The notes under the pieces were generated by a model, which ran no database searches, was not told the DNA's origin, and worked only from the letters and a program-made list of their open reading frames with translations. A DNA stretch of 63,927 bases, filler included, from Hausera hauseri (taxonomy: Eukaryota): NCBI GenBank assembly GCA_046269625.1. It is 11 parts of 11 records of this genome, joined end to end, with 100 filler letters (N's around TTAATTAATTAA, not from the genome) between each part and the next. Parts side by side here need not be neighbours in the genome. Positions count along the whole stretch, not along the records: positions 59,545 to 63,927 come from JBJURY010608110.1; 10 more parts are not named here. One strand, given 5' to 3'. Numbering within the stretch: the first letter of the stretch is position 1; every line of letters starts with the position of its first letter. Positions 1-63,927 of the stretch are shown here, piece after piece. The translations under genes were made by a program, and so were the position numbers.

Positions 1-192
1 CCTATCTATTATTTTNNNNNNNNNNNNNNNNNNNNNNNNNNNNNNNNNNNNNNNNNNNNNNNNNNNNNNNNNNNNNNNNNNNNNNNNNNNNNNNNNNNNN
101 NNNNNNNNNNNNNNNNNNNNNNNNNNNNNNNNNNNNNNNNNNNNNNNNNNNNNNNNNNNNNNNNNNNNNNNNNNNNNNNNNNNNNNNNNNNN

Positions 193-441
193 GAGGCGAT
201 GGCTGAGTCTTTTCTCTCTCCTCAAGTAATCAGGAATGGGGGAACAATGGCTATTTTCCTTCTGTTTTTTTTTCTTTTTTTTTTCTCTAGTATAAGGGAA
301 ATGTAGATTTTCTTCGAATCTCTCTCTCTCTCTCTCTTTCTTTCAAAATGATTTTCATTAACTAACTTGCAGAACTGACCCTTCTGACTCCATAGGCTGT
401 TTGTTCTGGTCACTACTCGGATTACCACTTGCAACACCCCC
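193..441 (-). repeat. Possible PPT and start of the 3' LTR of the contig A element, running into the gap
   Basis: Minus strand reads ...CTCGGGGG|TGTTGCAAG at 441-436, downstream of pol; no second LTR is available to confirm. Confidence 0.3.
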
Positions 442-1322
442 GAGGGGGGATCGTTCTTCTTCTAGCCCTCTAATAAGACACTATCTGCTTCAGCTAAAGC
501 TGATGCCCTCATATGCAACTATTTCGCTTTGCTTTATTACATGCTATATAAAACCTTGTTAAGTAAAAGAACACCATTATCCATATACGCGGGTAAATGA
601 AATTTGCAGTTTCTTTAAACTCTTTACTTAAGCTCGTTTTACAATTCTATTAATTTGGCTAACCACAGGGGGAATAAATTTCTGTCTTTTTACAATTCTA
701 TTTAAAATTAAAAGATTATAGAAAATTTTCACTTAATTATAAAACAACTGTTACATGAGTTATTATAGTTATTATTACTTCTTTATTTTAGTAGAGAAAC
801 TTTACCAGTTAATATCACCTAAATTTCAAGCACATATACGAATGAACACGCTTTGGATGCCCAAGCCGTTGGCACTTTCGTACAAAGTCTGTAGGGCTCT
901 TTTACAAACAGTACTGTAATTAAATTCACTTAGTTCCCATCTGCTCTTCACAATCATTGTTCTCGATAATTCACTGATTTACTTTTAATATCACAAGCAC
1001 CTTCCACAGTATTTTATTTTGATAAGTGTCGCACTAAATTCGAACATAACTTCCCCTCGTGGAGCCTCAAGGTCGACTGACGGGCATTTCCACGGAGTCC
1101 GAGTCTTTCACTTCGTGACCGTGTCCACTTGGTGCATCCCGGAAAAGGACAACTTGCCAAGATTTGGCAGCAACTGGGGAATGTTGGCAAGATTTCCTTT
1201 TGACTGAAACACCCAATCTTTTGAGTTGAAAGTTAGAAAGCGCTAAATTTTCGAAGAAAGACCATAGATGCCTCAATTAATGGATCTACTATCCCCCAAC
1301 TCCAGTGGTTGCACTATGAATC

Positions 1323-4300
1323 CTATAATTGGTCTATTTCTTCGACTTCCTTAGGGACTGGCGAATTTTCCTCATTTTCCTTATCGCGTTCTTCAATGAG
1401 GGAGAAATAAGGTTTGACATTAGCGATGTTCTCTGGAACTGAGTTGTTTCCTTTTCTTACGATAATGGTATTTCCTTGTCTCTCAACGACTTTGAATGGG
1501 CCGGTATAAACTGGGGCCAACTTACTACGGCCAAATTGTTGGTCTTTGACTAACACGTACGTAGCCTCTTCCAATGACTTGGGCATGAAAACATGGGGAT
1601 TTTCTGCAGTAAAATCCGGAGACAATGGTAAGGACAAGAAAGTTTTCAATTGCTGAACGTATCCCTGCGAAGGATTTATTTGCATCTTGCTATGGTCCTC
1701 CAATATAGCACCAGGCAACCTAGCCTCTTGTCCAAACATTAATAAATATGGAGAAACCCCATCTTCATCTAATGGCGCTGCCCTAAGACAAAGTAAAGCA
1801 TAAGGTAATACATGCAACCAATTAAGCTTGCCATTACCTCTACCATCCAGCAATAGAGCCCGCAACGCATTCAGAAGAGTTCGATGGGCATTTTCCAGAA
1901 GACCATTACTCCACGGCGAATTTGGACTAGTAGTATTGTGGTTTGTTCCCAGTTCTTTCATAATTTCTTCAAATAAAGCACCGGTGAATTGGCCTCCATT
2001 GTCGGACACGAATTTACGAACACAGCCCACCAAGGGTAGAAATTCGCGACAAATCTTATCGACGATAGTTCGCGCTTCAATGCTTCGCAAAGGATATGCA
2101 TAAATATAACGGCTAAACCTATCGATAAGCGTAAGAATGTACTTGTATCCATCAACGGGTGGCATCTTAACTAAATCAATGTGGACTACCTCGAATTTTA
2201 CCGAAACTGGCTGGAAAGCTTGATATGGAGGACTGATGTATCGGCTAACCTTTGCCCGCTGGCACGCGCTACATGCTCTGACCATTTCTTTCACACTTTT
2301 TTGCATATCCTTCCAAACGAAATCTTTCCTAATCCTAGTCAATGTGCGCCTACAACCAAAATGTCCCTGGTTATGGATAGCTAATGTAACAATTGACTGG
2401 AAAGCAAGTGGAACGTAAACTCGAGTAGACTTGGGGTATGATGTATCAACAAATAATTGTACCTGCTCCCCTTTATAATCAATCATTCTTTGTTCTAATT
2501 TCAAGCTAGACTTGATCTCCCCCTTTAAAATCCCTTGCAAGTACAAATCCTCACTCAACTTCTGACTCAAGGCCTTGTAATCTATGGGATCAGCTGAGGG
2601 ACGCCAGTAAATGGCTGCACTAGGGATAGTATTACAAGTATCAGGTTGTTGTTTATGGGGTATATGCGACGTAAGATTGGTTTTCCTCGAATCCTCATTC
2701 CAGATTGGGGGAATCGACGACGAATTGGACAAAGGAAGGGGCCGATCCAGAACACCGGTGCATGAGTCACTACCTGTTGTTCCTCTTACATGTAGAGGAT
2801 TAAGAGGACTTGCAATTGAGACAGTCCCTTGTGAATTATTCACATTCAAGGCCGGATCAACTTTAGGAGGTCCTTCTTGACAACCTCTGTTGGATAACTC
2901 TACTGATGGGCTATAGACTTGAATATCCAAGCCTACAACGGGTTCTGCATCGTCTGAATTTGTAGCAGGTAGTTCTGCATCTCTTGTTTGACCGGATACG
3001 CGGCTTAAGAAATCAGCCAGCATGTTTTCACCTGATTTCAGGTGTTCTACAAGAATATCAAACTCAGAAAGGTAAGCAAGATATCTCTCCTCTCGCGCAC
3101 AGAGCCGAGGACTATCTGTCTCTCTGCGCATGGCCTGTACAACAGACATATTATCGCAGAAAACACGCACCTCACGTCCGCGCAATAAATGCGAGTATTT
3201 CCTGAATGTACCAACAACTGCTAAGAGTTCTTTCGAGAAAATCGTATATGATTTTTCAGCACCCTTTAGTGTATAACTGTAGAATCCCAAAGGGGTAAAG
3301 CCTGCTTCTCTTTCAGCTAAAACTACTCCCGAGAGCGCGAAATTAGAAGCGTCAGTATATACGCGAATGTTATCATCCTCTGCAGGAAATGTGAGGGGAA
3401 TAGCCCTTTGTAAAGCTAGTTTTGCATTGTCAAAAGCTTGAATTGCCAACTCCGTCCATTTAACTTTGACCCGGGAAGGAGGACCCCCTCTAAGGAACCT
3501 CAGTAAGGGGGAAATAACGTCACCTATCCCAGCTATTGAACCCCGAAAATAGTTCAAGCTGCCAATAAACGAGCGGAGTTGCTTAATTGTCTTAGGTCTG
3601 GGGATACGAGAAATGGCTTCTACTTTGCTCGGATCAGGAGTGACAGAGTTAAATGCGACTTTATACCCTAAATATTGTACCTCATTTTGTCCTATGCGAC
3701 ATTTGTCAGCATTCAACCGAATGTTGAATTGCTGAAGTCGATAAAATATCAAGTCTAAGGTTCGCATGTGTTCCTCTTCTGTCTTAGTTGCCACCAGAAT
3801 ATCGTCTATGTAGACGAAAATATTTGGGATACGAGATAATATGAGAGTAATGTACCTCATGAAACTGGTTGGGGAAACGGTTAACCCCTCCACTATTTTA
3901 GTATAACTATAACTCCCAAAAGGAGTGTTGATAGTCAAGTATTTCTGGCAATCCTTGGCTATTGGCAAAGTGTAGAAGGCCTTTGAGATGTCCAAACAGC
4001 TGAAATATGTACACCCAAGTAAACCAATTTTGAAGTCGTCAATATTTGGTAAACTGTAATTGTCCTTGACAACTCTCTTATTCAGCAAACGAAGGTCAGA
4101 GACGATTCGGATTTTACCAGAGGCCTTTGGAACAACAGAGATAGGAAACCCCCAGTCGCTAACAGCAGGCTCCAAAACTCCCCGATCCAAGAGGCTTTTA
4201 ATCTCCTCTCTAGCTGCATTGTAATACCGGACTGGTAATCGGCGAGCTTTAATGTTGATCGGGTTTTGGGGGTGTTTCACTGAAAAGGAGTACGGCGAGC

Positions 4301-5288
4301 TCTTTGCCAGTGCCTTTAGCTCATGAGGCCGAAGACAATACTCAGAATGCACCCCTTTAGTCTTGACATCCTCCGGTATAACTAAGGTGTGAGGGAAAGG
4401 TATATCGACAGTGGTAAAGAGAAATGAGTATCGCTGTAAAAGTGATGCGTAAGCAGCTTTGTGTTGTGGTAGAGAAGGAGAAAACTGCACGTTCTCACAT
4501 CCCAATATTCCCCTTTTAACAAAGTTTTCCCTTGATTTTAAAGGTATACGCTCCTTCGAACGCTTTACAAATAAAGTACCGGTATTCAAGTTGATGGTTA
4601 AGCCATGCATACCCAGGAAGTCAACGCCTAGTATATTATGCATCACATCAGCAACTAAAAACGTGTGTACAAATTTTACTCTCTCACTCAGAACTATTTC
4701 TTTCAAAACCTTGTCATATACATTTACTCTAGTTCCATTTGCAGCAATCAGGGATCCTATAATTGCCTTATTCTTATCGGCTGATAAAGCTTTTATAATC
4801 GAGCAATGGGCTCCTGTGTCGATCATATATGAGCATAAATTCTTATAACAGTATACAAATGGGACACTGCCCCTGAGCCACGTTGATCGATCACATTTCT
4901 TGGTACAAAAATTTTTCGTTGACCGAAGGTTAGGATGCGCAGACGCAACCTTCGAACGACAATCATTCTGTACATATTTTCCCGAAGAATGATCCCCGCT
5001 CGTACCAGTTTCACTTTCTGTCAACGAAAACAAGCGAATGTGGTCCAAACGTGTCTCAGGTAATGCAGACCCCCAATTACCACTGGAATATTTATGAGAG
5101 TTTGAAACATTTCCCTCCCATCTTCTATTGCCGACAATGCGAGAGTTTACCTTACTATCTAAAACATCAGGGCTTACATGACTAACATTATTGGGACTTT
5201 TATTAAACTTTAGTCTCTGGTGCGCTGTACAATTCCGCCCAGGGGGAGAGTATCTCAACGTGACCACCTGGGCAGCTCCACGTTTCCC
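1323..5288 (-). CDS. pol: Pol polyprotein (protease, RT, RNase H, integrase), expressed by -1 frameshift from gag
   Basis: MIDTGAHCS protease, YIDDILV RT, YTDASNFA...KELLAV RNase H, HNQGHFG...CSAC zinc finger, VHIDL/SDNG/LENAH integrase triad, YTGPF motif. Confidence 0.95.
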   Translation of the reverse strand, partial: GKRGAAQVVTLRYSPPGRNCTAHQRLKFNKSPNNVSHVSPDVLDSKVNSRIVGNRRWEGNVSNSHKYSSGNWGSALPETRLDHIRLFSLTESETGTSGDHSSGKYVQNDCRSKVASAHPNLRSTKNFCTKKCDRSTWLRGSVPFVYCYKNLCSYMIDTGAHCSIIKALSADKNKAIIGSLIAANGTRVNVYDKVLKEIVLSERVKFVHTFLVADVMHNILGVDFLGMHGLTINLNTGTLFVKRSKERIPLKSRENFVKRGILGCENVQFSPSLPQHKAAYASLLQRYSFLFTTVDIPFPHTLVIPEDVKTKGVHSEYCLRPHELKALAKSSPYSFSVKHPQNPINIKARRLPVRYYNAAREEIKSLLDRGVLEPAVSDWGFPISVVPKASGKIRIVSDLRLLNKRVVKDNYSLPNIDDFKIGLLGCTYFSCLDISKAFYTLPIAKDCQKYLTINTPFGSYSYTKIVEGLTVSPTSFMRYITLILSRIPNIFVYIDDILVATKTEEEHMRTLDLIFYRLQQFNIRLNADKCRIGQNEVQYLGYKVAFNSVTPDPSKVEAISRIPRPKTIKQLRSFIGSLNYFRGSIAGIGDVISPLLRFLRGGPPSRVKVKWTELAIQAFDNAKLALQRAIPLTFPAEDDNIRVYTDASNFALSGVVLAEREAGFTPLGFYSYTLKGAEKSYTIFSKELLAVVGTFRKYSHLLRGREVRVFCDNMSVVQAMRRETDSPRLCAREERYLAYLSEFDILVEHLKSGENMLADFLSRVSGQTRDAELPATNSDDAEPVVGLDIQVYSPSVELSNRGCQEGPPKVDPALNVNNSQGTVSIASPLNPLHVRGTTGSDSCTGVLDRPLPLSNSSSIPPIWNEDSRKTNLTSHIPHKQQPDTCNTIPSAAIYWRPSADPIDYKALSQKLSEDLYLQGILKGEIKSSLKLEQRMIDYKGEQVQLFVDTSYPKSTRVYVPLAFQSIVTLAIHNQGHFGCRRTLTRIRKDFVWKDMQKSVKEMVRACSACQRAKVSRYISPPYQAFQPVSVKFEVVHIDLVKMPPVDGYKYILTLIDRFSRYIYAYPLRSIEARTIVDKICREFLPLVGCVRKFVSDNGGQFTGALFEEIMKELGTNHNTTSPNSPWSNGLLENAHRTLLNALRALLLDGRGNGKLNWLHVLPYALLCLRAAPLDEDGVSPYLLMFGQEARLPGAILEDHSKMQINPSQGYVQQLKTFLSLPLSPDFTAENPHVFMPKSLEEATYVLVKDQQFGRSKLAPVYTGPFKVVERQGNTIIVRKGNNSVPENIANVKPYFSLIEERDKENEENSPVPKEVEEIDQL
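5235..5288 (-). promoter_or_regulatory. -1 programmed ribosomal frameshift signal: G GGA AAC, 6-nt spacer, 9-bp stem
   Basis: GGGAAAC at 5288-5282 in the gag frame (P-G-N); the -1 frame reads GKRGAAQVVTLR into pol; stem CUGCCCAGG (5275-5267) pairs with CCUGGGCGG (5243-5235). Confidence 0.85.
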
Positions 5289-6871
5289 GGCTTCACAGGC
5301 TTCCTTGTAGTTCCTCTAGCCCAGTGGAAACGTTCATCTGATGCAGCAGTCGAAGTATTCTGTCGGTCTCTTAAATCATTTTCCACACCTGTTTGTCTCT
5401 TATAGGCGACAACTCCTCTGTTTACGTCCGTCCTTTGGAAATTCCATGAACAATCTGGCTTAGAACACTGTCGTGCTGAATTGCCGAAGTTAAAATGGTG
5501 CCAGCAATATGTGCACCCAAATGGTAGCGCTCCTGGAAGTCTTCCAGTTCTCACAATATCCTCTGCATGATTGTTATTCCTGGTACCAGGTCTGCGCCAA
5601 TTCCCTTCATTTTCTTTCTCTTCGTCGTTGTGTCTTTTCTTCTCCCGCGGATAAGGGTTCCCAGGCTCTTCGAAGTTCCCTAATCTTCCAGTCAATCCCC
5701 TTTGAGCTTTAACCTGTGAATTCTTCATATCCTGAAGTTCCCTTTTTACAATATCCAATTCAAGCTTCAAATTGATGAATTCTGGATCAGGCACTGACTT
5801 TGGTTCAACTGAAGAGCCGTCAATCTCCGACTTACTATGCAGGCCAGCGGTATAACCCAAAACACAATCTCCAGCTACAGAACTTGCCTGGATTTGATCG
5901 CCTCTTATTGCTAACTCTTTCAACGACGCTTCTGGAGACTGTGCAAGCGCCATGCGGAGGTTAAGAGGCAGGGCTTGTAGGAATATACCTCGGAAGATTT
6001 TACCTAACTCACTCCCCTCATTGATCTGGTAGTCATCCCCGAAGAAACTCAACATTCTATGAAGGCAGTCCGAAGCATTTTCATCTGCGAGCATCGTAAA
6101 ATTTTTGAGTTCCTCTATTTTTTGAGATGTGGAAAGAGAATATCGACGATCCAAACCTTCAAAAAGTGAATTTAAGCCTCCATCATGAGCATCTGCATCC
6201 AATCGGAAAGGTAGATCAGTCGGTAAGGAGGGTAAGAGCAACTTCATTTTTTCTCTGGCATCAACAATACCATAAAGGCGGAAAACGTAACTCACCCTCT
6301 CCTTCCATTGCAGGTAACCCCGTGGGTTTAAAAGGGGCAGGGTAACTCTATTTAGTTGACAGGAGGCTCTGGCCTCTTGGAGGTCGTGAAAATGGGAATG
6401 CACATCATTCCCGCCTTGTGAATCGACCGATGAGATCCTAGCAGAAAGGCGTGAGAGAGATCGGTGGCGGTTCCGATTTCTTCCAGCAGGAGGAGTTGTT
6501 TGATAACCTTGTCTACGACTTCTATGATACAATTCTTCTGCACTGGAAATTGAAGCATCATCATTATCCTCTCCCAAGCCGGAACTTTCATCTGAAAGGC
6601 AAAGATTCGGCCGTGAGCCCTCTCTTATGTTTCCTGCATCTGCACCACTCCACTTAGTGATCTGATAATTTTTAGAAGCTCCACTTAAATGCCTACTCTT
6701 TGCTCTAATGGGTAATGATTGCTTGGAAACATCCGAGACAGAACGACGTTGCTTCCTCCTCCCCCGGTTTAACGAGTTGTCCTCATTTTCCATCAAGGCT
6801 GAATCGGGTGGCGCATCAGGAGTATTCCTTCCCCTTTTCAACTGGGCCGCTCGTCTGGTTTGGGCAACCAT
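5255..6871 (-). CDS. gag: Gag polyprotein
   Basis: 538 aa; helical capsid-like core (FLQALPLNLRMALA); CWHHFNFGNSARQCSKPDC = Cx2Hx9Cx4C knuckle; lies upstream of pol. Confidence 0.9.
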   Translation of the reverse strand: MVAQTRRAAQLKRGRNTPDAPPDSALMENEDNSLNRGRRKQRRSVSDVSKQSLPIRAKSRHLSGASKNYQITKWSGADAGNIREGSRPNLCLSDESSGLGEDNDDASISSAEELYHRSRRQGYQTTPPAGRNRNRHRSLSRLSARISSVDSQGGNDVHSHFHDLQEARASCQLNRVTLPLLNPRGYLQWKERVSYVFRLYGIVDAREKMKLLLPSLPTDLPFRLDADAHDGGLNSLFEGLDRRYSLSTSQKIEELKNFTMLADENASDCLHRMLSFFGDDYQINEGSELGKIFRGIFLQALPLNLRMALAQSPEASLKELAIRGDQIQASSVAGDCVLGYTAGLHSKSEIDGSSVEPKSVPDPEFINLKLELDIVKRELQDMKNSQVKAQRGLTGRLGNFEEPGNPYPREKKRHNDEEKENEGNWRRPGTRNNNHAEDIVRTGRLPGALPFGCTYCWHHFNFGNSARQCSKPDCSWNFQRTDVNRGVVAYKRQTGVENDLRDRQNTSTAASDERFHWARGTTRKPVKPGNVELPRWSR

Positions 6872-7151
6872 GGTGTTACTGATTTATTAAGAGAGGAGAA
6901 TTCGAGCAGAAATAAATGCTTAGACGCACCAGAGAAAAAGAACTAAAGCTATGAATATATATATACATATATATGATGTATAAAAAAATTATCAATATCT
7001 TAATTTAATAGATTGTCGATATATCAAACTAAATCACCGATATATCGATTAACATATCACAATAACCAATTACTTGTAAGTTATCGAGAACGGTAAAAAA
7101 AATTGCAATTCAAGTAGAAAATACAGCACTTTACATCAAAAAAAAACATTA

Positions 7152-7251
7152 NNNNNNNNNNNNNNNNNNNNNNNNNNNNNNNNNNNNNNNNNNNNTTAAT
7201 TAATTAANNNNNNNNNNNNNNNNNNNNNNNNNNNNNNNNNNNNNNNNNNNN
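7152..7251. other. Artificial contig linker (44 N + TTAATTAATTAA + 44 N). Identical linkers at 12220-12319, 16455-16554, 20685-20784, 25005-25104, 29619-29718, 37828-37927, 43296-43395, 53386-53485, 59445-59544; plain N gap at 16-192
   Basis: Same 100-nt unit occurs ten times; TTAATTAATTAA gives stop codons in all six frames. Confidence 0.98.
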
Positions 7252-7284
7252 CAAGATTGTAAAATTTTAAATAAATTTAACTTG

Positions 7285-7380
7285 AAACCATTAAGAGGAA
7301 TATATCCGTAAGATTATATCACGGGAAAAACATTTGAAGATATTGATGAAATAATGCAAGAAACGCTATTACTTTAATTC
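7285..7380 (+). pseudogene. Possible tiny remnant of a Polinton-type pPolB
   Basis: Translates LRGIYP*DYITGKTFEDIDEIMQETLL, resembling the KGxFPYDY...ETxLP motif seen in the contig H pPolBs. Confidence 0.3.
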
Positions 7381-7769
7381 CTGCAAAAGAAATAAAATCC
7401 ACAAAGATTGATGAAAAATTGTTTATTATCCTTTTTTAACTTTTAAAATAACATTTTGTTAATCAATTATTAAAAAATCAATTTCTTTAAAATATCTATA
7501 TACAACTGTCCATTGCAAGACAACAAGCAAGAAACATGAATGCCTCTTCAAACTGTAAAAATATAATTCAGTAAATCACCAAATCGTGATTGTCACCAAC
7601 GCATGCATTTGCCAACAATATAAATCCATCAATTTGTATTTATGAATTAAAATTGGTATGTCTAATAATTGGCAATTGTAATTTCATTCCAATATCATCA
7701 TCAACTTTCTTAAGTAGATCACTCTTCTGCTTGCTAGGAGGGAATATTGAAAAAGTATGAAATGACGTC

Positions 7770-10427
7770 AACATTTTAATTGCCGGATATTGACGAAAAT
7801 GAAGAAACTGTTGTATCTTTTATATGGGGTACGATTCACCCCGAATCGGGAGACGAATAAAAGTGATTTGATTATCGATAACTGGTACATTCCAATGATT
7901 GAACTGTGTCCGCAAACGGCTTTAGGACAACGAGAAGCACGATCCATGATAGTAAGTGTGTTGATATCCGTGGTCGGCAGGTAGAGGACCAACTAAATCA
8001 CGATGAACTGTATGAAAGCATGATGTACAGGGAAAGTGATAAAGTGGTGGTTTAAACTGTTTGTTGATTTTGTATTTTTGACATGCTATACATTCTTTAA
8101 ACCAGTCCTGTACATCTTTGCGCATTGATGGCCATACTAAATGACATTGAAGCAGGCGAAAGTTGCCTTCGAACCTGGATGATGGAGTGAATGCGTATGA
8201 ATAAAAGCTGGCTTTTGTAAAGGTGGTGCTAGGGTGACCTTTTTATTGCCTGTATTAGACGTATCAAAAGCTATTCCATCAATGATTTCGTAGGATTTGA
8301 AAGAAATGAGTAACTCAGCAGATGGTTGATTGGCCTTTAAGACTTCAGATGAGAATATGGGCTCAACTGTAATGGATCCAACCGATCTCGATAGAAAGTC
8401 AGCTACCAAGTTATCCGTGCCTGAGATATATTCCAAAGTAAAACTTAACGTAGATAGGTATGATATATGTCTCTCTTGCCTTGGTGATGGCTCGTTTAAC
8501 GACATGATGTGCAGCAGAGGCTTATGGTCAGTTTGAATGACGAATGGACGAGAAAGAAGCAAGTGTTTGAAGTGTTTTACTGCCAGAATTATGGCGAGTA
8601 ACTCACGATTAAATGTGGAGTAACGGTTCTCGGGTTGTGTAAGTTTCCTACAATAAAATTTTAATAGCTGGTCGACGCCATTAGAGATTTGGTGTAGTAC
8701 AGCGCCAGTAGCTGTGGTTGAGGCATCGGTTGTGAGAATAAGATCTGCCTTGGGTTTTGGATAAGTTAGTATTTTTACGGTTTTAAGAAAATCGCGCAAG
8801 TGATCAAACTTGGTTACCAAATCAGGAGTCCAGTGGATCAGCTGCCTCTTTTTACAGGATGATAGACTTGAGAAAGGTGCTGTAAGCTTAGAGCAATGTG
8901 GTACGTATTTGTGGATGAAGTGGGGTGTCCCTAAGAAACTTCTCATGTCCGTGGTGGTCGTTGGTAGAGTTGTGTTCTTTAATTGTTGTAATCGATCCGG
9001 TTGTGGTGAATGGCCGTCAGAAGTGATGACGTAACCTAGGAAATTTACACGTTTCTGAAAGAAATGACATTTCTCAAAGTTGACTTGCAAATTGCTATGA
9101 TGTAATCTTTGAAAGATAATACGAAGGTGTTCTTGATGTTGTTTGACGGACGTAGAGGCAACTAATATGTCATCAATGTATGGATGAGCGAAATATAGGC
9201 CTGAAAGTACGATATTAATGTGCTGTTGAAGTTGGAAAAGCACTACGTAAACCAAATGGCATAAAGATATACTCGTAGAGGCCAAATGGAGTAATAATTG
9301 CAGTTTTCGGAATATCATCAGGTGTAACCGGAATTTTATGATATGCTTTATGCAAGTCAGTTGTGGAGTAAGTGTTAGTGTTTGTAAGACGGTGCAGAAT
9401 ATCATTTATGAGAGGTAAAGGATAAGCTTCCATGACTGTTAGATTATTCAACTGCCGATAATCACCGCATGGTCTGTATGTGCCATGTTTTTTCGTCACA
9501 ACATGCAAAGGCAAAGCCCATGGTGATTTGGAATGTCGAATAATGCCCGCCTTTTCTAGTTTATTGAACTCAGATTCAACAGCTTTTCGTCTGCGAGGTG
9601 AAAGTGGCCTTACCTTTTGTCTGATAGGTCTTTGGTGTTCGGTGACTATGTGGTGATATGTTGTAGAATGCTGTTTGAAATTGATGTCCTTCTTAAGAGT
9701 ACGGGAACGAAAAGTCTTTATGTAGGATTTGAGCTCAGAATCCAACGATAAGAATGATGATTGCATATCATTATAAGAGTCGGTTGCTGTAATCGATGTA
9801 GAATAACTAAATGCTTCATTAACGACATTTGGTTCAGCCGAATGTTTCAAAATTGATTTGTTCCCACTTGACGAGATTGAAAATATTGATGAAATGTTAA
9901 GAGTGTTGTTGTCAACCGATAAACACAATGTCAAATTGACATTTAAATGAGCAGAGGAAGACAAAGTGTCCGACTGGTAGTTTGCTGAGCATTTGGTAGA
10001 GTTTGCAAAGAACTTCCTGCGCAGGAGGCATTTATGCTTGCAATCGAATAACAAATCGTAATCAGCCAGGAAATCGGAGGCTATTATGGGCGATCTGATG
10101 TTGGCTATGTGAAATTTCCAGGTGAATTTCCCTGGTAGATTGTAAAATGTGAAAGTCAGTTCTGTGGTACCTACAATGTTCAGAGGTTGACCACAGGCAG
10201 TGAAGAGTGCAGGAGCGAAAACTGTGTTAGATGTAGGAGCGAAAGACAAAGGAAGTAGTGAAAAAGCAGCTCCTGAATCAATAAGGAAATCTGTGTGATG
10301 TGTCTCCAAATAACAGGTCAGCTTTCAACAAAAAGACTGCAGAGGCGGTGTTGAAACGGCCAGAAGATTGAGCAATGTTGCCTTCGCCAGAAGGTGTCAT
10401 ATAATCTGGCGACATTATGAGTTTTTT
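7770..10427 (-). pseudogene. pol: Frameshifted Ty3/Gypsy pol, Ubl-Gag family copy B
   Basis: LIDSGAAFS protease, [10 protein letters not shown] and YIDDILV RT, TTDASTTA RNase H, HHPG...CIAC integrase; several frameshifts; integrase truncated. Confidence 0.9.
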
Positions 10428-11457
10428 GGAGGATTTGGAGGAAAGGAAGAAGAGGAAAAAAAGCTAGGAGATTTTGCATTGTAATGTCTACAACCAGGCA
10501 CACATGATCTGGCCTGTGACTGATATTTGTTGTGGTATATACAAATAGGGTTGTTTACAGCGTATCGCTCACTAAAGAATAGACAGTCCAAGAAACATTT
10601 CCTTACTTCCTTTCGAAAACGCGTGTGGTAAAAACAAGTCACGCGTCCGCCAGGTGAAATAGACCGAGAAGAGTGCATTGAAGTGCCTCGCTCCCGTGAA
10701 CGTCTGGTTTCACTTCGTCGAGGTCCATTAAGATTACTTAGTTGGGTTGTAATGGCCAAAACTGATTGTTGTAGCATGTCAAACTGTTGCTGCATCACTT
10801 GCAACTGTTGAGTAAAGAATGTTGCATGTGTAGTTGGAGCACATGTGGTTGCAGCAGCAACAGGGAGAAAACTGTTAGTACGAAGAATCTCATAGGATTT
10901 GTCAGCCATTATTGCTAGTTTTTCAATAGCAGTGGATTCGTCGACAACAGTTAGTAAGGCTCTGATTGAATTGGGCAGAGACGATAAGAAATAACGGCGA
11001 ATTAAATCCGCGTTATTCGTAGGGGTCACTCCAAGCTCGCTGAGCTGCAGAATGGCCATTTGCAGAAAGTCGGATGGCTTTTGGTTTCCAATTGCGTGGT
11101 CATTAAAATACTTTTGTATTATGTTGTCAATCGATAGATCCGTGACATGCAGTACAGCTTCGCAGAGTGTCTCGTAAGGCGTCGAGGACTATAGCAGCTC
11201 GGAGATATTATTAATCTGCTGCTTGACGTTGGCAGGCGGAAGAATTAAAAGGCTATTGGCTCGCAAAAAAGAGTCTGTTATATTGTTCGATTTTAGCCAC
11301 TGTTGATGGAATTGGAGCCATGGTTTGCTGGAGTTGTTTTTATCGAGGAAGAATTTACCAAAAGGTAAGTGTAATGAACCTCGTGACTGTTGGGAGTGTG
11401 GCAAACGTTGCCCGTATTTGTGAATTTGTCATCCGAGCAGGATGGATTTGGATCCGA
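10415..11457 (-). pseudogene. gag: Gag with tandem CHCC knuckles, copy B
   Basis: RYFLSSLPNSIRALLTVVDES; CFYHTRFRKEVRKCFLDC and CIYHNKYQSQARSCVPGC; interrupted by stops and frameshifts. Confidence 0.85.
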
Positions 11458-11685
11458 TCCACCCCGAAGGCGAAAATGGAGCATAAGGTGGATGACTGGA
11501 CGTTCGCGACACATGATAGACAAGAGTGAGTCGACGGAATGTACAGTGATACCTCGATGTGTGAAATAGAAATTGGCAGTGTCGAGTGACGAGAATAGAG
11601 AGGTGTATAATAGCTGCGCAGTGGATTTGATTGGAGCCTTAATGGTCGTTATGTGTTGATTGTTATTGAAGATAAGGAAGGAGAG
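11458..11685 (-). other. Ubiquitin-like domain ending RLRGG, fused to the Gag N-terminus (copy B)
   Basis: Manual translation FLIFNNNQHITTIKAPIKSTAQLLYTSLFSSLDTANFYFTHRGITVHSVDSLLSIMCRERPVIHLMLHFRLRGG (74 aa). Confidence 0.7.
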
Positions 11686-11796
11686 TTGTACCGAAGCAAT
11701 ACCAGGAGAATGGTAAAATGCAAAAGACGCTTGTGCGGTTTGCTTCCGTGTTAAAAGGAGATATGGACGTGCAGCCGGGATAACGGTGGCAAGTGA

Positions 11797-12171
11797 TTAT
11801 TTGAACGTATGAAACATACGAACACCAGTAATTGGTTGGATAGTGGTGCCCACAAGGCATCCCATTCTTTTGTTTCTAAATCTACTTGATCGTGTTTCAT
11901 GTCGGAAAAAGATGTGCGACAGCATAAATGTACAATGGCTTATCCAATCGTCAATCGTTTGACGTAATGCAGTAAATGCATTTTGGTGAATGTAGACTTG
12001 TTCAGTAATCGACTTGACGTGTATAACGAGAAAACCTCTACACCTATCAACGTGCAATAGCATTATCGCATTGCAAGATTGGTGTTTCATTATAATGTCT
12101 TTAAACAATTGTTTCTGTTTCAAAAATGTTGACGTGCGCATGGATGTGGTGAGGACGCTGATATTCTTCAC
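11797..12171 (-). pseudogene. Unknown cargo ORF, in frame with the Ubl domain across one TAA
   Basis: 12171 to 11458 is 238 codons; only one stop (11797-11799) separates it from the Ubl domain. Confidence 0.45.
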
Positions 12172-12343
12172 TGATTATTCGCAAAGTAACGAAAATTCAG
12201 ATAAAAACTACTATCATGANNNNNNNNNNNNNNNNNNNNNNNNNNNNNNNNNNNNNNNNNNNNTTAATTAATTAANNNNNNNNNNNNNNNNNNNNNNNNN
12301 NNNNNNNNNNNNNNNNNNNAAATCGCGTGACCAGCCACAGCTG

Positions 12344-14581
12344 ATGTCATCGCAAATTAGCATGCACACATATGCGCCACGTACAATAGGTCCCATTTTT
12401 ACATCGTTATTATTGGTTATGTGGTCACCATGTGATACACACACAACTTTGCGTAAGTATTTAAACAATGATTGTTCTCATTCAGCCCCTTTTCGCAATT
12501 CAATTCAATTCCGTGTAAAACAATTCAAAATCAGTACAATTCAAAAACGAACTTATCAATTCAGTCAAGACCATCTCAAGATAAAACTAATGGATACAAG
12601 ATCAACAAATACAATGCATCATCAAAGCATCTCGTCCACAAACTTTCCGCTGTTTCACGCAGATATCCTGCCAATCGATCAATTATTAGCCCAATACGCT
12701 GCAAAAAACTCTTCATTCACCAAAACAATGTCCAGGACATTCTACAATCACATAAGAAGAGAGACATTAATCTACCCAGAATTGTTGTTCCCGCTTGTAA
12801 CAAAAATTCCAAATCATTTAAAGTATGGGCCTACTGTGAACCGGCATGCAAAAATAGTCACTGTAACCGAATCTAAACAAAGGAATATAGAGGAATTCAT
12901 CACTGAATGTCCATCAATAGAAGGCTTAATCATTCATATGGCACGAGGAACAGCCGTTTTGAAAACCAAGAAAAATACCCAATATACATTATCCAACATC
13001 TCCACGATATTTGAAGAAGAATCACTGGCAATAAATACACCTATGAGTGTAGACTTGATTCAATTCCGGCCAAATCGGATTCCCATGATAATTATGCTGG
13101 AATGGTTCTTACCGGAGAGGCATTTGGCCTTACCTAGACCTATGGTTCTAGTCCAGACTCCGCCAGAATTTATTATGAACGCTCATCTGAACTATTTACA
13201 AACCAGTCAATCAGGCACAATACGAATTTTGAATGTATCGTTTGGATTTTCAGTAGACAATAACCCATTACCGTTAGAGGTAACAGTATCAAATATCAAA
13301 GGCAAAACTTTATATCACTCGTTAGTTGTGAATCGAATCAGAATACACAATTGCAATACTGGACGACACGGTATTGACTTCCAGGCATTGCAGTCTCATG
13401 GTCTCGATATTTATGAGGTATCAAAAGAAGTTATTCACTGGCTGTTTGGATCAATCGTGATAGGACTCGATATCCACCGAACATTGCAGATGTTCGATGT
13501 ACCTTCGAATTACTTAGCCGGAGCAATTGACCTACTAAAACACCCCGAGGTTACAGGAGTAACGTTTCACACAATAGATATCACAAATGTAGCCCGAGAA
13601 CTCAAGTTACCAAAGTTCAAAAACGGACAAATGTATGAACAGAATACAAAGGGAAAATTAGAACTAGTAATGGATATTCTTCAGAGGATCAAAGATATTA
13701 AACAAGAGCCGCATTGGACACCTGATAATATTATGGAAAATATAATTGATGTGGGAGAGTTGTTTTATTGTCGCGAAAAATATTTACAAGGATTTGCTTG
13801 GATTCACAAAATTGAAGTTGAGATAACTAATACAAAGGATCAGAAAGTGGGTGTTAATAAAGAAGATTTTATTGAGGAAGATCTAGACTTAGCCACACCA
13901 GATAACATCGAATTACAAGATGTTGAAAGTGAGAGTTCAGAAGACATAATCGATAACATGGACATTCAGCAGATATTGGCTCCGCAAACGTTAGAAAATG
14001 AAAGCGAATTTGGACGTTGGAATTACCCTGCTAAAACAGACAATAAGGAAATCCAAACTCAGTTATCCGTTACAGACAAATTGGCCCTCCAGATCGAGCA
14101 TACTTTAACTAACAAAGAAGAAATAAAATTCAATTTTGGAATTGTCATTAAGAAGAAATACCTGAACCTACCCGTGCCTATACATAATGTTGAAAGACCG
14201 TATTACCTAAAAGATACGGTTACATCAAGAAAAGTATTCAAATGGAATACGGAAAACAATCTACTCATTGGTATGATTTATCAAAAGCCGGACAATCATT
14301 ATTTCATAATACCGTATCGATCAACATTAACAGTGCTTAATTTATCCGTTAACTACGGAGTTACACTCAGCACTAAATTACGGATTCGAATGGACAATGC
14401 GATGACGTCAGACGCAATCACAGAAACTTTTTTCAATGGTCACCTCAAATATTTACTTTTGATGAAGAATAAGCAGCCGACATTGATACCAATTGAGCGT
14501 CCACGACCAGGATCCAATCCAGATAAAGAAGACTATATCAACACTCGCATTAACTATGAAAACGTCGATTTGGATATGTAA
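12344..14581 (+). CDS. 745-aa protein with a degenerate DEDDh (REX4/ISG20-like) exonuclease domain; likely a 3' accessory ORF of an LTR element; may be 5'-incomplete
   Basis: EVTVSNIKGKTLYHSLV...NTGRHGI...EVSKEVIHWLFGSIVIGLDIHRTL matches the REX4-type pattern; ExoI D-x-E is replaced by N-V-S; followed by PPT and LTR. Confidence 0.6.
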   Translation: MSSQISMHTYAPRTIGPIFTSLLLVMWSPCDTHTTLRKYLNNDCSHSAPFRNSIQFRVKQFKISTIQKRTYQFSQDHLKIKLMDTRSTNTMHHQSISSTNFPLFHADILPIDQLLAQYAAKNSSFTKTMSRTFYNHIRRETLIYPELLFPLVTKIPNHLKYGPTVNRHAKIVTVTESKQRNIEEFITECPSIEGLIIHMARGTAVLKTKKNTQYTLSNISTIFEEESLAINTPMSVDLIQFRPNRIPMIIMLEWFLPERHLALPRPMVLVQTPPEFIMNAHLNYLQTSQSGTIRILNVSFGFSVDNNPLPLEVTVSNIKGKTLYHSLVVNRIRIHNCNTGRHGIDFQALQSHGLDIYEVSKEVIHWLFGSIVIGLDIHRTLQMFDVPSNYLAGAIDLLKHPEVTGVTFHTIDITNVARELKLPKFKNGQMYEQNTKGKLELVMDILQRIKDIKQEPHWTPDNIMENIIDVGELFYCREKYLQGFAWIHKIEVEITNTKDQKVGVNKEDFIEEDLDLATPDNIELQDVESESSEDIIDNMDIQQILAPQTLENESEFGRWNYPAKTDNKEIQTQLSVTDKLALQIEHTLTNKEEIKFNFGIVIKKKYLNLPVPIHNVERPYYLKDTVTSRKVFKWNTENNLLIGMIYQKPDNHYFIIPYRSTLTVLNLSVNYGVTLSTKLRIRMDNAMTSDAITETFFNGHLKYLLLMKNKQPTLIPIERPRPGSNPDKEDYINTRINYENVDLDM

Positions 14582-14950
14582 ACTCGTTAGAAAATCAGAT
14601 CAGTTCCCTTACTCACTCGATTAGAAAAAACCAGACCAGTTTTGTTATTCAATCCTTACAGTTCAGTTTGAAACCCTTTACCGTTGATGAAATTAGTAAC
14701 TTCCAGATACAGATATTGACATTGCTATTGACGGTTGATAATGACGTTGATATGAACTACTGACCGAAATATTGATTTTTCACTTGTATATTTTGTATTT
14801 TAATTTTTTTTCTTGCATGTGTTTAATCAGCGAGTATATGGACAATTTCATCACTGATATCTTGACACTTCATGCCTTTCATGTTTGTATATACAACTCC
14901 ATCTTATGTATTCATTGTTTTCTCCTTTTTGTTCGCGTGTGTATTTTTAT

Positions 14951-15532
14951 GGGTAGGGGAATGTTGTAGAAGCGATAAACATTATTTCAGACTAATGTCT
15001 GCAAATTGATATTAGTCAGTATGTAAAAATAGTCTCTCGGACTTACTGTGGAAAAATTCTGTGACCCAATTTGGTCACTAAAAATAGTTTTAATACAGTA
15101 TAAATGCAGGATTGAAATTGAAAAAGGACACACAAGAAAACATTTAGTTTACAAATGAATATTTGAGATTTTTTAGCATTTGAATTAAAGATTTTTTGAT
15201 TTAATTTGAGAAGTAGTTACTCACCTATTGTGACATTATTTCATTTGTATTTTCAAAGTGAGTTTATTACAATTTGTTTACCTATTTGGTATTGTTGAAT
15301 TTTCACTTTGTAGTTGTTTATTTGTGGTATTTTAATACATTTTGTTCACGAATTCATTTATTTTTCTAAGTAAAAGTCTGAACCTGGAATTACAGATATT
15401 CCAAGGTAACTAAACAATTTCCTATTCTCATCGCAAACAATCACTAAACTTTGACACAAAATTAAACTATTTATCAGTTTATGAAATTTAGAAATCCATT
15501 TAAATCTTTACAAAATAGAATTTCTTTCTACA
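14951..15532 (+). repeat. Polypurine tract plus putative LTR (about 568 bp)
   Basis: GGGTAGGGGAA at 14951-14961; inverted termini TGTAGAA (14965) and TTCTACA (15532); TATAAAT at 15099; followed by TTTGGGTAACAGAAG, weakly PBS-like. Confidence 0.55.
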
Positions 15533-16554
15533 TTTGGGTAACAGAAGAACGCTTAGAATTATTTTTGCTAGGAAAAGAATACGACGCGAACAAGCTCATC
15601 AAGAGGAATTAAGTAAACAAGAATTAGAATAAAAGTTAAACCCTCAGAAATAAATTTTGATTTGCAATTTGATTTTTGGTTAAATTGCAAACAACAATAT
15701 ATGCATTAGAATTTACAAGTTACCAAATATGGTGTACATAAAATACGCACTAATACACAATTCATTACATATAAACGCGTAAATTTCAAGTTAATTTGGT
15801 TGCCAAGGTAAAGATACTATAAACGGGCCCCTAGCATTATACGAACTTATTTGCCAAACTATGTAGAAAACTTACCGAAAATGGATTTAAACCTTTTATA
15901 TTTGAAATATGCCATTATTCTTCGATTATACAAAAACGTTTTGTAACATAATACCTCAAGTGATACAGTATACATATAAATATTTCTTTTATGCTGTTGC
16001 AGATTAATTCCCCAAAGATTCTTATCTGCGAAAACTAAAAAAAATCGGTCTTCCATACGGGTCCAATGGATCCAATTGCAATATTCATTGGAATATTTTC
16101 TATTGAAAATGTACACCGAAATGTTTACGATTTCCTGATTTTTCTACAAAAGACTAATCTTTTTATGTTGTTAGTTACATTAAATTTATTTTTATCTTGA
16201 AAAGTCAATTTATTTATCCCATGGGTCCAATGGACCGAACGGTAAGTAATGAATATATTTTTTTAGTAGACGGAAGGTTAATTTAGTTAGAAAATTTTCA
16301 ATTTATTTATTGAATATAATATATTAGTTTTATGAACACGATTGAAGATATAAGTTATTTATATATAAATCTACTAAAATTGCACTAGAGACAAATATTT
16401 TTTAGCTTAATGGGTTATATATCACTTAAAGCATGACAAATGCAAATAGGGCAANNNNNNNNNNNNNNNNNNNNNNNNNNNNNNNNNNNNNNNNNNNNTT
16501 AATTAATTAANNNNNNNNNNNNNNNNNNNNNNNNNNNNNNNNNNNNNNNNNNNN

Positions 16555-16873
16555 AAAGACCCTATTCAACTAGGAAAGGTGCAAGAGAACTTAGACACCT
16601 ATATACGTAATGTGTGCGCGCGCTGCGATATAGTGGTGACCAGACCTGTCAGAGATGTTATGTCCCATTGCTGCGGACAGTTCCAATTTTGGACAAGTGG
16701 TTTCAGTCTTCAGGATTTACGACAAACCTCACTATTTACCTTTGAACAGGTTTTCATTCGATACGGTAGAAGTACTTTTAACAGACGAGCAAGGAAATGG
16801 TATTTCATTTATGAACGGCACATCGGTATTGACGTTACATTTTCGAGCCAAGAGACATTTCGATTTTCCATGA
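16555..16873 (+). pseudogene. Minor capsid (penton) protein, C-terminal part, copy 1
   Basis: VFRIYDKPHYLPLNRFSFDTVEVLLTDEQGNGISFMNGTSVLTLHFR is a typical Polinton penton C-terminus. Confidence 0.8.
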
Positions 16874-16904
16874 AAGAATGGTGAGACAATCAAGTTTATG
16901 AACA

Positions 16905-17669
16905 ATGAGTTTCTTCGTGACGCTACTTAGCATTGCCTCACTGAAGACGTTTACCGACAATACACACGGACAGTTTTACGTAAAACTACTGCAAAACATA
17001 GACCTAACTTCCGATTACGAAATGGGTTTGGTGGAAATTGAATTTCCAACCAGCAATTTCAACGTTTTAGAAAACGAAGTTTGGCTTCGTTACGAAAAAC
17101 CCCTAGAGCCAACAAAACGACCCATTCAAATCATATTGCCTCCTGTACAATTCACCAAACGCTTTTGTGGACTAGTTGAATCGTTTGATCGGTGTAGCAG
17201 CTAAGGATGTTGAATCCCCACCAATTCGAGTCCACTATCACTGGGGCAAGAAAACTATCGTGCTGGAATGGTACGAAAAGGATGCTGCAGTTTTTATTAG
17301 CGATAAATTAAGAAGCATGGGTGTTTTCAGAGACCCCGAAGTCATAGACAACAAGTCACTACTGCTAATAGGCGAGTCACCGTTGAATCTCGACAGTGAC
17401 CTATGAAACGTGTACGTGTACTCTGATCTCGTAGCCACGAGAGTCGTTGTAGATGTCTTGGTCCCGCTGTTGCGAACTGTGCCTATTTTGGATAAATCAT
17501 TGTCTTCTGTGTTTAGAATTTATGACAAGCTGCATTACTTACCGTTGAGTCGTATTTGATACTGTGGAAATACTTTTAACAGATGAACAGGAAAAATGAT
17601 CCCATTTATGAACGGAACATCAGTGGTGACGTTACATTTTAGGACAAAGAGACAAGTCGATTTCCAGTA
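16905..17669 (+). pseudogene. Minor capsid (penton) protein, copy 2, frameshifted
   Basis: MSFFVTLLS...FTDNTHGQFYVKLLQNIDLTSDYEMGLVEI N-terminus; VYVYSDLV...PLLRTV...YDKLHYLPL...GTSVVTLHFR C-terminus. Confidence 0.85.
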
Positions 17670-17672
17670 AAG

Positions 17673-18149
17673 ATGGTCAGATATACCCCTTTGCGTCGAA
17701 ACGCCGAGGCATACGAAGACTTTTACCTCAGGGAAGCCGGAGATGGGATTCCCGTCTTTGTCGGTAGTAGACATCAAAGAGGAAGAGGGATTGGAAGTTT
17801 CTTTAGCAGCCTAGGACGAATGGTGCTCCCATGGCTAAAGACTGGAGGCGAAGCCCTGCTCAAGGAAGGTATGAGTACAGGCTTGCAAGTCGCAAAGGAC
17901 GCTTTAGCCGGTAGAAATGTCGGTGAATCCTTTAGAGATCGTGCAAAAGAAGCTGGTCAGAGACTGTTGCAAGGTGCTGTGAACCACGTGGCAGGCAACC
18001 AATCGGGTAGTGGTATCCGGCGTAAAAGAAAAGCCGCCCCACCAGGCGAACCCTTTAGCAAAAGAATAAAACCGACGGTCGCTTCGACTATTTCTCATAA
18101 CGACTCCAAGAAAAAGCGAGTAAAGAAGTATTCAGATATCTTTGATTAA
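17673..18149 (+). CDS. Polinton core / membrane-active protein (adenovirus pVI-like, probable protease substrate)
   Basis: QRGRGIGSFFSSLGR amphipathic segment and QSGSG motif, basic C-terminus, located between penton and major capsid. Confidence 0.7.
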   Translation: MVRYTPLRRNAEAYEDFYLREAGDGIPVFVGSRHQRGRGIGSFFSSLGRMVLPWLKTGGEALLKEGMSTGLQVAKDALAGRNVGESFRDRAKEAGQRLLQGAVNHVAGNQSGSGIRRKRKAAPPGEPFSKRIKPTVASTISHNDSKKKRVKKYSDIFD

Positions 18150-18151
18150 CA

Positions 18152-19452
18152 ATGTCTCTTATTCATCCCGGCTCGTGCGAATGTCTTCATTCCGGATTGG
18201 ATTTGTTTAGCGTTCCGCCAACACAAACGGCTGTAGAGGAAGGACAGTTTGTAGAAATTCACCCTCTCGCTTCTCTCGCCCCTGGGGCGCCCATCGAATT
18301 TGTAATATCCGGAAACGGCGAAGAGTAAATAGATTTGTTTAATACTTTTTTACACATGAGAGCCTAAGTCGTTTTAGCCTATGGCAACAACATACCAGAA
18401 GACGCGGTTGTGGCCCCAGTCAACAATTACCTGCACAGTTTATTTGCTCAAGTGGACGTAGCCCTGAATGATACGTTGGTCACGCCTAGTGAAAATACGT
18501 ATCCTTGCAGATCTTACCTGGAATCGACCTTAAATTATGGCCAGGAAGCCAAAAAGGGTCACCTGACGGCCGCTCTATACTACAACGACAGTTCAAAATT
18601 TTTCGAGGATGCACAAGGTGAATTTAAATTTGGAATAAAAATGTGCCGCGAGTTGGCTGGAGGTAGTCGAGAAATGGATATGATCGGAAAGTTGCACTCT
18701 GACATTTTCGAACAAGACCGATACTTGCTGAATGGCATAGATGTAAAAATAAAGCTCACCCCGGCCAAGGACGCGTTCAACTTTATAGCCGACGATCCAG
18801 CGGAAGATTACAAGACAATTATAACGTCAGCTGTCCTGGTAGTCAGGAAAGCCAAGTTAAATCCAGCCATCTCTCTGGCCCAAGAAAAGGCCTTGACTAC
18901 AGCGAACGGAAAGTACCCCATCAAACGAGTCGTAATAAAGACCTTGTCCGTCGCAAGTGGAATATTGTCGCACATTCAAGATAACCTTTTCCTCAGTCAA
19001 ACGCTGACGCGGATCGTGGTCGGGTTAGTAAACGCCTCAGCTTTTAACGGTGCCTACAAAAATAACCCGTTCAACTTTCAACATTTTGACTTGACTTACT
19101 TGAACGTTACCATCAACGGGCGGACGGCCACGGGGAAGCCATTAAGGGTCGATTTTGACCGCGACCATTACATCCGAGCTTTCTTTGGCACCAATCTAGC
19201 CATGGGTCTCATTGGTAAGGATGCATGCTGCGATGTCGACTACAAGACGGTTATGCCCTTTACGCTTTTGATCTAAGTCCCAGCCTTTTGGACGGTGACC
19301 AGTCTGAACTCGCGAAAAACGGGCCTCTTTCATTAGTGTTTAAATTTTCCACCGCGACACCGCATCCGTTGCAAGTGGTGGTGTACGCCGATCAAAACTC
19401 TAAAATTGAAATTTCCAAGACTCGTCATGTGTTACTAGACTTTGTGGCTTAA
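18152..19452 (+). pseudogene. Double jelly-roll major capsid protein (Polinton PY/hexon-like), with stops and a frameshift
   Basis: MSLIHPGSCECLHSGLDLFSVPPTQTAVE N-terminus; PVNNYLHSLFAQVDV; LLNGIDVKIKL; AFNGAYKNNPFNFQHF; GYALYAFDLSP. Confidence 0.9.
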
Positions 19453-19455
19453 AAG

Positions 19456-19890
19456 ATGGATACTAGAGAGCTATACGCGATTCTAAAATCTGACATTTTC
19501 GTCTGCCGACATCTTGTCAAAGTCTTACCTTGCAATGTGTTACCAAAGCTTATCGACCAGACTAAATCAGCAGTCTTCGTCGTAAATACAAATACCAGCG
19601 AGCGTCATGGCACGCATTGGAGGGCTTTGTACTACGACGGTGTTGGCACTTTTCATTACTTTGATTCGTTTTGGTTTCCACTGCTGTACGCAGACATGGC
19701 GGCCTTTATTAAACGTAACACGCACATACCTGTCATCTATAAACCGCGCCCAATACGAGATGTGCTTAGTAACACGTGTGGGCTCTACGTCATTTATTTT
19801 GTCCTGATTAAATGTTGAGGTGGATCAATGCGCCGCATCATCATGCCTTTTACATCTACGCGCCAGTACTCCAATGATAGGCTCGTTTGG
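19456..19890 (+). pseudogene. Adenain-like cysteine protease, premature stop at 19816
   Basis: VVNT...GTHW...YFDSF...SNTCGLY catalytic H/D/C motifs; the oxyanion-hole Q appears as R. Confidence 0.85.
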
Positions 19891-20017
19891 TAACTACTTC
19901 GACCTTGGCTAATCAAATTTGTTCTTCTAAATAACTATGATGTCATAAAAACCGGCGTAAACCGGTTATACTAGTAAATAAGTGAGTCACACGCCTGGGT
20001 GTCTTTATGTTTCAAAA

Positions 20018-20512
20018 ATGTTTACACGAATTGACAACAACGTTTACATAATTGGTGATGCAGTGCTCGCAAGACTGATAGGTTCAGCGAAATTGGTTAC
20101 TGTTTGCCCTTAAAGAAACAGAGTGCTGATACGCGTTAGAAGATATTTTGGCGAAAGTGACAAAAAGTATCTGACGAAAACTGGCATCTCACTTACGTAC
20201 GAAGAATTTGAACAACTCGTCACCTTACAAATTGATGTTTTATCTGCCGTCAAATACCTAACGACAGATCCAAAGGATATTCCAGAACGAGAACCATTTA
20301 CCGATGCGGCCACAGAAACTGAGCCTCTACAGACTATTAAGGCTTTGGATGACCGTTCCAGAGAAACCTACCCATTACAGAACTTTGAGGACTCTACACA
20401 AAGTCCATCAAACCCTTACTTTCAGAACTTTGTTTCGTCATTTGATCGCTCTGCTCAAAACACGTCTGATGAAAAGTTACCAAGCCAAGCCGAATCCGAG
20501 CCCTACAATTGA
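20018..20512 (+). pseudogene. PC4/Sub1-like ssDNA-binding protein
   Basis: LIRVRRYFGESDKKYLTKTGISLTYEEFEQL matches the PC4 pattern IR.Y......P..KGISLT.E.W..L. Confidence 0.6.
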
Positions 20513-20784
20513 GAGCACGTCAAAAAAGAACAACGAAAACAACGGAAACCAGTACCAAGTCCAATATTACTACAGATTCGAACGTCGAAACGGCAACCTC
20601 CTCCACTGTTCAGTACATACCTTTGATCAACTTTCGAAAAAGACCAAGCAAAAGACTAAAATTAGAACGTTTTTCTCCTATGTANNNNNNNNNNNNNNNN
20701 NNNNNNNNNNNNNNNNNNNNNNNNNNNNTTAATTAATTAANNNNNNNNNNNNNNNNNNNNNNNNNNNNNNNNNNNNNNNNNNNN

Positions 20785-22550
20785 ACATGAGTCCCAATCC
20801 GTTCCGCAGATTTCCAGTTGATTATCAAATCACAGATTTACGATCTTTAATTTATGATATCACCACCATTTTCGGTATTAATCATGATCCTTCTGCAATT
20901 AGACGATCAGACATATTACTAGACCTCGAACAATGTAAACAAGGATTTGAAGACTGTCAGAAAATACGTGATAGAGGTCAAGGAGAAATTAATTAAAATT
21001 GAAACGTTACAAACTGCATTGTTAGATTATAAAAGCAATACCTATGTCAGACTCAGTGGACAAGATGTTGAACGAGGAACGTTTTTTCATAGACACTGTG
21101 TACTGCTTCATCAGAATTGTGATTTTCCTCTACATGTTCCCCTTCACAAGCTCTATTCGGGACAAGCTGACTTCTTTGTTAGTTTTTTGTCTCAGCGAAT
21201 ATACTGCATTGTGTTTTGAACTCGGGTTTAGTCAAATCGATCCGAATACCTTTGTTTGGAAGCTCAATTTGAAGTTTTTTCAAACAATACTTAAAGTGTA
21301 ATCGAACACTTCATTGCATCAGGACAGTCGAAATGGCCAATCAGGGTTATCCTGCTTTGTTTTCACGGCGTTGCATGTCAGAAATCACAAGGACCATCTA
21401 CGGTTTTTACAGACCCTCATCTGCTATGTCCGTTGGAGAAACTGGTGCACGCGGGAGTAAAATTAATTGTGTATGAATTTGTCGGCGATTCTTATTCTCA
21501 TGTATCTTTGACGAATAACTTTTCTTTCTTCCCGTTGCTATTTTTTATCTGATTCCCAGCCTCCGTGCGTACATGTCTTGTCATACTTCCATTTCGCACA
21601 CCTCAAACTTCTATGCCCCCGCTGTACCCTCGTTTACAGCTTTAAATCTTCTACGACGTTATTTCCACCAATTTTCTGCCTTTGGATTAAAATTTGCTAT
21701 AAATTTGATAATAAGTTGAGCAAGACATGGAGCCAGTTTATTCTCCTTTCATTATTACCTCCCTTGATGATATCATTTGGGGATTTATCGAGATTCATTT
21801 ACCCGATGATTCTCTACAGTACTTTTCATCCCTGTTTCAACTCGAAATTCAATCTATTTATCAGCCAACCCCGCCACATTCCATACTTTCGGAATATCTT
21901 GCTGGAACCATCAATTACTCACAGAGCATTTTGATTCTTTTACATAACCGAATACACGTGGAACTGATAATGAAAGTTATGGATACTTCCGCTGTTACAT
22001 TGTTTTTGATTTTGTCCAATATATGTGGCGACTTGACGGGAATATACTTATTACCACATCCCATGTTTCTTGTTTCATATGTTAGTAACGGAGTAAGGAT
22101 ACGTGTATGGTTTCGCAGTACGCACAACAATGTTGTTGAGATTCTGGTATTTTTTGGTGATTTGGATTGGTATTCACCATCATTCTTTAGAATTTGGCGT
22201 TCTTTTGTACGTGTTCTCATACAGTCAGGTTCATATCGAAATTCTACTACGAAGGGAATGTCCACACTTTACCGAAAATTTTGTCAACGACATCTACTGC
22301 ATATTTAAAGTCTTTTATTCTTTCAACAATGCCACTGATTGACAAAGTTTCTACTGATACTATCCCGTTTATAGCTTTTCCTCGTGGCTTTATGTTAGTA
22401 CAATCGAAACAAAAAATATCTCTGGCTGGATCCACCGAAGGGGATCCGATCATCCCGGATATTTAGGTACATCACAGCGTGAGCAACTATCCAGCTGTAT
22501 GGACTATGTCAATGGATCCTACGCGACGACCCTTTACCTTTCCGTACCAC
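20785..22550 (+). other. Unidentified fragmented ORFs upstream of Ubl-Gag copy E (cargo position)
   Basis: Several short ORFs (e.g. 21044-21301, 21727-22308); no family recognised. Confidence 0.25.
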
Positions 22551-22569
22551 ACACTAGGGCTTGTGACAC

Positions 22570-25004
22570 CACTCTCGTTTTCCTTTTCAATGAATAACTC
22601 AAATACCAACATACAATATTAAATACCATACAGACTCACTGTACTTACACAAATATGTACAACATTTTACTTCTCTTTCAAACTTTTACTCAACTATTAA
22701 TACTCTACCACTCGTTAATCCCAATGTCCGAAATTTTTTCTCGCCTTCGACCACATATCTCGTTATCCATATACATTCGCGCATACGCGGTGGAATAGAC
22801 TCTTCACCTACCATTGACACCACTGACAAAGCTGCCTATAAACCATCACATTTTGTTTTTCACCAGAAATTAACGACCGCAACCACGCAATCTACTTTCA
22901 CTAGTTACATCTTTCATTTCGCCAGCCAAACACACTTCTTATCAGTGCACGGAATATTTTATCGATCGCGAAAAATCCAACAAAACCTGGCTCAGCTTTT
23001 ACAAACTTTGGCTGCAGTTTAATAACATTACTGATTCATTAGCAAAAGCTCATAGTTTACTTTGCCTCTTACCAAACATGATAAAGACTTCTCCTCACAA
23101 CATTTTAGATATTTCAACAATCCGACACGTACACACATCTCTATAACGCAGTCTTAAAACTTACCGAACTGTCTATGGATTCCATAATCCATAGATTCTT
23201 TAGTGATAATGCCGTGGACACACAAAAGCCTTCTGCGTTCCTACGTACGTCGTTGACTCACCTACAAACGCTAGGTGTAACTAGTCAGCATAATTCATAC
23301 ATTATGCGACAATATTTCTTAAACGCGTTGCCTATACAAATTAGGGCACTCCTTACCGTTGTCGAGGAATCTACGGCGTTGGATAAATTGGCGGAATTGG
23401 CTGATAAAACACATGAAGTGCTACAATTGAATTCCCAACGAACAATTTCCAACAAGCGACAATCAACTTTATACAACTATAGAGCAACAGTTGAGCCAAT
23501 TACACGCTGAAAATTTAGCACTACAACAGACAATAAATAACATTAATAATAGGTTGGGCGATCTTTCATTACCACGCGAACTGTTCCTATTCATAACCAT
23601 ACTCGTTCTGTTTTCAGAAACAGGTCACCATCGCCTACACGATCTTTTATGTGCTATTATCATAGCAAATTTAACAGTAAAGCTAATAAATGCTGTTTAG
23701 GGTGTAGGTATTACACTCCAAATTTACATTCAAACAAAATAGTTTGCATCTACCATGCCTAATTTGGATTCCACGCTCAGAAATGTCTTTCAGGCTGCAA
23801 CAATAAGAACAACGCTACCATTCTACCGACAGACGTTTTATTTCCCCTAGTAATAGTCGGCCGATCTCACCAATCCAAAAAAACTAATTTGGCCGGCAGT
23901 ACTCACGGCAGAGTCCGGCAAAAACAACTTCTCTAATACTACCTGCCGACACACTTCCTTTGCAATCTTTACACTAAAGGCTTCGATAAACACACCAAAA
24001 ACTCAATCCATACACTTCCTTATCGACGCAGGCGCTCCGGTTTCTCTGCTATCACTCACTTTCCCTGTACAAAATTTACCATTCAAAGCTAAATCGTTAT
24101 TTACGGCTTCAGAACAACCGCTAGACATTTCAGGTTTATCTACATTGTCGTTCACCTTACCAAACCTTCAGTTCACGTTTTACTGGACCTTTACCGTCGC
24201 TAACGTCCGCACAGCAATTCTAGGTTCGGATTTCTTATCGCACTATAATCTTTTAGTTGATTGCAAATAACAATTTTTGAAACGTAACACTACTGGATAT
24301 CCTACCGAACGAATAAATAGTATAGCCGCTAAGGCGCAAACGATCTTCCCGCGGAAGCCTATACTCAAAAATCATGTAAGTAATCCAAACTTCTTCAACA
24401 AGCATTTTTCATTTCGTAAATTTTTTAATGATAATATCGGTATTCAATCGAGATTTGGTTTTGATAACTACGATTGCGTTGGTTCAGTACATTCACTAGA
24501 CAAAATTACCTCTTCAAACACTACTTTTAATACTACTATCCTACACCAAATTCCCCTCAATTTCAATAACTCGCAAACATCACTCGTCACTGCACATATT
24601 GACTGAACACCACCAACATCACCAAATTTCTCTCAATTGCCTGTAAGTCTACGGCAATACATAAACACTTCATGCCCCCACTTAATCCAGAAGGATCAAA
24701 TCTTCACACCTGAAAACAACACTTTTCATCACATCATAACCCAACACCAAAGACCTATTCGGCAAAAGGTACGCCCATTGTCACCTTGTTGTAGGCAAGC
24801 AGTCAAAGCGGAATTTCTAGACCTTGAACGCTCCGGCATTGTACGCAGATCTAAATCACCGTGCTCTTGGTTTTTACACGTTGTCCAAAAAAGATGGATC
24901 CGTCCGACCTTGCGGTGATTACCGTCAACTAAACACTTTGACTGTTATGGATGCATACCCTTTACCATTAATTAAGGATATCCTGTACGGGCTTAATTCC
25001 ACTA
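22570..25004 (+). mobile_element. Ubl-Gag family copy E: Ubl (ends IHSRIRGG at 22794), gag, AAAAAAC frameshift, protease and RT start; truncated
   Basis: LVIHIHSRIRGGIDSSPTIDTTDK; YFLNALPIQIRALLTVVEES; tandem CYYH/CIYH knuckles; FLIDAGAPVS; [10 protein letters not shown]. Confidence 0.85.
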
Positions 25005-25104
25005 NNNNNNNNNNNNNNNNNNNNNNNNNNNNNNNNNNNNNNNNNNNNTTAATTAATTAANNNNNNNNNNNNNNNNNNNNNNNNNNNNNNNNNNNNNNNN
25101 NNNN

Positions 25105-27937
25105 AAGATTTGGTACGGAGCAATATGAAGAATAGGTTTCGATGATGAAGGACACTATAATATCACCACGTACAGAAATGGTAATACCTGGAAGAATAGA
25201 AAGTTAATTAACCACTCACAATATATATTTCGATCCATCCTCACAAGCGATGAAAAATATGAAATATTAATAGCCCCACAGATAAAATAAGAGACGGAAA
25301 AATTCATTTAAGAATTTTTAATGCCGGAAATAAAGAACTACGACTGAAAAAGAATATAAGAATGGGTTACGTAGTTGCAATAGAAGAAGCCTCAACCGAA
25401 TTAATGTAAGAAGTTAATTCGGTAATTTCACATGTAGAAAAGTCAAAAAAATTATGACGAAGAAGCTAAAAAACACGGCGGGAAAAATTAAGGAAAAAGA
25501 GAAAGTCATCAGCATCAATTGGGATGAAAAATTTCAGGACTGTAAAGTATTGAGCAATGAAAAAAAGACATGAGTCCAACTTCTGAATAGGAATAACAAT
25601 AGATTTGCTCAAAATGACTCTGATTTAGGAACTGTGAATGTAATACGACATGCCATTAAACTAAAAGAAGGACTGGACAAACCGATAAAGAAACGATCAT
25701 ACAGATTAGCATATGATAAAAAGGAAGAAACCCGGAAGATTATAAAAGAAATGAGAGACAATAAAATAATTCTACCTAGATGTTCCCCAAGGACAGTACC
25801 TGTAGTAATGGTTAAGAAAAAGTTGGAGCAATGAGATTCTGCATAGATTAGAGAGCGGAAATGAGATAACCGAAACGGATACGTACTCCTTACCAAGAAT
25901 TGACGAGATATTAGGTAAACTACATGGATCGACGATATTTACAACTATTGATTTATAGAAAGGCTATTACAAGTAGCGGTAAAAGAAGAGGATAAGAAGA
26001 AAACAGCCTTTGACATAGGTGGAGAATTATGGGAATTTAGCAGAATGCCATTCGGACTAAAGAATGGATCGCCCACTTTTCAAGGAGTAACTGAATCACT
26101 ATTACTAGACTCCCTCCATGCAATGGTTTACATTGATGATGTAATAATTGCATCTTGTAACTTCCAACAACATTTAAAATACCTGCAAGACCCGCTCGAT
26201 AAATGCGACATAATGAGACTTAAGATAAACCCAAAAAATGTGCGGTTGTCCAGGAAGCAGTCGATTTCCTGAGCCATCGAGTGGATAGATACGTCGTAAA
26301 GCCATTAGAGAAACTGATCGGAAAAATTAAAGACTTCCCCAAACCGACAACAGTGAAAGAATTACGTCGATTCCTGGGATTAGCGAATTACTACCGACGA
26401 TTCATAACAGATTGTAATAAACTAGCCAGACCCTTATATGAAATATTACGAGAAGATCTGGAAAAGTATTATGGACAAACGACGGTCAAAATGCTTTTGA
26501 AAACTTAAAGGAAAAACTGTTGAGCGCACCTATGTTAATGTACCTGGGTGTGACTAAATCGTTTATATTAGCAACTGACGCAAGTGATTATGGAGTAGGA
26601 GCAGTCCTCTCCCAAAAAGGACGAAGATGGAAAAGAATATTCAACAACTTATGCCTCTAGAAAATTGAATAAACACCAAAAGATCTACGCAGTCATTCAG
26701 AAAGAATTTACCTTTATACGAAGTAAAATACTACCAGTAGATAAGAAATTAGCTAGACACCTTGCTCGATTTAGCGAAGCTTATGAAGAAAAATATGGAT
26801 TTTTATACTATATCAATCAAAATGGGTCAATTTTAGTAATTCCACAGAAATATAGAACGGTTCTATTAACACAATACCATGATGGACTACGAGGAGGTCA
26901 CCAGTCAGTAAAAAAAACGATAAATAAGTTAAAACGAAAGTATTTTTGGAGCACCCTAACAAAGGATGTGCAAGAATGGTGTGACAGCTGTAAACTATGC
27001 GCCACTCGTAAAAACACTGGGTCAAAATTCAAAGCTTCTCTCAAAGTATGGGACAATCCACCAGCTCCGTTTGAATTTACGGCAATGGACATAACAGGAC
27101 CCCTACCACTAACACGAAATGGAAATAAATATATTTTGATTTTCATAGACTACTTTGCTCGATGTGTAGTAGCACTACCCATGCCAGATATAAAAGCGGA
27201 AACGATTGACGAAAAGTTTGTAGAGAACATAATATTCAACTGTGAAGCTCCAAGAATTCTGTTAACGGATCAAGCATTTAATCTAACTGGTAATGTGATG
27301 CAAGCAATATATGACATTATGCGAATTTGAAGCTACGTTCAACACCAGGACATCCGGAAAACAATGGAATGGTTGAAAGATACATTGGCGATTTAAAAAG
27401 CAAACTACAGACGGCCGTTAACTCCCGACAAGATGATTGTGACGAATATATAATGCTTGTGTAGTCGTAAACAGAACATCTGTACACAAAGCCACGAAGG
27501 AAACGCCATTCTACCTTATGTGCCTAAGGGATGCCAGATTGCCAATTGATTTGGACTTCAATGTACGACCAATATCTCAATTAATGGAAGTAGAGGAATA
27601 CAAATTGTTAATGCAAGAACGTTTACAATTAGCCTACAAAATAGTGAAGGACAATCAAAAAGACTATAAGGTAACTTATAAAAAATACTACGATGAGAAG
27701 GCAAAACAACCTAAGATTAAAGTTGGAGATAAAATGATGTTATATACGTCATTAAATAAGAAAGGCAAGACATCCCAACTGGATAGACCTTATAAAGGAC
27801 CATACGAAGTAGAGTATGTGGATTTACCTAACTTATGCTTCAAGAAAGATAATATTAGAATTAAAGTACATGTAAACAGGTGTAAACCGGCACCTGAAGA
27901 CAGCAAATTAAGAAGCGATGAACCGGAACTTGCATGA
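25105..27937 (+). pseudogene. pol: Decayed Ty3/Gypsy pol (RT, RNase H with an internal deletion, integrase)
   Basis: MPFGLKNGSPTFQ, YIDDVII, ATDASDYG, HDGLRGGH...CKLC, AMDITGPLP, LTDQA, YKGPY. Confidence 0.9.
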
Positions 27938-27997
27938 GCCATTGGTTGTAAAAAGAGAAGCAGTAAAAGTTCAAATTGCATATTCACACCCACAGAC

Positions 27998-29393
27998 GTG
28001 TTATATCTTACAGGAATACCAGGCTTGCTCTCTCAAACTATAAAACCGCTTGATCCATGGATGAAAACATTTCCCTCAAATAAAACGTTAGAAAACAGTT
28101 TGATGAAAAGTATTTATCATGAGATAGCTTATACAAGAAAAGGCCAAAAATGTATAAGGTTTATGACATTTGAAAGATTACTCAACCATTATATGATAGG
28201 AATTCAGATGATCCATGAGCATGATTACGAACGACATCCGAAACAGCGAAAATATGATTGCGGACTTACTTATTGGAGGAACACAACAGACTGTATAGTA
28301 GATGACTTTGGTAATTATCTTATATATTATACTTTGATCAAGAGGCATAGGAAGCGCTATCAGTGGCAATATACTAAATGCCGAGGTATCTTACAAGTTC
28401 CCAACAGACAAGCAATGAATGCAACCAAATTGGATGAGATAATACTAACCCAACTTATCATTAAGCCAACAATATTTAAAAATGGACGAAGTTGTATTAA
28501 AATCAAGACAATAATAGATCTAGACGAAAACCGAACTATAAGCATAAAACTTAATGATGCTCAAATGAAGCAAAGAATACCAGCAAAGTGTCAGTTGACC
28601 AGTAGGCACCTACGAATTTGCTGTAACGTCCCTAGAGGAAGAACTTATGACTTAGAATTTATATTAGTACGAAAAGATCTAGGGATAGTTAAGACTTTAA
28701 CTTACCAAGGGCCCAGAACATATGTTCAATTTGAAAATGCCATCAAATACGACGACGACCAGCAATTAAGCGTTACTACATCCCTTGTGAGCTTTTCACA
28801 ATCTAATAAAACAAAAATAAATAGCAGAGAGATGACCATTCTTATTCGACCTCACGCTTCACCTTACAGTCAAAAACTCTCGGTATTAGAAAATGTTACG
28901 ATATCTTCAACGTTTACATCCTTAATTGTAGCAATTCAACCCGATCTAAATTTTTATAAAATTAAACTCACTTAAGATAGGCCAAAAGATAATATCAAAA
29001 GGAATTATAACACCCGATCATTTAGTAGTACCTTGCGCTGCATTGACGCAAAACACCCAATATACAATTGTCTTACAATTATACAATGATAGTAATAAAA
29101 TTATGTTAACAAGAGTGTTAAAAACGCGTAAGAAAGACTCAGTAGAGGTGGAGTTGCCTCGTAAAGAGATGGTAGTTAAATACACCAAAACTCAAAGGCC
29201 TTCACGTGTAGCATACAAATATTCCCAAACAGAATTGATAATAGTAGGTGTTTGTGCCCCCATAGCCCTGTTAATAATCATAGTAATAACAATAAAAGTA
29301 GCTCTCTACTTACGACGACGTCGCAGAACTGGTTGGATAAGAATTGACATGCGACGTGTATTAAATAGCTTGGAAACCGATAACCCAAATTGA
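27998..29393 (+). pseudogene. ORF3 in env position: type I membrane protein with repeated beta-rich (FN3/Ig-like) units, split by one frameshift near 28970
   Basis: Starts about 60 nt after the integrase stop; N-glycosylation sequons; TM helix LIIVGVCAPIALLIIIVITIKVALYL followed by RRRRR. Confidence 0.6.
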
Positions 29394-29718
29394 CGGTGGC
29401 TGTTATGGATTGTTGTCAATGCAATCCAAAGATATAAGATAACTGATTGTTATACAGTTACCTTTGTCCTCATTAGACACGAACCCACAACGAATACCTG
29501 TAATAAATTTTTGATAACCGTTGTAATAATGTTAAGATTCTTATACATCCAATTGACTATTTTCTTTACAGCCCTTATGGAAATTCAAGCACTGAATAGA
29601 AGAAAAAACTGATTCGAANNNNNNNNNNNNNNNNNNNNNNNNNNNNNNNNNNNNNNNNNNNNTTAATTAATTAANNNNNNNNNNNNNNNNNNNNNNNNNN
29701 NNNNNNNNNNNNNNNNNN

Positions 29719-32105
29719 GCTAAATCGATCGTCGAATAAACTGAGGTAGTATTAAGTCGGTGCAATATGTCCTTGATTAATGGTAATGGGTATGCGTCCA
29801 TTGTTGTTAACGTATTAAGTTGACGATAATCACCACATGGTCTGAAAGATCCATCCTTTTTTGTACAACATGGAGAGGTGAAGACCATGGTGATTTAGAT
29901 CTACGGACGATACCTGATTGTTCTAGCTCCATAAATTCAGATTCTACTGCTTGTCTGCGTCGCGGTGACAATGGACGGACCTTTTGTCTTATTGGCCTTT
30001 GGTGTGTTGTAATTATATGGTGATAAATGCTATTTACTGGAGTGAAATTCCTATCTTTCTGAAGTATCCGAGGACAATAGGTATGAACAAATTGTTGTAG
30101 ACTTGAAGGTAGTTGCTGTAATGTTGTAACAGATGATAGATCAAGATTGCTAGCAGTACTTGATATATGATGACTAGTTGTTGGTGAGGAATCAGGTGGA
30201 GCCTGAAATAGTATTGTCTGGTCTGGAACCATGTTGGAGTAAGTGTTAGTGTTCGGTGTTTTAACAGAAAATACCAGATTGTTATTGAGATTAGCACGAA
30301 GTGTCGAGTGTTTTAAAATAGATGGCTTATTTAACGTGGACTGTGTTGTCGTTGTTATGCTGTCTATTTTTGTATTAAGGTTTTCAGATGTATTTGCTTT
30401 CAAACAGCGTCTTTTACAATCGACTAGTAAATTATAATGTGAAAGGAAATCTGAGCCAAGTATTGCAGTCTGGACGTTAGCGACTGTAAACGTCCAATGA
30501 AATGAAGAGGAAAAATTTTGTAAAGTGAAAGAAAGTTTGCAGGTTCCGGAGACACGGAGAGCTTGTCCGGATGCGGTGTATAATGGTTTTGCTTTAGATA
30601 AAGAATGTTGTACTGGAAAAGAAAATGGAAGCAGTGATATTACAGCACCAGTATCAATTAGAAAATCTACGGATTGAATATTAGGATTGGATATAGTAGC
30701 TTTTAATGTGAAAACGGCAAATGAAACGTGTCGACTAGAGGAGTTAGATAGATTGCCATTGCCAGCATCTGCCGAGAATACTGGCGGCGAAATCAGTTTT
30801 TTGGATAGGTGAGCTAGGACGGTTATTATTAGAAATGTTAATACGTCTATCGAATGAACAATTCTTGTTGGTTTTGTAGGTACAGCCAGTAATATAACTC
30901 CGAGCGTTAGAACCAAATTTTGCATGGTAGATACAAATTATATTACTTGAGTCTAAATTTGGCGAGTAATATTTACAACCTAAGCAACACTTATTTTTAT
31001 TGTTATTGAATTTAATGTGATAGTAGCAGATGAGGGATCTCGTAGGTGACGGTGGTCGATATCTAGAAGGAGAACGTTTTCGATTTGACGAAGGCACATT
31101 ACGACGCTGTAAAGAAAGATTATTCAGTTTTTTAGTGATAGAGTTTATGGTGTGATAGAGTGTCGCATTTTCGGTGCGTAATTCGCTTAAGTGATGTTCA
31201 AGTGAAACATTGTTAGTAGTAAGTGCTGCTGAAATAACTGGCTGAATGTGTACGTTCAGAACCTCATATGTTTTATCCTCCAGTTCGGCCAATTTATCTA
31301 GTGTTGTCGATTCTTCAACGACAGTGAGTAAGGCCCTAATTTATATAGGCAATGCGTTCAAGAAGTACCGTCGCAAAAGATCGGCGTTATGTTGTTTAGT
31401 TACGCTAAATGTTTGTAGCTGCACGAGTGAGGTTCGGAGGAAATCAGATGGTTTTGCGCCCCCACCGCATTGTCATTAAAGAAACGGTGAATTATTGAGT
31501 ACATAGATGGTTCGGTAAGTTTCACAACAGCGTTATAAAGATGCCTGTATGGATCAGGTTTCTGGAAGATATAGAGCAAATCATGATTTGCCATTTTTAC
31601 CGTAGTTGGAAGAAGACAAAGCAGGTTATGGGCCTTGGTTACTGGATCGGTGATATTGTTTGATTGTAGCCATAGTTTGTGGAAGCTAAGCCACGTTTTG
31701 TTAGACTGTCCATGGTCAATAAATACTCTGTGCACTGAGAAGTGTGTTTGACCGGCGAGGTTGTAGAAATATAATTACTAAAAGACGGCGTGGTTACGGT
31801 CAATGGTTTTTGTTGAAAAGGAAAATGTAATGTTTTTTGAGTGTTTTTATCAGTAGTATCGATGGTGGGGGAAGAATTCATCCCACCACGTATGCGAATG
31901 TGTATGTGTAAGATAATACAATTGTTTGAAGGTACAGAGAGGTTGCGAAGTTTGGAATTAGTTATTGGTATATTATTATGCGTTAGATAAAACTCAGTGA
32001 TGTTGAAGGCGTGTAGTGTGTAGTTGTGTAGGTAGGATGCATCTATCGAATTTATCATTCTGTGTGCAGTAAATGTTGATTGTTTAGAAAGAAAAGGAAA
32101 GAAAT
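29719..32105 (-). mobile_element. Ubl-Gag family copy G: Ubl (ends HIRIRGG at 31882), gag, AAAAAAC frameshift, protease and RT start; truncated
   Basis: FYLTHNNIPI...LHIHIRIRGGMNSSPTIDTTDK; CYYHIKFNNNKNKCCLGC and CIYHAKFGSNARSYITGC; LIDTGAVIS; [10 protein letters not shown]. Confidence 0.85.
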
Positions 32106-32147
32106 ATTCGGTGTAAATTCAAGTGTTTGGTGTGGTAACGAAACACA

Positions 32148-32876
32148 TCATTGCGTGGGACTCGTTGATGTAGGACAGAAGATTGAGTGGCTTATTATGT
32201 CATGGTTTGTTTGTAGCTCAAAAGTGTGCGATAAGTTGACTACTTCATTAATTTCTATGTCGCCATCATCAAGTTTGCGAATTCTTGCGAGTGCAAGGTA
32301 TCTTGGAAAATTATGTAGTGGATAAATAATTAAGTGAAACAACGATGGAATAGAATAGACGAAATTTATCACCTGAGGATTAAAGAAAAAAAATGTTTTG
32401 CTGAAATTATTTAGAATTCCAAAGGTGGCAGGAGTCCTATCAGAATAATAGCAAAATGTGTTAACTAAGGGCGCCTTCACTGGATGAAAGTTGCGGTTCA
32501 AATATAAATCTTGGTATACAGTAACTTTACGAATAAAATCATTCAAATATGATGCATCGGTACAATGTGTGACTTTGATAGTATATATCAAGTTGTTAAT
32601 AACAAAAAGGTATATGGGGAAAGGCATGGACAAACGGCAAGTTAGATCGTGAGGTATCTCCTGATAGATTGCCTCGTGGTATGTCAAAGTACGTTTAGTT
32701 TCGTCTGTATTTACAATTGCGAATGTGGTAAGAACTACCGGCCCATTATTTACGACCTGTTCAATAATTTGTGTTTTGGAGGACCCTTTGTAATCGTCTG
32801 TACCTGTCTGGATACGTGGCGTGTCGTGTGAGAAACCAGTGTTATGTATGTAGCGTGGAAATCTATGACGACCCAA
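32148..32876 (-). CDS. Cargo ORF containing a second Ubl-like repeat; in frame with the start of the Gag-proximal Ubl across one TGA
   Basis: IYLFVINNLIYTIKVTHCTDASYLNDFIRKVTVYQDLYLNRNFHPV resembles FLFFLNNQHLLHT..INSIDASYLHNYTLHAFNITEFYLTHNNIPI. Confidence 0.5.
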   Translation of the reverse strand: MGRHRFPRYIHNTGFSHDTPRIQTGTDDYKGSSKTQIIEQVVNNGPVVLTTFAIVNTDETKRTLTYHEAIYQEIPHDLTCRLSMPFPIYLFVINNLIYTIKVTHCTDASYLNDFIRKVTVYQDLYLNRNFHPVKAPLVNTFCYYSDRTPATFGILNNFSKTFFFFNPQVINFVYSIPSLFHLIIYPLHNFPRYLALARIRKLDDGDIEINEVVNLSHTFELQTNHDIISHSIFCPTSTSPTQ

Positions 32877-32927
32877 TCTCGCAGACCAATCAGTAGGGTT
32901 GTTTCTGATGCCATTTGTTCTAAATGA

Positions 32928-34382
32928 TCATTTATTAAAAATATCGATGAAAGTAAGATTTGCTACGAGAAACAATGATAAAAAAGTCGCGGATACAATA
33001 ATTTCGTCAAAATGATTAGACAGAACTCTAACAAAAATTACAACACATCCAGGGACGTTGATGAATTTCTTTAGAAGGTGTATGGAAGACAAAGCATGAT
33101 GATCATGGAACATGAAAAATCCCATCATAAATGATGTCTGTTTGTAATTTGACATAACTTTGCAACAGTTAAAATAATAATTTTCGCACAAAATGAGGTT
33201 TTCGTCATTGGAATTTATAAATAGTTGAAAACCGTAACTTTTCCATTGTTCAAAATGCGAAATATCGACCATAAGTTTAAGTAAATTAAATAACGTCAGG
33301 GAATAAACAGAAAGCTAGGGCGCCAAATTATCTGCTAATAGAACATCATTCATAACGATGATGGGACGACGTCATCTGGCTAGAACTACACATATTTCCT
33401 TCGGATATACGATAGTTATGTAAGTTTGACTGTACACGTGGTATGAAAGCTGGGTGCAGTTTCCGGAATTTGACTCCCGTGATGAGAAATCTTTAAAACT
33501 TTCAATGTTTGATCCCCTTAAAACCATTATCATTGTAGTTGTAGTTTTTATAAGCTGTGTTGACTTGGGAACAACTATTTTGTTAAAGGACTGGGACTTT
33601 GAATTATAGAAAATGTCCCCTTGATTGCAGATAAAAAACTTTAAGACATTTCTTTCCGGTATTGTTCTTAAAGGGATACAAGATACCAGCAAGATAAATA
33701 TATCGCTGTGAAATGCAAGATTTATTGAATCATAAAAAATCGATACAAAAACCGAACAAATGATCTGCAAATATCGTTGACCATACTTTGTTGCTGTCTG
33801 TGCTCCAGAGAACCCATTCACTACCGCTATGCAAAACAAATATGGAATCAATGATAACTTCCTTATTATTTAAACAAAGGGAGTCTGTCATTTTTTTCCA
33901 TAAATATTAAAATCACACAGAATAGTAGCGTAGTTAATTTCACATACAATGATGGTCCCCGATAAGTTAGCTGATGTTGATTTCAGATAATACTGCCTTT
34001 TTAGAACATGATAATAGTTTTTAGATGACCGTTTTACCAAGTGAACATTACTTTTATGCATTTCAATTTTATAAATTTGTAACAAAATTCCAAATGCAAA
34101 AGCCTCCCCAAGGGTAAAATTTGTCAATTTACCGTGATTTAACTGTTCACACTCCTTCAATGTTAGTTTCAACCCAGCATGCAAACTGACATTATACGGT
34201 GTCAAACTAACAATTTTCCTGACGTGGTGTAAAAATGCTTCAGGGTCATTTGTATTTACGTGAATCACTGACGTGTTTACAACGCTCGCCACATCAGCGC
34301 AGTATGGCAATGTACGAACCATTCGAAGATTAGTTGTAAATCCAAAACTACTAATGCGTCTATGTACATAAGATTGTGACAT
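32928..34382 (-). other. Three co-oriented hypothetical ORFs (32928-33272, 33372-33851, 33888-34382)
   Basis: ORF track only; tightly packed on the same strand as SET and gag; no family recognised. Confidence 0.3.
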
Positions 34383-34632
34383 TTCACTACTTACAAAACC
34401 GCGGAAGATGATGTGTCACGGGGCAATGTTGTGTCGAAGTACGTGTCAATTATATAATAGACAGATAAATAAGGGAAAAGGGGGTAAGAAAAATGGTAAA
34501 TAAAAAATGAATAAAAAAGCATTTGTCGAATGAACAATGTATAATGGTGGATCTCACCTTATCGTGTACCCTTTTCTCCATGATCGGTGGTATTGGGTTA
34601 GTTTTCGATATAGACAATGCAAAGGTTTTACA

Positions 34633-37080
34633 TTAAACGTTTGCGTCGAACAAGTTCTTTAAAATATGTTCAAATCTGGATTGTAATCCATTGATATAAT
34701 TCATTAAATAGCATTTGCTTTCGGGACCAATAGTGTAGGTTTTTGAATCAACAGTTTCATGGATAATAACGTGAGATATATTATTTATATTGTTCAATTT
34801 CACTGTTTTTTCGCTTACTAATATAAATTGAACGGAACTCTTCCGGATTTGACAATCTTTGAATACTATTTCAGGATTATTTAAACTGATATTAACAGTA
34901 AACTCCGGTGCACTTTTTACCTTAGGTATGTAAAACTTTTCCATTTCCGTCGAAAAAGCATTTCTGAGGTTCACGGCCAAATCTTTTACTTGCAATTCAA
35001 TTTCACTGATCGGTTCATTTGATTCTAATAAACTGAACGTTATATTTCCGTCTTCGTCTGGCGATCTTCCATCAGTTATGGAACTTTTATCCTCATCATA
35101 CTCAGCATCGGATGAACTTTCAGCCGCGTTTGTTAATTGGTAACGTGGATTATCAGACCAATGTTCGATGACTTTCAAAACAAATCCACCGGAATCCAAT
35201 AAAGCTCGTTTCGAAAGTTTTAAATGTTGAATACATTCTAAATAACGCAGTTTGAAAGACCAATCATTCCAAGAAATACTATCTAATTTGACCGTAATCA
35301 AATTGACACCTCCGCACTCAACGAACTTCCGAATACAATTATCGGACTCCGTTCTCAATAAAACGTCGATCAAATTGAAAAATGATTCATTTTCCAAACA
35401 TTCATCCTTCAGAACAGTAATCAATTCGGAAACGTGATTGGTTTCTTTCAAAGAATTTCGCAAGGTAATTTTGTTAATGAGATCTTTACGTTTTCGACTT
35501 TCAGACTTTTGGATTTGGTCTCGGAGTTTTTCGTTGGGTTTTCCAAGCAGTCCAGTGCAATTATCGCTACCGCAAAAGCATTTTTGTTCAGTCGTTCCAT
35601 ATTGTTGGAACTGATAATCGATAGTTATCTCTTCGTTTTCTTTTATGTATCTTTTGGCGAAAATCCCGATACGGGTTTTTCCATTGACGACCCATCTTTC
35701 CAAAATGGTATTCGGATTGCATGAGTGATTGACAAATCTTGACCAGTTACCTTTGATACCAGCATCGATGAAGAGATCCTTTTGCATGGACATAATAAAG
35801 TGATTGTTGTACGTTGTTTCTTGATTTATTCTATTGGTAAATTCGTTGAAATCGATAAGTTCACCGACATATTCGATTATAAACGCACCGATTGAAATCG
35901 GATTGACAGCTCGAATACCCCAACCTTTTTCTGGACCGCAATAAAACGTCTCTATTTGGGCGTATGACTGTTCTTGGAAACGTCGATTTGTACATATACC
36001 ATACACAGGACAATTTCGATTACATTCAATTTTCACCTTACGATTAAAACAATTCTCGTCGCAAGCCGCTTTGCCCAATTGGATTTCGTCCGGGTCTGGT
36101 GGAGTACAACTGCAAGCGGTACTTCTCAGATAAAAATATTCGAATTTCTTCCCGATTGCAGATGGATGAATCTCTGTTTTAACAATGTGTTCATATATTG
36201 GTCTTTCAACGTCCGGGTATTTGGCAAATGGATCACAACTGTCATCATCGTTGAATTCAAATTCTCCACAAGAACTGAGATCATCTTTATCAGATAGAGC
36301 TTCACTGATTTTGATGCTGTTGTTTGTTTTGGTTGAATTCGAAATACCGTCGACGTCCAATACCTCATCGATCTCAACTGAACTAAACGATGAACGTAAC
36401 GTCGAATCGCGTATATTCTCATTATGCGTATTATTCAAATACAAATCATTCATAAATGAAATACGCGAATCTAAGTTATCCATATACTTATTTGGAGTAA
36501 CAATCGAGTTCGCATCATTCGCATCGACCTGTTGACATGGAACTGTAATCAATTTTTGAATATGAGAAACAACATCACTTAATCTTTGCTGATTATTGTA
36601 ATTCTCAGATTGGGAGAAATTGTTACAATGGTTATTCATATTTAGCTTTTCTGAAAGACATTGATAATCATAAGAAGGACCACTTGTACTCATTTGACAT
36701 GAAACAAAATTGTTAGGCTGAGGATAAAATGCGTTCACGTATGATGGTTGTTCAAATGTTGGTAACATACGTTGAGTTGAATTTGGAAGAACTGTATTTG
36801 TCAGGTTTTGAATATTGTCATGGAAAGGAGGTCTGAAGAGAGACTGTTTGTAACACGAATAAAAATCTGTGGCATTTGATTGAAAGACATTTGGTGAGGA
36901 GTAAAGATTATCAAAACAATTATTAAAAAGAGATGTGTTTACAAGTGTGTTTATTGGGACTTGATTCAGTGAATTGAGTTTATCATAAGGCGAAACTGAG
37001 TTGGAATTTAATGAACTCATCATAAAATAAATGGGATTGAAAGGATTACGATTGTCGCCGGATAAAATAGTATGATTCAT
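34633..37080 (-). CDS. SETD2: SETD2/Set2-like histone H3K36 methyltransferase, intronless, with no recognisable WW or SRI domain
   Basis: AWS (CSC...CDENCFNR..KIEC...CTNRRFQ), SET (KGWGIRA, EYVGE, GNWSRFVNHSCNPN, EEITIDY), post-SET CFCGSDNCTG, then a SETD2-like helical domain and FYIPK motif. Confidence 0.85.
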   Translation of the reverse strand: MNHTILSGDNRNPFNPIYFMMSSLNSNSVSPYDKLNSLNQVPINTLVNTSLFNNCFDNLYSSPNVFQSNATDFYSCYKQSLFRPPFHDNIQNLTNTVLPNSTQRMLPTFEQPSYVNAFYPQPNNFVSCQMSTSGPSYDYQCLSEKLNMNNHCNNFSQSENYNNQQRLSDVVSHIQKLITVPCQQVDANDANSIVTPNKYMDNLDSRISFMNDLYLNNTHNENIRDSTLRSSFSSVEIDEVLDVDGISNSTKTNNSIKISEALSDKDDLSSCGEFEFNDDDSCDPFAKYPDVERPIYEHIVKTEIHPSAIGKKFEYFYLRSTACSCTPPDPDEIQLGKAACDENCFNRKVKIECNRNCPVYGICTNRRFQEQSYAQIETFYCGPEKGWGIRAVNPISIGAFIIEYVGELIDFNEFTNRINQETTYNNHFIMSMQKDLFIDAGIKGNWSRFVNHSCNPNTILERWVVNGKTRIGIFAKRYIKENEEITIDYQFQQYGTTEQKCFCGSDNCTGLLGKPNEKLRDQIQKSESRKRKDLINKITLRNSLKETNHVSELITVLKDECLENESFFNLIDVLLRTESDNCIRKFVECGGVNLITVKLDSISWNDWSFKLRYLECIQHLKLSKRALLDSGGFVLKVIEHWSDNPRYQLTNAAESSSDAEYDEDKSSITDGRSPDEDGNITFSLLESNEPISEIELQVKDLAVNLRNAFSTEMEKFYIPKVKSAPEFTVNISLNNPEIVFKDCQIRKSSVQFILVSEKTVKLNNINNISHVIIHETVDSKTYTIGPESKCYLMNYINGLQSRFEHILKNLFDANV

Positions 37081-37927
37081 TGTTGAAGATTTTGATACGT
37101 ATTTATCACATAATGATTTGAAATTTGTTTTACCTCGACATGTAGAATCTGGAATAACAACACAATATGTTCAACAATTAAAATACTGTGCGTTCACTTT
37201 GAAATCCCTGTAAAATAAAGACCAATGGGATAAAATTGACCAAACTTGGCAATTTTATAAAGTATATAATGATTTTATCTCCGGAAAATAAGTAGTTCAA
37301 AAGTCGCTAACAGGTGGAAATTTAACGTATATTAATGACAGATTTTTATAAATACTAGTCATCATAATACAAATTCAATGTGCTGTGCTCTATTTTCCGC
37401 AACTATTTTAAAGTCCAAAGAATTTCAACTGAAGTGTCACGATTATTTCGGTGATAGCATATTTCAAATCTGTTGCGAAGTCAACGTCATTAATAAACCG
37501 TCGTTTTCCATCTGATAGTGACGTCTCAAACTATTTTTGCATGACATAAATCCCATAATTTCTTATATAATATTTCCAAGTTTGATAAATTTCGACCTAG
37601 TAGTCTTCATTTTACAGACGTTTCGAAGTGCAACTTTAATTATGAACACCCTGTATTTTAAAACCCATATAAACATATTTAACCATATACCATATAAAAC
37701 TGGAAAAATTATTTCTTAAAAAATCAATTATAGCGAACTTTGGATGACCTGCTTACGATAATTATGATTAATTATATACCCTCTATATCAAAAATCTGTG
37801 TGCATGATTAATGAAAAAGTTAGATGANNNNNNNNNNNNNNNNNNNNNNNNNNNNNNNNNNNNNNNNNNNNTTAATTAATTAANNNNNNNNNNNNNNNNN
37901 NNNNNNNNNNNNNNNNNNNNNNNNNNN

Positions 37928-40670
37928 TATATAAGGATGTGCAGCACAACTATGATTTCCAATGTATCAAGTTCCCTCCATCCATAGATGAAGTTAAAAA
38001 ATTTGAAAAGTCAACAACATGTCCATCAATATCTTGGGATTGGACGAGGATGATAAATTTTATCCCCTGCAGATATGCAATGCTGAATTGGAAGATCATA
38101 TGGATTTTCTGCTACTAGACGATGGAGAAAAGAAACATTATGTTTGAATCAAAGACTTTGAGCGGCTAGTCAGATTACAAATTACGAAACATCATGGGCA
38201 AATAGAAATATGTAAACGGTGCTTGTCCTATTTCAGTGACAGGTTAGCTGTGGAGAAGCCGAAGGAGCACAAGATGTACTGCAACAACAATTATTGTATC
38301 AGGCCAGATTTCCCCAAAGAGGACTACATTGAATTCAAGGAGTTCTAGAAGAATATCAAGGTCCCAATAGTTATCTATTGCGACTTTAAAGCGGTGCTGC
38401 ACCTAGTTCAGAGTTGCAGTCCTAATCCCCAACACAGCAGCACAACGTCATACCAATATCATGAGCTCTCATCATATTGCTTGTATGCCAAAGGACTGGA
38501 CAGTGAATCATATCTATTTAGAGGTCAAGGCGCAGCAGCTCATTTCATAAAGCGACTTGAAGATATGGCTCATAGGCTTGGCGATATGTTGCGGCAGCAT
38601 AAGGATACAATTAGCATATCGGAGCATTAAGAAAAAGAATGGTCCAAGGCAACAGCATGTTACTTGTGCGCCAAATCATTCACTAAGGGTAATTATAAAG
38701 TCAGAGATTATTGCCATTTTGCAGGCAAATATCGGGGCGCGGCATGCAACAACTGCAATCTGAACTGAAAAACATGTGCATATGTGCATGTAGTGTTCCA
38801 TAAGCTCAGTGGTTATGATTCCCATTTCATTGTTCGGGAACTGGGGAGCATTCAAGGAAACATTGATGTGATCCCTATTAGTGAGGAAATATACATCACC
38901 TTTACTAAGAATGTTTGGAAAATCAGGCTTCGCTTCATAGACAGTTTCCGTTTCATGTCGCCTTCACTTGACAGTTTAGTGAAGAACCTCCATGCAGAAG
39001 AACTCAAGGAGACGAAGCGGTTTTCCCCACTGCATTTGACCTAGTCAAAAGGAAAGGCGTCTTTCTCTATGACTATATAACATCATGGGAAACACTGGAT
39101 GATACCTCATTGCCGGCCAAGAAGGATTTTTCCAATATCCTCTATGATTGCGATATCAGTGATATGGATTACCAGCATGCTCAAAATGTCTGGCATTCAT
39201 TCCAATGCCAAACATTAAGAGAATACAGCGACATATACCTAACGACGGACGTGTTGCTTATGACGGATGTCTTTGAGTGTTTCAGGTATGTTACGATAAA
39301 AAACCATGCATTGGATCCCGCTCATTTCTTTACGGCTCCAGGGATGAGTTGGCAGCTATGCTGAGATATACAAATGTCAGGCTTCAGATCATAAAGGATT
39401 ACGACATAATATGCCAGGCAATCCACTGGTATAGTAGGGCCAACAACAAGTATATGGTCCAGTATGATCCATTTAAAGAATCCTCATATATATATCATAC
39501 CTGGATGCCAACAGCTTGTATGGATGGGCAATAAGTGCTCCATTGCCATATGATAACTTCAAGTTGGTTGAGCATCCCGAAGACATCCCTATACCGGACC
39601 TTCATCCCACTGAAGATACGGGTTACATACTGGAGGTAGATGTGGAATATCCGGCATCTATCCACACAAGGTATGAGCAGCTGCCATTCCTTCCTAGGAG
39701 CAAAAGACCACCGAATGGGGGATTAGAAAAATTACTGTATATGTAATCCACTACATAAATCTCCAGCAAGCAGTCAGAAATGGACTCGGGGTTATTAAGA
39801 TTCATCAAGCCCTGCAATTCATCCAGTCCATGTGGCTACAGCCATACATAGATCTCAATACCAAGCTGCGGACCAATGCCAAGAACGACTTTGAGAAGGA
39901 TCAATTCAAGTTATACAACAACAGTGTTTTTAGCAAGACCATGGAAGATATCCGCAACAGGATCAACATCAAACTAGTCCCTGACTGGAAGCGGGAAAAG
40001 AAGCTTATTGCCAAGCCCAATTTCCACAGCAACGTCATAAATGCGGAGAACTTGGTCAGCATCCATATGCTGAAAACATCCTTGAAATTCAACAAGCCCA
40101 TATATGTGCGTAGGGCAATATTAGACCTGGCAAAGACCCTGATGTACAAATTCCACTATGACATTACGATACCTAAGTTCGAGTCTATGCAGCTTATGTA
40201 TATGGATACTGATAGATTCACCTATCAGATCCATAGAGATGATATTTATAAGGACTTTGCCCAATTGGTGCATCACATGGATACCTCGGATTATCCGAAG
40301 GAACATCCCAACTATTCAGTAGCCAACAAAAGGTCCTTGGGAAATTCAAAGACGAGGTGAATGGAGCAATCATCTCGAGATTTGTTGCTCTTAGTTCCAA
40401 AATGTATGCCACTGATATATGTGGCGAAGTAAAGAAGCGGGCTAAAGGGGTTCAAAGGGCGACCTTAGCCAAGAAGATTGGCTTCAATGACTATGTTGGA
40501 GTTCTGCATGAGCAGACTCATATCATATCAGAGATGCGAAGGATCCAGTCTAGGGCTCATAACATTGAGACTGTAACATTACAGAAGAAAAGCTTAGATT
40601 GGATGGATGACAAGAGGCAGATCCTGGTGATGGAAGCCATACACTACCTCACGGACATGTGGCATTGTAA
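37928..40670 (+). pseudogene. polB: Protein-primed DNA polymerase B (Polinton/Maverick), copy 1
   Basis: EndoVII-like zinc motif (VRDYCHFAGKYRGAACNNCN), FHKLSGYDSHF, FIDSFRFM, DANSLYGWA, KLYNNSVF, YMDTD, SKMYA, DDKR; many stops and frameshifts. Confidence 0.92.
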
Positions 40671-41251
40671 ATATGTACATATTGTTATTCTTTGTTTAAT
40701 AAATCTTGTATAGAAATATCGTGTTTTCTTCTTGATCAAGTAATGTGGGATATAGAATAAGGCCAAGTAAAACTAAGTAACTAATATGTAGAATAAAGCC
40801 AACTAATTTCACAACACATTTATTTCATAACAATATAACTTTGGCATAACGCTAAACACTGTTTAATGTGTGTGTGTGTGCTTGTCTGTGCTTGTAGAAT
40901 GTAAGTAACCTGAGAAAAGGCATGGCTCAGATATATGTCCGTGTGTTTGCTTGGATGGGTGTATGTAAAATGCAACTAACTTGGGAAAATATATAGATCA
41001 GATATGTCTGTGTGTGCATGTGTGTAAAAAGCAAGTAATATTTAGCTAATATGACTAATATGCAGGTAATACACGGGGATTATGTATGTGATATATGAAT
41101 TATAGAATGTATTGGGTATGAAATACATGCAGCATATATGGGTAATCTACAGGTACTATATATGTAATATTTTTCGCAATATATCTAATGAAGATATTAT
41201 ATAGGTAACATATGTCCTATCAAAGCAGTGCATTTGAAACTAATCAATAGA

Positions 41252-43295
41252 TTAATGAATATGCTCATTAATACAATGTATCAATGCACTAATCAATACA
41301 CTAATCAATACTGTCTCAATGCTATGATTCCTAGATTGGATCCTTCGCATCTTGGATATGATATGAGTCTGCTCCTGCAGAACTCTCACATAATCCTGAA
41401 AACTGATCTTGTTGGCAAATGTAGCCCTTTGAACGTCCTTGGCTCTCTTTTTGATTTGACCACATATGTCTAGAGCATATATTTTAGATCTGAGAGCCAC
41501 AAATCTCAAGATTATTGCTTTATTCACCTCATCTTTGAATTTCCCAAGGACCTTTTCTGGCAATTGATTAGTTTGGATGCTTCTTTGGATAGTCCGAGGT
41601 ATCCATTTGTGAGCCAATTGGGCAAAGTCCTCATATATATCATCTGTATGGATCTTATAGATGAAATTATCAGTATCCATATACATCAGCTGCACGGACT
41701 TGAACTTGGGAACCATGACGTCATAATGGAATTTATACATTAGGGTCTTTGACATGTCGAGGATTGCCATACCCATGTATATGAGCTTGTTGAATTGCAA
41801 GGATTTTTTCAGTATATAGATGCTGACAAAGTTCTCAGCATATATGGTGCAGCTGTAGAAGTTGGGCTGAGCAATGAACTGCAGGGCTCTATTGATCTTA
41901 GTAATACGAAGTCCATGTTTAACTGCCTACTGGAGATTGATGTAGTGAACTACATACCCCTCCCTATTACCCATATGGCAGAGCAGCTTTCTATGCTTTC
42001 CAATGGGCCAAGGGCCGGTTCTCAGGGCGGAAACGCAGCTGTTGATGCCTTGCGTGTAAAGAAGCCGAATATTCTATATCTATCTCCAGTATGTATGCCG
42101 TATCTCCAGTGAGATCCACATCTAGTATAAGGATGTTTTCAGGATTCTCGACCCATTTGAAGTTATCATATGGCAATGGGGCACTCATTACCCATCCATA
42201 CTAGTTGTAGGTATTCAGATGTGATATATATGAGGATTCCTTTGTTGAGTTGAATTCGGCCATATACTTGTTGTTGGCCTCACTATATCGGTGAATGGCT
42301 TGGCATATTCCGCCTCTTATGCCTCTCTCGATCATAAAAATAACATCATAATCCTTAATGATCTGCAGCCTAATACCAGTATAGCGCAGCATTGCTGCCC
42401 AACTCATTCCTGGAATCATAAAGGAATGAGCCGGATCTAAAGCATGGCTCTTTATTGTAACATCCCTGAAACTCTCAGAGACATCCGTCAGCAGCAGCAC
42501 ATCGGTATGGAGATATATAACACTATATTCCCCTATTGCCTTGCATTGGAATGCATGCCAGACGTTCTGAGCATGCTGGTAGTCCTCATCACTTTTATCG
42601 CAATCAGAGAGGATATTGTAAAAGTCCTTCTTGGCCGGAAATGAGGTCTCATCCAGTGTTTTACTATGAAGTTATGTAGTCATAGGGAAAGGCGCCTTTC
42701 CTCTTGAGTAGGTCAAATGTAGTGAGGAAGTATCGCTTCGTTACTTTGAATTCTTATGCAGGGAGGTTCTTCACTAAACTGTTCTGTGAAGACGACATGA
42801 AACCAAAGCTGTCTATGAAGTGAAGTCGGATTTTCCCAAAATGCTCCGTAAATGTAATATACTTCTCCTTACTATTTTGGATCACCTTAATGTTTTCTTC
42901 AATGTTGCCTATTTCTCGGACTATGAAATGGGAATCATAGCCGCTGAGATTATGGAACACTACATGCACATATGTGCATGTTTTGCAGCAAAGATTGCAG
43001 TTGTTGCATGCTGCCCCTCGATATGCATCTGTAAAATGGCAGTGATCCTTGAATTTTCAATTTTCCTTGGTGAAGTACTTGTCGCACAAGTAACATGTTT
43101 CTGCCTTGCGCCATTTTTTTCCTGTCTCCACGACATGCTCATATTATGCTTATGCTGCTGAAGCATATTTTCAAGCTTATCAGCCATGTCTTCAAGTCTC
43201 TTCATGAAATGTGCTGTTGCACCTGGACCTCTGAAATGAAATAGATCACTGTCCAGTCCTTTGGAATACATGCAATACGATGAGAGTTCATCATA
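41252..43295 (-). pseudogene. polB: Protein-primed DNA polymerase B, copy 2, convergent with copy 1 and internally deleted
   Basis: FHNLSGYDSHF, FIDSFGFM, GIRGGICQA, YMDTDN, LGKFKDE, RSKIYA; closely similar to copy 1. Confidence 0.9.
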
Positions 43296-43395
43296 NNNNN
43301 NNNNNNNNNNNNNNNNNNNNNNNNNNNNNNNNNNNNNNNTTAATTAATTAANNNNNNNNNNNNNNNNNNNNNNNNNNNNNNNNNNNNNNNNNNNN

Positions 43396-44900
43396 GACAA
43401 CGGCCATCAGTTCATCCTCACAATGATGGACCGTTCCTCGCGATGGCCAGAGGCTGTCCCGCTTCGGAGCACCAACACAGAAACCATCGCAGACGTTTTC
43501 ACCCGCACTTGGATCAGCAGGATTGGATCACCTCGCCACATCATTTAAGACCAAGGTCCACAGTTCGAATCCAACCTGTTTAAAGCTATTGTCAATCGAC
43601 TGGGAATTAACTACATTCAAACGTCACCATATCATCCTTAATTGAATGGCCTTCTCGAACGCTTTCACCGAACAATGAAAACGTCTCTCAATATCCTTGC
43701 TGAGTCCAATCTCAGTTAGACTACACTCCTTTCGTACGTTTTGCTTGGCTGGCGGAACACACCATTAACTTCTACAGGCTGTTCACCTGCAAAAACATTA
43801 TTTGGCACTTCCATTAGATCATTATTTGAGGTGACTGAGCTGGACAATACTCTTACAGACGAAACCATTCAAGCGGCACAGAGACACTTCCTTGAGATCA
43901 GCAGAGACTCACTTTGCAGATTGTTACACGCAAATAAACCATACATACCCGACGATTTATATACTGCCAAGTTCGTTTGGCTAAAAAATCAGACGCCGTA
44001 TGGCTTTCAACCTCATTACGTCGGTCCTTACAAAGTAATTCGTTTACACTCCCACAACATTATCATCATCCTCAAAGACGACAAAGAAGTAACAGTTCAC
44101 ATCAACAACGCTAAACCGGCTTTCGTCATTGACGATAGGTCTCCCATGGAAGCCACTTCTCCACCAATATCTTTACACGGCGTGCAGCAATCCAACAATT
44201 CACCTTCCATCTCTGCTCAATTTCTTAATCCACTTTCCCCTAAGTTTTCTCCCAAAACTTTTACTTTAATTTCTTCTCACAATTCAGCCTCTTTTTCCCC
44301 ATCCGATTTTGCACTTTCAAGCCTTTTCACACCTCTTTCATCTCCTCACAACAACCTGCTTTCTCCTTTTACTGTACTTCCTCCATCAAACATCACTTCG
44401 ACTTCACCAATCTCTCCATCCACCCCTTTCATCATTCCAACCTCTTGCACACCACCTTCCAACTACTTTCCTTTGACTTCTCCATCTTTGTACTCTCTTC
44501 CGTTTTGTACCTCTTCGCCATCATCTCTCTCTCTTCTCCCTCTACACCTTTCTCATCTTCGGCGTATTCTTTTTCCCTCTCTCCTGACGCATCACCTTTT
44601 ACTTCTTTTATTTCCACTTTGCAACTTCCTGTTCTCTCTACTTTTATCCCTATCTTCCTCCCTCTCTCTACTACTACCTCTGTTTTATCTTTTACTTCCA
44701 CTCGTTCGTCTAATTCAGTTCCAACTTCCACTCCAGTATTCGTCTCTCTTCTTTTATACGCCACTATATATTTTATCATTATGGAAAAATCAGTAGAAGG
44801 CACCCAACGTCTTGTCCACACTAAGACCAACTGACATATACATTGTTTTGTTTAGTGCTTGTTTCTTTCCATCTATTTTCGTCTTCATAGTTTTTACTTT
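43396..44900 (+). pseudogene. pol: 3' end of a Ubl-Gag family element: integrase core, GPY motif and S/P/T-rich tail
   Basis: MDRSSRWPEAVPL, ERFHRTMK, HYVGPYKV; direct repeat of 52230-53385. Confidence 0.85.
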
Positions 44901-44905
44901 GCCAC

Positions 44906-45110
44906 GGGGGGGGGCTGATGTGGTGCCCACAGAGGCCGGCGCCCTCTGGCCCATTTGGTTGGGAACGGCCGGGCCTCCGTTGCCGCCGCGTCGGGCTCAT
45001 AGGCGGGTCCCAATCTTCCGCTTCGAAACGGCACAATATGATCGTGGCGTTAAACAACAGACAGATAATAGCTTGGACGACGATTTTGCCCCTTGTGGTC
45101 TAAACAGTTG
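44906..45110 (+). repeat. PPT (G9) plus putative LTR starting TGTGGTG at 44919
   Basis: GGGGGGGGGCTGA|TGTGG follows the element's 3' end; abrupt GC-rich block; 3' boundary uncertain. Confidence 0.6.
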
Positions 45111-45172
45111 TAGTAGCTGGTGCTGCTGTAAGTCCTGTCAAATACAATTCTAAACCAAAAACGTTTACTGAT

Positions 45173-45970
45173 ATGGTATCGGTCAAACGCAACTCTGAAA
45201 CGAAACCGGCACTGGCACCGGCTCGCGAAAGTACCAATTCAACAATTGCCAAATCTGCATCGCCAGACTCAACAGAAATTTACGGTAATAACGCGTATGT
45301 TACTATTTACTTTTCCGGAAAACTTTATTCAAAAGCCAAAAAAACAAACAGTTTCAGTAGTTCAGATTTATCACAAATTCAACATTCACCCGAGACCCGG
45401 CCATGTTCTCCAACGAATTTCGACGTTCTCGAACAAACATCATCAACTGATAGACAGTTCAAATGCATTTTTTACAATAGTACTCGGAAGTCATTTCATC
45501 ATTTGCAAACGCATTATATTCGACATGGAATACGAAATCTCGGCGAATCAAATATCAAAGAATCAAATGGTGATCAGACTACCGATGAGACTATAATACA
45601 AAACTTATTATGGGTTTTCTTACCACAAGTAATGCCTAGTGACGTTCTCATTCTCCATTTCCCTCTTTGTGCTTATCACAGCCACCTTTTGAACAATATT
45701 GAAGAACATTTTGATGAATTTCATCCTGACAAAATGATCGATTATATCACATACAGATGTGCCATTTACCATAAAGTAGCGTCTTGCCGTCAGTTTATGA
45801 ACGAACATATTTTGTTAATCCACAACAAATTCAGCACGAATGATCTTGGTTCTGGTAAGCAGACAATTCAAGAAAGTAATGTTGATGTTCTAGAAAGTCA
45901 AATGCCACGATTTTCGTTGTCGGATTGTATTGTTCAAAAACCGTTAAAGAAAAGCAAAAAGCGACATTGA
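45173..45970 (+). CDS. Protein with degenerate C2H2 zinc-finger-like motifs
   Basis: FKCIFY...FHHLQTHYIRH; FPLCAY...IEEHFDEFH; YRCAIY...MNEHILLIH, each with a Cys substitution. Confidence 0.5.
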   Translation: MVSVKRNSETKPALAPARESTNSTIAKSASPDSTEIYGNNAYVTIYFSGKLYSKAKKTNSFSSSDLSQIQHSPETRPCSPTNFDVLEQTSSTDRQFKCIFYNSTRKSFHHLQTHYIRHGIRNLGESNIKESNGDQTTDETIIQNLLWVFLPQVMPSDVLILHFPLCAYHSHLLNNIEEHFDEFHPDKMIDYITYRCAIYHKVASCRQFMNEHILLIHNKFSTNDLGSGKQTIQESNVDVLESQMPRFSLSDCIVQKPLKKSKKRH

Positions 45971-46286
45971 TTTTCTATTGCAACTATGTAGCTAATTTTG
46001 TTTCTCTGTTTTTAGCTGACTAAAAAATTTTTTGTTTAAATTTTTTAAGTGTAAACAAAATAAAAAATAGTGCAAGATTTGGTTTAAAAAAACCTTTTAA
46101 CCATTCTGATTTTCATAAAGATTTTCAAAAGTGTCATTTTGGAATTTTGTTTTTGCTACTTTGACTTGATTTTAATTCGTACCAGCTACAATTGCCAAGC
46201 GGGATAAATCCTGTTCAGATTTTGATTTTCGTTACATAATTGCGAACGTTTTGAATTGAACTTCCTTTAGCCATATTTGTTTTTGA

Positions 46287-48000
46287 ATGAAATTTCAATT
46301 GAAAACTATCAAATACAGGATCTCCTCGGTTTTAATTCCTGGTTATGTGCGGGAGTGTGATTATTCAGTGAAGTCACCGAGAGAAATTCTCAATTGGCAA
46401 TATTGTTGTCTAACGAATTCTCCTATCTGGGTAAGCAAACTCCCAAAGATGTCATGTATTAATGTCACCGATGCGGTCAATTCTAATTTGCACGATGGTA
46501 CGATGCTTTGGTCCAACAAATGCACAGATTTCCATTTGTTATTCGATCAAAACGATTTTGGGCGATACGCCTACTGTTTGGAGCTTATTTCACTAAAACG
46601 CTTGATCTTGGATTTTACTGTCTTTTGTGAACGAATGGAGGATTGTTCAAAAGACTTACTCAAAGCAGGAAGTCATTGGATACATGAGCCGATGAATAAT
46701 AATTGGTGTCAGATTAAGGTAATATTCTTTTCCATTGTAAAATATAATGCTGAAGTTAAAATATTTGCATACTATTTGTTGGAGGCTTGTTCGGCATTTT
46801 CGGATGATATTTATAATATTTATAATATTTCGGATGATAATCCTACCCAAACTTCAACCCCTATAGATTCAAAACAGATTTTAATATTTTGAAAATATTT
46901 CGATCCTGTCAATAATTCAATGCATTTCGTTGGATGGGTATATTATGAAATTGCTTTTCAAGTTAGAGAACTATTTCCTGTTTTAAGAAAGCCTGTACAC
47001 ATCCGAAAATGTTCAGGTGATATCATGGGAAGAACGAGGACGAAATCTAACCGTGATAAATTCTAGTGAAAGCTTCATATCACCAATTAATGGAATGATA
47101 ATTATACTTGAGCCAAATGTCAAACCATCCTTATATAAGATCTCTAGGAGTGATTCCCCACAGTATATATAATACAGGTTCTCTTTCTTCACCAATTTTC
47201 AACGCGAAAGATTTCCTAGAAGATTTCCGACAAAAAATAGATGTAGAATTTATTAAAAAAATTTGTGAACTTACTTTTAGAGACATAAATAATAAACCTA
47301 GCCATATTAGAACAGTTATTCGTCTTTCACAGAATGCTAGGTACAGTGAGATTCTTAAATCTCTCGTTTTACATATTTATGTGGCTGACGTAGCTAAAAT
47401 TCAACTTTATAAAACTTCGGTACAGTCTCATAGATATAAAACCAAGCTTATTCCCGGTGATCCCGTCAGAACAACCTTCGACGGAACGTTAGGTATCTAG
47501 AAAATTCTCAAATTCAACAGCAAATTAATGTCATTCTTCCACGTGGAAAGCCAAATCAAAATGTGCCGTTAATTTACACAAATAATCAGCCTTTATCTTG
47601 TCCGACTGGGAATTTTCATTCTGCAAACTGTTACAGACGTCTCTACTTCCAATTATTAAAAATTCCAATTCATGAAGTCGAAGCTATGCAACAGTTTTGC
47701 TGTGTTTTTGTTGATATTCATGTTCAAGAACAAATGGAAATTATAGTAACTTTGCCTAAAATTGGAAGTGCATCAGATTTATTAGCTGAGGCTAAACGTC
47801 AGGCAAGATTAACAAATATAAATTCTCGTTCCTATCGACTCTTCGAGGTTGTTAATCACGGAATCATCAGTCTTATTCCATTGAAACGGAAAATATCAGA
47901 GTTGGAACCGAACGCCGAATCTTTTGGCACCGAATTGACATGGAGTCTTGATCGAATACGTGTATATCGTAGCAAACTGGAAATAACCCAGGTATATAAA
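46287..48000 (+). pseudogene. USP7: Intronless fragment of the USP7 C-terminal Ubl region (about Ubl2-4), no catalytic domain; in-frame stops
   Basis: QILIF*KYFDPVNNSMHFVGWVY...VRELFPVL; AKDFLEDFRQKIDVEF...PGDPVRTTFDGTL; LYFQLLKIPIHEVE...GSASDLLAEAKR...YRLFEVVNHGI. These are collinear with USP7 as recalled (MLFLKMYDP, AKEYFRDLYHRVDVIF, PGNPLRHNYEGTL, LYYQQLKM, GCVRDLLEECKK, LRLLEIV). Confidence 0.8.
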
Positions 48001-48459
48001 GTGAAAAGTCATTTAGATGAAATTTTACCGGCCGAATTAAATCATTATATTTATCGCAATATTGACAAAAATGATCATGCGGAAATCATGTGCCAATCGG
48101 AAGTTGTTCCTGTTGAGGAAATTGCCATTGAATCGGATAAAGGAAAATTGTCTGTTGGAATAAACTCCTTTACCAAATCGGACGATTCGAACAGAGTTGG
48201 ACATAAAATTGTCAGTCATGTCGCAATTGCGGCTAGCGTCGCACCTGAGACGCCTTTAGCAAAATCTGCCAAATTACAACTTGACGATAATACTGTTGGG
48301 TCTGTGGTCAACGCTGAACTGCAAGCGGGGTCCTCGGCTACCCAGCAGTTTGCGGCCCGTCACGGCGCGACTGAAGCCCCGGCCGTCCACCCTATGCCAT
48401 TGGGTCAAACGGCGCCGTTCATTGCCGCACTACGACACGCCCCAGGCCACACGACCCCT

Positions 48460-51400
48460 CCTTATCTCGTTTTCTTTTCTCTAAACAACAGACACATTTG
48501 CACACATACAGTAAAACATGTAAACACAGCTGCCATCCATAAAATCATCTCCACTTCTCTTCACTCCTCTGACTTCGATCTTACACAATGGATCTGTAGT
48601 GCCCTGCGCTGGACCCTTCCAACCTTCTACAATTTGTGTCTGCCTTCACATTTACTTCCGTATCCGTGGTGGCATGGATTTACCACCCACAATTGATACT
48701 ACGGACAAACTCACCAAACCACAGATATCTATCACTTACTTACCCAAACAAAGTGCTTCAAACACTTTGACACAACACACACTCCTCACTCATTCACCCT
48801 GCACAGAATACTTCCTCGACAGCCAAAACTCTACTCAAACTTGGCTAAAACTGCATCAATTCTGACTCCAATCAAAAAACGTCGTCGACTCTTTATCCAA
48901 AGCCAACTGCGTTTTTTTTCATTTACCAGCTTCCATCAAAACTAAAATTACCAATATCATCGACATCCTTCATCACACCGACCCCTATACTCAACTTTTT
49001 AATGCCGTTCTCAAGCTTACTGAGCCGTCAATCGATTCAATCATGCAAAGATTCTTCAACGACAACACCATTGGCCTTCAGAAAACCTCTGAATTCTTGT
49101 ACACATCTTTGTGTCATCTCACTACCCTTGGCGTAACATCTGAGCATAGTCCAGAACTTCGTCGCTATTTTTAAATGCATTGCCCCTTTAAACAAGAGCT
49201 TTGCTTACTGTGGTCGAGGACTCCACGGCTCTGGAAAAGCTAGCCGAACTGGCGGCTAAAGCATATGAAGTACTGCACTTACACACAGCACCAACTATCT
49301 CTGCGGCATTAACAACAGACCAACAACAACAAAATGCAATGCTGCAGCAACAAATTGCGCAATTACGCAGGGAAAATGAAATGTTACAAAAGACAATTAA
49401 CAACATAAATGAGAAATTAAATGAGTTAACGCTGCTTCGACGAGGTTTTTCTATGGCTACTTCCCCTAATGTATTTAACCAACGTCAAAGACGGTCACCT
49501 TCACCCGCGCGGTTGTCTATTTGTTACTACCATAACAAATTTGGTAATAATGCTCAAAAATGCTGCATCGGTTATAAATTTTACTCCCCCAATTTCAATA
49601 AAAGCAACATTGCTTGCATCTATTACTCGAACTTTGGCACAAAAGCACAATAATGCCTACCTGGCTGTAACTACAACACACACAATAAAACCAACACTAC
49701 TATGCTCACACAAAACAGTAGGCCAAACTCACCAGCTACAAAAAACGGATTTCGCCGCTAAAACACACTGCAAGTTCTAGCAAAGGCAACAACATGTAAA
49801 AAGATAACCGACACATTTCCTTTGCTGTATTCACGTTGGAAGCAGCAGTTGTCACCCCAACAAAGCAAAACATTAACTTTCTTATAGACACCGGCGCAGC
49901 AATCTCTTTACTACCATCAACACAGCATATCCAAAACAATTTCACTTCAAAAAAGCAACTGTTTACTGTGTCCGGTGAAACTTTACAAATTTTTGGTGTT
50001 ACCAAATTAACGTTAACTCTTCCACATTTCCCAAATACATTCACTTGGAAATTTACAATAGACAATATACGCACACCTATATTAGGTTCAGACTTTCTGT
50101 TCCACTACAATTTACTTGTAGATTGCAAACGATGTTCCTTAAAGTGCGGAAATAATCTTAACCAAATTAGCAGCATTTCGGTGACCACCCGGACGATCGC
50201 TTATATCAAGTCAAGACTGAAAAAAACGACCTCCGATTTGAATTATTTTTATAATCACTCATTATACAGAAATTTTTACTACGGTGACATATGCGATATT
50301 GCCAACTGCGTGGCACCTATTACTGATAGTACAGCTGCCAACACCATATTCAACACGAACATCCTGCAACAAATACCGTCTAGTCACAACATCTTGTCTA
50401 CAACTCATAGCGCAACTGCATCCAGTTACGATGCATCGACACCATCGGATAACTTTTCATCGTTGCCTTCTGATCCACAGCAATACATTTCGTCTTCCTG
50501 CACGCGTCTGTTGCAGAAGGACAAATCATTCGTACTACCTCAATCCACCTTCCATCACATATTAACAACACATCAAAGACCAATACGGCAAATGGTCCGC
50601 TGGTTATCGACTCGCCGGAGACAGGCAGTGGAGGCTGAGTTTCTCAAACTGGAAAGATCAGGAATAATCAGAAGATCCAAATCCCCGTGGTCTTCACCAC
50701 CGCATGTGGTTCCAAAAAAAGATGGCACTTTTCGCCCATGCGGTGATTATCGCCAACTCAATATCATAACAACAATGGATGCCTACCCTCTACCATTAAT
50801 CAACGACATTCTTTACATGCTCCATGGTTCGACCATCTTTTAATGCATTGGTTTACACAAAGCATACCACCAAATTCCGGTGGCCCCAGCAGACATTTTG
50901 AAAACGGCCGTCATTACACCCTTCGGCCTTTTCGAATATCTGTTCATGCCTTTTGGACTCGGTAGCGCTTCCCAGACCTTCCAAAGGCATACTGATACAG
51001 TTCTATCAGGTTTAGACTTTGCTTATCCCTATATCGATGATATCTTATTTGCATCATCCTCCTCGAAACAGTACTCCGAACACTTACGTTTGACCTTCCA
51101 ACGCTTGCACCAAAACAATTTGCAAATTAATTTCGCCAAATGCTTTTTTTCAATATAAGGTCAACTTCCTAGAATACCTTATTAGCTTCTCCAGACATTC
51201 ACCTCAGCCAGAGCGCATAACAGCTAAAAAACATACAACTACCATGTACATCAACATAGATGTGTTCTTTTCTCGGAACCTTGCACTTTCTTCATAAGTA
51301 TGTTCCACACTGCTCCACTCTAACCGCTCAATTTGCATCACTAAGCTCTGGCAAGAAAAAACAGCCTATTCAATGGACCGCCAAGCTAGTCAACGCTTTC

Positions 51401-53385
51401 GATCACCTCAAACATAATCTAAAATCTGTGGAAATTCTAGCCTATCCCGACTCCCATGCAGAACTCTTCTTAACCACGGACGCATCCACAACAGCTGCAG
51501 GTGCTGTTCTCCATCAAGTCAAAAGTGGATTCCATGAGCCATTAGAATTCTTTTCTCGAAAATTCACGGCACGAGAGCAAAGATATTCCACATTTGACAG
51601 AGTGTTGCTTATATTGGTCCTTACTGTAAAACACTTTAAACATGTGCTAACTGCACAAATTTTTACAAAACAGAAGTACCACAAGCTCTTGTTCAAATTC
51701 TCGCCATGAAATCGCCTTTTCCACATCAAGAGAGACAAATATCGTATTTGTTAACGTTTAATTTTGTAATTAAGCACTTAAACGGAGTCGACGATTTAGT
51801 AGCTGACTTTTTGTCCCGATCGGTCAGCTCGACTGATTTCAAACGAATTTTTCCTCAATCCAAACTTCCACAAAACCAGCCACCTCCTGACATTCTTAAA
51901 TCTTTTAAATCAAACAAAACCATCGAAGGTGTGGCCTTTGACACCCCCAAATCTCATAATCCTAAAGTAATCCTTTCTGAATCGTTTTAAAAAAAGCATT
52001 CAACAACATCCATTCGTTGCACCATCCTGGTGCCAAGGCCACTTTTCAACTCTTACAACATCAAGTAGTATGGCCGTCGATGTGCTCTGACGTGCAGGCA
52101 TGGGTTAGGCACTGTGTAGCATGCCAAAAATACAAAGTTACTAAGCACTTAAAGCCACCAATATATCATTTTCCCTGCACGTCTCGTTTTGAATCTGTTC
52201 ACATTGACCTCGTAGGTTCACTACGTTTAGACAACGGCCATCAGTTTATTTCACAATGATGGACCGTTCCTCGCGATGGCCAGAGGCTGTCCCGCTTCGG
52301 AGCACCAACACAGAAACAATCGCAGATGTTTCCATCCGCACTTGGATTAGCAGGTTTGGATCACCTCGCCACATCATTTCGGATCAAGGTTCACAGTTCG
52401 AATCTAACCTGTTTAAATCTCTTGTCAATCGATTGGGAATTAACCACATTCACACGTCACCGTATCATCCCCAATCGAAGGGCTTTCTTGAACGCTTTTA
52501 CCGAACGATGAAAACGTCTCTCAAAATCCTTGCTGAGTCCAATCGCAGTTAAACTACACTCCTCCACTACGTTCTGCTTGGCTGGCGGAACACATCATCT
52601 ACTTCTACATGCTGCTCTCCTGCAGAAGCATTATTTGGTACTTCTATTAGACCATTATTCGACCTGGCTGAGCTGGACAATATTTCTACAGACGAAACCA
52701 TACAATCGGCACAGAGACACTTCATTGAGATCAGCAAAGACTCATTTCGTAGACTGTTACAGGGAAATAAACCCAACATACTCGACGATTTATACACTGC
52801 CAAGTTCGTATGGCTAAAGAATCAGACGCCGTGTAATTTTCAACTTCAGTATGTTCGCCCTTACAAAGTAATTCGTTTACACTCCCACAACACCATCATT
52901 CTCAAGGACAACAAAGAAGTAACAGTCTTCCATATCTGCTCCATTCGTTAACCCACTTTCCCCTACGTTTTCTCCCAAGACTTCCACATCAGTTTTTTCT
53001 GACAGTTCCTCCCGTTTTTCCCCATCCGATTTTGCACCCTTAAGCATTGTAACACCTCCTTCATTTCCTGGTGACAACCTGCTTTCTCCTTTTACAAGAA
53101 CACCACTTCTACTTCATAAATCTCTCCATCTTCTTGCTCTCTTCCGTTTTGTCCCTCTTCGCCATCTTCTCACTCTCTTTCTCTTTTTCCTTCCGCTCCT
53201 TCCTCATTTTTGGCCCTCCCTTCCACCCTCTCTCATCACACATCGTCTTTTACTCCTTTCATCTCCGCTTCACAACTTCCTTCTCCTTCTACCTCTATTC
53301 CTATCTCTCTCTCTTTCTCTACCACTCCCTCAGTCTCATTTTCTACTTCTACTCTTTCGTCTACCACAATTCCAATTTCTACCTC
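48460..53385 (+). mobile_element. Ubl-Gag family copy I: Ubl (ends YFRIRGG at 48673), gag, AAAAAAC frameshift, near-complete decayed pol
   Basis: YLVFFSLNNRHICTHT...LHIYFRIRGGMDLPPTIDTTDK; tandem CYYH/CIYY knuckles; LIDTGAAIS; YIDDILF; TTDASTTA; HHPG...CVAC; SDQG. Confidence 0.9.
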
Positions 53386-53485
53386 NNNNNNNNNNNNNNN
53401 NNNNNNNNNNNNNNNNNNNNNNNNNNNNNTTAATTAATTAANNNNNNNNNNNNNNNNNNNNNNNNNNNNNNNNNNNNNNNNNNNN

Positions 53486-54650
53486 TCACACTCATATGTC
53501 AATAGAACTTCTCCGGTTACTCGTCTAAAAACACCTTCCTTCATCGGAATTATTGGTGATGCCAACTCGGGATTTGCCTATATTAAAGCTAATTTAGTTC
53601 TCATGATTTCCAAATCCAATTTACAGTCGTTTGTTATCACTTTACGGTATAACTCGGCTATTCCGGCTTGTCCTTTATAGTAGAAATAGTCGTCTCTGTT
53701 CTTCAAATAGTCTTCAATCCGGATGTCCTGAGTCTCGAGTGTGAACGTTCTGGAGTTTATTTCTGTCTCGGCTACGAAAAATGCTTTATAGTTGGTGGCA
53801 TACATTACGACGTCGCATCTGGTAAGCATAGCCTTTTTTTTACCAATTTCAGCCCATGAGTGTCAGAGATCAGTATCGTAGGTGTGGACTGTTCGGCTAC
53901 ATCTTCTCGTGTTTTAGAGTTAGTTTCCATGCTACTTATGTATCGCTTTCTTGCCGTTTCGTTGAATTTAAGCTCTTTAATACTGATAAAGTTGCAATCG
54001 GTCTTGGCTGGAGTTCCCAAATTATTACGGAACTTCGAAACGGGCATGTGCCATCTTGAATGCGGCATTTGTGGTTATCGGTGTAAAGTTTAGTAACGCT
54101 ATGAAACATCACTTTCTGTATACGCATTACGGTTTCGTAAAAATCCACTACTACGACGTTTGACTCTAATCCCATTCTGGTATCGTATTCCGAACCGTGA
54201 CAATATCCAGTATGCATATCCAGCCTTCCTGCTGCAACTTTATACACTCTGATTATTTTCCCTTGCTGCATTTCCATTTCCGTATTATCCCATTTTATTC
54301 TCCCCGTTTCTTTAACTTGCTTACAATGCTGTGGCTCTAAATTCATCGGAATTAGTGAAGTTGTTGGCTTTATTACTGACGAGTGTCCATGTACCACTCC
54401 ACAATGGAAAATGCTGCGAGATCGCCGCAACATACATTCTACTCCGTCTAGTTCGCGTTGCTGATATAGTATATAACTTTTTTCTTTTGTTTCTAATCTG
54501 TGGGGCCTCACATTTTCGCACATTTCCAAGTCCATTAACGAATATTTTTGCCGAGTTTGAATTTGTCACAATCATATACTGTGACTGCGCCCATTTGCCT
54601 TATTAACATCATCACGGTCAAAAAATTGATTAGCCAGTTCGATTCATTTC
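53486..54650 (-). pseudogene. Chuvirus-like class III (gB-like) glycoprotein, truncated by the contig end
   Basis: AVTVYDC after a hydrophobic leader; ECMLRRSRSIFHCGVVHGHSS; GYCHGSEY...NVVV; LYRKVITNDCKLDLEIMRTKLAL; VTGEVLLTYEC. Confidence 0.8.
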
Positions 54651-57600
54651 CTCTGCGATTTCCAGTCACGTTTCGCAGCAGATATCCAAATCTATTGTTA
54701 TCGAAGAAGAATCTATTTTGATGCTCTTCTTCTTTTCGAATAGCTTCGTCCAGTCCACTTCTCAGGGCAGTTTCCTGGCAGCCTTCCTTGCCAAGCTAGT
54801 AGCCTTGTTAAATTTACTTTCTCGGATCGGGTTGGTTTTGAAGGCCAGATATAACAACACTTTTCTCAATTCCTCTATAGTGTTTCTTACCATAATTTTC
54901 TCGATTATCATTTCATCGCTTAGAGTACTTCTGGTTAATTTTCACCGAAGGCCTTTCATAGCCTTTGCGGCGTTCGCTATGGCTTTCTCTTTCTTATCTA
55001 ATACATCACCGCCGAGGCTAAAGTTGTTTACTATTCGTATCAAGTCTTTCATTAGTTCGTTCAGTCCCTCATTATCCACATTAAAGGGCGGCAGGGACAT
55101 TTGTCTCAACTCTTGATTAAATCTCCATTGCAATCGATTTCCTCTCGTGTTTTCCGCGGCCTACTGACAGAACGCTTCTGTTTTATTAAAATAGGTACAT
55201 TGCTATTTATGGGTACTAAATTTTTATCGTATTGTTCATTATCTTCATTTGTCTGGAGATACTCGAAATATGCTGTTGGATCTCGGACTCCTATTATTTG
55301 TCCTACATGTTATTCTGCTTTAACCTTCCTTATAGCCTCGTCCTTTGTTTTGTCGATTGCGGTAGTTACCACTAACCGGTTTGCCTGACCTGGAATAATT
55401 CCGACTTCTATCAATAATTCCGACTCGTCTAGTATCCTTCATCTAAAATAGAGTCTATAGCTTGGCTGGTGGGCGTATTTATTGTTCTTTATACACAGTA
55501 ATACATCTTTTTCAAGGGAGCGCGTGGTAAACTCTTATTCCTTCTCGTCTATCCAGTCTGATGTTATCTTTACCGGGAATATTTCCTCTGCCCTTGCCTT
55601 TAAGTTTTTGGCATATTCCTTGAGTAAAATCTTAGGTACCGTACTGGAAGTCGTTATTTCGCTAGCTAACTTAGTTAAGGTAGGAACTAGATGTCTCAAT
55701 TGATTTTCAGTGAGGTTCACTTCAATTAATTGAATTAAATCCTTTTCGGTTTGTACCGGGTCCAGAAGCATTTCTACGTTGAACTTTTGTTCCAGATAGT
55801 ATACATCCCTTTCATCCAATCGTATTGGGGTTTTCTGATTCTTGGCAATCACTGCGTATTATTTTTTTCCCAATCTGAATCGTTTTTATTGTCCGGCGAT
55901 TAATAACCCTTCAATGGTATATCAGGTGGCCTGTTCACACTTGCGGTCCATGTATTTTTTCTGACTTATTGTAGTTTCTGTTGCATTTGGACCATTTTCG
56001 TCGTTCGGAAACAGCGTTTATTATCAGAAGTTTGGCGTGACAGTGTTAATAACGAACATAATTCTTCGGGTGAAATTAAACCCTCTTCTTGATATTTTGT
56101 TAGTTCAGACGTGACATCTCTTTCCCATCTTTGAATGAGATGTGACTTGTCAGCCTTTTCTGCTTTTGTAAGGGCGTATTTGATTTTATATACTTTGAGC
56201 TCTCTATCTTATTCGTCTAATCCTATCGCTCTCTGCTTCGTCTTAATGCAAGTTTCTTCGACTTGTTGTATCTGCTGCAACAATTGTCTTAACCTTTTAT
56301 CTCTAATTTCTGCCATTTCTGCCGCCAATAGCAATAATTCATACATTTCGTTAATACTCTTCGAATCGGGATCTATTACATATAATAATTTTTTTACAAA
56401 TTTGATCTCTTTGAAGCTAAGGTGATGGTCATTCTTTATTTTAATCAGTTTGGTATGATAACTTTGATCTATTCCACCCCTCCATTCTTGGGGGCAATTT
56501 AAGAACTGCACCGCTTTTTCAACGACTGACCGATATTCGGGACAAAAATCTAAGGTTTCAAGATCTTCGATTGAGATTGCTTCGATAGGCTTGGCTGTCA
56601 AATACCGTATTCCTTTCAGGCGGATATCTCTTAATCGCGGATAGAAATCGCAAGTCGTATTTCGCTTCCGCACAAAGTTTGTTTCTTCGACCATCTTATA
56701 TATTTCATCTAGTATAGTCATTTCTTGTTTCTTTTTCATAAAGTCCAATTTGTGTAATGCATCAAATTGGGTTCGGATGTCAATTTCTGCTTTCATCGTG
56801 TCTAGATTTTGAGCGTCTTCCTCCAATTGTTTCTTTACTGTTGGTTTGCTATCCGGGAACTATTTTTTCCGACTTTCTACTAATTTACGCAACTTTGTTA
56901 TTACATCGGACCATTTGTTCAACTGATTAGCGATTTATGGCTTTACCAATATTGCTTTGTCTAATATTTTGCAAGCGTCCTCCAGCTCATCATCTGGACC
57001 TTGGATAAAATCGAGGATCCGGCAAGCATAGTCAAATTCGTCTTTATATTTGTCGAATTCAAGAATACAAGTCATAATTATTTTCTGTGTTTCATTATTA
57101 TTTGGATGCATGATTCTATTCCCCAGGCTGTATATTTGGGACCTTTCTCGGCCTCAATTCTAATACGGTTTTCCAAACTTGTATACTGTCTAGTTGCATT
57201 ATTTATCATTTCCGTTAGGTGCGGAATATCTAATAAATCTATGCCCATTATTTTTAAATCGACCTCAGTCCGTTATTTAACCGGTTTCTTTTTCAGTCGG
57301 TCGAATATGATGAATGTAATTTCATCCATAACACGCTTTAAGTTACGTACTACTCTTTATAATTTCGGGTTAGCTTTTAATGTAGTCAATAGAGACTGAG
57401 CTAGGTTGATTCTAGCTTCGATGTCTTGAGTAGTTTTATCCCATGCTTCTGAAGTTTCATTCCACTTTTCGTCCATCGTTCTAATTCGTGTTTCCACTGA
57501 GCTAGTGTTTCTTCTGCCACTTCCTCAGGATGGTCTAAGTCTATGGCTTCGCTTAGTTTTCCTTCACTGTATAGTTTCATCTTTTTTTATAATCTGTCTA

Positions 57601-58179
57601 GAAACTGTTGTTCCTTGCCAGAAATATCAACTTGATCACTTATTGCTTTTAGTTTCGCTAGATTCTGTTGTACTGCCTCTGGATTGAAACAATTCATCCT
57701 CATTCTTTTTAATTCTTTGGCGTTTTTCCACGAGCGTCTGACGTACCACTTTTAGGATCGAGTTTGTCTTCTGGTTCTGCTTCCTCTTCACTAGAAGGTA
57801 AAGGACATATATCATTTATTTTATTTATTGATTCCGTTCGACTACCCATTTCATTAATTTCCGGAGTGTTCCAAGCAAACTCAGTGTCTCTCTCCAGCAC
57901 GATTTTTGTACCTCTCTTTGTGTCCGGCTTCTTAGTCATCGGGGATCTCAAACGATCCTTACGTTTCCGTCTCAATGATGGGCTACGGCCTATATTCTTT
58001 GTAATTTTAAGGATTAGTGGTTCCAGAAACTCTTTTTCTTCGTCTGACTTCACCTTTTGGAGCACCTTTCTTATCGTATACTCGGATGCTACATCTAGAT
58101 CTACTTTTTGCGGAGTCTCAGATTTTCTTGATTCAATTAACTTTTTGTTTATCGCAGGAATGTTCTTTTTTCGTGCCAT
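54650..58179 (-). pseudogene. Long fragmented ORF2 between gag and the glycoprotein: charged/coiled-coil regions, a helical domain and a Ubl domain (55361-55582)
   Basis: ORF fragments 57709-58179, 56209-56826, 55535-55852, 54942-55133; read-through gives FPVKIT...YRLYFR*RILDESELLIEVGIIPGQANRLVV. Confidence 0.55.
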
Positions 58180-58257
58180 ATCACTCAGCCTTGGTGGGGC
58201 AATGGAACGTTCATATTCCGTTTCTGGTTCGCGTATACCGTAATAGACTTCTAATAG

Positions 58258-59355
58258 TCATAATGGGTGTTCATACTCGTTTCTAGCTACTAAAACTTTG
58301 GGGTCCTTCGTATCAGGCTGGGCCTTTAGAAAACGGCGTAAATCCTGTATCTCGATAATCATTCCTGTGTCTCTATGAACACCGTAAATTGCTTCTAAAT
58401 TTTTATTTTTAATTACGTCAGTCTTACTAGGTTCCACAAACAAGACATTTCGCGAATTCGGACAGGATATTGCTATGAGTCCTTCTTGTTTACATGTAAA
58501 ACAGACTAAATTGCCATTTTTTCCAACTCTTTGTCTGCCATCTTCGTTTAACGGAGATTTAGATCTACTCGGATTTCCATTGTAGTTTGGTTGCGACGAG
58601 ACCTGTCTAGGGTCTCCATATTGGCGATTATCGAAATTTTGGCTGTCATTCTGTCGATTAAAATTATTGAAGCCATCTAGGCGTTTATGCGTATGATAAT
58701 TTAATTTATTGGAAAAACTATTTCGACTATTATCAAAATTCTGATTACTATATAGCTCGTTTCTTCGGTCATAATTACTGTTCTTGTTCCGATCCCCATA
58801 ATTCCTGTTATATCGTCTATCGTTTCTATTATTTCGATTTCTGTTGCTTCGCTCTCCTTGTTCATTATTTCTATCATTTCTGTCATTGTTTCTGGCATAT
58901 CTATCCAATGCCATTTTTAAGTCCTGAGCTAATTGCAATATCCTATCAAAATTTTCCGGTCGTACTAGAATCAATTGCTTTACTATGTCTTTAGACCAAA
59001 TACCATTTATTAATTGCGTCATCATCATGACGTCTAAATCTGGCGGACTTGCTTTTTCTGCAGCCTCACATTCTGTTTTGTTTTTAGCCTTGGCTATGTT
59101 TGCTATTCTTAAGGTGCTTACGTAACTATTTGCATATTTCTTTAATGCAAAAGCGAATTGGGTTATCGATTTACCCTTTTGTTGCACTCTATTCTGAAAA
59201 GCCATGAGTTTTTGTTGCGGAGTTACAGTCGGTAACAATTTTCGATTTAAAGCTCCTACCAGCGAAAACCAAATTTTCTTCTCATCATCCGTTAGTTCAC
59301 TATAGGCATCGGCGGCCAAATTCTTCAAATATAATGACAAACGCTTAATCATCAC
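58258..59355 (-). CDS. gag: Ty3/Gypsy-type Gag, 5'-incomplete
   Basis: RLSLYLKNLAADAY...FQNRVQQKGKSITQF (Retrotrans_gag-like); N/R-rich linker; CFTCKQEGLIAISC degenerate CCHC knuckle. Confidence 0.8.
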   Translation of the reverse strand: MMIKRLSLYLKNLAADAYSELTDDEKKIWFSLVGALNRKLLPTVTPQQKLMAFQNRVQQKGKSITQFAFALKKYANSYVSTLRIANIAKAKNKTECEAAEKASPPDLDVMMMTQLINGIWSKDIVKQLILVRPENFDRILQLAQDLKMALDRYARNNDRNDRNNEQGERSNRNRNNRNDRRYNRNYGDRNKNSNYDRRNELYSNQNFDNSRNSFSNKLNYHTHKRLDGFNNFNRQNDSQNFDNRQYGDPRQVSSQPNYNGNPSRSKSPLNEDGRQRVGKNGNLVCFTCKQEGLIAISCPNSRNVLFVEPSKTDVIKNKNLEAIYGVHRDTGMIIEIQDLRRFLKAQPDTKDPKVLVARNEYEHPL

Positions 59356-59544
59356 GTTAGATGCTAGTCCAGCACCTTCTGTGTGTAGTTTATGTCCTTA
59401 AGAATTTATTGAGTATGTCCGGATCTCTATCATATGCAGGCAAANNNNNNNNNNNNNNNNNNNNNNNNNNNNNNNNNNNNNNNNNNNNTTAATTAATTAA
59501 NNNNNNNNNNNNNNNNNNNNNNNNNNNNNNNNNNNNNNNNNNNN

Positions 59545-59920
59545 GGAGAAAAGACTAGCTATAAGAAGAAATCCAAAAAGGATGGAAGAGCACTACCTAA
59601 CATAGATTCCGAAGGAAGATTCAAATGTTTTAATTGTAATAAATATGGACATATAGCGAAATCATGTAGATTACGTAGAGGAGACTCTTTAAAAGCAAAT
59701 AATAAGAATAAACAAAAGAAGGATCACACATCAGCTACGTCAGACGAATCATCGGATAGAGAATATGAAACGGAGGATAGTGAACCAGAAGTTAAGAAAA
59801 AAGATAAAAAGAAAGAAAGTGTCAATTATATAAATGATACACTACCTCAACACATGAAAAAGCAATTAGAGATAGAACTACAAGAGTACAAAAGACAACA
59901 GCAAAGATTGAAAGAGTAAT
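59545..59920 (+). CDS. gag: Gag C-terminus with CCHC zinc knuckle
   Basis: Manual translation GRFKCFNCNKYGHIAKSCR (59626-59667). Confidence 0.75.
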
Positions 59921-60233
59921 ATATACATGGTAGGAGATCAACCGGAGAAAAGAGCATCTCATATAGGAAGGAAGAAATGTAATAAGAAAATAATTGACGT
60001 AGAAGTTGGATCAAGAGAAACGTCAACAAAGGGGGAAGAGGTAGTGAAAGGAAAGAAAGGCGGAAGAAGGAAGAGTAACCTTAGTACACCCTCATTGGAC
60101 GAAGACGAACCTCAAGTTACACTAATATTTGACGAAGCTATATTAGGTAATAAGAAACCCAGGTGTAAATTTAGACAAGGAGGAGGATATCATTCAGGCA
60201 GTATTAGCTGTAGACCCTGGTAATATAATCGAT

Positions 60234-63200
60234 GTGGATAAAACGACTACCACGATATTGAAGATAATCACCAGTAATATAACGGTAGAAAGAATGAACG
60301 AAATTGTACATCAATTGGTATTATTAGCCCAAGATGCCAGTCGTGTCAGAGAAATAGCCAGGACAGTATTGGCCAAAGCCGCAGAAGATGAGAAAAGCAG
60401 GAATGAAGCTGTACGAATAACAATAAGAGAAGGAAACCATGATATGAGGGTCATCAGGATGAATGAAATAGATGACATACAAACTTTAAGAGAAAAGATT
60501 AAGGAGTTGGAGCCTTTCTACCAAGGAAGCCCGTATGGATTAAATTATTTTGGAAGGACATTATACAATTATGATAAGTTATTAAGAATTGGATGTAGAA
60601 GTGAGAACTACAATCCAATAACGATAACTGAGGTTCACCTAGAGGCAAGAGCGCAAGCAACAGTGGAAAATATTCTAAGAGAAATGGAACCGCAGAAAGT
60701 AGAGAAACCCATGGGCGATACACAAGACGTCACAGTCCAGACGGAAGCCAAGAGAATAGGTAGGCCGAGAGGGAAAAAAATAAGTGACATACGCAATAGA
60801 AAAGATAGAAACGAAGAAATAGTAAGACGTTTGTTGTTAGCAGGAACAAATGGCACTCCCGAATCGGAAGATATTAATCCATTGCTAAGAACGTTATTGG
60901 CTAGGCTGCATAAGTCATTTGCCTCATTTGACATGCAGACAATAATCCCAGATGAACTGTTTACAACGTTACGTAATAATATGCTACGAATAAGTCGACA
61001 ATTATATGAGAATTTAGATGAAGAACGAATAATCGAATTACATGAGTTAAATATTTTGGAGAAGATGTTCGCAACAGGAATCACACGAGATAAAGCTCAA
61101 ACGGCTATATCTAATCTTCTGTATAAAATAATAGTAATTAATCACCAAACTCAAAATCTAGAAGAGATTGAACGAAATATAAAGACAGCCGTAAAGATTT
61201 TAAAGGATACGCTAGGAAGCTGGGCTCAATGTAGAGGCGGATGGTTGAACTGCCTGATGACCAATATAATGAGGTCAGGAGAACGAGAAAGATTAGTAGA
61301 TACACCTACCACAACGCAATCAAACGTCTCTAGACCAGGCATGACAAGTATATTAATAATGGAAATTCTTCAAATTCTCTTAATAACGTCGCAATTAATG
61401 CCAAAAGCCGTAGGTATAGTGGCTTACTATTGCTCTAAACCTAGCAAAGGGCAGAAATACTCCCTAATAGATTTGGAGAAGTGTCCAGAAGCCGATTTAG
61501 AACAGTTAACAACTACAGGTGGGCTTACATACTGGATATACCAAGCATCTGAGTTTATAAGAGCAAACGTCATGGAATGTTACGTGAAAAGATGATTTTT
61601 CCTGTTTAATTGTGTTCATTATTCGGGAAATTCGGCTATAATCGTGCCCATAACACCTTTCGAAACAATAATATCACAAGCAGAATGCCAGGATACTTTT
61701 AAGATTGTTATAATAACTATACAAAACGCACACATACCGGCAGTTCGAAACAGAATAAAATATACAAGAATTTTCATGGCAGGAAGAATAGACAAAAACA
61801 ATGGAAGGCACCTGTAAAGGAATGGATTACGATGTTGAAGGTACCATCGCGCTCAGAACAGTGGCCATAGAAGATTACCAGATCCAGTTGAAAGAATATG
61901 AGAGATTATTCGATTCACAAACAAAATTGTTGACGACTATAAGTGAGTCCGAATATGATAATGGCGAGTGAGTTACTGGAGAGTCAAAAATGACATGGGA
62001 AACATCGGCAAGTAAGTGTCAGTTGACACTGTTAAAGGAAGGAAAGTTTAACAAGACAGTAGGAAAACGGCAGAAAAAGAAACAGCGACATATAAAGAAG
62101 GAGCAAAGGAAGTCAAGATGATTGAAGTAGCTACAATTGTATATTCGGAAAATCCAGAAGAAATGATGCAATTCAAAATCACTGGAGTAGCAAGTAAGTG
62201 TAGCGAAGAAATATCAAAAACTAACTATAAGAAATACCCGGGGCAAAAACTAAGATAGATAATAACGATATCATGCTAACACAATATTTCGACAATAATA
62301 TCGATATCCTAATTAATTATGTGAGGAAAGAAATTAGAGGTCTGTATCGAGAAATAGTAATGAACGAGTGTCAATTGAATTACGAAATAATGCGTAATAA
62401 AATGGCATTAGCAATCACAAATCCAGACATGGTAACGCCGGTGATGCCCTTTGGGGATGGAATTATCGGAAGAGTGATGGGCGAGGTACGGTTAACAATA
62501 GAATGCAAGAAGGTAGAAGTATCAATCAGACCAGTGGACGAATGTACACTGGAATTACCGGTAGTTTACCACACGGAAGCGAGATATGTGATGCCAGTAA
62601 CCCGAATATTATTAGATATTAACGTGAAACCTACTCCATTATACAATTGTACCTTCAATATGTCGCCAATGTTTAAAATCGATAATGGAAAATGTATCCG
62701 AATGCCCAAAAGAGAGCCAGTGTCCAAACCGGAGACATTAAGTTTGATTAATCTGCAAAGGAACCAAAAATTTGAACCATTAACAGGAATATCTCAGGGA
62801 GGAATTTACACACAACAAAATCTAGAGGATTACCGACGTATGTTACTCTTTCCCCAACAGAGACAGAGGGTTATAACAGAACTAACCAGGAGAGTAATGT
62901 GGGATGGTAAAGGATCACCACAATAAGAAAACCTAATGGGTAAGGACTATCTAAAAAGAGTAACAAAAAACGTTATTGAAAAGATGTGGGAAAAGTTCTT
63001 ATATTTCGGTCAAGCAGCTTCCGGTTTTTTAGCTGTATATTTCATTATTAGCGCCATACGGACAGTTTTTATGGCACTAGGTAAGGCATATGGAATACAT
63101 GCAGCAGTAGGATGCTCATGGAAAATCCTAATAGCTGTAATACCAGCAGTAGCAAGCTGTTTTCTAGCAAACAATGATGCACGATGGAAGAGGACAATAT

Positions 63201-63535
63201 TACAAAGGAAAGACATAAAAGGATCCCTGTGTAATATACCTAATGATAATGATGTTGGATATAATCAGGTAAAGGCAAAAACAAAATACAGTCGAGTAAC
63301 CGAAATTAAACAACTAGTGCTGAAGACACGAAAACCGAAGTACAGACAACAGTTGATAACTGACATACCTCACCTAGATCCAGTAGATGAATGCCATGGA
63401 CAGTTATATAACGAGCAATCAATAGTAAACCCCTCTGCTGCTCGATACGTAGTGCATACAGGATTATACCCAATGCATCAAATACAACAGATGCAACGAA
63501 ATCTTGACGAAAACGTGATACCGTATAAACGCTAA
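60234..63535 (+). pseudogene. ORF2-Env polyprotein: helical domain, Ubl (60411-60644), then chuvirus-like class III glycoprotein; fragmented
   Basis: Signal-like ILIMEILQILLITSQLMPKAVGIVAYYC...YSLIDLEKC; LYREIVMNECQL; MGEVRLTIECKKVEV...ECTLELPV; GGIYT; C-terminal hydrophobic FGQAASGFLAVYFII...GCSWKILIAV. Confidence 0.8.
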
Positions 63536-63569
63536 TCTACATATAAAACTGATGATAAAAATGAACTAC

Positions 63570-63927
63570 AACCACGTATAAGGCCAAAAATAGCGATAGA
63601 GGTGACTGGATACCCAATGACAGCGTTGCTTGATACGGGTCTACAACGACGATAATGGGAAGGAGCCAATTGCCGAAAGAGTTAAAATGGAAATTACAAA
63701 AACCAACAACTACTTTGGTGAATGTAGGAGCATTCGGTACAGAAGAAGAAATTAAGAGGGTCTTAGATGCAAGAATTAAGATCGGTAAGCAGACCGTGGA
63801 ACATACTATAAGGATAGCTGAGCATCTGGCTAATGAAATTTTAATTGGACGCGATATATTAAACCAATTGGAAAATGTTTACATAGATTTAAAGACATGC
63901 CAACTGAAGACTTTCGGTGAAGATAGT
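63570..63927 (+). pseudogene. pol: Retropepsin (start of pol), frameshifted, runs off the window
   Basis: RPKIAIEVTGYPMTALLDTG(fs)STTTIMG...ILIGRDILNQLENVYIDLKTCQL. Confidence 0.8.

Follow-up and report, generated by a model that had tools for sequence, protein, structure and literature searches.

A family of CsRn1-like Ty3/gypsy retrotransposons carries, directly before Gag, a candidate ubiquitin-like domain (Ubl) that ends in Gly-Gly (GG), and the sequence ahead of this domain varies from copy to copy and contains pieces of host genes. The reading we favour, with a probability of roughly 0.55, is that these pieces are same-strand scraps captured by reverse transcriptase and mostly in frame with the Ubl and Gag, and that host cleavage after GG, which is predicted, separates them from Gag. 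The constant Ubl-GG-Gag unit, the variable host mosaics upstream of it, and the orientation and frame of these mosaics are read directly from the DNA.

The window, which is the whole stretch of 63,927 nucleotides, consists of 11 joined contigs of 4-10 kb each (labelled A to K), split by runs of N with a stop linker, and mobile elements are abundant across these contigs according to Pfam. The host, judged from its gene pieces, is an animal. Decayed copies of one Ty3/gypsy family, with protease (PR), reverse transcriptase (RT), RNase H (RH), integrase (IN) and a DUF7041-type Gag, are found in contigs B, E, G and I; the pol order is PR-RT-RH-IN, and the DUF7041 Pfam matches (E 6e-5 and 2e-3) are both below the cut-off. 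Since a profile of the Ubl matches only these 4 loci among 1408 six-frame segments of the window, they are all the copies that it holds, and the copy sample is unselected. Synonymous sites between the copies are saturated, so the copies represent old sublineages. In B, both Gag (linker, DUF7041-type region and two CHCC motifs; 10415-11457) and pol (protease, RT, RNase H and the start of integrase; 7922-10324) lie on the minus strand, the former broken and the latter broken and truncated. Two CX2HX9CX3C motifs are present in the Gag of B and of the database proteins P0001, P0002, P0004 and P0005, and one in the intact stretch of G; the tandem motifs are 31 residues apart (window 10500-10640; P0001, P0002, P0004 and P0005).

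The known CsRn1 clade (CsRn1, PwRn1 and AgCR1-14) is described in PMC2582038 as having one CX2HX9CX3C Gag motif and a tRNA-Trp primer site. The present family shares with that clade, as described there, the CX2HX9CX3C motif, the DUF7041-type region, the PR-RT-RH-IN order and a G-rich tract followed by TGT, whereas the Ubl-GG before Gag, the second CHCC motif and the upstream host mosaics set it apart (PMC2582038). A tRNA-Trp primer site and the direct LTR pair of the clade, 146-368 bp with a 4-bp target duplication (PMC2582038), were likewise not found here. No such primer site occurs in the window at up to 1 mismatch, the copies being decayed, and between −500 and +400 of the leader there is one 3-mismatch site in E and none in B, G or I. 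No direct LTR pair or target-site duplication was found in the window, where contigs end inside elements. We call the family CsRn1-like and do not file it as a member of the CsRn1 clade.

In all four copies, a domain of about 75-80 aa ending in R-x-x-GG directly precedes Gag. In B it spans 78 aa and ends in RLRGG (11458-11691, minus strand); the leader and Ubl of E (22467-22794, plus strand) and of G (31882-32147, minus strand), and the H-x-P-G motif and Ubl of I (48436-48673, plus strand), all end in RIRGG and have one frame change inside the Ubl. A database search with the Gag of B, restricted to proteins above 450 aa, gave 3 matches among 1292 candidates, and the Ubl is present in all 3, which brings the total to 7/7 copies reaching the region. 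Their C-terminal motifs are RLRGG, RIRGG (three times), RLRGG, RLLGG and RLCGG, a C-terminal hydrophobic strand is present, and the residue after GG is S, T, M or I, never Pro, in all seven; a Pro directly after GG blocks cleavage (PMC5381556). The ordinary relative P0006 has a Gag that starts without a Ubl (P0002 and P0006 are 28% identical over 148 aa).

The domain is, as a lead, ubiquitin-like, with a putative beta-grasp fold. Atlas features place it nearest to ubiquitin-family clusters (0.86-0.89), with the best named matches falling in one family or clan in 10/10 cases, which we treat as a lead only. In the PDB, the Ubl profile aligned with polyubiquitin over the C-terminal strand alone, and with SDE2 over 49 positions (E 0.028). 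SDE2 and FUBI-eS30 are cleaved after GG, and resemble the present arrangement in that an N-terminal Ubl ending in GG is fused to an unrelated protein; they differ in being host genes that have no upstream cargo, and the profile matches to them are near chance (E 0.03-1). A Pfam scan gave no ubiquitin match for the Ubl, and no longer homologue was found for the Ubl ORF of B. The single-sequence model of the domain is too poor to use (pLDDT 46; best Z of the fold search 3.8). Over the Ubl pN < pS in 6/6 pairs, with synonymous sites saturated; a protein-guided alignment favours this result. The Ubl profile, when run against 1.84 billion representatives, gave 4 matches, and the 3 that were examined are unrelated repeat proteins. 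A second Ubl inside the ORF of G, hinted at by tblastx, was also rejected: its score of 10 bits falls inside the range given by shuffles or on its border, and the adjoining stretch is DPAGT1. By analogy with known ubiquitin fusions, host deubiquitinases are predicted to cut after Gly-Gly and so free Gag.

It had been proposed, in an earlier note on this DNA, that similarity among copies stops just upstream of the Ubl. Instead, it extends 15-45 codons further upstream and includes an H-x-P-G motif; this defines a shared coding leader, and the variable part starts beyond it. For example, 22438-22598 in E matches 48323-48489 in I, with 0/100 shuffles as good. The coding leader of B (11692-11796, minus strand) has its H-x-P-G at 11712, and its last 15-20 codons are common to other copies. 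The TGA of G falls within the stretch common to the copies, which identifies this stop as a later mutation.

Upstream of the leader, each copy carries different sequence. The longest cargo is the mosaic of G (32148-34415, minus strand), which is in one frame and continuous with the Ubl leader. In PDB searches it matched OGDH (2-oxoglutarate dehydrogenase E1; 34212-34370, E 3.6e-11), WDR11 (33384-34073, E 6.8e-4) and DPAGT1 (32298-32501, E 5.7e-13). These pieces are collinear with the proteins that they match (230 versus 217 aa for WDR11, 68 versus 69 for DPAGT1), as are the OGDH pieces of E and G. The mosaic has no frame change over 2.3 kb, and the gag-pol of the same copy is broken several times. 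Further along the G contig, an AWS-SET ORF of 845 uninterrupted codons (34633-37170, minus strand), which is presumably SETD2-like, lies in a frame other than that of the leader and is either cargo or flank. Its C-terminal 90 codons look unrelated, and an imperfect inverted repeat (37195-37339 and 37486-37630) is located upstream of it.

The cargo of E is an OGDH scrap (21031-21381, plus strand; NCBIfam E 1e-18), and the other sense frames of this copy gave no PDB match under E 0.28. An apparent integrase remnant upstream in E was rejected, as it lies inside the OGDH piece in another frame. OGDH scraps are thus found upstream in both of the sister copies E and G, from different parts of the gene; either the capture took place once, in a common ancestor, or an abundant mRNA was captured more than once. 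The cargo of I is a C-terminal piece of USP7 (46835-48170, plus strand) of 1.3 kb with three internal frame breaks; it matches Pfam USP7_C2 with E 1e-13 and, in the part that corresponds to human residues 683 to 873, is longer by about 60 codons. Two same-strand ORFs, 45104-45970 (288 codons) and 46287-46835 (about 180 codons), lie between the LTR head and USP7 in this contig; neither has a Pfam or NCBIfam match, and the second shares its reading frame with the beginning of the USP7 piece.

In B, the upstream ORF (125 codons stop-to-stop, 11797-12174, minus strand) has no Pfam match, and an Atlas recognition value of 1071 with no family. Part of it (11890-12096) resembles cystathionine gamma/beta-lyase weakly (PDB E 0.29; NCBIfam E 0.022 and 0.11), at a level where an unrelated NCBIfam match reaches E 0.012; the lyase matches are concordant, and the ORF is probably a decayed host scrap of a cystathionine lyase. 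As the contig of B ends at 12219, nothing further upstream is visible in this copy.

All 6 firm pieces (USP7, OGDH twice, WDR11, DPAGT1 and AWS-SET) are on the element's strand, and no opposite-strand host piece was detected upstream of any Ubl with Pfam or NCBIfam, the PDB searches covering sense frames only. The strand scan applied Pfam to 104 ORFs on both strands and NCBIfam to six frames upstream in E, G and I; upstream of B, NCBIfam was applied to three sense frames. That the slot holds working host domains is not supported, since the scraps look decayed. Their sequences suggest passengers that are not maintained for function: in the database protein P0001, the motifs of a CARM1 piece are altered relative to the PDB chain, the USP7 piece is broken, and the database proteins P0003 and P0004 have diverged at similar rates in cargo and Gag.

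The frame relationships were then compared with those claimed previously. In B, 125 open codons (11797-12174), a single TAA, 35 leader codons and the Ubl through RLRGG all share one frame, as had been described. The ORF of G was also correctly linked to the Ubl across one TGA: 32148-32927 comprises 259 open codons, and the same frame continues into the first Ubl strand. In I, the ORF at 47461-48696 runs from USP7 into the N-half of the Ubl with no stop between, again as claimed, and the last 240 USP7 codons (47461-48170) are in the leader frame. The general claim that upstream sequence stays in frame is thus borne out in B, G and I, and fails in E, where the OGDH piece and a 197-codon ORF are both in a frame other than that of the leader. 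B is the one copy with an unbroken frame all the way from the leader to GG. In E, G and I the frame shifts within the Ubl, and "in frame" therefore applies to the first strand of the domain.

Stop codons follow the same pattern. The leader frame of B has 3 stops in the last 500 nt versus 10.0 expected from base shuffles (P 0.0065), that of I has 0 versus 9.3 expected over the same length, and that of G has 6 in 762 codons versus 63 and 56 in the other two frames; in E, stop depletion is limited to the last 300 nt. The proposed comparison with the 1/3 expected by chance gives a divided answer. Counted by junction, 5/6 are in frame (three in G, one in I and one in B, with E as the miss; P 0.018), or 4/5 when B is excluded (P 0.045), in a count that is small and was defined after seeing the data. 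Counted by copy, 3/4 are in frame (P 0.11), or 2/3 excluding B (P 0.26), which is not significant. Database fusions were left out of these counts because they had been pre-selected by a length above 450 aa.

The same layout is found in database proteins. P0001 contains a CARM1 piece, the leader, the Ubl and Gag in one protein, and P0003 and P0004 contain DIS3-like and CNOT1 pieces followed by leader, Ubl and Gag. The proposed cargo-Ubl-GG-Gag order is therefore supported by same-strand host pieces in G, I, E and, weakly, B, and by host piece, Ubl and Gag in one protein at two independent database loci. None of 10 window ORFs is in the protein collection (0/10), searches for the locus in viral and metagenome contigs returned nothing usable (one phage locus in the viral set), and no RNA dataset among the listed data contains the stretch.

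Fusions of this type could arise as assembly or gene-calling chimeras around a high-copy repeat, an explanation that we consider very improbable. The contigs are short, none of those listed spans all of I, and the stretch is present in one sequencing run only, which is possibly its source. In addition, P0005 passes in frame from a bacterial DUF5777 protein into the middle part of a Gag of this family and is most likely an assembly chimera, so chimeric records do exist in the protein collection. Chimeric joints would not, however, recur just ahead of one and the same leader with strand and frame matching. An identical fusion is kept in both P0003 and P0004, although these records differ by 15 substitutions and one in-frame gap, and the fusions in the window are read directly from DNA.

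A second account holds that capture is real and the frame incidental: scraps would fill the terminal repeat, Gag would start at a leader ATG, and the Ubl would have another purpose (N-end control, folding aid or decoy). It is unlikely in our view, yet a good deal better placed than assembly artefacts. A candidate start Met lies 14 codons before H-x-P-G in I and E, and if translation begins there, the frame ahead of it would not have to be read; this Met is, however, not kept in 5/7 copies. P0002 would suit such an account, as it has a 95-aa leader only, followed by Ubl-Gag, and no recognisable cargo. So would the off-frame cargo of E, the by-copy test, and the divergence between P0003 and P0004, which is about equal in cargo and Ubl-Gag (9 and 6 substitutions in 626 and 370 aa, respectively). 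In contrast, three unrelated genes in the 762-codon frame of G are unexpected under random joining, and the two genes in the single frame of P0003/P0004 are likewise unexpected.

The position of the slot can be seen in contig I, which contains two tandem copies. The upstream sister copy ends (44906-45095, plus strand) with a G9 polypurine tract (44906-44914) and an LTR head that starts from TGTGG at 44919. The coding leader of I (48255-48433, plus strand) is an inverted, diverged copy of this LTR head, with an alignment score of 143 versus a shuffle maximum of 118 (0/200), and is partly shared with E. Only in I are element parts visible on both sides of the cargo, as LTR head and then inverted head. 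This differs from the expected slot between a normal 5' LTR and the Ubl: the slot of I is behind the LTR head, and no direct repeat of the head was found beside any Ubl. The simplest layout, drawn from this one tandem junction, would be a shared terminal repeat in which host-derived sequence forms a variable middle between constant ends, and the cargo slot is probably at or in the terminal repeat.

Depth along contig I was taken as the summed depth of contigs from one sequencing run, possibly the source, placed on it. It is 3,400-46,000 over the upstream sister copy and LTR head, falls from 18,054 in the bin 44728-45060 to 74 in the next, stays at 30-128 over 45061-48057, and then rises to 288 over 48058-48390, to 2,141 at the Ubl and to 7,000-55,000 along most of gag-pol. 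The upstream DNA of I is thus 15- to more than 1000-fold rarer than the element body, which means that the USP7 cargo is not family-wide. The USP7-leader joint is also spanned by a second contig, 297 bases long and differing at 32 of them (11%), and is therefore present in at least two diverged copies.

These data bear on the possibility that the upstream DNA is flank, with an open-ended element inserting in gene-fragment-rich DNA and falling in frame by chance, as in a gene trap. The depth drop upstream of about 48400 (2,141 to 288 to about 100), the inverted LTR-derived stretch that adjoins the Ubl in I, and host similarity that stops 55-90 codons before H-x-P-G in G, I, P0001 and P0004 would all fit it. 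Against this stand the orientation of every identified piece on the element's strand, the in-frame interior of the mosaics, the recurrence of the USP7 joint in a diverged contig and the presence of OGDH pieces upstream of both E and G, and we judge this possibility improbable, somewhat less so than chimeric assembly. The earlier note had named single-copy host flank outside a 5' LTR next to the Ubl as the finding that would overturn it. The upstream DNA of I is indeed low-copy; it is, however, a mosaic of unrelated broken genes and not an intact host gene, a diverged contig bridges its joint with the leader, and neither a direct-repeat LTR nor a tRNA-Trp site lies by the Ubl.

In the mechanism that we propose under the favoured reading, reverse transcriptase would switch onto co-packaged host mRNAs at or inside the terminal repeat, a position suggested by the I mosaic, which sits between LTR head and inverted head. 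Translation would start in the variable part. Off-frame scraps would yield no Gag, and such a copy would not be passed on, so that selection would act on frame and not on cargo function. In-frame scraps would leave foreign sequence attached to the N-terminus of Gag unless this is cut off, and cleavage after GG would give Gag a fixed N-terminus, whatever precedes it. The proposal would account jointly for the strand, mosaicism, frame bias and conserved GG; it does not explain why the primer site is missing, why the leader contains an inverted LTR head, or why the 2.3-kb mosaic of G is unbroken when the gag-pol of this copy is not. More tentatively, and with less than even confidence, we suggest that the terminal repeat is a standing mRNA-capture slot translated before Gag, with the Ubl as its release linker, and that in-frame multi-gene chimeras keep forming there.

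When an LTR element captures host mRNA, its own genes are normally lost in the process. If the proposal is true, a cleavable Ubl before Gag would keep the element autonomous while it carries and translates shuffled host sequence. Chimeric proteins could then arise in frame by a direct path, and the arrangement would be nature's parallel to the ubiquitin-fusion trick of pestiviruses. The model predicts a simple statistic, namely cargo frame and strand across many copies, and would explain host-gene debris that would be misleading for gene annotation in this genome.

The closest working analogy to the Ubl before Gag is the ubiquitin insertion of pestiviruses (BVDV), which allows hydrolases of the cell to define where the following viral protein begins, regardless of what lies upstream (PMC5381556). 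BVDV, as described there, is an RNA virus with near-identical host ubiquitin in sporadic recombinants (PMC5381556), whereas the Ubl here is old, strongly diverged and fixed throughout a family of retrotransposons. It is established that LTR elements can capture several mRNAs through template switching, giving same-strand multi-gene mosaics (PMC5131818). Animal LTR-mediated retroposition and maize Bs1 resemble the present copies in having same-strand pieces of unlinked genes tied to an LTR element, with the mRNA replacing internal sequence between LTR parts (PMC5131818); here, in contrast, gag-pol is kept and the pieces lie upstream, tending to be in frame with a Gag that follows a Ubl. The main text of PMC5131818 nowhere uses the word ubiquitin.

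The giant planarian elements Burro/GYPSM1 likewise encode a gypsy polyprotein that includes domains of host origin and one of Ubi2/SUMO-like type (PMC6431247). In Burro, Gag is N-terminal and the Ubl internal among fixed domains (PMC6431247), unlike the present Ubl, which stands before Gag, ends in GG and has variable sequence ahead. The 2A-like sequences of non-LTR retrotransposons are also a separation signal built into an ORF (PMC3708506); they act by ribosome skipping in LINE-type elements rather than by proteolysis after a Ubl, and the abstract of that paper mentions no variable host cargo (PMC3708506). In the literature covered, which leaves out most subscription journals and Repbase, there was no report of a Ubl-GG before Gag with variable cargo.

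Several minor features were also observed. The LTR head of contig I opens with a 13-base palindrome-like TGTGG-N3-CCACA (44919-44931), and folds no better than shuffles (z 0.2). There are exactly two occurrences of the central 12-mer of this palindrome in the window, and the other one is 130 nt upstream of the leader motif of B. At 11843-11862 (minus strand), 16/17 positions agree with the LTR start of contig I in reverse complement, which is not significant as a long alignment (21/200 shuffles). Both tandem copies in contig I have a long, Ser/Pro/Thr-rich and pyrimidine-rich tail after integrase (44146-44790 and 52927-53385). Contig A carries a different gypsy element (1323-6883) with overlapping open frames for gag (542 aa) and pol (1330 aa), in which no Ubl or CHCC match was found. 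In contigs J and K, pieces of a Monjiviricetes fusion glycoprotein (PF24664) lie beside Gag-like ORFs (53936-54565 and 60147-63535). Contig D has a Pfam match to an adenovirus-type protease (18368-19818), and in contig H DNA-polymerase-like ORFs form a long inverted repeat (38457-43295); we take both to be Polinton-like remnants. Contig C contains a 750-codon ORF (12320-14581) without a Pfam match.

Follow-up and report, generated by a model that had tools for sequence, protein, structure and literature searches.

A probable single-copy host SETD2 gene joined to a Ubl-gag Gypsy family with likely captured host mRNA fragments in Hausera hauseri

Results

The window analysed here is a stretch of 63,927 nucleotides from Hausera hauseri (GCA_046269625.1) that consists of 11 contigs with N spacers, and only 29719-37827 (JBJURY010766540.1) is a single contig, ending at 37827 on one side and within a reverse transcriptase (RT) on the other. 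On this contig an open reading frame at 34633-37080(-) encodes 815 amino acids from an ATG with no internal stops, in which Pfam detected SET (E=3e-23) and AWS (E=1.4e-4, under the AWS curated cut-off), and its best solved relatives were human SETD2 (E=2e-66, alignment aa 292-645). A low-complexity N-terminus precedes the AWS (aa ~338-369), SET (aa 386-490) and post-SET domains, followed by an auto-inhibitory domain (AID; aa ~520-645), an acidic insert (aa ~651-700) and an SPT6-binding core EKFYIPKV (aa 714-721). All zinc and catalytic residues are present (7 AWS cysteines, NHSC, the catalytic tyrosine and the post-SET CxCxxxxC), confirming the AWS-SET-postSET frame with intact catalytic motifs that had been annotated, and the same set of features, with the helical AID and acidic insert, is that of the H3K36 trimethyltransferase SETD2/Set2 (KMT3A). 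HMMER aligned the AID with human SETD2 through aa 645, and the predicted structure (pLDDT 83) gave it eight helices and had SETD2/Set2 as top Foldseek matches, including 9eh0_l over 377 columns with the AID included. The EKFYIPKV core aligns with human EVYRIPKK with an Arg to Tyr change, while the longer downstream part of the SPT6-binding region, which is needed according to PMC12572195, falls past the version switch described below.

Unlike SETD2/Set2, the frame ends without WW and SRI domains, as first annotated; a profile made from 12 homologue C-termini, which gave two strong scores and one weak one with five control homologues, found neither in six frames of the window. Further differences are the lack of any intron in at least 2.2 kb and the replacement of the channel-lining F1606 by Ile and of R2024 of the SPT6-binding region (SBR) by Tyr, in a presumed human numbering anchored on one residue.

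A quick IQ-TREE tree of 34 rows clustered the protein with SETD2, and not NSD or ASH1, and placed it with its closest relative, P0001 (57% identical; support 100), as sister to Neodermata SETD2 (flatworm SETD2 group, support 95). P0001 is without its first 240 residues and may be a partial model; it too has no WW or SRI, and it has the same architecture, both the Ile and Tyr replacements and lineage-specific residues in common with the window protein. Across 37 other homologues, 87 columns show at least 90% conservation; the window is alone in differing at 5 aligned ones of these, mostly conservatively, and none of 8 outgroups gave a significant result in a relative-rate test against P0001. 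The window had more unique changes than P0001 with 6 of these 8 (lowest p 0.058) and its branch is the longer (0.43 against 0.23), which we count against a host-gene reading. To judge by its sequence, the protein has the character of a conserved flatworm orthologue, and the frame encodes an intact SETD2 of flatworm type, which is likely a single-copy gene of the host itself.

After the SETD2 frame come four stop-free frames of 128-259 codons on the same strand, covering 88% of 32148-34632; in 300 mononucleotide shuffles such frames covered 1.5% on average and 28% at most. The four packed ORFs of the first-pass annotation are thus present as frames, but at least one is a deletion-fused remnant of 2-oxoglutarate dehydrogenase (OGDH) and not a gene. 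This remnant (33984..34367, minus strand, inside ORF 33888-34382) joins three stretches of a mollusc OGDH (P0077), residues 441-488, 616-670 and 829-846, in frame across two long deletions, with an alignment score of 196 against 32-35 in 4 shuffles; a search found no longer relatives of its ORF. The adjacent 165-codon frame (33372..33869, minus strand) has no ATG start and no family, and it gave no significant PDB matches; a weak collinear match to the OGDH C-terminus lies at 33458-33348 (E=21), and frameshift-aware alignment did not carry OGDH into the frame. The other two, of 128 and 259 codons stop to stop, lie in a multi-copy segment (32148..33314, minus strand), the longer having no Pfam family and no Atlas match. 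This ORF train appears to be largely decayed cargo.

Ubl-gag-pol follows these frames, as had been annotated. A ubiquitin-like domain (Ubl; 31639..32118, minus strand), ending in LHIHIRIRGG, stands at the start of a decayed Ty3/Gypsy gag (DUF7041-like, weak), protease and RT start (29719..31774, minus strand) cut by the contig end. The gag of this SETD2-linked copy is broken by two frame changes and a stop, in keeping with the earlier description of an intact SETD2 frame beside a decayed gag-pol. RxRGG is invariant in all four Ubl copies in the window, and the copy at 11443-11697 was predicted as a beta-grasp (pLDDT 56) with ISG15, SUMO and ubiquitin as top Foldseek matches; sequence searches detected the last strand only, the rest being seen only in this low-confidence fold. 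Sister copies have protease (PR), RT and RNase H by Pfam, with an integrase-like region after these by tblastn to the element at 1323-5315, and with sister copies included the domain order is that of Ty3/Gypsy (gag, PR-RT-RNase H-integrase). In a sister tandem pair a G-run at 44906-44914 is followed by TG.

Host-derived pieces recur upstream of Ubl-gag in other copies. A second OGDH remnant, with another deletion, stops and frameshifts, lies on another contig (20935..21621, plus strand) 1.2-1.4 kb upstream of a sister copy's Ubl-gag, and in a third element copy this pre-gag position is taken by USP7 and zinc-finger-like remnants. An ordinary neighbourhood without capture, in which a host SETD2 and an OGDH pseudogene region were duplicated as DNA (segmentally or in tandem) and a Gypsy element inserted beside them, is fairly unlikely to account for this, since the OGDH remnants are intronless, fused in frame and co-oriented, and stand 1-2 kb upstream of Ubl-gag in two element copies which are only 67% identical; the USP7 and zinc-finger-like remnants at the same position of a third copy speak against it as well. 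In its favour, sequencing depth falls stepwise from gag to SETD2 with no LTR peak, and no LTR, primer-binding site (PBS) or target-site duplication was identified. The element's 5' LTR was found nowhere on the SETD2 contig, no paired LTR was found on any of the window's contigs, and an Rfam search gave no relevant match.

The PBS check proposed for 33325-33318(-) did recover TGGCGCCC, which matches a tRNA-Lys primer site over 8 nt (33318..33325, minus strand; chance expectation about 0.005 for the exact 8-mer, higher over all tRNAs). It has no CA in the 3 nt upstream, is not preceded by an LTR end and coincides with no change in depth; we rejected it as a PBS, and it is probably not a working one. 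Upstream of the SETD2 start lies an old MITE-like inverted repeat (37195..37630; arms of 77 and 44 nt, 73-74% complementary), not an LTR, which we count for a host gene.

A search of sequencing runs matched two, with no RNA run listed. Run X1 contains the window DNA and may be its source sample; run X2 was mostly gag-pol at about 1/120 of the X1 depth and was left out as independent support. Depth is given here as summed contig depth in X1, which is not a copy number. It was 3.1-5.7 in 6 of 7 bins of the SETD2 ORF body (35139-37035; contigs with 0-2 differences), the remaining bin being at an unexplained 13.4, and rose to 27-61 in the last ~350 bases of the ORF (9 bins, 34610-34978), 97-168 in the cargo at 32429-34596, 144-699 in the 32148..33314 segment and 700-20,000 in Ubl-gag-pol. 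As first annotated, there is no clear LTR between SETD2 and gag, the depth stepping down without an LTR-like peak. The catalytic part of SETD2 has the lowest depth level seen in X1 and does not share in the element's amplification, and no second SET-domain copy aligned in X1 at 85% likeness. The low-depth coding part (34876..37080, minus strand; aa 1-735), identified by domain searches and depth, is likely single-copy host sequence, whereas the SETD2 3' segment (34633..34988, minus strand) also occurs in multiple diverged, partly decayed copies, as judged by depth and homology to the P0001 tail.

The contig crosses from the low-depth to the multi-copy version within 22 bp, at 34854-34875, a suspected misjoin or recombination point, and the last ~80 codons of the ORF are the multi-copy version. 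A contig of depth 2.6 agrees with the window at 34876, 34889 and 34903 but differs at 34853, where its letter gives Ser as in P0001 and the window letter is carried only by a contig of depth 21. Of the 9 differences between the window and the depth-21 contig, 8 fall within 34876-34948 (Fisher p=5e-6 for the clustering of differences). Downstream of the switch the window has exact matches of 119 and 248 bases to contigs of depth 24 and 27, respectively. The switch hinges on a single diagnostic site in the one depth-2.6 contig, where such differences can be errors, and X1 contigs may miss rare variants. Multi-copy versions of the SETD2 tail are decayed, with P719S, at an invariant Pro, and a stop at codon 733 in one of them. 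The description of SETD2 as a single exon therefore stands for aa 1 to about 735 and not for the remainder, beyond the switch.

These results bear on the proposal of a captured chromatin writer. Host cargo including a SETD2 3' end does appear to lie upstream of Ubl-gag, but an intact captured enzyme fits poorly. That a whole SETD2 mRNA was captured, remaining intact here (as working cargo or domesticated) and leaving only its tail in sister copies, with H3K36me written on element chromatin, is unlikely. It would account for the 2.2 kb without an intron (an uninterrupted coding stretch with a retrocopy-like look, which we count against a host gene), for SETD2 and gag lying on the same strand with no LTR-like peak between them and for the longer window branch; the element family demonstrably contains the SETD2 tail and OGDH, and functional enzymes in Gypsy elements have a precedent in orchid AlkB (PMC9289625). 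Against it stand the lowest depth of the catalytic part, without a paralogue, the abrupt switch at the border with decayed multi-copy tails beyond it, the architecture and lineage-specific residues shared with P0001, the ORF being intact though the gag of the same copy is broken, and the lack of any LTR in the 750 bases that precede the ORF. Also unlikely is the stronger form in which one Gypsy copy with a complete, catalytically intact SETD2 retrocopy, lacking WW/SRI but keeping the SPT6 switch, would be its own H3K36 writer. The earlier alternative of an ordinary host gene beside an insertion is the better fit.

The host gene itself may continue. That the frame is a large exon of a normal SETD2, with WW/SRI exons downstream past an intronic element and the ORF end being read-through, also fits a host origin and is a possibility that we consider somewhat short of even. 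A splice-donor-like AAG/GTAAAA follows FYIPK at 34921-34915, WW is present in 7 of 8 named Neodermata matches, and P0001 may be only a partial model. However, the ORF tail is homologous to the P0001 tail (score reached by 1 of 2000 shuffles), this similarity running about 40 residues past the donor-like site up to the end of P0001, which weakens an intron directly after FYIPK, and P0001 likewise ends without WW/SRI. The chances that the true gene ends without WW/SRI and that it continues in further exons are about even; its 3' end is uncertain, and the last ~80 codons and the absence of WW/SRI cannot be trusted without long reads.

Discussion

The best explanation is probably that misassembly or recombination has linked a single-copy host SETD2 to a Gypsy family carrying a captured SETD2 3' end and other mRNA fragments, and that the SETD2 enzyme is not transposon cargo. 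The Ubl-gag Gypsy family likely captured the SETD2 3' end upstream of gag, along with OGDH and further mRNA fragments, perhaps by template switching in reverse transcription. As for the join, an assembler crossing via the 22 shared bases seems somewhat the better guess, and a real recombinant allele a reasonable second. The enzyme would carry out ordinary co-transcriptional H3K36 trimethylation of host genes, with the AID holding it off and SPT6 binding switching it on. Because the AID and SPT6-binding core are kept, a loss of WW/SRI need not uncouple it from Pol II.

The cargo consists of incomplete sense-strand stretches from more than one host gene (SETD2 tail, OGDH) beside LTR-element sequence, and the SETD2-tail/OGDH segment has been secondarily amplified, with diverged multi-copy versions and with OGDH also in another subfamily. 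LTR-mediated retroposition is described as yielding cargo of this sort, partial, drawn from several genes and re-amplified, and in Tan et al. 2016 (PMC5131818) such retrocopies, like maize Bs1, resemble ours in being intronless sense-strand partial pieces of several host genes re-amplified as a family. Unlike these, the window cargo lies upstream of Ubl-gag-pol and does not replace gag-pol, and OGDH is kept in subfamilies only 67% identical. The giant planarian Gypsy element Burro, as described in PMC6431247, likewise has upstream accessory ORFs and host-derived domains including ubiquitin/SUMO-like and MATH/ubiquitination-related modules, but it has an intact polyprotein of ~4,900 aa and exceeds 30 kb, whereas in the window family Ubl-gag and pol are short, equivalent points of the tandem pair being about 8.8 kb apart, and the cargo is decayed; a giant single polyprotein with env, BIR and BCL2 was not found in this family. 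Orchid AlkB exemplifies the fixation of a host epigenetic enzyme in an LTR element, as had been proposed for SETD2, but PMC9289625 reports AlkB in dozens of consensus elements and active in vitro, whereas the catalytic domain in the window is not multi-copy. The passages searched in this literature (including PMC3549883, PMC10915263, PMC6169894 and PMC11410931) described no SET-domain cargo in an LTR element, no comparable ubiquitin-Gag fusion and no planarian SETD2 structure, in each case weak evidence of absence. When metagenomes were scanned with a 21-mer of the SETD2 tail, the only match was a chance one in bacterial contig L003, and viral contigs scanned with SETD2 and protease-RT held no relative.

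An element-borne active SETD2 would be striking, if unlikely, and the locus serves as a caution that a host gene whose tail has been captured by a repeat, once stitched onto that repeat family, can mimic element cargo. The lead it offers is a flatworm Gypsy family with a Ubl Gag leader and a pre-gag region that seems to gather host mRNA pieces (SETD2 end, OGDH, USP7, zinc-finger-like gene), the OGDH cargo being retained across subfamilies about 33% diverged. It is rather less likely than not that the lineage's only SETD2 is intronless and has lost WW/SRI, with transcription coupling via SPT6 alone. If the lineage's SETD2 is truly without WW/SRI, it would offer a natural way to ask whether gene-body H3K36me3 can be sustained by SPT6 binding alone; a human construct without SRI has about 50% of wild-type activity in vitro, according to PMC12572195.

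SETD2 reading frame

The open frame at 34633-37080 (minus strand) runs for 815 codons without a stop and, as the first-pass annotation had reported, keeps the catalytic residues. None of the seven cysteines of AWS is missing, and RFVNHSC, the DYQF Tyr and the three post-SET cysteines are likewise there. Pfam detected SET (E=3e-23) and, under the cut-off, AWS, and the best solved relative was human SETD2, aligned over aa 292-645, well beyond the catalytic domain. When aa 281-657 were modelled with AlphaFold (39 sequences, pLDDT 83), eight helices came after the SET fold, and SETD2/Set2 in elongation complexes headed the Foldseek matches. The helical region is followed by an acidic stretch (15 D/E vs 3 K/R per 50 residues) and then by EKFYIPKV, aligned to human EVYRIPKK, which we take to be the start of human residues 2022-2130. 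Those residues are named the SPT6-binding region by Walshe et al. (PMC12572195), who describe a SET plus auto-inhibitory domain (AID) construct as inactive, not rescued by the short conserved motif alone, and at about 50% of wild type with the complete SPT6-binding region and without SRI. In yeast, mutating basic residues of the motif is described as abolishing H3K36me3 (PMC13228609).

On present sequence the ORF differs from the SETD2 family in two features, WW and SRI, neither of which was found in the ORF or in six frames of the whole window, bearing out the earlier description of its end. The closest homologue, P0001 (an unnamed UniParc protein of 541 aa), likewise has no WW and no SRI, and this shared lack may stem from gene ends that are incomplete in each. 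P0001 was the best match both among 76 hits and among 13,927 representatives (57% identical), followed by cestode and trematode SETD2s at 34-42% identity. In a quick 34-row maximum-likelihood tree, the window sequence and P0001 came together on a long branch (support 100) as sister to the Neodermata (cestode/trematode) SETD2s (support 95). On this placement the host is a flatworm, and from the tree and the AT-rich composition it may be a triclad. The window sequence shows 23 listed deviations in 87 conserved columns, 13 of them identical in P0001, 5 confined to the window and 5 an alignment artefact at the cut query end. Its branch is 0.43 long vs 0.23 for P0001, and a relative-rate test between them was significant with none of eight outgroups (lowest p 0.058). 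The product is a conserved, orthologue-like protein.

Junction with the Ubl-gag element

The window is made of 11 contigs with N spacers between them, TTAATTAATTAA lying in ten of the spacers, and contigs across spacers are unlinked; the SETD2 ORF and a Gypsy gag with a ubiquitin-like (Ubl) leader share one contig (29719-37827). The SETD2-Ubl-gag stretch was found in two public runs, and depth was taken from one of them, X1, which may be the source sample; summed contig depth is a relative measure only, with a 30-fold step, and not a copy number. It was 3,100-20,700 over 29719-31615, 700-2,300 over Ubl and just upstream, 97-168 over 32429-34596, and 3.1-5.7 in six of seven bins over 35139-37035, the other reaching 13.4 (this bin, at 36494-36764, lies within the SETD2 N-terminal region, with neighbours at 3-6). 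Six long X1 contigs over the ORF body and upstream flank showed 0-2 differences to the window, and at 85% likeness nothing in X1 pointed to another copy of the SET domain. Bins of 40 bases extended the multi-copy zone up to about 34988, so that it takes in the final ~120 ORF codons. The multi-copy tail versions are 5-10% different from the window and carry P719S, the main one also having a stop at codon 733.

We consider it probable that a host SETD2 is here joined to a Gypsy family that captured its 3' end together with other mRNA pieces. That the whole SETD2 gene is cargo of the element is improbable. Nothing indicates the element-borne, working chromatin writer first proposed, the element copies holding only the non-catalytic SETD2 tail. 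A 5' LTR or PBS between SETD2 and gag had been raised as evidence against that proposal, and TGGCGCCC had been flagged at 33325-33318 (minus strand); such an LTR was not indicated, because the X1 bins between SETD2 and gag held no peak as expected from a shared LTR, and no LTR end was found before TGGCGCCC. Two nearly identical GGCGCCCT(T)AG words lie ~850 bases from each other on the minus strand (32467-32477 and 33316-33325).

The border itself (34853-34903) is covered by three X1 contigs with depths of 21.3, 4.6 and 2.6, the last placed at about 34831-34918 by bin arithmetic. Among the three, the window letters at 34876, 34889 and 34903 are present only in the depth-2.6 contig and that at 34853 only in the depth-21.3 contig, the other two encoding Ser743 there, as in P0001. 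Eight of nine differences to the depth-21.3 contig lie upstream of 34875, and further down, depth-24 and depth-27 contigs are identical to the window over 367 bases (clustering p=5e-6; 0.035 within the one contig). On this evidence the contig passes from the low-depth to the multi-copy version within a 22-base shared stretch; against this, the switch depends on a single diagnostic site in a low-depth contig, and X1 contigs drop rare variants. It would fit true recombination or a crossover made by the assembler at a short k-mer, and under either reading the final ~80 codons, the stop codon and the connection to gag cannot safely be assigned to the native gene. The native SETD2 3' end may be represented by a depth-2.9 X1 contig over 34533-34705, which is ~18% diverged and has three additional bases close to where the ORF ends.

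Probable captured cargo in the Gypsy family

The same-strand ORF train described downstream of SETD2 (32148-34632) does hold four frames, with 88% open coverage compared to at most 28% in 300 shuffles, so these are likely coding remnants; the first, however, is a deletion-fused remnant of 2-oxoglutarate dehydrogenase (OGDH). Residues 441-488, 616-670 and 829-846 of the mollusc OGDH reference P0077 are joined in frame across deletions of 127 and 158 residues (alignment score 196 vs 32-35 in 4 shuffles). No family was recognised for the remaining three.

The Ubl-gag family is also found on three other contigs of the window. A sister copy (20785-25004; 67.5% identity across 1.5 kb) carries a separate OGDH remnant immediately before its Ubl-gag, in which the deletion differs and two frameshifts and stops are present; OGDH capture likely predates the ~33% divergence between the copies; further open frames also lie upstream of its Ubl-gag. 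Ahead of the copy at 48500-53385 lie C-terminal pieces of USP7 (47102-48200, E=1e-13) and a weakly C2H2 zinc-finger-like frame (45104-45970), both coming after the 3' end of another family copy. This tandem pair (43396-53385) has a G-run after the 3' end of the first copy (44906-44914), a candidate LTR from ~44916, a frame without assigned family (46287-46892) and GC-rich inverted arms flanking the cargo (44965-44996 and 48355-48386). The contig of the fourth copy stops ~400 bases upstream of Ubl, and sense-strand host-gene scraps precede gag in all three copies with enough upstream sequence. This pattern matches LTR-mediated retroposition, described as yielding partial, multi-gene, re-amplified cargo (PMC5131818), and the locus resembles the retrocopies of that account. 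It is loosely like the domain-collecting Burro elements described in planarians (PMC6431247), and unlike the orchid Gypsy elements, whose AlkB is described as fixed and active (PMC9289625).

Beyond the architecture, clade, depth pattern and decayed cargo shown here, we infer that host mRNAs were packaged by a Gypsy element and that template switching took SETD2, OGDH and other pieces in upstream of gag, where they would have been copied along with the element and then decayed. We expect the native SETD2 to methylate H3K36 on transcribed host genes; its AID would repress it and SPT6 binding would activate it, whether or not an SRI lies further downstream.

The Ubl leaders fused to Gag (11443-11697, 22594-22800, 31876-32118 and 48524-48679) are supported by their RxRGG ending, invariant in all four copies, and by a low-confidence beta-grasp prediction for the one copy modelled, with ISG15, SUMO and ubiquitin as top matches. 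Host deubiquitinases might cut the leader off.

Other contigs

Frames of retroelement, Polinton-like and fusion-glycoprotein-like type are found on the remaining contigs. In a different Gypsy element at 1323-6871, the frames of gag (538 aa) and pol (1167 aa) are both open, and Pfam identifies RT, RNase H and integrase. An intact ORF of 745 aa at 12344-14581 has no Pfam family; its middle part may, by eye, resemble a DEDDh-type exonuclease. Polinton/Maverick-like pieces recognised by eye (16555-20684 and 37928-43295) carry capsid-like and protease-like frames and a pair of decayed DNA polymerase B-like copies in inverted orientation (78-82% complementary); a Pfam scan of two frames from these regions gave no match. 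On the two contigs at 53486-63927, gag-like frames are accompanied by a weak match to a Monjiviricetes fusion glycoprotein (E=6e-4), reminiscent of the planarian Burro elements with their env.

Follow-up and report, generated by a model that had tools for sequence, protein, structure and literature searches.

A dead copy of a high-copy retroelement in Hausera hauseri, most likely of Ty3/gypsy type and a compact relative of Burro, with env between gag and protease

The last segment (59545–63927, + strand) of a 63,927-nucleotide stretch of Hausera hauseri DNA (the window, i.e., the whole stretch that was analysed) harbors a dead copy of an LTR retroelement present in high copy number. Most likely, this element belongs to Ty3/gypsy and is a compact relative of the planarian Burro, with env situated between gag and the protease and the products likely made as one long polyprotein. 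The probability of this reading is put at about 0.82. The most fitting place for the element is among the errantiviruses of the GAG-ENV-POL kind, as a compact Burro-like member and a new example of a layout that has already been published.

The window is composed of separate repeat-rich pieces of 4–10 kb strung end to end and separated by an invariant spacer that consists of Ns and stop codons (N44-TTAATTAATTAA-N44, 10 copies); its GC content (31–45%) exceeds the one known from Schmidtea (>70% A/T). The piece under study is the last in this string, and owing to this composition of the window, position 59545 is the start of a piece and not a boundary of the element. The piece opens within gag, and the window end cuts the protease; accordingly, the LTRs, reverse transcriptase (RT), and integrase are absent from this piece, which spans gag interior to protease interior. 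From the Gag knuckle, this copy leads via a linker to the Bcl-2-like domain and the signal peptide, and onward through the glycoprotein and the membrane anchor to the tail and the protease. The gag–env–pol order proposed in a preliminary description of this DNA is hence confirmed: the Gag knuckle, the fusion glycoprotein, and the aspartic protease are all read in this succession on the + strand, each at the place claimed for it. Another piece of the window carries a second element, with gag and then env, lacking DNA-level kinship to the first.

Gag's C-terminal portion (59545–59916) contains one CX2CX4HX4C knuckle (59626–59667), matching PF00098 with E = 1.2e-5. Two features sought as characteristic of Ty3/gypsy (Metaviridae), a canonical knuckle and a retroviral-type protease (PF00098 and PF00077, respectively), are both present. 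Next comes a basic linker (59912–60220) without a family match, its frame differing from those of gag and ORF2; Gag and ORF2 also lie in different frames in this decayed copy. The N-terminal part of ORF2 (60147–60950) is in frame with env and carries a QT..GRPR motif (60738–60770), presumably AT-hook-like. Among the 16 clade relatives, 4 have this motif, picked after data inspection, ahead of env; the 90 other matches all lack it. The open frame at 60147–61592 runs uninterrupted from ORF2 via a hydrophobic signal-like stretch into the env N-terminus. ORF2 is not a gene of its own, since this frame is common to ORF2 and the N-terminus of env and holds the Bcl-2-like domain. The distance from the knuckle to the signal peptide is ~570 aa, as counted from the one knuckle seen in a piece missing the gag start, and no Pfam match to SMC, BIR, ankyrin, MATH, or SUMO-like domains was detected between these two landmarks.

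The stretch directly before env (60951–61247, + strand) is likely a Bcl-2-type cell-death domain, BOK-like by best match; the matches from PDB phmmer, Pfam, and the relatives are weak singly but concordant. It features a BH1-like motif (F..GIT..K) and a BH2-like motif (W....GGW). In the phmmer search of 177,635 PDB sequences, the two best matches were both BOK (6ckv, E = 0.0021; 5wdd, E = 0.059), with the alignment spanning ~100 residues and taking in both motifs, and the Pfam Bcl-2 family (PF00452) was matched at E = 0.025, below the cut-off. Comparison with 156 fetched env relatives returned exactly two matches, P0008 and P0011, located at the same place before env. P0011 matches Pfam Bcl-2 (E = 0.00096) and Bcl-xL (E = 4e-4) in its own right, and P0019 possesses a BH2-like motif at the equivalent pre-env place, making three of the 13 relatives with upstream sequence that feature a Bcl-2-like domain before env. 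A three-row profile (best E = 0.022) brought no gain over the single-sequence PDB match.

Structural comparisons of this stretch relied on AlphaFold models of low confidence (pLDDT 40 and 50). Foldseek on such a model found no match at E ≤ 0.001, with several Bcl-2 chains among the weak rows and Bcl-2 not first; VIA-align gave a best Z of 7.5, with helical bundles and, again, Bcl-2 not in first place. The BH1+BH2 pattern was encountered in none of 300 shuffled controls, a result of little weight, since the pattern was made after seeing the sequence, and a word-indexed homolog search with the stretch yielded none of 113 candidates. Overall, the concordance of weak sequence matches suggests a BCL2-like domain directly before env, the placement known from Burro. 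The pre-env stretch of the second window element, singled out by eye as Bcl-2-like, was discarded as unsupported by the PDB, Pfam, pairwise, and profile tests.

Env is opened by an internal signal-peptide-like hydrophobic stretch (61341–61394), recognized by hydropathy and by the same stretch preceding env in relatives. The glycoprotein itself (61413–63181) comprises a Monjiviricetes-type ectodomain, an anchor, and a second hydrophobic stretch. It is read in five pieces, four of which match the Monjiviricetes fusion glycoprotein family (PF24664) in collinear order, covering profile positions 8–147 (E = 1.8e-8), 148–198 (E = 0.01), and 297–609 (E = 1.5e-58); the piece at 62070–62231 has no PF24664 match. 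A side match to BDV_G (E = 2e-4) was recorded as well. Together with the PF24664 match, the chuvirus-G hallmarks listed in the preliminary description, i.e., AYYC/YSLIDLEKC, LYREIVMNECQL, GEVRLTIECKKVEV, CTLELPV, and GIYT, are present indeed. By family assignment, this env is chuvirus-G/gB-like and class III, which is the gB/class III type of envelope expected of an HSV/gB-type errantivirus. Against the PDB, env had no sequence match; word-indexed homolog searches returned none of 344 and none of 589 candidates, searches for related loci gave none in viral contigs and none in metagenomes, and the Atlas features for env provided only leads below 0.9. The double hydrophobic C-terminus noted earlier stands for this copy, in which two stretches are seen (63014–63085, the membrane anchor, and 63095–63181), but 12 of 13 relatives possess one strong stretch only.

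Downstream of the glycoprotein, the env tail or linker (63182–63535) ends in a stop, and a retroviral-type aspartic protease begins (63536–63927; PF00077), to be cut by the window end. LLDTG is found at 63626–63640 and ILIGRD at 63838. The RVP profile (PF00077) is matched over positions 4–23 and 23–97 on either side of a frameshift just after LLDTG, which is the one frameshift of the protease. Env has accumulated three stops and three frameshifts, and one more stop separates its tail from the protease, so the copy at 59545–63927 is a dead one.

The env tail and the protease share one frame, and, as the protease starts in the frame of env, env and protease of the family are likely one ORF; the position of env between gag and the protease, in frame with the latter, is that of Burro. 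One public run, X1, contains the stretch; it is possibly the source sample and hence not independent. In this run, 567 contigs aligned over 63330–63720 with no joints, and of the 712 depth units there, 641, or ~90%, lacked the stop between the env tail and the protease (44 contigs). This stop is private to the present copy, and the family therefore likely makes an Env–protease–Pol polyprotein. A different arrangement within the same gypsy family, with env and pol made separately (by splicing, read-through, or frameshift) and Gag encoded by its own ORF as in ordinary errantiviruses, appears unlikely. The different frames of Gag and ORF2 in this copy would agree with it, as would the env ORFs without a Gag knuckle in 8 of 13 relatives and the treatment of GAG, ENV, and POL as three ORFs in PMC13524379. 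A separate gag ORF is compatible with these observations, but a separate pol does not fit the ~90% of depth without the stop, nor the union of env and protease in one ORF in 15 of the 22 long matches or cluster members (19 + 3) chosen for Pfam scans; in 5 of 13 relatives, the env ORF takes in the knuckle, too.

Other copies of the element are abundant in X1: 14,501 contigs aligned to the piece at ≥80%, covering 30 of 30 bins. Their identity to this copy was ≥99% for 711 contigs, 95–99% for 2,172, 90–95% for 5,548, and <90% for 6,070, which leaves 11,618 of the 14,501 less than 95% alike. The family is a many-copy and mostly aged one. Diverged contigs span the junction of the Bcl-2-like domain with env (61190–61439) and that of the env tail with the protease (63356–63686); one contig that connects BH2 and env, for instance, differs at 46 of 250 bases. 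Since contigs of other copies bridge both junctions, env does not represent a nested insertion, which the preliminary description had named as a refuting condition, and it can be regarded as an integral part of the element. It is very unlikely that a viral glycoprotein or a mobile piece landed by chance in an ordinary gag–pol element or that the piece is an assembly chimera. Admittedly, the window is made of joined short repeat-rich pieces, and none of the 8 displayed X1 contig records from other copies bridges the gag–ORF2 junction. Nevertheless, the cover is continuous, only 2% of the X1 contigs continue into unlike sequence, the env junctions are bridged by the diverged copies, the second element, unrelated at the DNA level, displays gag and then env on another piece, and the layout is common to many relatives.

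The affiliation of the element was approached via its env relatives. A HMMER search of 1.84 billion representatives revealed 732 of them at E ≤ 1e-3, led by one 76%-identical fragment and ten long proteins of 30–40% identity; the ranks below were mostly occupied by stand-alone glycoproteins of 650 aa with 21–31% identity. In nine of the ten long proteins (ranks 2–11), env is in frame with the protease, and the tenth stops at the end of env. The label “Flavobacteriaceae bacterium” attached to P0009 was not accepted as its host, being likely the result of MAG contamination. Seven of the scanned relatives reach RT, and all seven carry PF17917 and PF17919 along with an LDL.SG[YF].Q[IV]- or DL.KGYYQV-type motif; these families and motifs we take to be gypsy markers. 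Families assumed to mark BEL were found at E ≤ 0.05 in none of the seven. Integrase follows RNase H in six of these seven relatives, the order PR–RT–RH–IN being common to BEL/Pao, too.

A quick env tree of 70 rows (24 chosen matches, the first 45 of 86 stand-alone-length matches, and the window, the rest being left out) placed the window in a group of 22 rows (SH-aLRT 99) together with all 14 env–protease rows and apart from both P0153, a BEL-linked env preceded by DUF5641, and P0137, where env follows integrase. The same split received 100/100 in a careful 25-row tree (midpoint root). An AU test rejected a clade of the window and P0153 (p-AU = 3.2e-6), as judged with a single BEL-linked row and after the quick tree had been viewed. 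Two motifs, selected after data inspection, are distributed likewise: TNY at the end of domain II occurs in 12 of 16 clade proteins vs. 2 of 90 others, and T[DE]HP in none of the 16 vs. 50 of the 90. TNY is also present in all six published Schmidtea GAG-ENV-POL rows and in both window elements, TDHP in three of three mosquito BEL rows; by eye, the env motifs agree with the Schmidtea rows. A flatworm host seems likely.

These findings bear on the possibility that the element belongs to BEL/Pao and is of the mosquito Anakin type with a chuvirus G. Its glycoprotein would come from the same Pfam family, and a BEL-linked env (P0153) is among the matches. Yet neither the trees nor the motifs nor the AU test, with its one BEL-linked row, group the window env with the BEL-linked chuvirus G, BEL-type families are missing from the RT-bearing relatives, and the knuckle is canonical and the protease RVP-type; this possibility is already largely refuted and deserves hardly any credence. 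The earlier preference for gypsy over BEL is upheld by proxy, with the seven RT-bearing clade members and the AU test speaking for it, and so is the suggestion that the env lineage is distinct from that of Anakin, as it forms a separate branch in the env trees. Most likely, the element is Ty3/gypsy, as can be judged by proxy through env relatives of 30–40% identity.

Among the known systems, the closest parallel is offered by the planarian Burro/GYPSM1, giant gypsy LTR retrotransposons with the organization Gag-BCL2-Env-PR, in which env lies between BCL2 and PR, in frame between gag and pol (PMC6431247). The Burro ORF is ~4,900–5,100 aa long and includes SMC, BIR, ankyrin, MATH, and SUMO-like domains between gag and BCL2; its env is linked both to gypsy Env and to the glycoproteins of mononegaviruses and, in the accessible text of that paper, is not termed chuvirus-like or class III (PMC6431247). 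As far as this account goes, both elements lead from a CCHC-knuckle Gag through a BCL2-like domain and an env with mononegavirus fusion-glycoprotein matches to the protease, and both have a high copy number, with decaying copies on record. The window element is far more compact, and, with ~570 aa between the knuckle and the signal peptide and no Pfam matches to the Burro accessory domains there, it is deemed Burro-like but not Burro.

GAG-ENV-POL gypsy elements with a gB-type env have been described from Nematoda, Bryozoa, and Platyhelminthes, and arthropods contributed 114 gypsy elements whose G is chuvirus-like (PMC13524379); the words Burro, Bcl, in-frame, and polyprotein do not occur in the main text of this source, in its accessible part. 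The “ancient errantiviruses” reported there (notably Smed_errantivirus_1–6) resemble the window element in gene order and in the gB-type env, but are intact, unlike the decayed window copy (PMC13524379). By eye, the Smed rows available share with it a string of domain I–II motifs (YQ...F, EC, C.L..LK, and TNY), and 13 identities to Smed_6 were counted by eye in the first 39 positions. By eye, too, the 19 Nematoda_C1 env rows look unlike the window env. Sacco et al. 2022 reportedly described nematode ERVs of Metavirus type in which the glycoprotein of an RNA virus lies between gag and pol in one continuous ORF; we know of no Bcl-2 domain in them. Anakin, a mosquito BEL/Pao element with a chuvirus G (bioRxiv 10.1101/2020.02.15.950899), resembles the window element, to the extent covered by the available text, in harboring the same broad glycoprotein family inside an LTR element, but differs in its BEL/Pao backbone, its separate env branch, and TDHP in place of TNY. 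In the BEL-linked P0153, unlike the window element, env is not fused ahead of the protease. The data of PMC10084718, in its accessible part, gave no clear instance of capture by gypsy elements. Any novelty of the arrangement itself has to be given up, since an in-frame env preceded by BCL2 was described for Burro (PMC6431247), and GAG-ENV-POL elements with gB-type env are on record (PMC13524379). Compact Burro-like families may even stand already in the supplements of Sacco 2022 and Grohme 2018 or in Repbase.

A tentative working of an intact family member can be outlined as follows. One long polyprotein would be made, extending at least from the Bcl-2-like domain through integrase. Entry of the glycoprotein into the ER would be directed by the internal signal peptide; there, signal peptidase would cut and free the glycoprotein N-terminus, and the upstream Bcl-2-like product would stay in the cytosol, with the signal peptide fixing it to the membrane. 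The signal-peptide helix lies ~30 residues after BH2. In tail-anchored Bcl-2 proteins, the membrane helix is likewise placed after BH2. The single anchor would stop the transfer, so that protease, RT, and RNase H, together with integrase, would be back in the cytosol; 12 of 13 relatives have only one strong hydrophobic stretch. The protease and Pol would thus stay attached to the env tail until released through self-cleavage by the protease. The two C-terminal hydrophobic stretches of the present copy would complicate this topology if both cross the membrane. Capsids assembling on membranes that bear the class III fusogen could then pass between cells. Damping of host cell death would be the most plausible task of the Bcl-2-like domain, and a pro-death or a structural role is conceivable, too. 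The decayed copy described here is incapable of any of these steps.

More speculatively, and with the odds rather against it, compact Gag-Env-Pol gypsy viruses may form a broad clade of which the giant Burro is one branch. The env signal peptide of these viruses might be used doubly, exporting the class III fusogen and tail-anchoring a captured Bcl-2-family protein, so that the virus would bring its own membrane-bound cell-death regulator, gained and lost repeatedly (3 of 13 relatives) and possibly outside planarians. In a limited literature search, no work was found that put the BCL2 domain or the tail-anchor idea to a functional test.

The layout, the env type, and the BCL2 domain are already in print, and the element carries little weight as a discovery. 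It adds a compact example joining two lines of work, on Burro (PMC6431247) and on the GAG-ENV-POL errantiviruses (PMC13524379), which apparently proceed without cross-citation in the accessible text of both papers. It also indicates that the Bcl-2–env–protease core exists without the giant accessory region of Burro, and its short natural Bcl-2-like stretch is a candidate for assaying the putative interference of such elements with host cell death.

The window is made up of repeat-rich pieces of 4–10 kb separated by an artificial spacer (10 copies); the adjacency of two pieces is no evidence for linkage. On a piece of its own, at 53486-59444 (minus strand), lies a second element built like the main one, the decayed Burro-like gypsy copy, and diverged from it. 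Its gag (58258-59444, minus strand) carries a degenerate knuckle, and its env, truncated at the end of the piece, matches the PF24664 fusion glycoprotein family twice (E 1.5e-13 and 1.8e-5). Between gag and env, there are approximately 1,290 codons of A-rich, broken coding sequence without a family match; a Bcl-2 domain ahead of env was considered here and found to be unsupported. The env of the second element shows 38% and 29% identity to that of the main element, and blastn between the two elements returned no match.

In several polyproteins of the env clade recovered by the HMMER protein search with the main element's env (P0157, P0012, P0014, and P0010), protease-like domains are repeated downstream of env. 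In P0157 (4,844 aa), six stretches match PF13975, with ankyrin and C2H2 matches interspersed. The Burro section of PMC6431247 makes no mention of such an arrangement.

Other gypsy elements also occur in the window. The element at 1326-6883 (minus strand) retains an unbroken pol of 1,330 aa (RT, RNase H, and integrase), preceded by a 542-aa ORF. Several decayed copies of a C-rich family with CHCC-like gag motifs (49192-52951, 29807-31340, 23109-24918, and 8140-11188) are presumably CsRn1-like. At 25105-29618 (plus strand), downstream of a decayed gypsy pol (RT, integrase), there is a long pair of ORFs (27938-28975 and 28950-29393, plus strand) that terminates with a hydrophobic segment plus basic residues; a Pfam scan of the first ORF gave no match, and the pair may be an env-like ORF3.

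The long inverted pair at 38457-43295 (complementarity ~80%) and the capsid-like ORFs at 16792-19273 were judged by eye and are taken to be apparent Maverick/Polinton remnants, of the polymerase in the former case. An ORF at 47461-48693 (plus strand) contains a fragment of the USP7 C-terminal domain (PF14533, E 1e-13), surrounded by sequence without a match. At 34633-37170 (minus strand), adjoining TE remnants, an open frame of 845 aa encodes AWS and SET domains; it is presumably Set2-like and possibly represents a host marker or a retrocopy.

Follow-up and report, generated by a model that had tools for sequence, protein, structure and literature searches.

The segment at positions 60411-60635 probably encodes an integral ubiquitin-like domain (UBL) without a GG end, and its identity can be assigned with considerable confidence, namely as an integral UBL on the Gag side of what was probably a single Gag-Env(-Pol) polyprotein of a compact gypsy element resembling Burro. 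The window, that is, the whole stretch of 63,927 nucleotides of Hausera hauseri DNA that was analysed, consists of short contigs chained by N44-TTAATTAATTAA-N44 linkers and, therefore, neighbours across the linkers are not genomic neighbours. Considering the element as a whole, the best explanation, which is judged somewhat probable, is an integral UBL in a Burro-like Gag-Env polyprotein that would also carry an ER-anchored host-control cassette. The features of the element, together with one feature of a sister element, are the following:

59545-59919 (+): gag tail with a CCHC zinc knuckle at 59623-59670 (Pfam zf-CCHC, E 1.2e-5)
59912-60223 (+): basic/acidic linker in a frame of its own, with a spacing equal to that of residues 294-378 of the homolog P0003
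60165-60410 (+): helical domain of no known family, adjoining the UBL upstream (22% identity to P0003)
60411-60635 (+): probable integral ubiquitin-like domain of the RAD23/ubiquilin type, with no GG end and with polar equivalents of the Ile44 patch (Pfam on the homolog, PDB profiles, Atlas)
60759-60773 (+): GRPRG basic motif, presumably AT-hook-like (RGRPKG in P0003)
60807-61256 (+): Bcl-2-like domain, nearest to BOK (E 0.0072; 45% identity to P0003)
61068-61094 and 61221-61244 (+): BH1-like motif and BH2-like motif WxxxRGGW, respectively, inside the Bcl-2-like domain
61341-61418 (+): hydrophobic stretch, likely the Env signal and the membrane anchor of the upstream part (Kyte-Doolittle peak 1.67)
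61419-63535 (+): gB-type envelope glycoprotein of the Monjiviricetes fusion family (Pfam PF24664, E 6.5e-40 and 7.7e-14)
63536-63927 (+): start of pol with a broken aspartyl protease (Pfam RVP, E 3.2e-5), where the window ends
55259-55804 (-): diverged and decayed helical and UBL-like cassette of the sister element, in the neighbouring contig

The UBL segment is located inside ORF A (60147-61595, 482 codons), whose final 76 residues are the start of a Monjiviricetes-type fusion glycoprotein. The original prediction had placed it correctly in a frame running into the envelope, with positions 60411-60644 encoding the peptide then quoted plus three residues. Since the contig from 59545 to 63927 holds a gag tail, followed by ORF A, the broken remainder of the envelope gene, and the first part of a protease, Env lies between gag and pol, and the position of the PF24664 Env between the CCHC knuckle and the RVP domain is that of gB-type errantiviruses (Ty3/gypsy) with the GAG-ENV-POL order. 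The capsid part is absent from the gag tail because the contig begins at 59545. This copy of the element is decayed. Its gag, linker, and ORF A occupy three different frames, and the envelope gene, which contains hydrophobic stretches at 63023-63079 and 63113-63169, is interrupted by stops and frameshifts. The protease, with its LLDTG motif at 63626-63640, is in frame with the Env end past one stop, while gag and ORF A are out of frame.

An exhaustive phmmer search with the region upstream of G, described in the original prediction as a cytosolic leader, against 1.84 billion representatives returned one match, P0003 (1130 aa, E 5.9e-49), whose identity to ORF A is 35% across 495 alignment columns. 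Unlike the window's copy, P0003 is open from Gag to Env, and its single frame comprises, in order, a Gag capsid, a CCHC knuckle, a linker, the helical domain, the UBL, a GRP motif, the Bcl-2-like part, a hydrophobic stretch, and G. When the whole of P0003 was compared with the PDB by phmmer, its capsid matched dArc2 (E 0.0068), which was the only match, neither the UBL nor BOK being matched. P0003 is collinear with the window from the gag tail, which aligns to its residues 169-294 (E 7e-8), through G; the linker itself was likened to P0003 by eye only, while the equality of its spacing is alignment-based. Env is reached at residue about 800 of P0003, about 600 codons from its one CCHC knuckle, and the sequence ends within Env. 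Because P0003 is one open frame collinear with the window, what was taken for a leader is the central part of a Gag-Env polyprotein. Thus, the earlier description stands insofar as the UBL precedes the signal peptide of G, but the region is Gag-derived in this open homolog. Moreover, P0003 keeps the UBL as an integral, non-cleavable domain ahead of the hydrophobic signal of G, in agreement with what had been proposed. A profile search for further protein relatives matched P0003 alone, and no relatives of the element were found among the metagenome and viral contigs searched. Word-indexed protein searches with ORF A at near or longer lengths gave no match; they are regarded as weak because the first one missed P0003 itself.

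The likeness of the segment to ubiquitin is drawn from searches that, when taken singly, all lie below the family cut-off. The UBL peptide alone matches no Pfam family at E<=1 and nothing in the PDB at E<=10, and the likeness is drawn from homologs and from profiles built with them, which align the whole domain. Pfam ubiquitin is detected on P0003 473-522 with an E of 0.031 and 14.5 bits, under the cut-off of 25.4. A two-sequence profile with the homolog P0003 retrieved the RAD23A UBL from the PDB as two of its six matches (E 0.32 and 0.46, aligned over residues 7-84 of 89), and a three-sequence profile, which adds the sister element, retrieved ubiquilin or RAD23A UBLs as six of its eight matches over the whole domain (E 0.12-0.52), the remaining two being Gag-like dArc2. 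The AofleA lectin, which makes up two of the six matches of the two-sequence profile (E 2.1), was taken as chance. In the Atlas, ubiquitin or Rad60-SLD clusters account for four of the seven matches among the rows listed (0.88-0.91), with rows sharing 128-154 features with the UBL, where same-family matches typically share 170. The integral UBLs of RAD23A and of ubiquilins 2 and 3 (PDB 8q06, 2wyq, 1j8c, 2nbv, 1yqb, and 1wx7), which likewise have no GG, are aligned over the whole domain. A C-terminal GG, which characterizes conjugated or cleaved ubiquitin-like modifiers, is missing from the end of the UBL both in the window, as the original prediction had stated, and in P0003, and the sole GG within the first 400 residues of ORF A is at aa 364, in the BH2-like motif of the Bcl-2-like domain.

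Structure prediction did not confirm the fold, since AlphaFold reached a pLDDT of 39 for the UBL alone and of 41 for the two-sequence cassette. The cassette model renders the UBL segment helical, and only its helical domain (60165-60410) attains a pLDDT of 60-70. Searches with Foldseek and VIA-align are uninformative because of these low values (the best Z was 2.5, and a ubiquitin-fold protein ranked 31st of 42 with Z 2.1, the query being a low-confidence model), and the missing ubiquitin or Bcl-2 fold in them is no evidence. It could be argued that the segment does not adopt a ubiquitin fold at all and that a short alpha/beta domain resembles one by chance, as the unmatched peptide, E-values that all fall between 0.03 and 0.5, and the uninformative fold searches would allow. 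Nevertheless, this is very improbable: ubiquitin had been named beforehand and, hence, the convergence of Pfam, PDB sequences, and Atlas features over the whole domain outweighs single E-values; the single-sequence model, despite its pLDDT of 39, gives strand-strand-helix in the expected places; and a Ubi2/SUMO-like domain is also found before BCL-2 in Burro (PMC6431247).

The UBL is under purifying selection among the copies of the family. Variants at 5% or more amount to 58 rows, and among the 40 listed 30 are silent, 10 are replacements, and none is a stop or an indel, with 29 of these 40 at third codon positions. The silent share expected is 0.28 (p 9e-10 for the 40 listed of 58), the rows being tallied singly, some of them within one codon, and not as independent events. 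The conservation in the family that had been anticipated is, thus, borne out by the excess of silent changes. The UBL segment is 32% identical to that of P0003, with a Smith-Waterman (SW) score of 117 compared with a maximum of 54 in 1000 shuffles. In addition, the family is high-copy, given that run X1, whose kind is unrecorded, has 14,501 contigs that map to the element, while its UBL stretch is covered by 909.

Beside the UBL there is a BOK-like Bcl-2 domain that the original prediction had overlooked. Residues 269-370 of ORF A match BOK in the PDB (E 0.0072), with both of the two matches being BOK chains, and the part aligned with BOK (PDB 6ckv and 5wdd), about 100 residues, includes motifs resembling BH1 and BH2 and is followed by a hydrophobic stretch. 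Pfam Bcl-2 is found with an E of 0.073 in ORF A, where its score is below the cut-off, and of 0.055 in P0003, in which the BH1-like and BH2-like motifs are retained, and the Atlas gave no usable match with the Bcl-2 part of P0003. BH3 motifs usually carry a GD pair, and the BH3-like stretch of the element is degenerate by eye, without this pair. The hydrophobic stretch (aa 399-424) lies about 30 residues past the Bcl-2 domain and has a matching peak of 1.77 on the Kyte-Doolittle scale in P0003. Bcl-2 proteins are tail-anchored, and the position of this stretch makes it both the likely Env signal and the likely site of a Bcl-2 tail anchor. The arrangement of a BH1-BH2 core followed by a hydrophobic anchor, by which the Bcl-2 family is recognized, is therefore present, the fold being unconfirmed by the model. 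BOK itself is an ER protein under ubiquitin control; in contrast to BOK, the domain of the element forms part of Gag-Env, is probably anchored by the Env signal, and has a degenerate BH3-like stretch.

A second decayed element with a gag, a long insert, and a gB-type env is observed at 53486-59444 (-), with about 4.8 kb from the gag fragment to Env. A cassette profile matches this sister element with an E of 9e-7 among 858 six-frame pieces, and its cassette is located between its gag (58258-59397) and its G, which starts near 54565. The match requires the helical part as well, since a profile of the UBL only gives an E of 18 on the sister UBL, and Pfam ubiquitin was not found in the sister cassette. 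No Bcl-2-like part was detected in the sister element, where the helical stretch before the signal does not score as Bcl-2. Therefore, the function of the UBL is not necessarily tied to the Bcl-2 domain, as the sister keeps the helical domain and the UBL without a detectable Bcl-2 part. The helical domain at 60165-60410, with about 80 residues, belongs to no Pfam or PDB family and is common to three elements.

Regarding function, the original prediction had suggested ESCRT-dependent budding or engagement of the proteasome, and the composition of the putative binding surface argues against both. In profile alignments, the equivalents of L8, I44, and V70 (ubiquitin numbering) are G/N/T in the window and Y/H/C in P0003, the register being less certain for L8 and V70 than for I44, and the I44 equivalent is Asn in the window, His in P0003, and Tyr in the sister element. 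The UBLs of RAD23 and the ubiquilins bind through the same hydrophobic patch as ubiquitin, and this proteasome-binding patch is not found in the element. Since the I44 equivalent is N/H/Y, ordinary ubiquitin-binding domains of ESCRT and the proteasome are unlikely partners. The idea of a RAD23-style handle, by which the UBL would bring the polyprotein, or host proteins bound to it, to Rpn10/Rpn13 to be degraded or processed, draws on the fact that the nearest solved structures, the UBLs of RAD23A and ubiquilin, both belong to proteasome shuttles; it is very unlikely, as the patch that is hydrophobic in shuttle UBLs is polar in the element and Pfam scans of ORF A and P0003 revealed no UBA domain to accompany it. 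The UBL of the element also differs from shuttle UBLs in its setting, a retroelement polyprotein. Slightly less remote, though still quite unlikely, is the idea that the UBL, as a built-in mimic of ubiquitin, replaces a late domain by recruiting ESCRT for budding. The position of the UBL past the zinc knuckle on the Gag side and the absence of PTAP, PPxY, and YPxL from ORF A 1-400 and P0003 1-790 would suit such a mimic, and ubiquitin fused to Gag can substitute for late domains, but this substitution requires L8 and I44 (PMC2958808), whose equivalents are Gly and Asn here and Tyr and His in P0003.

The mechanism favoured over its rivals, albeit tentatively, is that of a UBL that acts as a non-cleavable docking module tuning the ER-anchored BOK-like domain. 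Firstly, the hydrophobic stretch after the Bcl-2 domain would target Env to the ER and, after cleavage on its luminal side, would remain as the tail anchor of the cytosolic part formed by Gag, the helical domain, the UBL, and the Bcl-2-like domain. Secondly, the UBL would serve as the non-cleavable docking module of this host-control cassette, binding an enzyme of the ubiquitin system or its own neighbouring domains via a surface other than the Ile44 patch. In turn, such docking may control how abundant or how active the Bcl-2-like domain is while the element replicates. A purely structural role, in which the captured small fold is a folding helper, a spacer, or a domain of the Gag lattice together with the helical domain and has no host partner, is unlikely, although it has points in its favour: the pair of helical domain and UBL is retained in the sister element without the Bcl-2 part, core motifs are retained while the binding patch varies between N, H, and Y, and identity to P0003 is lower in the UBL (32%) than in the Bcl-2 part (45%). 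However, the ubiquitin- and apoptosis-related domains of Burro (MATH, BIR, and BCL2; PMC6431247) point to host engagement. A more speculative and rather improbable reading regards the helical domain and the UBL as the oldest cargo, retained past the loss of the Bcl-2 part, which could act as a natural late domain with a ubiquitin fold or as a handle for extraction from the ER, engaging host machinery independently of the Ile44 patch, so that a Gag-Env polyprotein tethered to the ER would bud without PTAP, PPxY, or YPxL. If the UBL were shown to bring about the release of particles independently of this patch, it would represent a new kind of late domain. Within a coverage excluding subscription journals and Repbase, no functional study of this UBL domain was found.

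The original prediction also considered the UBL as a second recruitment of a ubiquitin fold, by a lineage unrelated to that of the RxRGG segments in the same genome. Four segments ending in H-x-R-x-R-G-G are observed, at 11446-11712 (-), 22594-22806 (+), 31870-32118 (-), and near 48659 (+), and they apparently precede gag in other gypsy elements. As claimed, no kinship with the UBL was found (hhalign probability 0.2%), but the first case is itself unproven, because the RxRGG segments match ubiquitin over the last 13 residues only (three of four aligned), and no Pfam ubiquitin or other family was found in any of the four frames. A second independent recruitment rests, thus, on this first case, and two independent captures of the ubiquitin fold are possible, as judged from these comparisons. 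The ubiquitin C-terminal motif kept on a diverged RxRGG body could be a candidate cleavage site for a host DUB.

Other features were recognized elsewhere in the window. A gypsy element at 1323-6883 (-) has two overlapping open frames, one gag-like (542 codons) and one for pol (1330 codons), with matches to PR, RT, RNase H, and integrase, and a USP7-like fragment (USP7_C2, E 9.7e-14) lies amid gypsy remnants at 47102-48696 (+). An open frame of 845 codons at 34633-37170 (-), with AWS and SET domains (E 3.4e-23) and no obvious intron over the frame, is presumably SETD2-like, and another of 769 codons at 12272-14581 (+) has no Pfam family at E<=1. Frames at 17643-19276 (+) and 39698-41926 resemble Polinton/adintovirus genes by eye, which we take to be capsid-like and DNA polymerase B-like, and no Pfam match was obtained for the three such frames scanned.

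Among known elements, GAG-ENV-POL elements with a gB-type Env occur in flatworms, including six in Schmidtea (Smed_errantivirus_1-6; PMC13524379), which share the order and the multi-copy state of the present element and whose rows for Env domains I-II look, by eye only, similar to P0003 and to the G of the window. The main text of PMC13524379 contains no occurrence of "ubiquitin", "UBL", or "Bcl", and Gag-Env cargo is undescribed there. The closest parallel in domain order is provided by Burro/GYPSM1, giant gypsy-like LTR retroelements of planarians with many copies, attributed to Grohme 2018 and Jurka 2007 in PMC6431247. According to the same source, the Burro polyprotein contains Gag, two or three CCHC knuckles, and a Ubi2/SUMO-like domain between MATH and BCL-2; its Env, related to mononegavirus fusion proteins, lies in frame between BCL2 and the protease; and its cargo includes MATH, BIR, and BCL2, from which an interference with host apoptosis and ubiquitination has been put forward as a suggestion (PMC6431247). 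The order Gag-Ubl-BCL2-Env-protease is likewise that of the present element and, since this layout is already published, the UBL does not represent a new recruitment, and the main contribution of the finding is a further example, compact and high-copy, with evidence of purifying selection. Its cargo is pared to the helical domain, the UBL, and the BOK-like domain, a small cassette that offers a tractable test of whether, as has been suggested, planarian retroelements interfere with the ubiquitin and cell-death machinery of the host. In contrast to Burro, which is giant, carries MATH, BIR, ankyrin, and Smc cargo, and has two or three CCHC knuckles (PMC6431247), the element is far more compact, P0003 has one knuckle, and Pfam scans of P0003 and ORF A detected no MATH, BIR, ankyrin, or Smc. 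Because the Burro order is present while its size and its MATH, BIR, and ankyrin cargo are absent, the element likely works like a compact Burro, the two being likened by domain order and not by sequence kinship.
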